DNA from: Myxococcota bacterium
GTDB taxonomy: Bacteria > Myxococcota > SpSt-1050
Direction of reading: 5' to 3'
Assembly: GCA_049969675.1 (NCBI GenBank)
Contig: JBMFOP010000034.1
Location: forward strand, 1 to 17,906
Length of the DNA: 17,906 bases
In this document: piece after piece, positions 1 through 17,906 of the stretch
Position numbering within the stretch: the first letter of the stretch is position 1
How the letters are laid out: every line of letters starts with the position of its first letter
The notes under the pieces: generated by a model
Seen by the model: only the letters and a program-made list of their open reading frames with translations
What the model was told of the DNA's origin: nothing
The model's database searches: none
Program-made: the position numbers and the translations under genes

Positions 1-121
1 TAAACGAGGCTTCGCTTTGCTTTGCCATTTCGCCTAAACGGGACGAGCCCTTAGGGGGATGAGCCTAAACGGCGCTTGTGGTTTTATGTTATTTTTAATT
101 TAGTGGGAATCAGGAGGTGTT

Positions 122-181
122 TCAGAGCCGACGACGGATATTTAGATTGTATATAAATCCCTTTGTTACTCTCTCTGCCAT
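122..181 (-). other. 19-codon ORF MAERVTKGFIYNLNIRRRL with Shine-Dalgarno (leader peptide or truncated gene start)
   Basis: GAGGTGAGTGGAGGTAGG immediately before ATG 181; TGA at 124-122; downstream of the 330-358 promoter. Confidence 0.35.
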
Positions 182-329
182 CCTACCTCCACTCACCTCA
201 AAGAACATATTCTTAAAAAATGAAAATATCTTTTAGAATTTATTTACGCCAAATCAAAAATATATCCAAAGATACCGCCATACTTTATTCATAGGAAGCC
301 AGATTTTTGAGTTTTTGTGTGACAAAATA

Positions 330-358
330 ATCTTACCCTACCGAGTCTTTTATATCAA
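330..358 (-). promoter_or_regulatory. Putative sigma70 promoter firing leftward
   Basis: TTGATA (358-353), 17-nt spacer, TAAGAT (335-330); conserved in the second copy. Confidence 0.6.
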
Positions 359-363
359 AAAAA

Positions 364-423
364 TTATTTTGGACAGGGGAGGTGTTGATAATATGATGTC
401 TGGAGAGAATTTATTTTGGACAG
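364..423 (+). repeat. 13-bp direct repeat TTATTTTGGACAG
   Basis: Exact copies at 364-376 and 411-423, 47 bp apart. Confidence 0.85.
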
Positions 424-452
424 ATGTGATTCTTAACAGATGTGGTTTACTT

Positions 453-2354
453 TTATTGAATTACTCTTTCGTAAATTGTATCAAGGAATTTATTCATAAT
501 ATCGGCGCAGATTCTATACTTATTCTCCTTTAATGCATCAATCATACCCTTTAGCCAGTTTATCTCAGTTGAAGATATCTCTTCGCCTCTGCATCTTTTC
601 TCAATCAGTTCAAGGGCAAAGTTTCCAGCCCTGCCATAATCTTTTAATTTATTTATCCACGGTTTCATCTCAGTCATAAATCTATTATCTGATGAATCCA
701 TCAATATCTCATCCATCTCTTCAAATCTATCAAAAAAGTCCCGTCTTAAAATATTGTAATTAACAGATTCACATCTAACTATTTCGGAGAGAAAGTTATC
801 TATTGCAACCTTTAATTCTGGCGATTCTATATCTGTGATGAGTGAAGACCTTAGATTTGTTGCAAACTTATATATATCATTCTCTCTGCCATTTCTTGCA
901 AAGAATTTTATTGATTCTCTGAATGCATGTTCGCTCTCATATCGGTAAGGAGTCCAGAGCATATCAGCGATTGTACCGAGTGGGATGATTGAAGATATGG
1001 CATATCTCATTGGATTTGATGCGTACATATCGATCTTCTTGAATATTTGTGCCTCTCTACCCATAATAGGTCCCAGGAATGAGGCACCACCATTAAACAT
1101 CAAATCAGATACAGGATAGTTATCTGCAAGGATTGGAGTATCTTTAATAATAGATTCAATCTCAATTAAATCCTCCTCTGTAATCTCAGGTGAGACGACC
1201 TCAACACCGGTCCAGGCAATTTTGTAGAGCCCTCTCAATCCATCAGATATTTTTTTGAGATATGTGTCTTCTTTTGCCCATCTGGTGGTATAATCGTTTG
1301 GAACAAATGCAAGTAATATATCCGGTTTGAGTCTCTTTATATCTTCGTAGAGCCTTCTGGCAATATATACCTGCGCCTCTGCTATATCTGAAAATTTACT
1401 CTTATCCTCATCAGAGAGGATCTTCTGTGTATCATCAAATGCCAGAACCAGACAGGAGTCAAATCCAAAATCTATGAGTTTTCGGTATTTATAGAGCAGA
1501 GTTGTGTAATCTTTACTGTTTGAAAATTTTATATCATATCCGGGTCCTACTCCGTAACATGGGATAATTCCTAATCTCTTTGAATGTCTGGCAATCTCTC
1601 TGAGTTTGTTCTCTTCATTCTCATCAAAGGGGGTACGCCACATCGCCCAGGCATATGGGTCTGATTTGGGTGAATATAGGAAGATATTGTATCTCAACAT
1701 AGCAAGATATGTAATTGCATCAATTCGGTCCTTTTGGTCCCATGGCTTTCCATAAAATGCCTCAGCCACTCCTCTGAATTTCACATCAGGGAAGTCATAG
1801 ATTGCCATCTCAACAAGGGACTTTTTATAAATCAACTGCGATATTGATTTTGCCGCATTATAAAGACCCTCTAACTCATCTGCAACGATATAAATAAATA
1901 TCACATTCTCTTTATTGGAAATTTTTAAATAGTAGGCGCCTCCTTTATTTGGATAAGTAAAATTACACTTCTTAAATAACTCATTGAGTCCAGAAAAGCT
2001 ATGGACTTGAATCTCGGCACCATTTGAATAATTTCCATTATTATCATTGTTGAATTTTGAAAACTCATCAAAGAAATCTTTTAGTCTATCATTATCTTTT
2101 ATAGATACTCTGAATGAATCAGCTGCAATCCTCAAAAGAGTACCAAATGAGATCTTCGGTGCAGGGAATAAGACCTGATCATTTCTTTGATAATTATCGG
2201 GACAGATATCTGAAGGGAAAGGACTTAATGCATCTGTATCCGAAGTGACATCATTCAATTCAGCAGATATGTCCGAAGAGAGACTTATCTCTCTCAATTC
2301 ACAGGAGGATATAAAGATTAAGGATACAAAACCAATTAGGAAAGTATTGCGCAT
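453..2354 (-). CDS. GH84 family beta-N-acetylglucosaminidase (O-GlcNAcase/hyaluronidase-like), predicted lipoprotein
   Basis: GH84 motifs FRGVAEAFYGKPW, YSPKSDPY, catalytic Asp pair VLAFDDT and WTG; GH20b-like N-terminal domain (AYYLKIS...GLYNAAKSISQL); helical C-terminus. Start moved to ATG 2354 because GGAGG lies upstream and MRNTFLIGFVSLIFISSC is a signal peptide with lipobox. Confidence 0.88.
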   Translation of the reverse strand: MRNTFLIGFVSLIFISSCELREISLSSDISAELNDVTSDTDALSPFPSDICPDNYQRNDQVLFPAPKISFGTLLRIAADSFRVSIKDNDRLKDFFDEFSKFNNDNNGNYSNGAEIQVHSFSGLNELFKKCNFTYPNKGGAYYLKISNKENVIFIYIVADELEGLYNAAKSISQLIYKKSLVEMAIYDFPDVKFRGVAEAFYGKPWDQKDRIDAITYLAMLRYNIFLYSPKSDPYAWAMWRTPFDENEENKLREIARHSKRLGIIPCYGVGPGYDIKFSNSKDYTTLLYKYRKLIDFGFDSCLVLAFDDTQKILSDEDKSKFSDIAEAQVYIARRLYEDIKRLKPDILLAFVPNDYTTRWAKEDTYLKKISDGLRGLYKIAWTGVEVVSPEITEEDLIEIESIIKDTPILADNYPVSDLMFNGGASFLGPIMGREAQIFKKIDMYASNPMRYAISSIIPLGTIADMLWTPYRYESEHAFRESIKFFARNGRENDIYKFATNLRSSLITDIESPELKVAIDNFLSEIVRCESVNYNILRRDFFDRFEEMDEILMDSSDNRFMTEMKPWINKLKDYGRAGNFALELIEKRCRGEEISSTEINWLKGMIDALKENKYRICADIMNKFLDTIYERVIQ

Positions 2355-2516
2355 CGTCTGCCTCCATACAAAGTGAATTATTATCATAACCATCTATTTT
2401 ATTCAATCAATAAGGAGACACAAATGTCTTAAACCTTCCAATATTTTATTGAAATTCATTTATTATATGTTATTAAGTTGCTGGATTTTGCTAAGGGGAA
2501 GGATATAGACTATAAG

Positions 2517-4583
2517 ATGAAACTCGAAAGACTTGCCTCGCTCTATGAGTCAGTGGCGATATTGAATAGCTCGCTCAAATTAGAAGAGGTACTTAACAGA
2601 ACTATCAGTATTGCCCGTGAGGTACTCAATCTGGATAACTGTGCAGTACTCCTCTTTGATAGCAAAGAGGGTGTGCTCAGGATCTCAAGGGCTATCGGTT
2701 ATGATGAGAATATTATAAATACATTCAAGGTAAAGCCGGGAGTAGGTATATCTGGCTGGGTCTTTGAGCACAAAGAGGGTGTGGTAATCTCAAATGTTCA
2801 GAAGGACCCAAGATATATCAAAGGTGTGAGTGGGGCGATCTCTGAGATGGCTGTCCCTCTCATCGTTGACGACAATGTCATTGGTGTGCTGGATGCTGAG
2901 AGCAAGAGAGAGAATGCCTTTCTGGATGAAGACTTTATGATGTTTAAGATATTTGCATCAAATGTAGCAGTTGCGATCAGGAACGCAGATATATTAAACA
3001 AATTACTTGTCAGCAATCAAGAGCTCAAACAGAGGCTAAATGAGATCTCTACAATATCTCGTATTGCCAATTCTGTAAGCACCATTTTAGACATTGATGT
3101 CTTATTGCTAAAGATATTGAATCTGGTAAAAGAGACTCTCAACTTCACAAATTGCGCAATTCTGCTCCTTGATAGAAATACAGGGGTTTTGAAGGTAAGG
3201 GCATCAATCGGATATAAGGATGAACTGATAAAGAATCTGGCTATCAGACCGGGTGAGGGAATTACAGGAAGGGTTCTACTGTATGGTAGACCAGTTTTGA
3301 TAAAAGATATTAGAAGTGAACCCGGATATATAGAAGGTGTCAATGGTGGCAGGTCCGAGATATCTGTTCCATTAATCGTGAGAGATGAGGTCATAGGTGT
3401 TCTGGATGCAGAGTCTCCGATTCCAGATAAATTTTCTGAGAATGACCTGAATCTCTTCTCAGTATTTGCAAGTTATATATCCTCAGCTATTCACAATGCC
3501 GAACTCTTCTCCGAACTTGAGCAGAAGAATCAGGTTCTAAAGAAGAGTCTGAGTGAAATTGAGAAGATGAATCAGGATCTCATAAGATATGCAAATGAAG
3601 TCAAACAGATAAATGAGAAACTCAATAAGAGAATAGTTGAGATAACTACTGTATATGAGGCTTCAAAGACTATAATCTCCTCACTGGATCTGGAGGAGAC
3701 CCTACAATCAATAGTTATGCTCACCAATGACCTCGTAAAGTCCTCTGTCTCTGCAATCAAACTTATAGATGCAGATACTCTGGAGGTAAAAGAGAGAATA
3801 AGGCTTGCGAGTCAGGAGAGCGATACGGTTCAGGGATCTACTGGAAAGAAATTTGAGATACCACTTCAGATTGGAGAAAAGGTAATTGGTTATTTTGAAC
3901 TCGGTGATGTGGACCCCTCCACGATGGGAGAGGAGGAGAGACAGATTCTACATACGCTCGCATCTCAGGCGGCGATAGCAATTGAGAATGCAAGGCTCTT
4001 TGAGGAGACTCAGAGGACATATTATGAGACTATCAGGGGGCTCGCTCAGGCGCTTGAGGCGAGAGATGCCTATACGAGGGGACACTCTGAGAGAGTTACA
4101 AAATATGCGCTTCTTATCGCAGATGAACTCGGTCTTAATAATGACCAGAAACGATTGATAAGCTATGCTGGGTTATTACACGATATTGGTAAGATTGGAA
4201 TTGCAGACAATATACTCAACAAGAAAGCAACATTGACCCCTGAAGATAGAAAGGCGATAGAGAATCATCCGCTCTTTGGAGACCAGATTCTTGGACCAAT
4301 AAAGTTTTTGAAAGAGGCACAGAATATAGTCCTTCACCACCATGAAAAATATGATGGAAGTGGCTATCCTTCCAGACTCAAAGGAGAGGAGATTCCACTG
4401 CTCGCCCGAATAATAACAGTTGCTGATTCCTTTGACGCTATGACATCTGACAGGCCTTACAGGAAGGCCTTTAGTCTTGAAGAGGCGATCGCAGAACTTA
4501 AGAGGAAGTCTGGATCACAGTTTGACCCTAAAGTAGTAGAGGTCTTTGAAAAAATTATTGCCAAATACGGAATTATAAAGTAA
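2517..4583 (+). CDS. GAF-GAF-coiled coil-GAF-HD-GYP cyclic dinucleotide phosphodiesterase
   Basis: HD-GYP motifs EARDAYTRGHSERV, LLHDIGKIG, HHHEKYDGSGYP, ARIITVADSFDAMTSDRPYR; GAF signatures VPLIV..VIGVLDAES and ASQAAIAIENARL. ATG 2517 preferred over TTG 2478 because a purine-rich AAGGGGAAGGA lies upstream. Confidence 0.93.
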   Translation: MKLERLASLYESVAILNSSLKLEEVLNRTISIAREVLNLDNCAVLLFDSKEGVLRISRAIGYDENIINTFKVKPGVGISGWVFEHKEGVVISNVQKDPRYIKGVSGAISEMAVPLIVDDNVIGVLDAESKRENAFLDEDFMMFKIFASNVAVAIRNADILNKLLVSNQELKQRLNEISTISRIANSVSTILDIDVLLLKILNLVKETLNFTNCAILLLDRNTGVLKVRASIGYKDELIKNLAIRPGEGITGRVLLYGRPVLIKDIRSEPGYIEGVNGGRSEISVPLIVRDEVIGVLDAESPIPDKFSENDLNLFSVFASYISSAIHNAELFSELEQKNQVLKKSLSEIEKMNQDLIRYANEVKQINEKLNKRIVEITTVYEASKTIISSLDLEETLQSIVMLTNDLVKSSVSAIKLIDADTLEVKERIRLASQESDTVQGSTGKKFEIPLQIGEKVIGYFELGDVDPSTMGEEERQILHTLASQAAIAIENARLFEETQRTYYETIRGLAQALEARDAYTRGHSERVTKYALLIADELGLNNDQKRLISYAGLLHDIGKIGIADNILNKKATLTPEDRKAIENHPLFGDQILGPIKFLKEAQNIVLHHHEKYDGSGYPSRLKGEEIPLLARIITVADSFDAMTSDRPYRKAFSLEEAIAELKRKSGSQFDPKVVEVFEKIIAKYGIIK

Positions 4584-4615
4584 TCTAAAAGGGATTTTTG
4601 CGTGGAGGTATTATT

Positions 4616-7195
4616 ATGAAAAAGGCTATTTTATGCATCATAATTTTAATTTCACTACTATCCTTTTTCTCCTGTAGTGATGAGGCAACAGGGTGTAAGA
4701 AAAGTTCTGACTGTGGTGAGGGTTATATATGCAAGAATGGGAGGTGTGAGAAGAGGAGCACTACATATATAGACCTCGACAATGACGGAGTTGACGATGC
4801 GGTGGATAACTGTCCAACTGTCTCAAATCCGGATCAAAAAGATACAGACAGCGATGGAATTGGAGATATGTGTGATAATGATCTGGACGGAGATGGAGTA
4901 GACAACAATGATGACAATTGTATTGATGTTAAAAATCCCGACCAGAAGGATACAGATAAGGATGGGAAAGGTGATGCCTGTGATGATGATATTGATGGAG
5001 ATGGAATTAAGAATAAGGACGATAACTGCCCTGTGATAGCCAACCCGGACCAGAAGGATTCAAATAATAACGGTATAGGTGATGCCTGTGAAGGCGATTC
5101 TGATAAAGACGGCGTGACTGATGACATTGACAATTGCAAAGAGATATACAATCCCGACCAGAAGGATACAGATGCGGATGGGATTGGAGATGCCTGCGAT
5201 GATGATATTGATGGAGACGGAATAAAGAATTCTAATGACAACTGCCCCTATGTCTCAAATACGGATCAAAAAGATACAGACTTTGATGGGAAAGGGGATG
5301 CCTGTGATGATGATACAGATTTTAATACAGGTGGAAGTTATAACAACTCCTGTAAATATAAACCTCCAAGAGGTGCATTTGACCCTGTAATAAAGTGGGA
5401 GTGGAATGGTTCAAACATTCTACCTCAATACAATCAGGTGATGTCAACACCAATCATTATTAACACCAATGATGATAACAAGGATGGAAAGATTAACGAA
5501 AATGATATTCCAGATGTGGTAACAATCTCATTTTATACCTATTCTGGATGTGGTGGAATCTGTCTTGGGGCTGGAGTTTTAAGGATTCTTTCTGGAGATA
5601 CCGGCGCTGAACTATTCCCAGGAGATGGATTTGTCATCTCGGAGAATTACAGACTTGCACCAGCCAGCAATATCGCCGCGGCAGATATTGATAAGGATGG
5701 AAAAGTGGAGATAGTTGCACTCAGATATACAACAGATGGCCCTGTTGTATTTGATAATCGGGGGAATATCAAATGGCATTGTGCACAGTCCAATCTCAAC
5801 AACTGTGTAAAATATGCAGATCTTCACGCTGGACTTGATTGGGGTGGACCTTCAATCGCTGACATTGACGGGGACGGATATGGGGAGATTATTGTGGGTG
5901 CTGCTGTATGGCAGTACAACGGTGTCAGAAGATGGGTGGGCAATAAAGGTATAGGAGATAATGGCGTAGGACCTCTCTCTGCTGTCGCTGATATAGATGG
6001 TGATGGAAAGATGGAAATAATCACAGGCAGCACTGTCTATAATTTTGATGGCACCATAAGATGGACAGATATTCCAGACCCATCCGGGACGGGGACACTG
6101 GGCGATGGATTTGTAGCAATTGCAGATTTTGATAAGGATGGTAAACCAGACCTTGTGGTGGTCTCAAAGGGAACTATCAGATTACAGGATGCCCGAACAG
6201 GTGCAATTAAGTGGGGACCGTTTGATGTGCCAGCCTCTGATGGAAAGAGGGTTGGGGCTCCAACCATTGCAGATTTTGATTCAGATGGAGAGCCAGAGAT
6301 CGGTGTGGCGGGATATTCTGGATATGTGGTCTTTGAAACCAACGGCGCAGTAAAATGGCTGAGCCCAACTAAAGACAGGAGCTCACATGCTACCGGTTCA
6401 TCTCTATTTGATTTTGAGAATGACGGGTATGTAGAGGTCCTATATAATGACGAAGAAAAATTTAGGGTCTATGATGGAGAGGGCTCATCAAAGGATGAGA
6501 ACAACGACGGATACAATGACGGCATCGTCTTATTTGAACAGACAAATACCAGCTGGACGGCATATGAGAATCCAGTAGTGGCAGATGTTGACAACGACGG
6601 GAAGGCAGAGATTATAATATGTGCAAATAATTATACGAGAGAGACCGGAAACCCGACTGGTATTAGGGTATTCAAAGACAAAAATGACAACTGGGTACAT
6701 ACCAGAAGAATCTGGAATCAGCACACCTATCATATTGACAATATTAACGAAGATGGATCACTACCAGCAAGAGAGGCGGCATCCTGGACAACTCATAATA
6801 CTTACAGATTAAATAAGTTTGCAGGAGATATCCCATTTGCGGCACCAGACCTTGTAGCGACATGGCTTGCAGTCGATTGGTATAGCTGTCCTGCTCAATT
6901 TACAGTATGGGTCTGGATAGAGAATAGGGGTGCTCTAAAGGTTCCAGCCGGTATCCCCGTCGCCCTCTTCAATGGAAACCCACAACTTGGAGGGACATTA
7001 CTTGCGATTGTAAATACTAAATATGTCCTTGAGCCGGGTGACTCCGAAAAGGTAAAATTCGTTATCAATAATCCACCAAAGAAAGTAGATATCTACATCT
7101 GGGTCGATTACGATGGTGCTGCCTCCACAAAGAATGAATGTAATGAGTCAGATAACCTTTATAAAGGATTTGACTTTGAATGTAGTGAATTATAA
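4616..7195 (+). CDS. Surface lipoprotein with Cys-rich motif, thrombospondin type-3 Ca-binding repeats, FG-GAP/VCBS beta-propeller and C-terminal CARDB-like domain
   Basis: GGAGG before ATG 4616; lipobox [39 protein letters not shown] repeats; multiple ADxDxDGxxEI motifs; terminal PDLV...IENRG...NECNESDN. Confidence 0.88.
4772..5311 (+). repeat. Five tandem 108-bp (36-aa) thrombospondin type-3-like coding repeats
   Basis: Unit D.D.DG.....DNC....N.DQKD...[DN]G.GD.C.. repeated five times; also visible in DNA, e.g. AATCCCGACCAGAAGGATACAGAT occurs twice. Confidence 0.9.
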
Positions 7196-7213
7196 TTCAG
7201 AGGTCTGGGGTAT

Positions 7214-9004
7214 TTGAGATTTAAGAGAGGCTCTTTTAGCTTCAAACTCTTTGCAATATCCATATTAATTGGAATTATATTTGCCCTTATCTCTGTGCTG
7301 GCAAATAACTATTTTATAAACAGGATAGTCTTTAAAGTTACTGAAGAGAGGGCAAATTCAACACTTAATTATATTGAACATTTACTCAGATCAGAAGAGA
7401 GAGATTTAAATGAGTTGAATCTAACAACCCTTTTTCAAAAGGGGGAGATGCTCTGTCTTGCTTTATATGATGAGAATGGAAAACTTTTATCAAAGACTGG
7501 AAGTTATGATTGTAATGCACCTAAAGTCATACCCTCTTTTAGGTATTCATCCAGCAAAGATGAGAATGGATATTATAATTTTATAAAAAAGGTCTTTGGG
7601 ATAAGGACTTCCAATAATATTTCTGATGGATATTTAGTGCTTGCACTTGATTTGAGATATGTCAAACATCTTGTTGAACCAATAAATCAGTTCAGAATAT
7701 ACTTCTTCATATCAATAATTCTACTTCTATTGGTCTTTATTTATTATACAACAAGGCATCTTGTTATACCTATTGAGAGGGCGATTATGACCCTGAGGGA
7801 TATGACAGAGAAGGGTTTTGTGAATATTGATATAGATGATGATAATTATGACGAAATAAAAGAGATACTGTATAGATTTAGAGATATCCAGACTTCTCTA
7901 AATTCTATTCAATTCAACTTTCGCACCTCTGAGGAGAGACTGAAGACCCTACTTAATAAGACCGGAGATGTCATTTTAATGCTGGATGAGAATTTTAAGA
8001 TTGAGTATGCAAGCAGTACATTTAATAATATTCTAGGAATAGATTTGAACAGAGCGGAGAGCAGATTGCCATTCTCAGAGTTTCTCACCAATGAAGAACG
8101 ACGGAGATTGTTACCATATTTAAGAAAAATCCTGAGAGGAGAATCTTCACAGGATTTTCAACTAAAATTGAAAGATAAAAATGGGGAAGAGGTATTCCTG
8201 TTGACCTCCTGGATACTCAGAGAGAATCTGAATCATAAGGGCGGCGGAATAATTATCTTTGGTAAAAATATTACAGAACATAAAAAGATTGAGGAGATTT
8301 TGAGGAAGAGGACAGAGGCACTTGAGACAATACTATTCTCACTCTCTCACGACCTGAAGGGCCCTGTCTTCACCTTAAAAGGAATGACGACACTCTTTAA
8401 GCAGCAATATTATAATTCTCTAAACGAACAGGGACAGCATTTCATTGACAGGATAAATGAGAGTATCCTTAAGCTTGAGAGAATGATATCAAATATGTTA
8501 GATATAATTAGATTTGAGAGACAGGTATTTAAGATGGAGGAGGTAAATCTAAATGAACTTATAGGATATCTATGTTCAGATATGAAGGATTACATTGAGG
8601 AGTGTAATGCAGAACTAAGGCTCCTAAACGAGTTACCCACAATAAAGGGAGACAAAGACAAAATTTATATAGTCTTTAAAAACCTCCTTGAGAATGCATT
8701 AAAATATAGGAGCACTGATAGAAAATGCATAATAACCATTGAGGCTAAAAGCAATGAAAAAGGTGTAGAGATTCTTTTTGAAGACAACGGTATTGGGATA
8801 GAGAGCAGTTTTTTAGATAAACTCTTCAAACCTTTCTCAAGGGCAGGTGCACCCTCTCATAATATGCCATCTGGATACGGTATAGGCCTTGCAATTGTAA
8901 AAGGGATTCTGGATGCACATAATTCTGAGATAAAGGTTGAGAGCTCCTATGGAGAGTGGACAAAATTCAGAATATTTTTTGATAGGTCAATGTTAATCGG
9001 ATAG
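7214..9004 (+). CDS. Membrane sensor histidine kinase (2 TM, periplasmic domain, HAMP-like linker, PAS, HisKA, HATPase)
   Basis: H box SLSHDLKGPV, N box VFKNLLENALKY, G1 EDNGIGI, F box LFKPF, G2 GYGIGLAI; PAS ending GKNITEHK. TTG start 18 nt after the previous stop; start uncertain. Confidence 0.92.
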   Translation: MRFKRGSFSFKLFAISILIGIIFALISVLANNYFINRIVFKVTEERANSTLNYIEHLLRSEERDLNELNLTTLFQKGEMLCLALYDENGKLLSKTGSYDCNAPKVIPSFRYSSSKDENGYYNFIKKVFGIRTSNNISDGYLVLALDLRYVKHLVEPINQFRIYFFISIILLLLVFIYYTTRHLVIPIERAIMTLRDMTEKGFVNIDIDDDNYDEIKEILYRFRDIQTSLNSIQFNFRTSEERLKTLLNKTGDVILMLDENFKIEYASSTFNNILGIDLNRAESRLPFSEFLTNEERRRLLPYLRKILRGESSQDFQLKLKDKNGEEVFLLTSWILRENLNHKGGGIIIFGKNITEHKKIEEILRKRTEALETILFSLSHDLKGPVFTLKGMTTLFKQQYYNSLNEQGQHFIDRINESILKLERMISNMLDIIRFERQVFKMEEVNLNELIGYLCSDMKDYIEECNAELRLLNELPTIKGDKDKIYIVFKNLLENALKYRSTDRKCIITIEAKSNEKGVEILFEDNGIGIESSFLDKLFKPFSRAGAPSHNMPSGYGIGLAIVKGILDAHNSEIKVESSYGEWTKFRIFFDRSMLIG

Positions 9005-9090
9005 TAATATGAATGAGATAGTTGCAGTAGTCCTTAATGGAGGGCTGGCATAAAAAACTTTATTGATATCGCTAAAAGTTGTCCGGGTCA

Positions 9091-9240
9091 TTATAATATT
9101 TGATGAGTTTCACTAAACATAAATGCCAGTAGGCCACCACTTATGACTGGCGATATATAAAGAAATAGAACACAGATGATTATCAATATCGTCATCTCTA
9201 AAAGACTCGCCTTTCGCTTTTTTCTCTTCTCCTCTTCCAT
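9091..9240 (-). CDS. Putative 49-aa membrane microprotein MEEEKRKKRKASLLEMTILIIICVLFLYISPVISGGLLAFMFSETHQIL
   Basis: Translated by hand: ATG 3 nt after the stop codon of 9244..11115; basic N-terminus followed by a long hydrophobic stretch; fills the intergenic gap; below the ORF-track length cutoff. Confidence 0.6.
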   Translation of the reverse strand: MEEEKRKKRKASLLEMTILIIICVLFLYISPVISGGLLAFMFSETHQIL

Positions 9241-9243
9241 TCT

Positions 9244-11079
9244 TTATTCACTATGTAATTCCATAATCTTATCAAACATTATTTTGATCTGTTTTATACC
9301 AACACTTCTGGTCTCCTCATAATGATCACCCGGTGCAGATGAGAAATATGGATAATCATCTGAAAGCCTAAAATCGTATTCTGGCACTAAATAGCCCAGA
9401 AAGTCATTTCCGAGTATGGCAAGTATATTTACTTTCCCATTCATTATGTCTCTGATATATGGTCCTTCTGGTGCCTTTGATAAATCGGGTGGATATTCAT
9501 TTGAATCATCAATGATTGGATGTCCAAAAGAATATTCATATGGCTCACTATAACCACCTACTGCAAGCTCCGGGAATAATTCACCGGGTATAGACAGAAT
9601 CTCTATATCCCCAATTCTTATCATTGTAACCTCAGTCATAATCTCTACATTATCAATCCAGTTCTCTTTATTGGGGTCAATCTTCCATTTAGGCCTATCT
9701 CTTAACCATCCAAGGTCAAACATCATCCAGAAGAATTTATTTTCAAGAGGAATCTTATATTCAATCTTCTTTGCCGAAATATTAAGATTGTTTATATATT
9801 CTGCCTCCTTTGAAAGTTCATACACCTTTCTTGCAATATTATAGCCAACCTGTCTTACTGCCTTAAATGATGTCTCTTTCTCAATTATATTTCCATCATC
9901 ATCATATACCTTCAGATTCAAATCTGTAATCATCCCTCCCAGTGGCCCCTGAATAAAGAGTGCCATTCCATTGCTGGGCGGTATCTGATTCTTACCTTCA
10001 TTGATTCCATTTTCAATTGCCTCTCGTAGATAATAGACATAGTCAGAACTCAATAGATTGCTATCCCCCGCGAGTTTTTCCGGATGAGAGCCCCAATTTA
10101 TAACCGTTGCAAGTCTGTTCTTGTTCAGGTCCTCAAAGATTACAACAGACATATGGTCATCAATAATGAATGGGTCTCTTAAATCGTTAGCCATCTGCTC
10201 AATCCCAACCCTCTTTGTAATGGCTCTTACTCTCCCCTTCTGCATTGATGTGCCTGCTGAGATTATTGTATCAACTACCTTTCCCATAACCTCTTTTATA
10301 TATGAATCATCCGCTCCACTCTCGTAAGGAACCTCGCTAAATGGGTCCTGCGGACCCCACATCCCCACAGTGTCAATACTTGAGTGTGTATGTGAACTCA
10401 TAATTAGAATTTCATCTATACCCAATCCGGCTGCGCGCTCTGAGATGAGTCTTCTTATTCTATCTACATCACTCTTAAAAAATCCAATTAGATCCAGAGT
10501 TGAGAGTGCAACAGTCTTTTTATTATGTCTTAATACCAGTGTCCTTACAGAGATATCATCGTGCACACCAATCATAGGAGTGGATGAACTATAGCCAGCT
10601 ATCCAGTATCCCTGAAACTTCCCATCCCCTTCAGAGCCGTCTGCGTCCGGCCCTGTATAATTCTCATCTGTAGGACAGATTCTATCCCTCCCACAGTCGT
10701 AGAAGAAATCCGACTTCCACTTTTTAGATAGGGATTTCCATTTCTTAAGGTCAATGCTCCCACAGTTCCCGGGTCCATCATAATCCGGGCAATATGAATG
10801 TGTAGTTAATAACTCCCTTTTAACCAGTTCATATCCTTGAGGCGTGATGCTCGCTGATGCAACTCCTATGCAGATTATCCCATCTTCGGATGAATCACAA
10901 TCAGACCGAGGACCAATATAGATATCCAAACCAGAATCTTCATCTGATATATCATTTGAAAGGGCATCTGATTCTGCCTTATCTGATAGGTAAATTATCT
11001 CATTTGAAGGACAGGCGAGCAGCAGTAATAAGATAAGAAAGGCGAGAGAGGAATATTTAATATACTGTCCAAACATCAT
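9244..11079 (-). CDS. Neutral/alkaline ceramidase-superfamily metallo-amidohydrolase, predicted lipoprotein
   Basis: Motifs GVHDDISVRTLVL, STLDLIG, SSHTHSS, NWGSHPE, IPGELFPE, LGNDFLGYL, HYEET; lipobox LLAC. Start uncertain (11115, 11106, 11079 or 11076); 11079 gives a normal signal peptide length. Confidence 0.75.
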   Translation of the reverse strand: MMFGQYIKYSSLAFLILLLLLACPSNEIIYLSDKAESDALSNDISDEDSGLDIYIGPRSDCDSSEDGIICIGVASASITPQGYELVKRELLTTHSYCPDYDGPGNCGSIDLKKWKSLSKKWKSDFFYDCGRDRICPTDENYTGPDADGSEGDGKFQGYWIAGYSSSTPMIGVHDDISVRTLVLRHNKKTVALSTLDLIGFFKSDVDRIRRLISERAAGLGIDEILIMSSHTHSSIDTVGMWGPQDPFSEVPYESGADDSYIKEVMGKVVDTIISAGTSMQKGRVRAITKRVGIEQMANDLRDPFIIDDHMSVVIFEDLNKNRLATVINWGSHPEKLAGDSNLLSSDYVYYLREAIENGINEGKNQIPPSNGMALFIQGPLGGMITDLNLKVYDDDGNIIEKETSFKAVRQVGYNIARKVYELSKEAEYINNLNISAKKIEYKIPLENKFFWMMFDLGWLRDRPKWKIDPNKENWIDNVEIMTEVTMIRIGDIEILSIPGELFPELAVGGYSEPYEYSFGHPIIDDSNEYPPDLSKAPEGPYIRDIMNGKVNILAILGNDFLGYLVPEYDFRLSDDYPYFSSAPGDHYEETRSVGIKQIKIMFDKIMELHSE

Positions 11080-11341
11080 AGGGTATAAAATATATGATTT
11101 TACCATATTTGGCAAACTTTTTATTAATGTAAATCAAAATGAATATGCAAAAGGAATCCAGAGGTCTGGACTAAACAATAGGGAAAGGGGCTATGGGCAA
11201 TTCTGAGTGAATTAAAATAAAGATGATTCAGTGCAATTAAAAATCTACCTTAATCTGATAAAGATTGTATGTCCATAGTGCATCCAGAAATGTAGAACAG
11301 TCTGGATTTGTATCGTCACAACTGATATTATTATAAGATAT

Positions 11342-13405
11342 TTATTGATGTGCTGGGCTTATAACGATTTTGCAGCCGTCCTCTTTGCAAATAAGTGTCT
11401 TTGAGGCATCTTCTCCATAGAACCTGATTAATGTTTCAAGTATTCTCCTGTTTTTAATATCTCCAGAGAATATGAGTTTATTCGGAGATATTCCACATTC
11501 ATAAAGTCTCTTTATAGCCTCCTCTGAACTCCTCCTTGAAATGACGAAGCGTGCAGCGGTGGGAGGGCAGTTTTCGGTATCATTGAAGATATATGTTATA
11601 AATCCAGACATGTTGATAAATACATCACCCTTTTCAGAGGTTTCAATCTTCCCGTTCTCTTCTTTTGTATACAGATGGTCTTTGATATAGAGGTCGTCAG
11701 CCTCATTAAGGTTTGTATAAAGGACCTTTACCAACCGCTTCTTTCTCAGGAATTCTACTGCCGTTCTTTTATCTCTATTGCTTGCCTTTCCCAGTATTAA
11801 ATGAGGTCTTAAATCCTCATCTATAAAAGTTATTACTCCATCCTGAACTATAATTGAGGGTTCTGTTTTGTTCCTTTCAATCCGGTCCATTATTAGCGAT
11901 GTGATAATCAGAATTAAAAGAAGTGAGGGTATAACAATCTTTGTAAAAGGTATTCTCTCTCTCAAAATGAATGTAAAGATTATCGCAAAATAGATGGCTA
12001 TTTCAAAAATAGAAGGTGCAAATATCTTGATATGTGAAAGTGGGAGATTTGCAAAGAGTTCATTAAGTTTTATGAAGTGCTCTATTGATGAAAATGCCCC
12101 ATTAAAGAAGAATCCTGCAAGGCTCAGTGATATACCAAACGATATTACTCCGCACAGAATTATAGGGAGTATTATAACTCCCACAAACGGCACGATTATG
12201 AGATTTGCAATTATCCCGATAATTGAAATAATGCCAAAGTGATATGCAACAACTGGAAGTGTAAAGAGTGAGGCAGCAAGAGAGGTGAGAAGTAGTATCA
12301 GGATATATCTAATTATCTCACCTCTAATTGATTCTCCTCTAATCTCCCATCTATTGGTAATAGAGGGGATTAATGTAATTATTCCAGATACTGAGAGGAA
12401 AGAGAGCTGAAATCCTATATCTCTGATTGAATCAGGGTTGTGGCTTGTAATCAATAGGAAAGAGATGCAGAGTGATGATAGTATATCCCTTTCCCGTTCA
12501 ATCAGTACTGAGAACAGATAGACAATAACCATTATTGTTGCCCTTACCACAGAAGGTGAGTTGCCAAAGTAAAATGAGACAATAATTAGAATTGGTATAA
12601 GGATAAGAGAAGATGCCTTCTTCAGAGAGAATGGTCTGATTAGAGAAAAGGGGAATATCAGAAGTTTGACAATATAGTACAGGAATAGGGCAATCAGTCC
12701 TATGTGTGTCCCCGATATCGCAAGGATATGCGATGTCCCATTTATGGCGAATATCCTTCTTAATTCATATGTAAGCCCTTTTGAATTTCCAGTTGAGAGT
12801 GCAGACATTATCAGGGCAGCAGAGCCTTTGTAGTGAGAGTATATAAATCTGCTTATACCCTCTTTATATCCATCAATAGCATTGTAGATTCCAAACCCCT
12901 CCCTCTCAATAACCAGTGGAGGATTATTTAAATCTGATATGCAATCTGGTATTTGCCCCTTATCAATATATATCCTGCAACGAGCCCTTACAAGGTCGTT
13001 CCTGATAGGTTCTGCAAATGGAATTGAGGCAATATATTGCATATTAAACGAAGTAATATGTAACTCATCAGCCTGAATATATCTCTGAACATTTATTTGA
13101 TATATTGTAGAATCTCTATTGTAGTAAGGTGTATCTATTACATATCCGTCAAAGACAATATTCCCTTCTTCTATATTGATTTTTCTACCATCTTTATTGT
13201 TCAGTGCGCAGAGAAATGCTGCCCACAAAATACCGCCCAAAATAATTCCCTTTCTATCAATACCAACCCTCTTAAGAGTTATGAGTACCAAACACAATAT
13301 GTAAATTGAGAGAATAATTGCTATTGTTATGAGGGATACTCTTATGTTTATAAAAATCAGTAAAGATAGGAGATATGGGAATGTAAACCAATAAATAGCC
13401 GCCAT
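11342..13405 (-). CDS. comEC: ComEC/Rec2 DNA uptake channel (OB-like domain plus Competence domain, divergent C-terminus)
   Basis: GTSHILAISGTHIG, SPSVVRATIM, NP...DIGFQLSF, TLPVVAYHFG..S..GIIANLI.VP; many transmembrane segments. Confidence 0.9.
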   Translation of the reverse strand: MAAIYWFTFPYLLSLLIFINIRVSLITIAIILSIYILCLVLITLKRVGIDRKGIILGGILWAAFLCALNNKDGRKINIEEGNIVFDGYVIDTPYYNRDSTIYQINVQRYIQADELHITSFNMQYIASIPFAEPIRNDLVRARCRIYIDKGQIPDCISDLNNPPLVIEREGFGIYNAIDGYKEGISRFIYSHYKGSAALIMSALSTGNSKGLTYELRRIFAINGTSHILAISGTHIGLIALFLYYIVKLLIFPFSLIRPFSLKKASSLILIPILIIVSFYFGNSPSVVRATIMVIVYLFSVLIERERDILSSLCISFLLITSHNPDSIRDIGFQLSFLSVSGIITLIPSITNRWEIRGESIRGEIIRYILILLLTSLAASLFTLPVVAYHFGIISIIGIIANLIIVPFVGVIILPIILCGVISFGISLSLAGFFFNGAFSSIEHFIKLNELFANLPLSHIKIFAPSIFEIAIYFAIIFTFILRERIPFTKIVIPSLLLILIITSLIMDRIERNKTEPSIIVQDGVITFIDEDLRPHLILGKASNRDKRTAVEFLRKKRLVKVLYTNLNEADDLYIKDHLYTKEENGKIETSEKGDVFINMSGFITYIFNDTENCPPTAARFVISRRSSEEAIKRLYECGISPNKLIFSGDIKNRRILETLIRFYGEDASKTLICKEDGCKIVISPAHQ

Positions 13406-13423
13406 ATAAATAACAGAGTAAAG

Positions 13424-13451
13424 AAAATATCACAAAATGGGGTATAGTCAA
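13424..13451 (-). promoter_or_regulatory. Putative comEC promoter
   Basis: TTGACT-N16-TATTTT with extended -10 TG; 18 nt upstream of ATG 13405, which has no Shine-Dalgarno. Confidence 0.35.
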
Positions 13452-13490
13452 AGTCTATATGAAATAGAAGGGCTTCTTTGAAAAATCCCC

Positions 13491-13519
13491 TTTACAAACA
13501 ATTACATATCCTGTATAAA
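13491..13519 (+). promoter_or_regulatory. Putative promoter of the hybrid kinase
   Basis: TTTACA-N17-TATAAA upstream of GTG 13538. Confidence 0.35.
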
Positions 13520-13537
13520 ACCCTACATCTGTCTTTG

Positions 13538-15958
13538 GTGATAAGGCTAAGGCTTTACATAATAATATTGATAGCTCTCTCATTCAATCTATGGGCAAGA
13601 CCAGAGAGGATAAGTGTAATTATTGATAATAACTATCCTCCTTATTCTTTTATAGATGAAGATGGGGTGCTTAAGGGGATATCTATTGACTACTGGAGAT
13701 TGTGGGAGGAAAAGAACAAAGTAAAGGTCAATATTGTGGGTGATAGCTGGGAAAATGCACAGAGGCGGATGGAGGAAGGGGAGTTTGATGTAATTGACAC
13801 ACTGTTTTACACAGAGGGGCGTTCAAAGAAGTATGATTTCTCAAAGCCATATGCCAGAATAGATGTTGTGATATTCTTTGAAAGCACACTCTCTGGGATA
13901 ACCGATGTAAAATCAATTAAAGGCTTAAATGTGGGAGTAAAGAAGGGGGATGCAAATATTGATTTTCTAAAAAAGAACGGGGTTGAGTATCTAATTGAAT
14001 TTGATAATTACGAAGATGTAATTCGGGCGGCAAGAGACGGAAAGATAAAGATATTTGTAATTGATAAGCCACCTGGTATTTACTTCTTATTTAAATATAA
14101 ACTTGAAGATAGGTTTAGATTCTCAGAGCCTCTCTATTGGGGTGAATTTCATCGTGCTGTCAAAAAGGGGAATAAAGAATTGATATCCTTTATTGAATCT
14201 GGATTTGAAAGTATATCCGGAGAGGAGAAGGGGCATATAGAGAAGAGGTGGCTCGGATATTCATTAAGTAATCGTCTAAATACAAGATTTATCAAAATCT
14301 TACTCCTCATTGTCTCTGTACTTGCATTGATACTCTCTATTACATATTTCTGGATAATCTCACTCAGGCGGATGGTGAGAGAGAGGACAGCAGAGTTAAG
14401 AAGTGAGAAGGAGAGGGCTGAAAGATTTGCCAGTGAGTTACTTGAGACCGAGAAGAGATTCCTGAATCTCTATAGAAATATCCCCGATATAATCTATACA
14501 ATGAGTCTGAACGGGCAGTTTCTTGAGATGAATCCATCGGGACTCGCTTATCTCGGATATAATGAATCAGACCTCAAGGATTTGAGGATGGAGAGACTTA
14601 TTGTTGAAGAGGATTTAGAGCGTGCCAGAAAGGGGATAGAGGCGAGACTGTCGGGGGAATCCGGGCCAATGGTATTTAGAGTAAAGAAGAAGAATGGAGA
14701 GATTTTATATATTGAGACCCGTGGTGCACTTCTCTACAAAGATGGGAAGCCCTATGCAATACAGGAGATCGGGAGAGATATCACAGAGCAGAAGAAGATG
14801 GAGGAGAGGCTACTTGAGTCTCAGAAGCTTGAATCTTTGGGACTTCTGGCTGGTGGTATTGCACACGACTTCAATAATATCCTTATGAGCATTGTAAACT
14901 ACATTGAATTTATTAAGAAGGATTATGGGAACAAAGATCTCTTCTTTCAGGATATAAAACACCTGAAAAATTCCGCAGATAGGGCTACGAGATTGGTGCA
15001 ACAATTACTCGGATTCTCACGAAAACAGATGATACTCCCGCAGGTAATGGATGTAAATGAGCACATAACTCATTTTGTCAGTTCGATATCCAATCTTCTG
15101 GGGGAGAATATAAAGACAGAGCTGAGACTGTCAGAGAAGAAGCCTTTTATATTTGCAGATAGATCACAGTTTGAGCAGATATTGATGAACCTCGCAGTAA
15201 ACTCAAGGGATGCAATGCCAGATGGTGGAAGATTGATCTTCTCTACAGAGATAGTAAAGCTCTCAAATGAGATTGAAGGGAACAACATCTATTCAGGTGA
15301 TTTTGTAGTAATCTCGGTTAAGGACACTGGCTGTGGTATAGAGGAGCATAATTTGAAGAAGGTATTTGAGCCATTCTTTACTACAAAGCCAGTTGGAAAG
15401 GGGACGGGACTCGGTCTCTCAATGGTATATGGTGCAATGAAACAGAACGGTGGATTTGTCAGGATTGAGAGTAAGGTCGGTTTTGGAACGGAGGTATGGC
15501 TCTATTTCCCTCTCTCAGAGAAGAGAAGTGAGATGCCTCTTAATAATGTTGAAGCCCATCTGTCAGATGGGAGATTTGAGACAGTTCTGCTTGTTGAGGA
15601 TGATAATGATGTAAGATTTGTAATAAAGCAGATACTTGAGGCACACAATTATAATGTAATAGAGGCAAAAAATGTTGGAGAGGCGATAAAGGAGTTTGAA
15701 TTGAATTCTGATATGATAAGACTGGTGATAACAGATATTCTGATGCCAGATAACAATGGGATAGATCTCAAAATACTCATTCAGAAAAAATATCCGGATA
15801 CAAAATTCCTATTCATAACAGGTTACTCTGAAGAGGTATTAAAGACAAAGGGGATAGAGCTTGAAGGTACAGAGATATTATACAAACCTTTTAATTCTGA
15901 AAAGATCTTGAGGGCTATTGATAGGGTTCTGGAACATAAAAGAGATCCACTCTGTTAG
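13538..15958 (+). CDS. Hybrid sensor kinase: periplasmic solute-binding (family 3) domain, TM, PAS, HisKA, HATPase, receiver
   Basis: DNNYPPYSF..G...GISID and R...YDFSKPY (binding domain); H box AGGIAHDFNNIL; QILMNLAVNSRDAMP; FEPFFTTK..GKGTGLGL; receiver VEDD/ITDILMP/TG/KP. GTG 13538 is a likelier start than TTG 13478, given the promoter-like element between them. Confidence 0.93.
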   Translation: MIRLRLYIIILIALSFNLWARPERISVIIDNNYPPYSFIDEDGVLKGISIDYWRLWEEKNKVKVNIVGDSWENAQRRMEEGEFDVIDTLFYTEGRSKKYDFSKPYARIDVVIFFESTLSGITDVKSIKGLNVGVKKGDANIDFLKKNGVEYLIEFDNYEDVIRAARDGKIKIFVIDKPPGIYFLFKYKLEDRFRFSEPLYWGEFHRAVKKGNKELISFIESGFESISGEEKGHIEKRWLGYSLSNRLNTRFIKILLLIVSVLALILSITYFWIISLRRMVRERTAELRSEKERAERFASELLETEKRFLNLYRNIPDIIYTMSLNGQFLEMNPSGLAYLGYNESDLKDLRMERLIVEEDLERARKGIEARLSGESGPMVFRVKKKNGEILYIETRGALLYKDGKPYAIQEIGRDITEQKKMEERLLESQKLESLGLLAGGIAHDFNNILMSIVNYIEFIKKDYGNKDLFFQDIKHLKNSADRATRLVQQLLGFSRKQMILPQVMDVNEHITHFVSSISNLLGENIKTELRLSEKKPFIFADRSQFEQILMNLAVNSRDAMPDGGRLIFSTEIVKLSNEIEGNNIYSGDFVVISVKDTGCGIEEHNLKKVFEPFFTTKPVGKGTGLGLSMVYGAMKQNGGFVRIESKVGFGTEVWLYFPLSEKRSEMPLNNVEAHLSDGRFETVLLVEDDNDVRFVIKQILEAHNYNVIEAKNVGEAIKEFELNSDMIRLVITDILMPDNNGIDLKILIQKKYPDTKFLFITGYSEEVLKTKGIELEGTEILYKPFNSEKILRAIDRVLEHKRDPLC

Positions 15959-16818
15959 AGAAAGTATTTATACCCAATTAGTTTATAAACAAGTTTAGCG
16001 GCTAAAAAATCGGATGATATATCTGGGGGAAGTGGGGAGAGCTCCACCACATCTGCTCCAACCACATTTCTATTCTTAAATACCTCTCTAAGAAGCCTGA
16101 GAATATCATACCATAACAACCCACCCGGCTCCGGAGTTCCGACTGCCGGCATTATGGATGGGTCAAGTCCATCAAGGTCTATCGTGATATACACATTTTC
16201 TGAGAGATGGGAGATTACTTCATTGATATACTCTGGATGTCCCTTTATATACTCTGAATAAAAAATCTTTATTTTGTTTTTTCTGATAAATGCCGCTTCT
16301 TCCTCACACATAGAGCGAATACCTACCTGAACAGCAGGGCAGAGCTCTCTTATTCTCCGCATTACACAGGCATGATTATATTTTGTCCCTTCGTAACTAT
16401 ACCTCAGATCGGAGTGTGCATCTATCTGTAAAACTGAAAAATTCTTGTAACTTTTTACCAGATTTCTCACCACCCCTGTTGAGATGGAGTGCTCACCACC
16501 CAACATAATCAGAAATTTTCCATCTGAAATAAATCTTTTAGATGCCCATTCTATCTCCTCTATCATATCTGCTGGAGAGGACATAATCGGTTCGAGCTCA
16601 GAGGATGTATGAATCCCCACCTTGAAAGGAGAGGCATTTAATTCTATATCATAAAATTCAAGTGCCTTTGAGGCGGAAATAATTGCAGATGGTCCATTCC
16701 GTGAACCAGCCCTGTATGAGAGTGTTGCGTCGTAAGGGACCGGGAATATTACTACCTTGCTCTTCTTGTAATTGGTATATCTCTCTTCAAATCCACCGAA
16801 ATTATACGGAATAAGCAT
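15955..16818 (-). CDS. speB: Agmatinase (ureohydrolase family)
   Basis: GSRNGP, GGEHSIS, DAHSD, DLDGLDPS..PAVGTPEPGG, DVVELSP; lies directly downstream of the arginine decarboxylase gene. Confidence 0.93.
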   Translation of the reverse strand: MLIPYNFGGFEERYTNYKKSKVVIFPVPYDATLSYRAGSRNGPSAIISASKALEFYDIELNASPFKVGIHTSSELEPIMSSPADMIEEIEWASKRFISDGKFLIMLGGEHSISTGVVRNLVKSYKNFSVLQIDAHSDLRYSYEGTKYNHACVMRRIRELCPAVQVGIRSMCEEEAAFIRKNKIKIFYSEYIKGHPEYINEVISHLSENVYITIDLDGLDPSIMPAVGTPEPGGLLWYDILRLLREVFKNRNVVGADVVELSPLPPDISSDFLAAKLVYKLIGYKYFL

Positions 16819-16832
16819 AATGAATAACTAAT

Positions 16833-17471
16833 TTATTTTTCATCAATTATTGGGAGTAGTGGTGCCTCAACAACCTTCTTTCTCCTGTTTCTGTCCCTGA
16901 GTTCTTTCTTTATCTCATCATCAATGTAGACAAATACCGCCCCTGCCACGACAGTTGTCCAGAGCCCATTTTTATCTCCCTCTGCAGACTGTGTAATATT
17001 TCTGGTTCGGATTATCTTACCGCTCATTCTGTAGATCTCTTTTCTCTCATCGTAAGCGGTATTTGGGTCAAATTGAATTCCGAGAGTACTCGCGAGCATT
17101 GTTGCAGCGAGGTCTTCAGAGTAGTCTCCGGACTTCTTCTCTGTCTCTCCATAGCCGTGATGCTCAGAGATGTATCCGTAGTGGTCTCCCTGTGCTGGAA
17201 CGGCGAGACCTATTGAGGCACTGATAAGTCTATTTGGCTCATTGGTGGAGTTCTGTGCAAGGACCACATATGTAATCTGCCCCGGTTTTAGTGCGGCGAT
17301 TCCGCGCGAGCGAGGGATAATTTTGCAGTTGGGAGGGAATATAGAAGATACTCTTACAAGATTGCATTTCTCAATGCCAGCATCTCGTAGTGCCATTTCA
17401 AAAGATTGAAGTTTCTCCTTATGTCTTCCAACACCTCTTGTAAAAAATACGCGATTGGGCACGAAGTTCAA
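16833..17471 (-). CDS. pdaD: Pyruvoyl-dependent arginine decarboxylase proenzyme
   Basis: [23 protein letters not shown] with the Ser-Ser autocleavage site; [19 protein letters not shown] start with AAGGAGG upstream; 14 nt from speB. Confidence 0.92.
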
Positions 17472-17789
17472 TTCCTCTCCTCCTTAAGAAGGTTCTGAGC
17501 AGTTTATCTAAAGTATTTTTAAATTTTGTCAACTAAATAAATTTTACACACATAATAGATGGCATCTTCTCCTTTGATATGAGTAAAAATTTTATTCAAT
17601 TATTTCTGAATGTCACTGTTGTCCAGAATAATCTGATTTGAAGTTGACTATTTCTAAAATAAAGATTCTGAATGGGAAACTCCACTTAATGAATGAGCCT
17701 ATTCAAATTGACAGGATAACATTTCTACAAATCACCCTGAGCGTTAAATCTCTCTATTCATCTCTTTGCCCTTATATCTCTCGCCGCCT

Positions 17790-17861
17790 TCACATCTGCC
17801 AAAAATAAATCTTTTTTGATATGGAAGCCTCGGTAGGGTAAGACCAATTTGTCAAACAAAA
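17790..17861 (+). repeat. Right copy of the duplicated promoter-containing module
   Basis: Contiguous 72-bp version of the element that is split at 313-362 and 409-429. Confidence 0.9.
17816..17844 (+). promoter_or_regulatory. Putative sigma70 promoter firing rightward
   Basis: TTGATA (17816-17821), 17-nt spacer, TAAGAC (17839-17844); AAAGGAGGTG follows at 17867-17876. Confidence 0.5.
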
Positions 17862-17906
17862 GCCAGAAAGGAGGTGTAAATATATCATTATCTCTTAACA
17901 AATCTG

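What the first reader, a model, noticed from the sequence alone, without database searches (positions are those of the whole stretch)
313..17861. A ~70-bp promoter-bearing module brackets the whole 17.5-kb gene block as an inverted repeat
Seen: 313-362 (TTTTGTGTGACAAAATAATCTTACCCTACCGAGTCTTTTATATCAAAAAA) matches the reverse complement of 17812-17861 at 43/50, and 409-429 matches the reverse complement of 17790-17810 at 19/21. Each copy holds TTGATA-N17-TAAGA[T/C] pointing out of the block, and much of the promoter spacer (CTCGGTAGGG) is identical, which ordinary promoters do not share. No transposase or recombinase is encoded between them. Inference, three alternatives: (a) a dispersed leader/promoter cassette driving loci just outside the window, such as cassette arrays or CRISPR-like arrays; (b) decayed ends of a non-autonomous mobile cargo block; (c) recombination sites for inversion of the block. 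The mixed core-like gene content favours (a).
Basis: partly seen in the sequence, partly recalled or inferred. Interest (0 to 1): 0.78.

Follow-up and report, generated by a model that had tools for sequence, protein, structure and literature searches.

The report
Two decayed IS4 transposon left ends
The two matching stretches are worn left ends of an ordinary IS4-family jumping gene that left about 60 such copies across this genome; the promoter-like site in them likely once drove the element's own transposase, so the apparent bracket around the gene block is most likely coincidence.

Summary
The match is real (43/50 and 19/21) but not special to this block. The module occurs about 63 times in the 3.05-Mb genome. 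It is the left end of an IS4-family insertion sequence (DUF4372 + DDE_Tnp_1 transposase; IS4Sa-like ends; 9-bp target duplications): terminal repeat, TTGATA-17-TAAGAT, ribosome site, transposase start. It aligns with the left ends of intact 1.4-kb elements from other bacteria, and DUF4372 remnants follow the right copy. The promoters point into each element. Over the whole module the two copies are no closer than average (0.725 versus median 0.708). Genes downstream of copies are 23 sense and 24 antisense. A congener has the right junction in the same gene order with no insert. Copies crowd assembly breaks, and breaks bound this window. No intact transposase of the family was found in the assembly. 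By-product: all 18 intact left ends tested can pair the promoter region with the ribosome site, a likely lock against read-through that has eroded in both window copies. The scan reported the same family before on other DNA of this genome. Ordinary mobile-DNA debris.

The parts
154..380 (-). Left remnant: IS4-family left end plus eroded first codons of the transposase gene (matches positions 3-197 of intact element L050)
   Evidence: nhmmer E 1.1e-6; alignment A1
364..380 (-). Worn left terminal inverted repeat of the left remnant; tip faces the gene block
330..358 (-). Promoter-like TTGATA-17-TAAGAT, inferred transposase promoter, pointing into the element
   Evidence: TTGAAG-17-TAAAAT at the same place in intact L051
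290..292 (-). Transposase start codon; the ribosome site before it is mutated and the frame is broken by stops
413..428 (-).
   Evidence: exact pattern hit; same 52-nt stretch at C29
429..444 (-). Third, degenerate terminal-repeat copy overlapping the end of the GH84 gene's trailer
   Evidence: seen directly; similar doubled ends at C23 and C5
17614..17790 (-). Separate remnant of the same family in the opposite orientation: right terminal repeat at 17614 fused to a DUF4372-type transposase fragment, cut off exactly where the right copy starts
   Evidence: fusion motif in 7 places
17791..17906 (+). Right remnant: IS4-family left end; runs across the assembly gap to contig position 18056 (positions 1-250 of L050), then a scrap of the transposase C-terminus; no right terminal repeat found after it
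   Evidence: nhmmer E 4.4e-22; DUF4372 hit
17816..17844 (+). Promoter-like TTGATA-17-TAAGAC, inferred transposase promoter
17870..17885 (+). Ribosome site followed by a 10-bp deletion that removes the start codon; the same motif occurs at 5 places in the genome, not in the left copy

Best explanation
The two matching stretches are left ends of an IS4-family insertion sequence, two of about 63 such copies in this genome; they likely inserted independently, and their promoter-like site likely drove the element's own transposase gene, which is now broken. Shown: copy number, the terminal repeats, homology to intact 1.4-kb elements, DUF4372 and DDE remnants, 9-bp target duplications at some copies, loss of the element's middle. 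Inferred: the parent element spread by DDE transposition; internally deleted shells were then likely copied further in trans (MITE-like), since deletion marks are shared by dispersed copies; copies have since decayed. In intact elements the promoter region is predicted to pair with the ribosome site, which would silence transcripts entering from outside; this pairing has eroded in both window copies. The bracket likely arises because copies are common and sit at assembly breaks, and two such breaks bound this window.
For: 63 near-full copies. 15 DUF4372 matches in the genome, one directly after the right copy. A complete 446-bp shell at C88 has left end, a 53-codon DUF4372 frame (E 1.9e-11), transposase C-terminus and right end. 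Intact relatives carry the same terminal repeats (L056: both 16-mers exact) and pass NF033592 at 250-256 bits against a cut-off of 115. The left arm matches intact L050 at 72% over 130 nt. Perfect 9-bp duplications in 23 of 39 loci with candidate ends (79 examined). In this genome 10 of 47 facing end pairs have a 9-bp repeat with at most 1 mismatch, against 5 of 1954 random pairings. Remnants cover the element's ends 40-57 deep and its middle 0-5 deep. Window pair identity 0.725 against median 0.708; partner ranks 42 and 12 of 62. 16 of 63 copies point at a break within 500 bp against 3.3% expected; 2 of 63 have a break on the other side. Expected segments with copies at both ends 0.32, observed 1 of 198. 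Terminal-repeat counts: G000 151, G003 77, G001 3, G002 3. G002 has 128 bp between the same two genes where this genome has 728.
Against: Neighbouring copies on one contig are divergent like this in 7 of 13 cases and convergent in 1, a skew only partly explained by assembly breaks. 36 of 47 end pairs show no duplication, and neither window copy is complete enough to test. No intact transposase of the family is in the assembly, so the mobiliser is not seen. The exact insertion point against G002 cannot be fixed, as the intergenic DNA is only about 76% alike. RNAalifold found no consensus structure for the left ends.
Confidence: 0.93

Rival explanations
1. IS-derived as above, but the promoters were kept by selection to drive neighbouring host genes.
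For: Good sigma-70-like boxes persist: TTGATA in 34 of 63 copies; TAAGAT, TAAAAT or TAGAAT in 35 of 63. The right copy points at a same-strand gene about 330 bp on.
Against: Next genes are 23 sense, 24 antisense, 16 none on the contig, with no common type. The -10 box (0.81) is less conserved than A/T columns of the leader (0.89). The gene after the right copy has its own TTGCAT-17-TAAAAT, matched in G002, which lacks the insert. The left copy likely faces a convergent gene. No Rfam match and no array in the window.
Confidence: 0.03
2. The two copies act as recombination sites that invert the 17.5-kb block (option c).
For: They are inverted and homologous, so rare homologous recombination is possible in principle (established knowledge). 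Gene order is much shuffled among congeners.
Against: Only 72.5% alike over the module. Order across the right junction equals G002 for six genes. The gene next to the GH84 gene in G002 and G003 lies at the end of contig C64 here, as the ancestral order predicts (the join itself is not assembled). No recombinase among the 9 proteins. No joints in one run's contigs (weak).
Confidence: 0.02
3. The copies are the ends of a non-autonomous composite element that carried the block (option b).
For: They are genuine transposon ends, and IS pairs can mobilise DNA between them (established knowledge).
Against: Both are left ends whose tips face the block; outer right ends were not found. They belong to different sub-lineages (10-bp deletion in the right copy only). 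The block is three pieces in congeners, and its outer neighbours are conserved where testable. All three congeners have most of these genes.
Confidence: 0.02

Closest known systems
IS4 family, IS4Sa-like subgroup (De Palmenaer, Siguier and Mahillon 2008, PMC2266710; NCBIfam NF033592; Pfam PF14294 + PF01609)
   Same: Ends begin CA with T at position 9; intact relatives are about 1.25-1.41 kb with one ORF, a Y(2)R(3)E(6)K motif and 9-bp duplications; all fit Table 1 for IS4Sa (1150-1750 bp, 8-10 bp).
   Different: The window copies are fragments with no transposase and no paired ends. Subgroup placement rests on end signature, size and duplication length; no tree with named members was built.
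Prokaryotic MITEs made by internal deletion of an IS (as defined in PMC3852290; IS4-derived example listed there for Haloquadratum walsbyi, 237 bp, 34 copies)
   Same: Short, gene-less, terminal repeats kept, middle deleted, many copies, shared deletion marks among copies.
   Different: Copies are heterogeneous (facing end pairs about 56-900 bp, about 71% pairwise identity) and carry nested other repeats; most lack duplications; the two window copies are single-ended relics, not complete MITEs.
IS10/IS50/IS200 protection against outside transcription (Davis, Simons and Kleckner 1985, seen only as a reference title; IS200 in PMC4513863, passages)
   Same: An inverted repeat in the left end can bury the transposase ribosome site.
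   Different: Here the 5' arm lies in or near the predicted promoter spacer in most elements, so it would be present mainly in read-through RNA (the IS10 logic, recalled), whereas the IS200 stem lies within the 5' UTR. Predicted only.

Membership tests
IS4 family (parent element) | DDE transposase passing the IS4 family model | tested here: met
   Intact relatives L051, L056, L074 score 250-256 bits on NF033592, cut-off 115. Genome remnants match L051 at up to 75% identity. Remnants alone stay under the cut-off (51 bits).
IS4 family (parent element) | Y(2)R(3)E(6)K motif | tested here: met
   Read directly in the printed L051 and L050 proteins. My regular expression was one residue short and returned none. 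The C12 remnant keeps only the part from the W before E onward.
IS4 family (parent element) | Target duplication of about one helix turn | tested here: met
   9 bp in 23 of 39 related loci with candidate ends and in 10 of 47 end pairs in this genome against 5 of 1954 controls. Not testable for the two window copies.
IS4 family (parent element) | Terminal inverted repeats and a single ORF | tested here: met
   16-bp repeats with 0-4 mismatches around one 376-403-aa ORF in the full-length cases.
IS4Sa subgroup | End signature CA------T, size 1150-1750 bp, duplication 8-10 bp | tested here: met
   Table 1 of PMC2266710; the IS50 signature (CA at 13-14) is not met.
IS4Sa subgroup | Transposase clusters with named IS4Sa members | not tested
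   Member names seen in supplement 5; end alignments there are pictures; no named sequences fetched.
MITE | Both terminal repeats, no intact gene, internal deletion of a parent IS | tested here: met
   Met by genome copies such as C88:942-1387 and 43 left-right pairs; the two window copies have lost their partner ends.
MITE | Amplified after deletion by a transposase in trans | tested here: inconclusive
   Shared marks: start-codon deletion motif at 5 places, junction motifs at 7 and 4 places, left-part break at position 221 in 3 and at 259-261 in 5 of 14 chained elements. Gene conversion or repeated deletion at the same sites is not excluded.
Composite transposon | Two IS copies with intact outer ends, one shared duplication, cargo moving as a unit | tested here: not met
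   Outer ends not found; cargo not a unit in congeners.
CRISPR or cassette-array leader | Repeat array or cassette sites downstream of the promoter | tested here: not met
   Downstream of copies lie transposase remnants and unrelated host genes; no Rfam hit. The left copy runs into a contig end, so beyond it is unseen.
Invertible segment | Both orientations in the population, or a nearby recombinase | tested here: inconclusive
   No recombinase in the window; no joints in short contigs of one run; ancestral order at the right junction. No raw or long reads available.

The most novel reading that the evidence does not exclude
In DUF4372-type IS4 elements across many phyla, the transposase promoter region doubles as an anti-ribosome-site arm that co-varies with its own start region: a family-wide lock that silences read-through RNA but is largely absent from the element's own transcript. 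The window's modules are dead copies of that lock. Own pairing beat shuffles at p <= 0.05 in 17 of 18 intact left ends and beat the mean cross-element pairing in 18 of 18. I found no description for this group in six searches, though the principle is known from IS10.
Probability: 0.6. Interest if true: 0.3.

Novelty: new member of a known kind. Interest (0 to 1): 0.1.

Why it matters
Little on its own: the bracket is two relics of a common insertion sequence. It is a useful caution that windows cut at assembly breaks are enriched for repeats at both ends. The one point of value is the predicted promoter-to-ribosome-site hairpin shared by intact DUF4372-type IS4 elements, which is cheap to test with reporters and would extend a known IS10-type safeguard to a large, little-studied group.

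Tried and rejected
Rfam and tRNA scans of the window: nothing. The generic promoter scan found 69 sites against 58.9 +/- 8.2 in shuffles, and neither copy's site is among the 60 shown, so consensus matches alone say nothing. RNAalifold on 16 left ends gave no consensus structure; the alignment was poor and two rows had badly chosen limits, so I used per-element pairing tests instead. Sequencing runs: no RNA holder listed, so transcription starts could not be tested. The one DNA holder is kept as short contigs, may be the source sample, and showed no joints. The ends of C64 and C34 do not overlap, so the left join is inferred from synteny only. The 264-codon DDE_Tnp_1 frame on C173 is not among the tblastn hits of the family's transposase and was rejected as the parent. 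DUF4372 and DNA searches in 30 relatives found the family only in G003. An early idea that window 1-97 was an integron attC site and 120-150 a tRNA-end attachment site (recalled likeness) was dropped when both proved to be dispersed repeats with 16 hits each. One review I tried to read by a recalled id was not held. A search of the IS4 paper's supplements for the end motif found nothing because the end alignments are pictures; they could settle the subgroup.
Full report
Observation. The inverted match is there: 43 of 50 and 19 of 21, with TTGATA-17-TAAGA[T/C] in both copies. The window is bases 1-17906 of contig C34 (28,881 bases) of a 3.05-Mb, 188-contig assembly. It begins at the contig's start and ends at a run of N. 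Between the copies lie nine ordinary genes: a GH84 hydrolase, a GAF/HD protein, a TSP3/FG-GAP protein, two histidine kinases, a ceramidase-like protein, ComEC, an arginase-family enzyme and a pyruvoyl arginine decarboxylase.

The module is a genome-wide repeat. Iterated nhmmer gave 67 hits, 63 of them covering at least 60% of a 96-position model (the 4 shorter or weaker ones were dropped from later counts). All start at one sharp boundary. A second, related 20-mer often faces it 56-900 bp away. A 16-letter pattern for both ends, with 1 mismatch, hits 151 times here, 77 in congener G003 and 3 each in G001 and G002; reversed-pattern controls gave 0, 1, 0 and 3.

What it is. After the promoter-like site come a ribosome site and an ATG that opens a DUF4372-type frame. 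The genome holds 15 DUF4372 matches, all short or broken, one beginning 19 bases past the window's right end. A 446-bp copy on C88 has everything in miniature: left end, 53 codons of DUF4372 (E 1.9e-11), a scrap of transposase C-terminus and a right end. A 107-residue remnant on C12 is nearest to NF033592. It pulled 79 loci from public genomes. The intact ones are about 1.25-1.41-kb elements with one ORF. L051, L056 and L074 pass NF033592, and L051 and L056 carry PF14294 plus PF01609. L056 has both 16-bp ends exactly as here. The left end of L050 (a 389-codon ORF) aligns with both window arms from terminal repeat to start codon. Perfect 9-bp duplications flank 23 of the 39 loci with candidate ends (many are copies within one genome, so not independent). 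In this genome 10 of 47 facing pairs have a 9-bp repeat, 4 exact and 6 with one mismatch, against 5 of 1954 random pairings (the 47 include 4 left-left pairs and one double count). Table 1 of PMC2266710 (passages, section 6 and supplement 5 seen) fits IS4Sa. Mapped on L050, 133 genome fragments cover the first 200 and last 200 bases 40-57 deep and the middle 0-5 deep: the internal-deletion pattern of MITEs (PMC3852290, passages). No intact transposase of the family was found in the assembly.

Anatomy in the window. Left: element positions 3-197 at 379-154 on the minus strand, with two more terminal repeats stacked outside at 413-428 and 429-444, then two unrelated short repeats and the contig end. 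Right: a minus-strand relic (right end at 17614 plus a transposase fragment) abuts the plus-strand left end at 17791. That copy has lost its start codon by a 10-bp deletion whose motif occurs at 5 places in the genome, crosses the gap and fades out by about 18100 without a right end. Both promoters therefore point into their own elements, and both tips face the block.

Is the pairing special? Over the whole module it is 0.725 against a median of 0.708, with 40% of pairs as close; each copy ranks its partner 42nd and 12th of 62. Copies point at a contig end or gap within 500 bp in 16 of 63 cases (3.3% expected), and have a break behind them in 2 of 63. From those rates 0.32 of the 198 unbroken segments should have a copy at both ends; one does, this window. 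Against this, neighbours on one contig are divergent in 7 of 13 cases and convergent in 1, which I explain only in part.

Relatives. The block is not a unit elsewhere: 453-9004, 9244-11115 and 11342-17471 lie on different contigs with other neighbours in the congeners. In G002 six genes keep their order across the right junction, with 128 bp where this genome has 728. G001 has another gene there, and G003's contig ends 110 bp on, so this holds in 1 of 3. On the left, G002 and G003 both have a convergent gene whose orthologue sits 579 bp from the end of contig C64 here; G001 lacks the GH84 orthologue, and the C64-C34 join is not assembled. G003 has the family but no terminal-repeat hit on either matching contig.

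Promoter role. Next genes are 23 sense, 24 antisense and 16 none (ORFs of 120 codons or more, my own calls). The spacer is the least conserved part (0.77), the terminal repeat the most (0.91), and the -10 box (0.81) is below leader A/T columns (0.89). The shared spacer thus reflects descent. The gene after the right copy has its own TTGCAT-17-TAAAAT, matched by TTGCTT-17-TAAAAT in G002. No RNA run was listed, so activity is untested.

How the left end likely works. I took 18 of the 79 loci: those with a readable left end and start codon, near-identical copies dropped; several remain close kin. In all 18 the region upstream pairs with the 23 bases ending at the ATG better than shuffled sequence on average, at p <= 0.05 in 17, and better than the mean pairing with other elements' start regions in 18; it is the best of all partners in 7. 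The arm ends 42-57 bases before the ATG. With rough sigma-70 weights from memory it falls in or near the predicted spacer in most, and the ribosome site is more buried in read-through RNA than in the predicted own transcript in 15 of 17 that could be scored. Fold z-scores are -6.4, -4.8 and -3.7 for L050, L056 and L051 but +0.4 and -0.2 for the window copies; among the 63 copies 117 of 177 changed stem cells break the pair. RNAalifold found no consensus on a poor alignment. Burial of transposase start signals is cited for IS10 in PMC13181058 (passages) and shown for IS200 in PMC4513863 (passages). Davis, Simons and Kleckner 1985 I saw only as a reference title; its read-through-specific detail is recalled. 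Passages of PMC8450116 and PMC4265352 added nothing on this point. Searches showed no account of this hairpin in DUF4372-type elements; most subscription papers are not covered.

Earlier notes. Three reports on other pieces of this genome reached the same family; I had stated this reading before the look-up and tested it here.

Verdict. A real feature, ordinary in kind: two relics of an IS4-family element, likely independent insertions. Interest 0.1.

Noticed in passing
window 1-97: A separate GC-richer palindromic repeat, 16 BLAST hits in the genome; contig C51 starts with the same 97 bases (97.9%). In several copies it lies just inside a left terminal repeat of the IS family.
   Followed up: partly
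window 108-163: Another short dispersed repeat, 16 hits including contig position 25166-25218; several copies are followed by a TTCTTGAC promoter-like stretch before a gene. Origin unexplained.
   Followed up: partly
G000 genome-wide; contig C34:18100: Small palindromes nested in the IS shells: one just after the transposase start codon (motif at 15 places) and a GTAGGGGC-type motif at 81 places. They resemble REP-type repeats (label recalled, not tested).
   Followed up: no
window 364-444: Three left terminal repeats stacked in tandem; doubled left ends also occur at C4, C5, C23, C74 and C86. May mark repeated insertion or adjacent rearrangement at old ends.
   Followed up: partly
window 17790/17791: One remnant is cut exactly where an oppositely oriented left end begins: either a nested insertion or a transposase-made adjacent deletion.
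   Followed up: partly
window 4804-5320: Four 108-bp thrombospondin type 3 repeats in the 865-aa protein; orthologues are 1005 and 1045 aa in G001 and G002, suggesting repeat-number change.
   Followed up: no
window 9004-9244 and 11115-11342: The real synteny breaks against all three congeners lie inside the block, around the ceramidase-like gene, where no IS end was found.
   Followed up: partly
L009 (G000:C173:1-842): An open 264-codon DDE_Tnp_1 frame on a tiny contig, not matched by this family's transposase: a different insertion sequence.
   Followed up: no
L041:1027-2952 and L039:7683-9724: The GH84 orthologue in G003 has two in-frame stops, and ComEC in G002 is in two ORFs; pseudogenes or assembly errors.
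   Followed up: no
window 1-17906: Run X1 differs from the window at 33 single bases and one deletion, so it holds a close strain or a mixed population.
   Followed up: no
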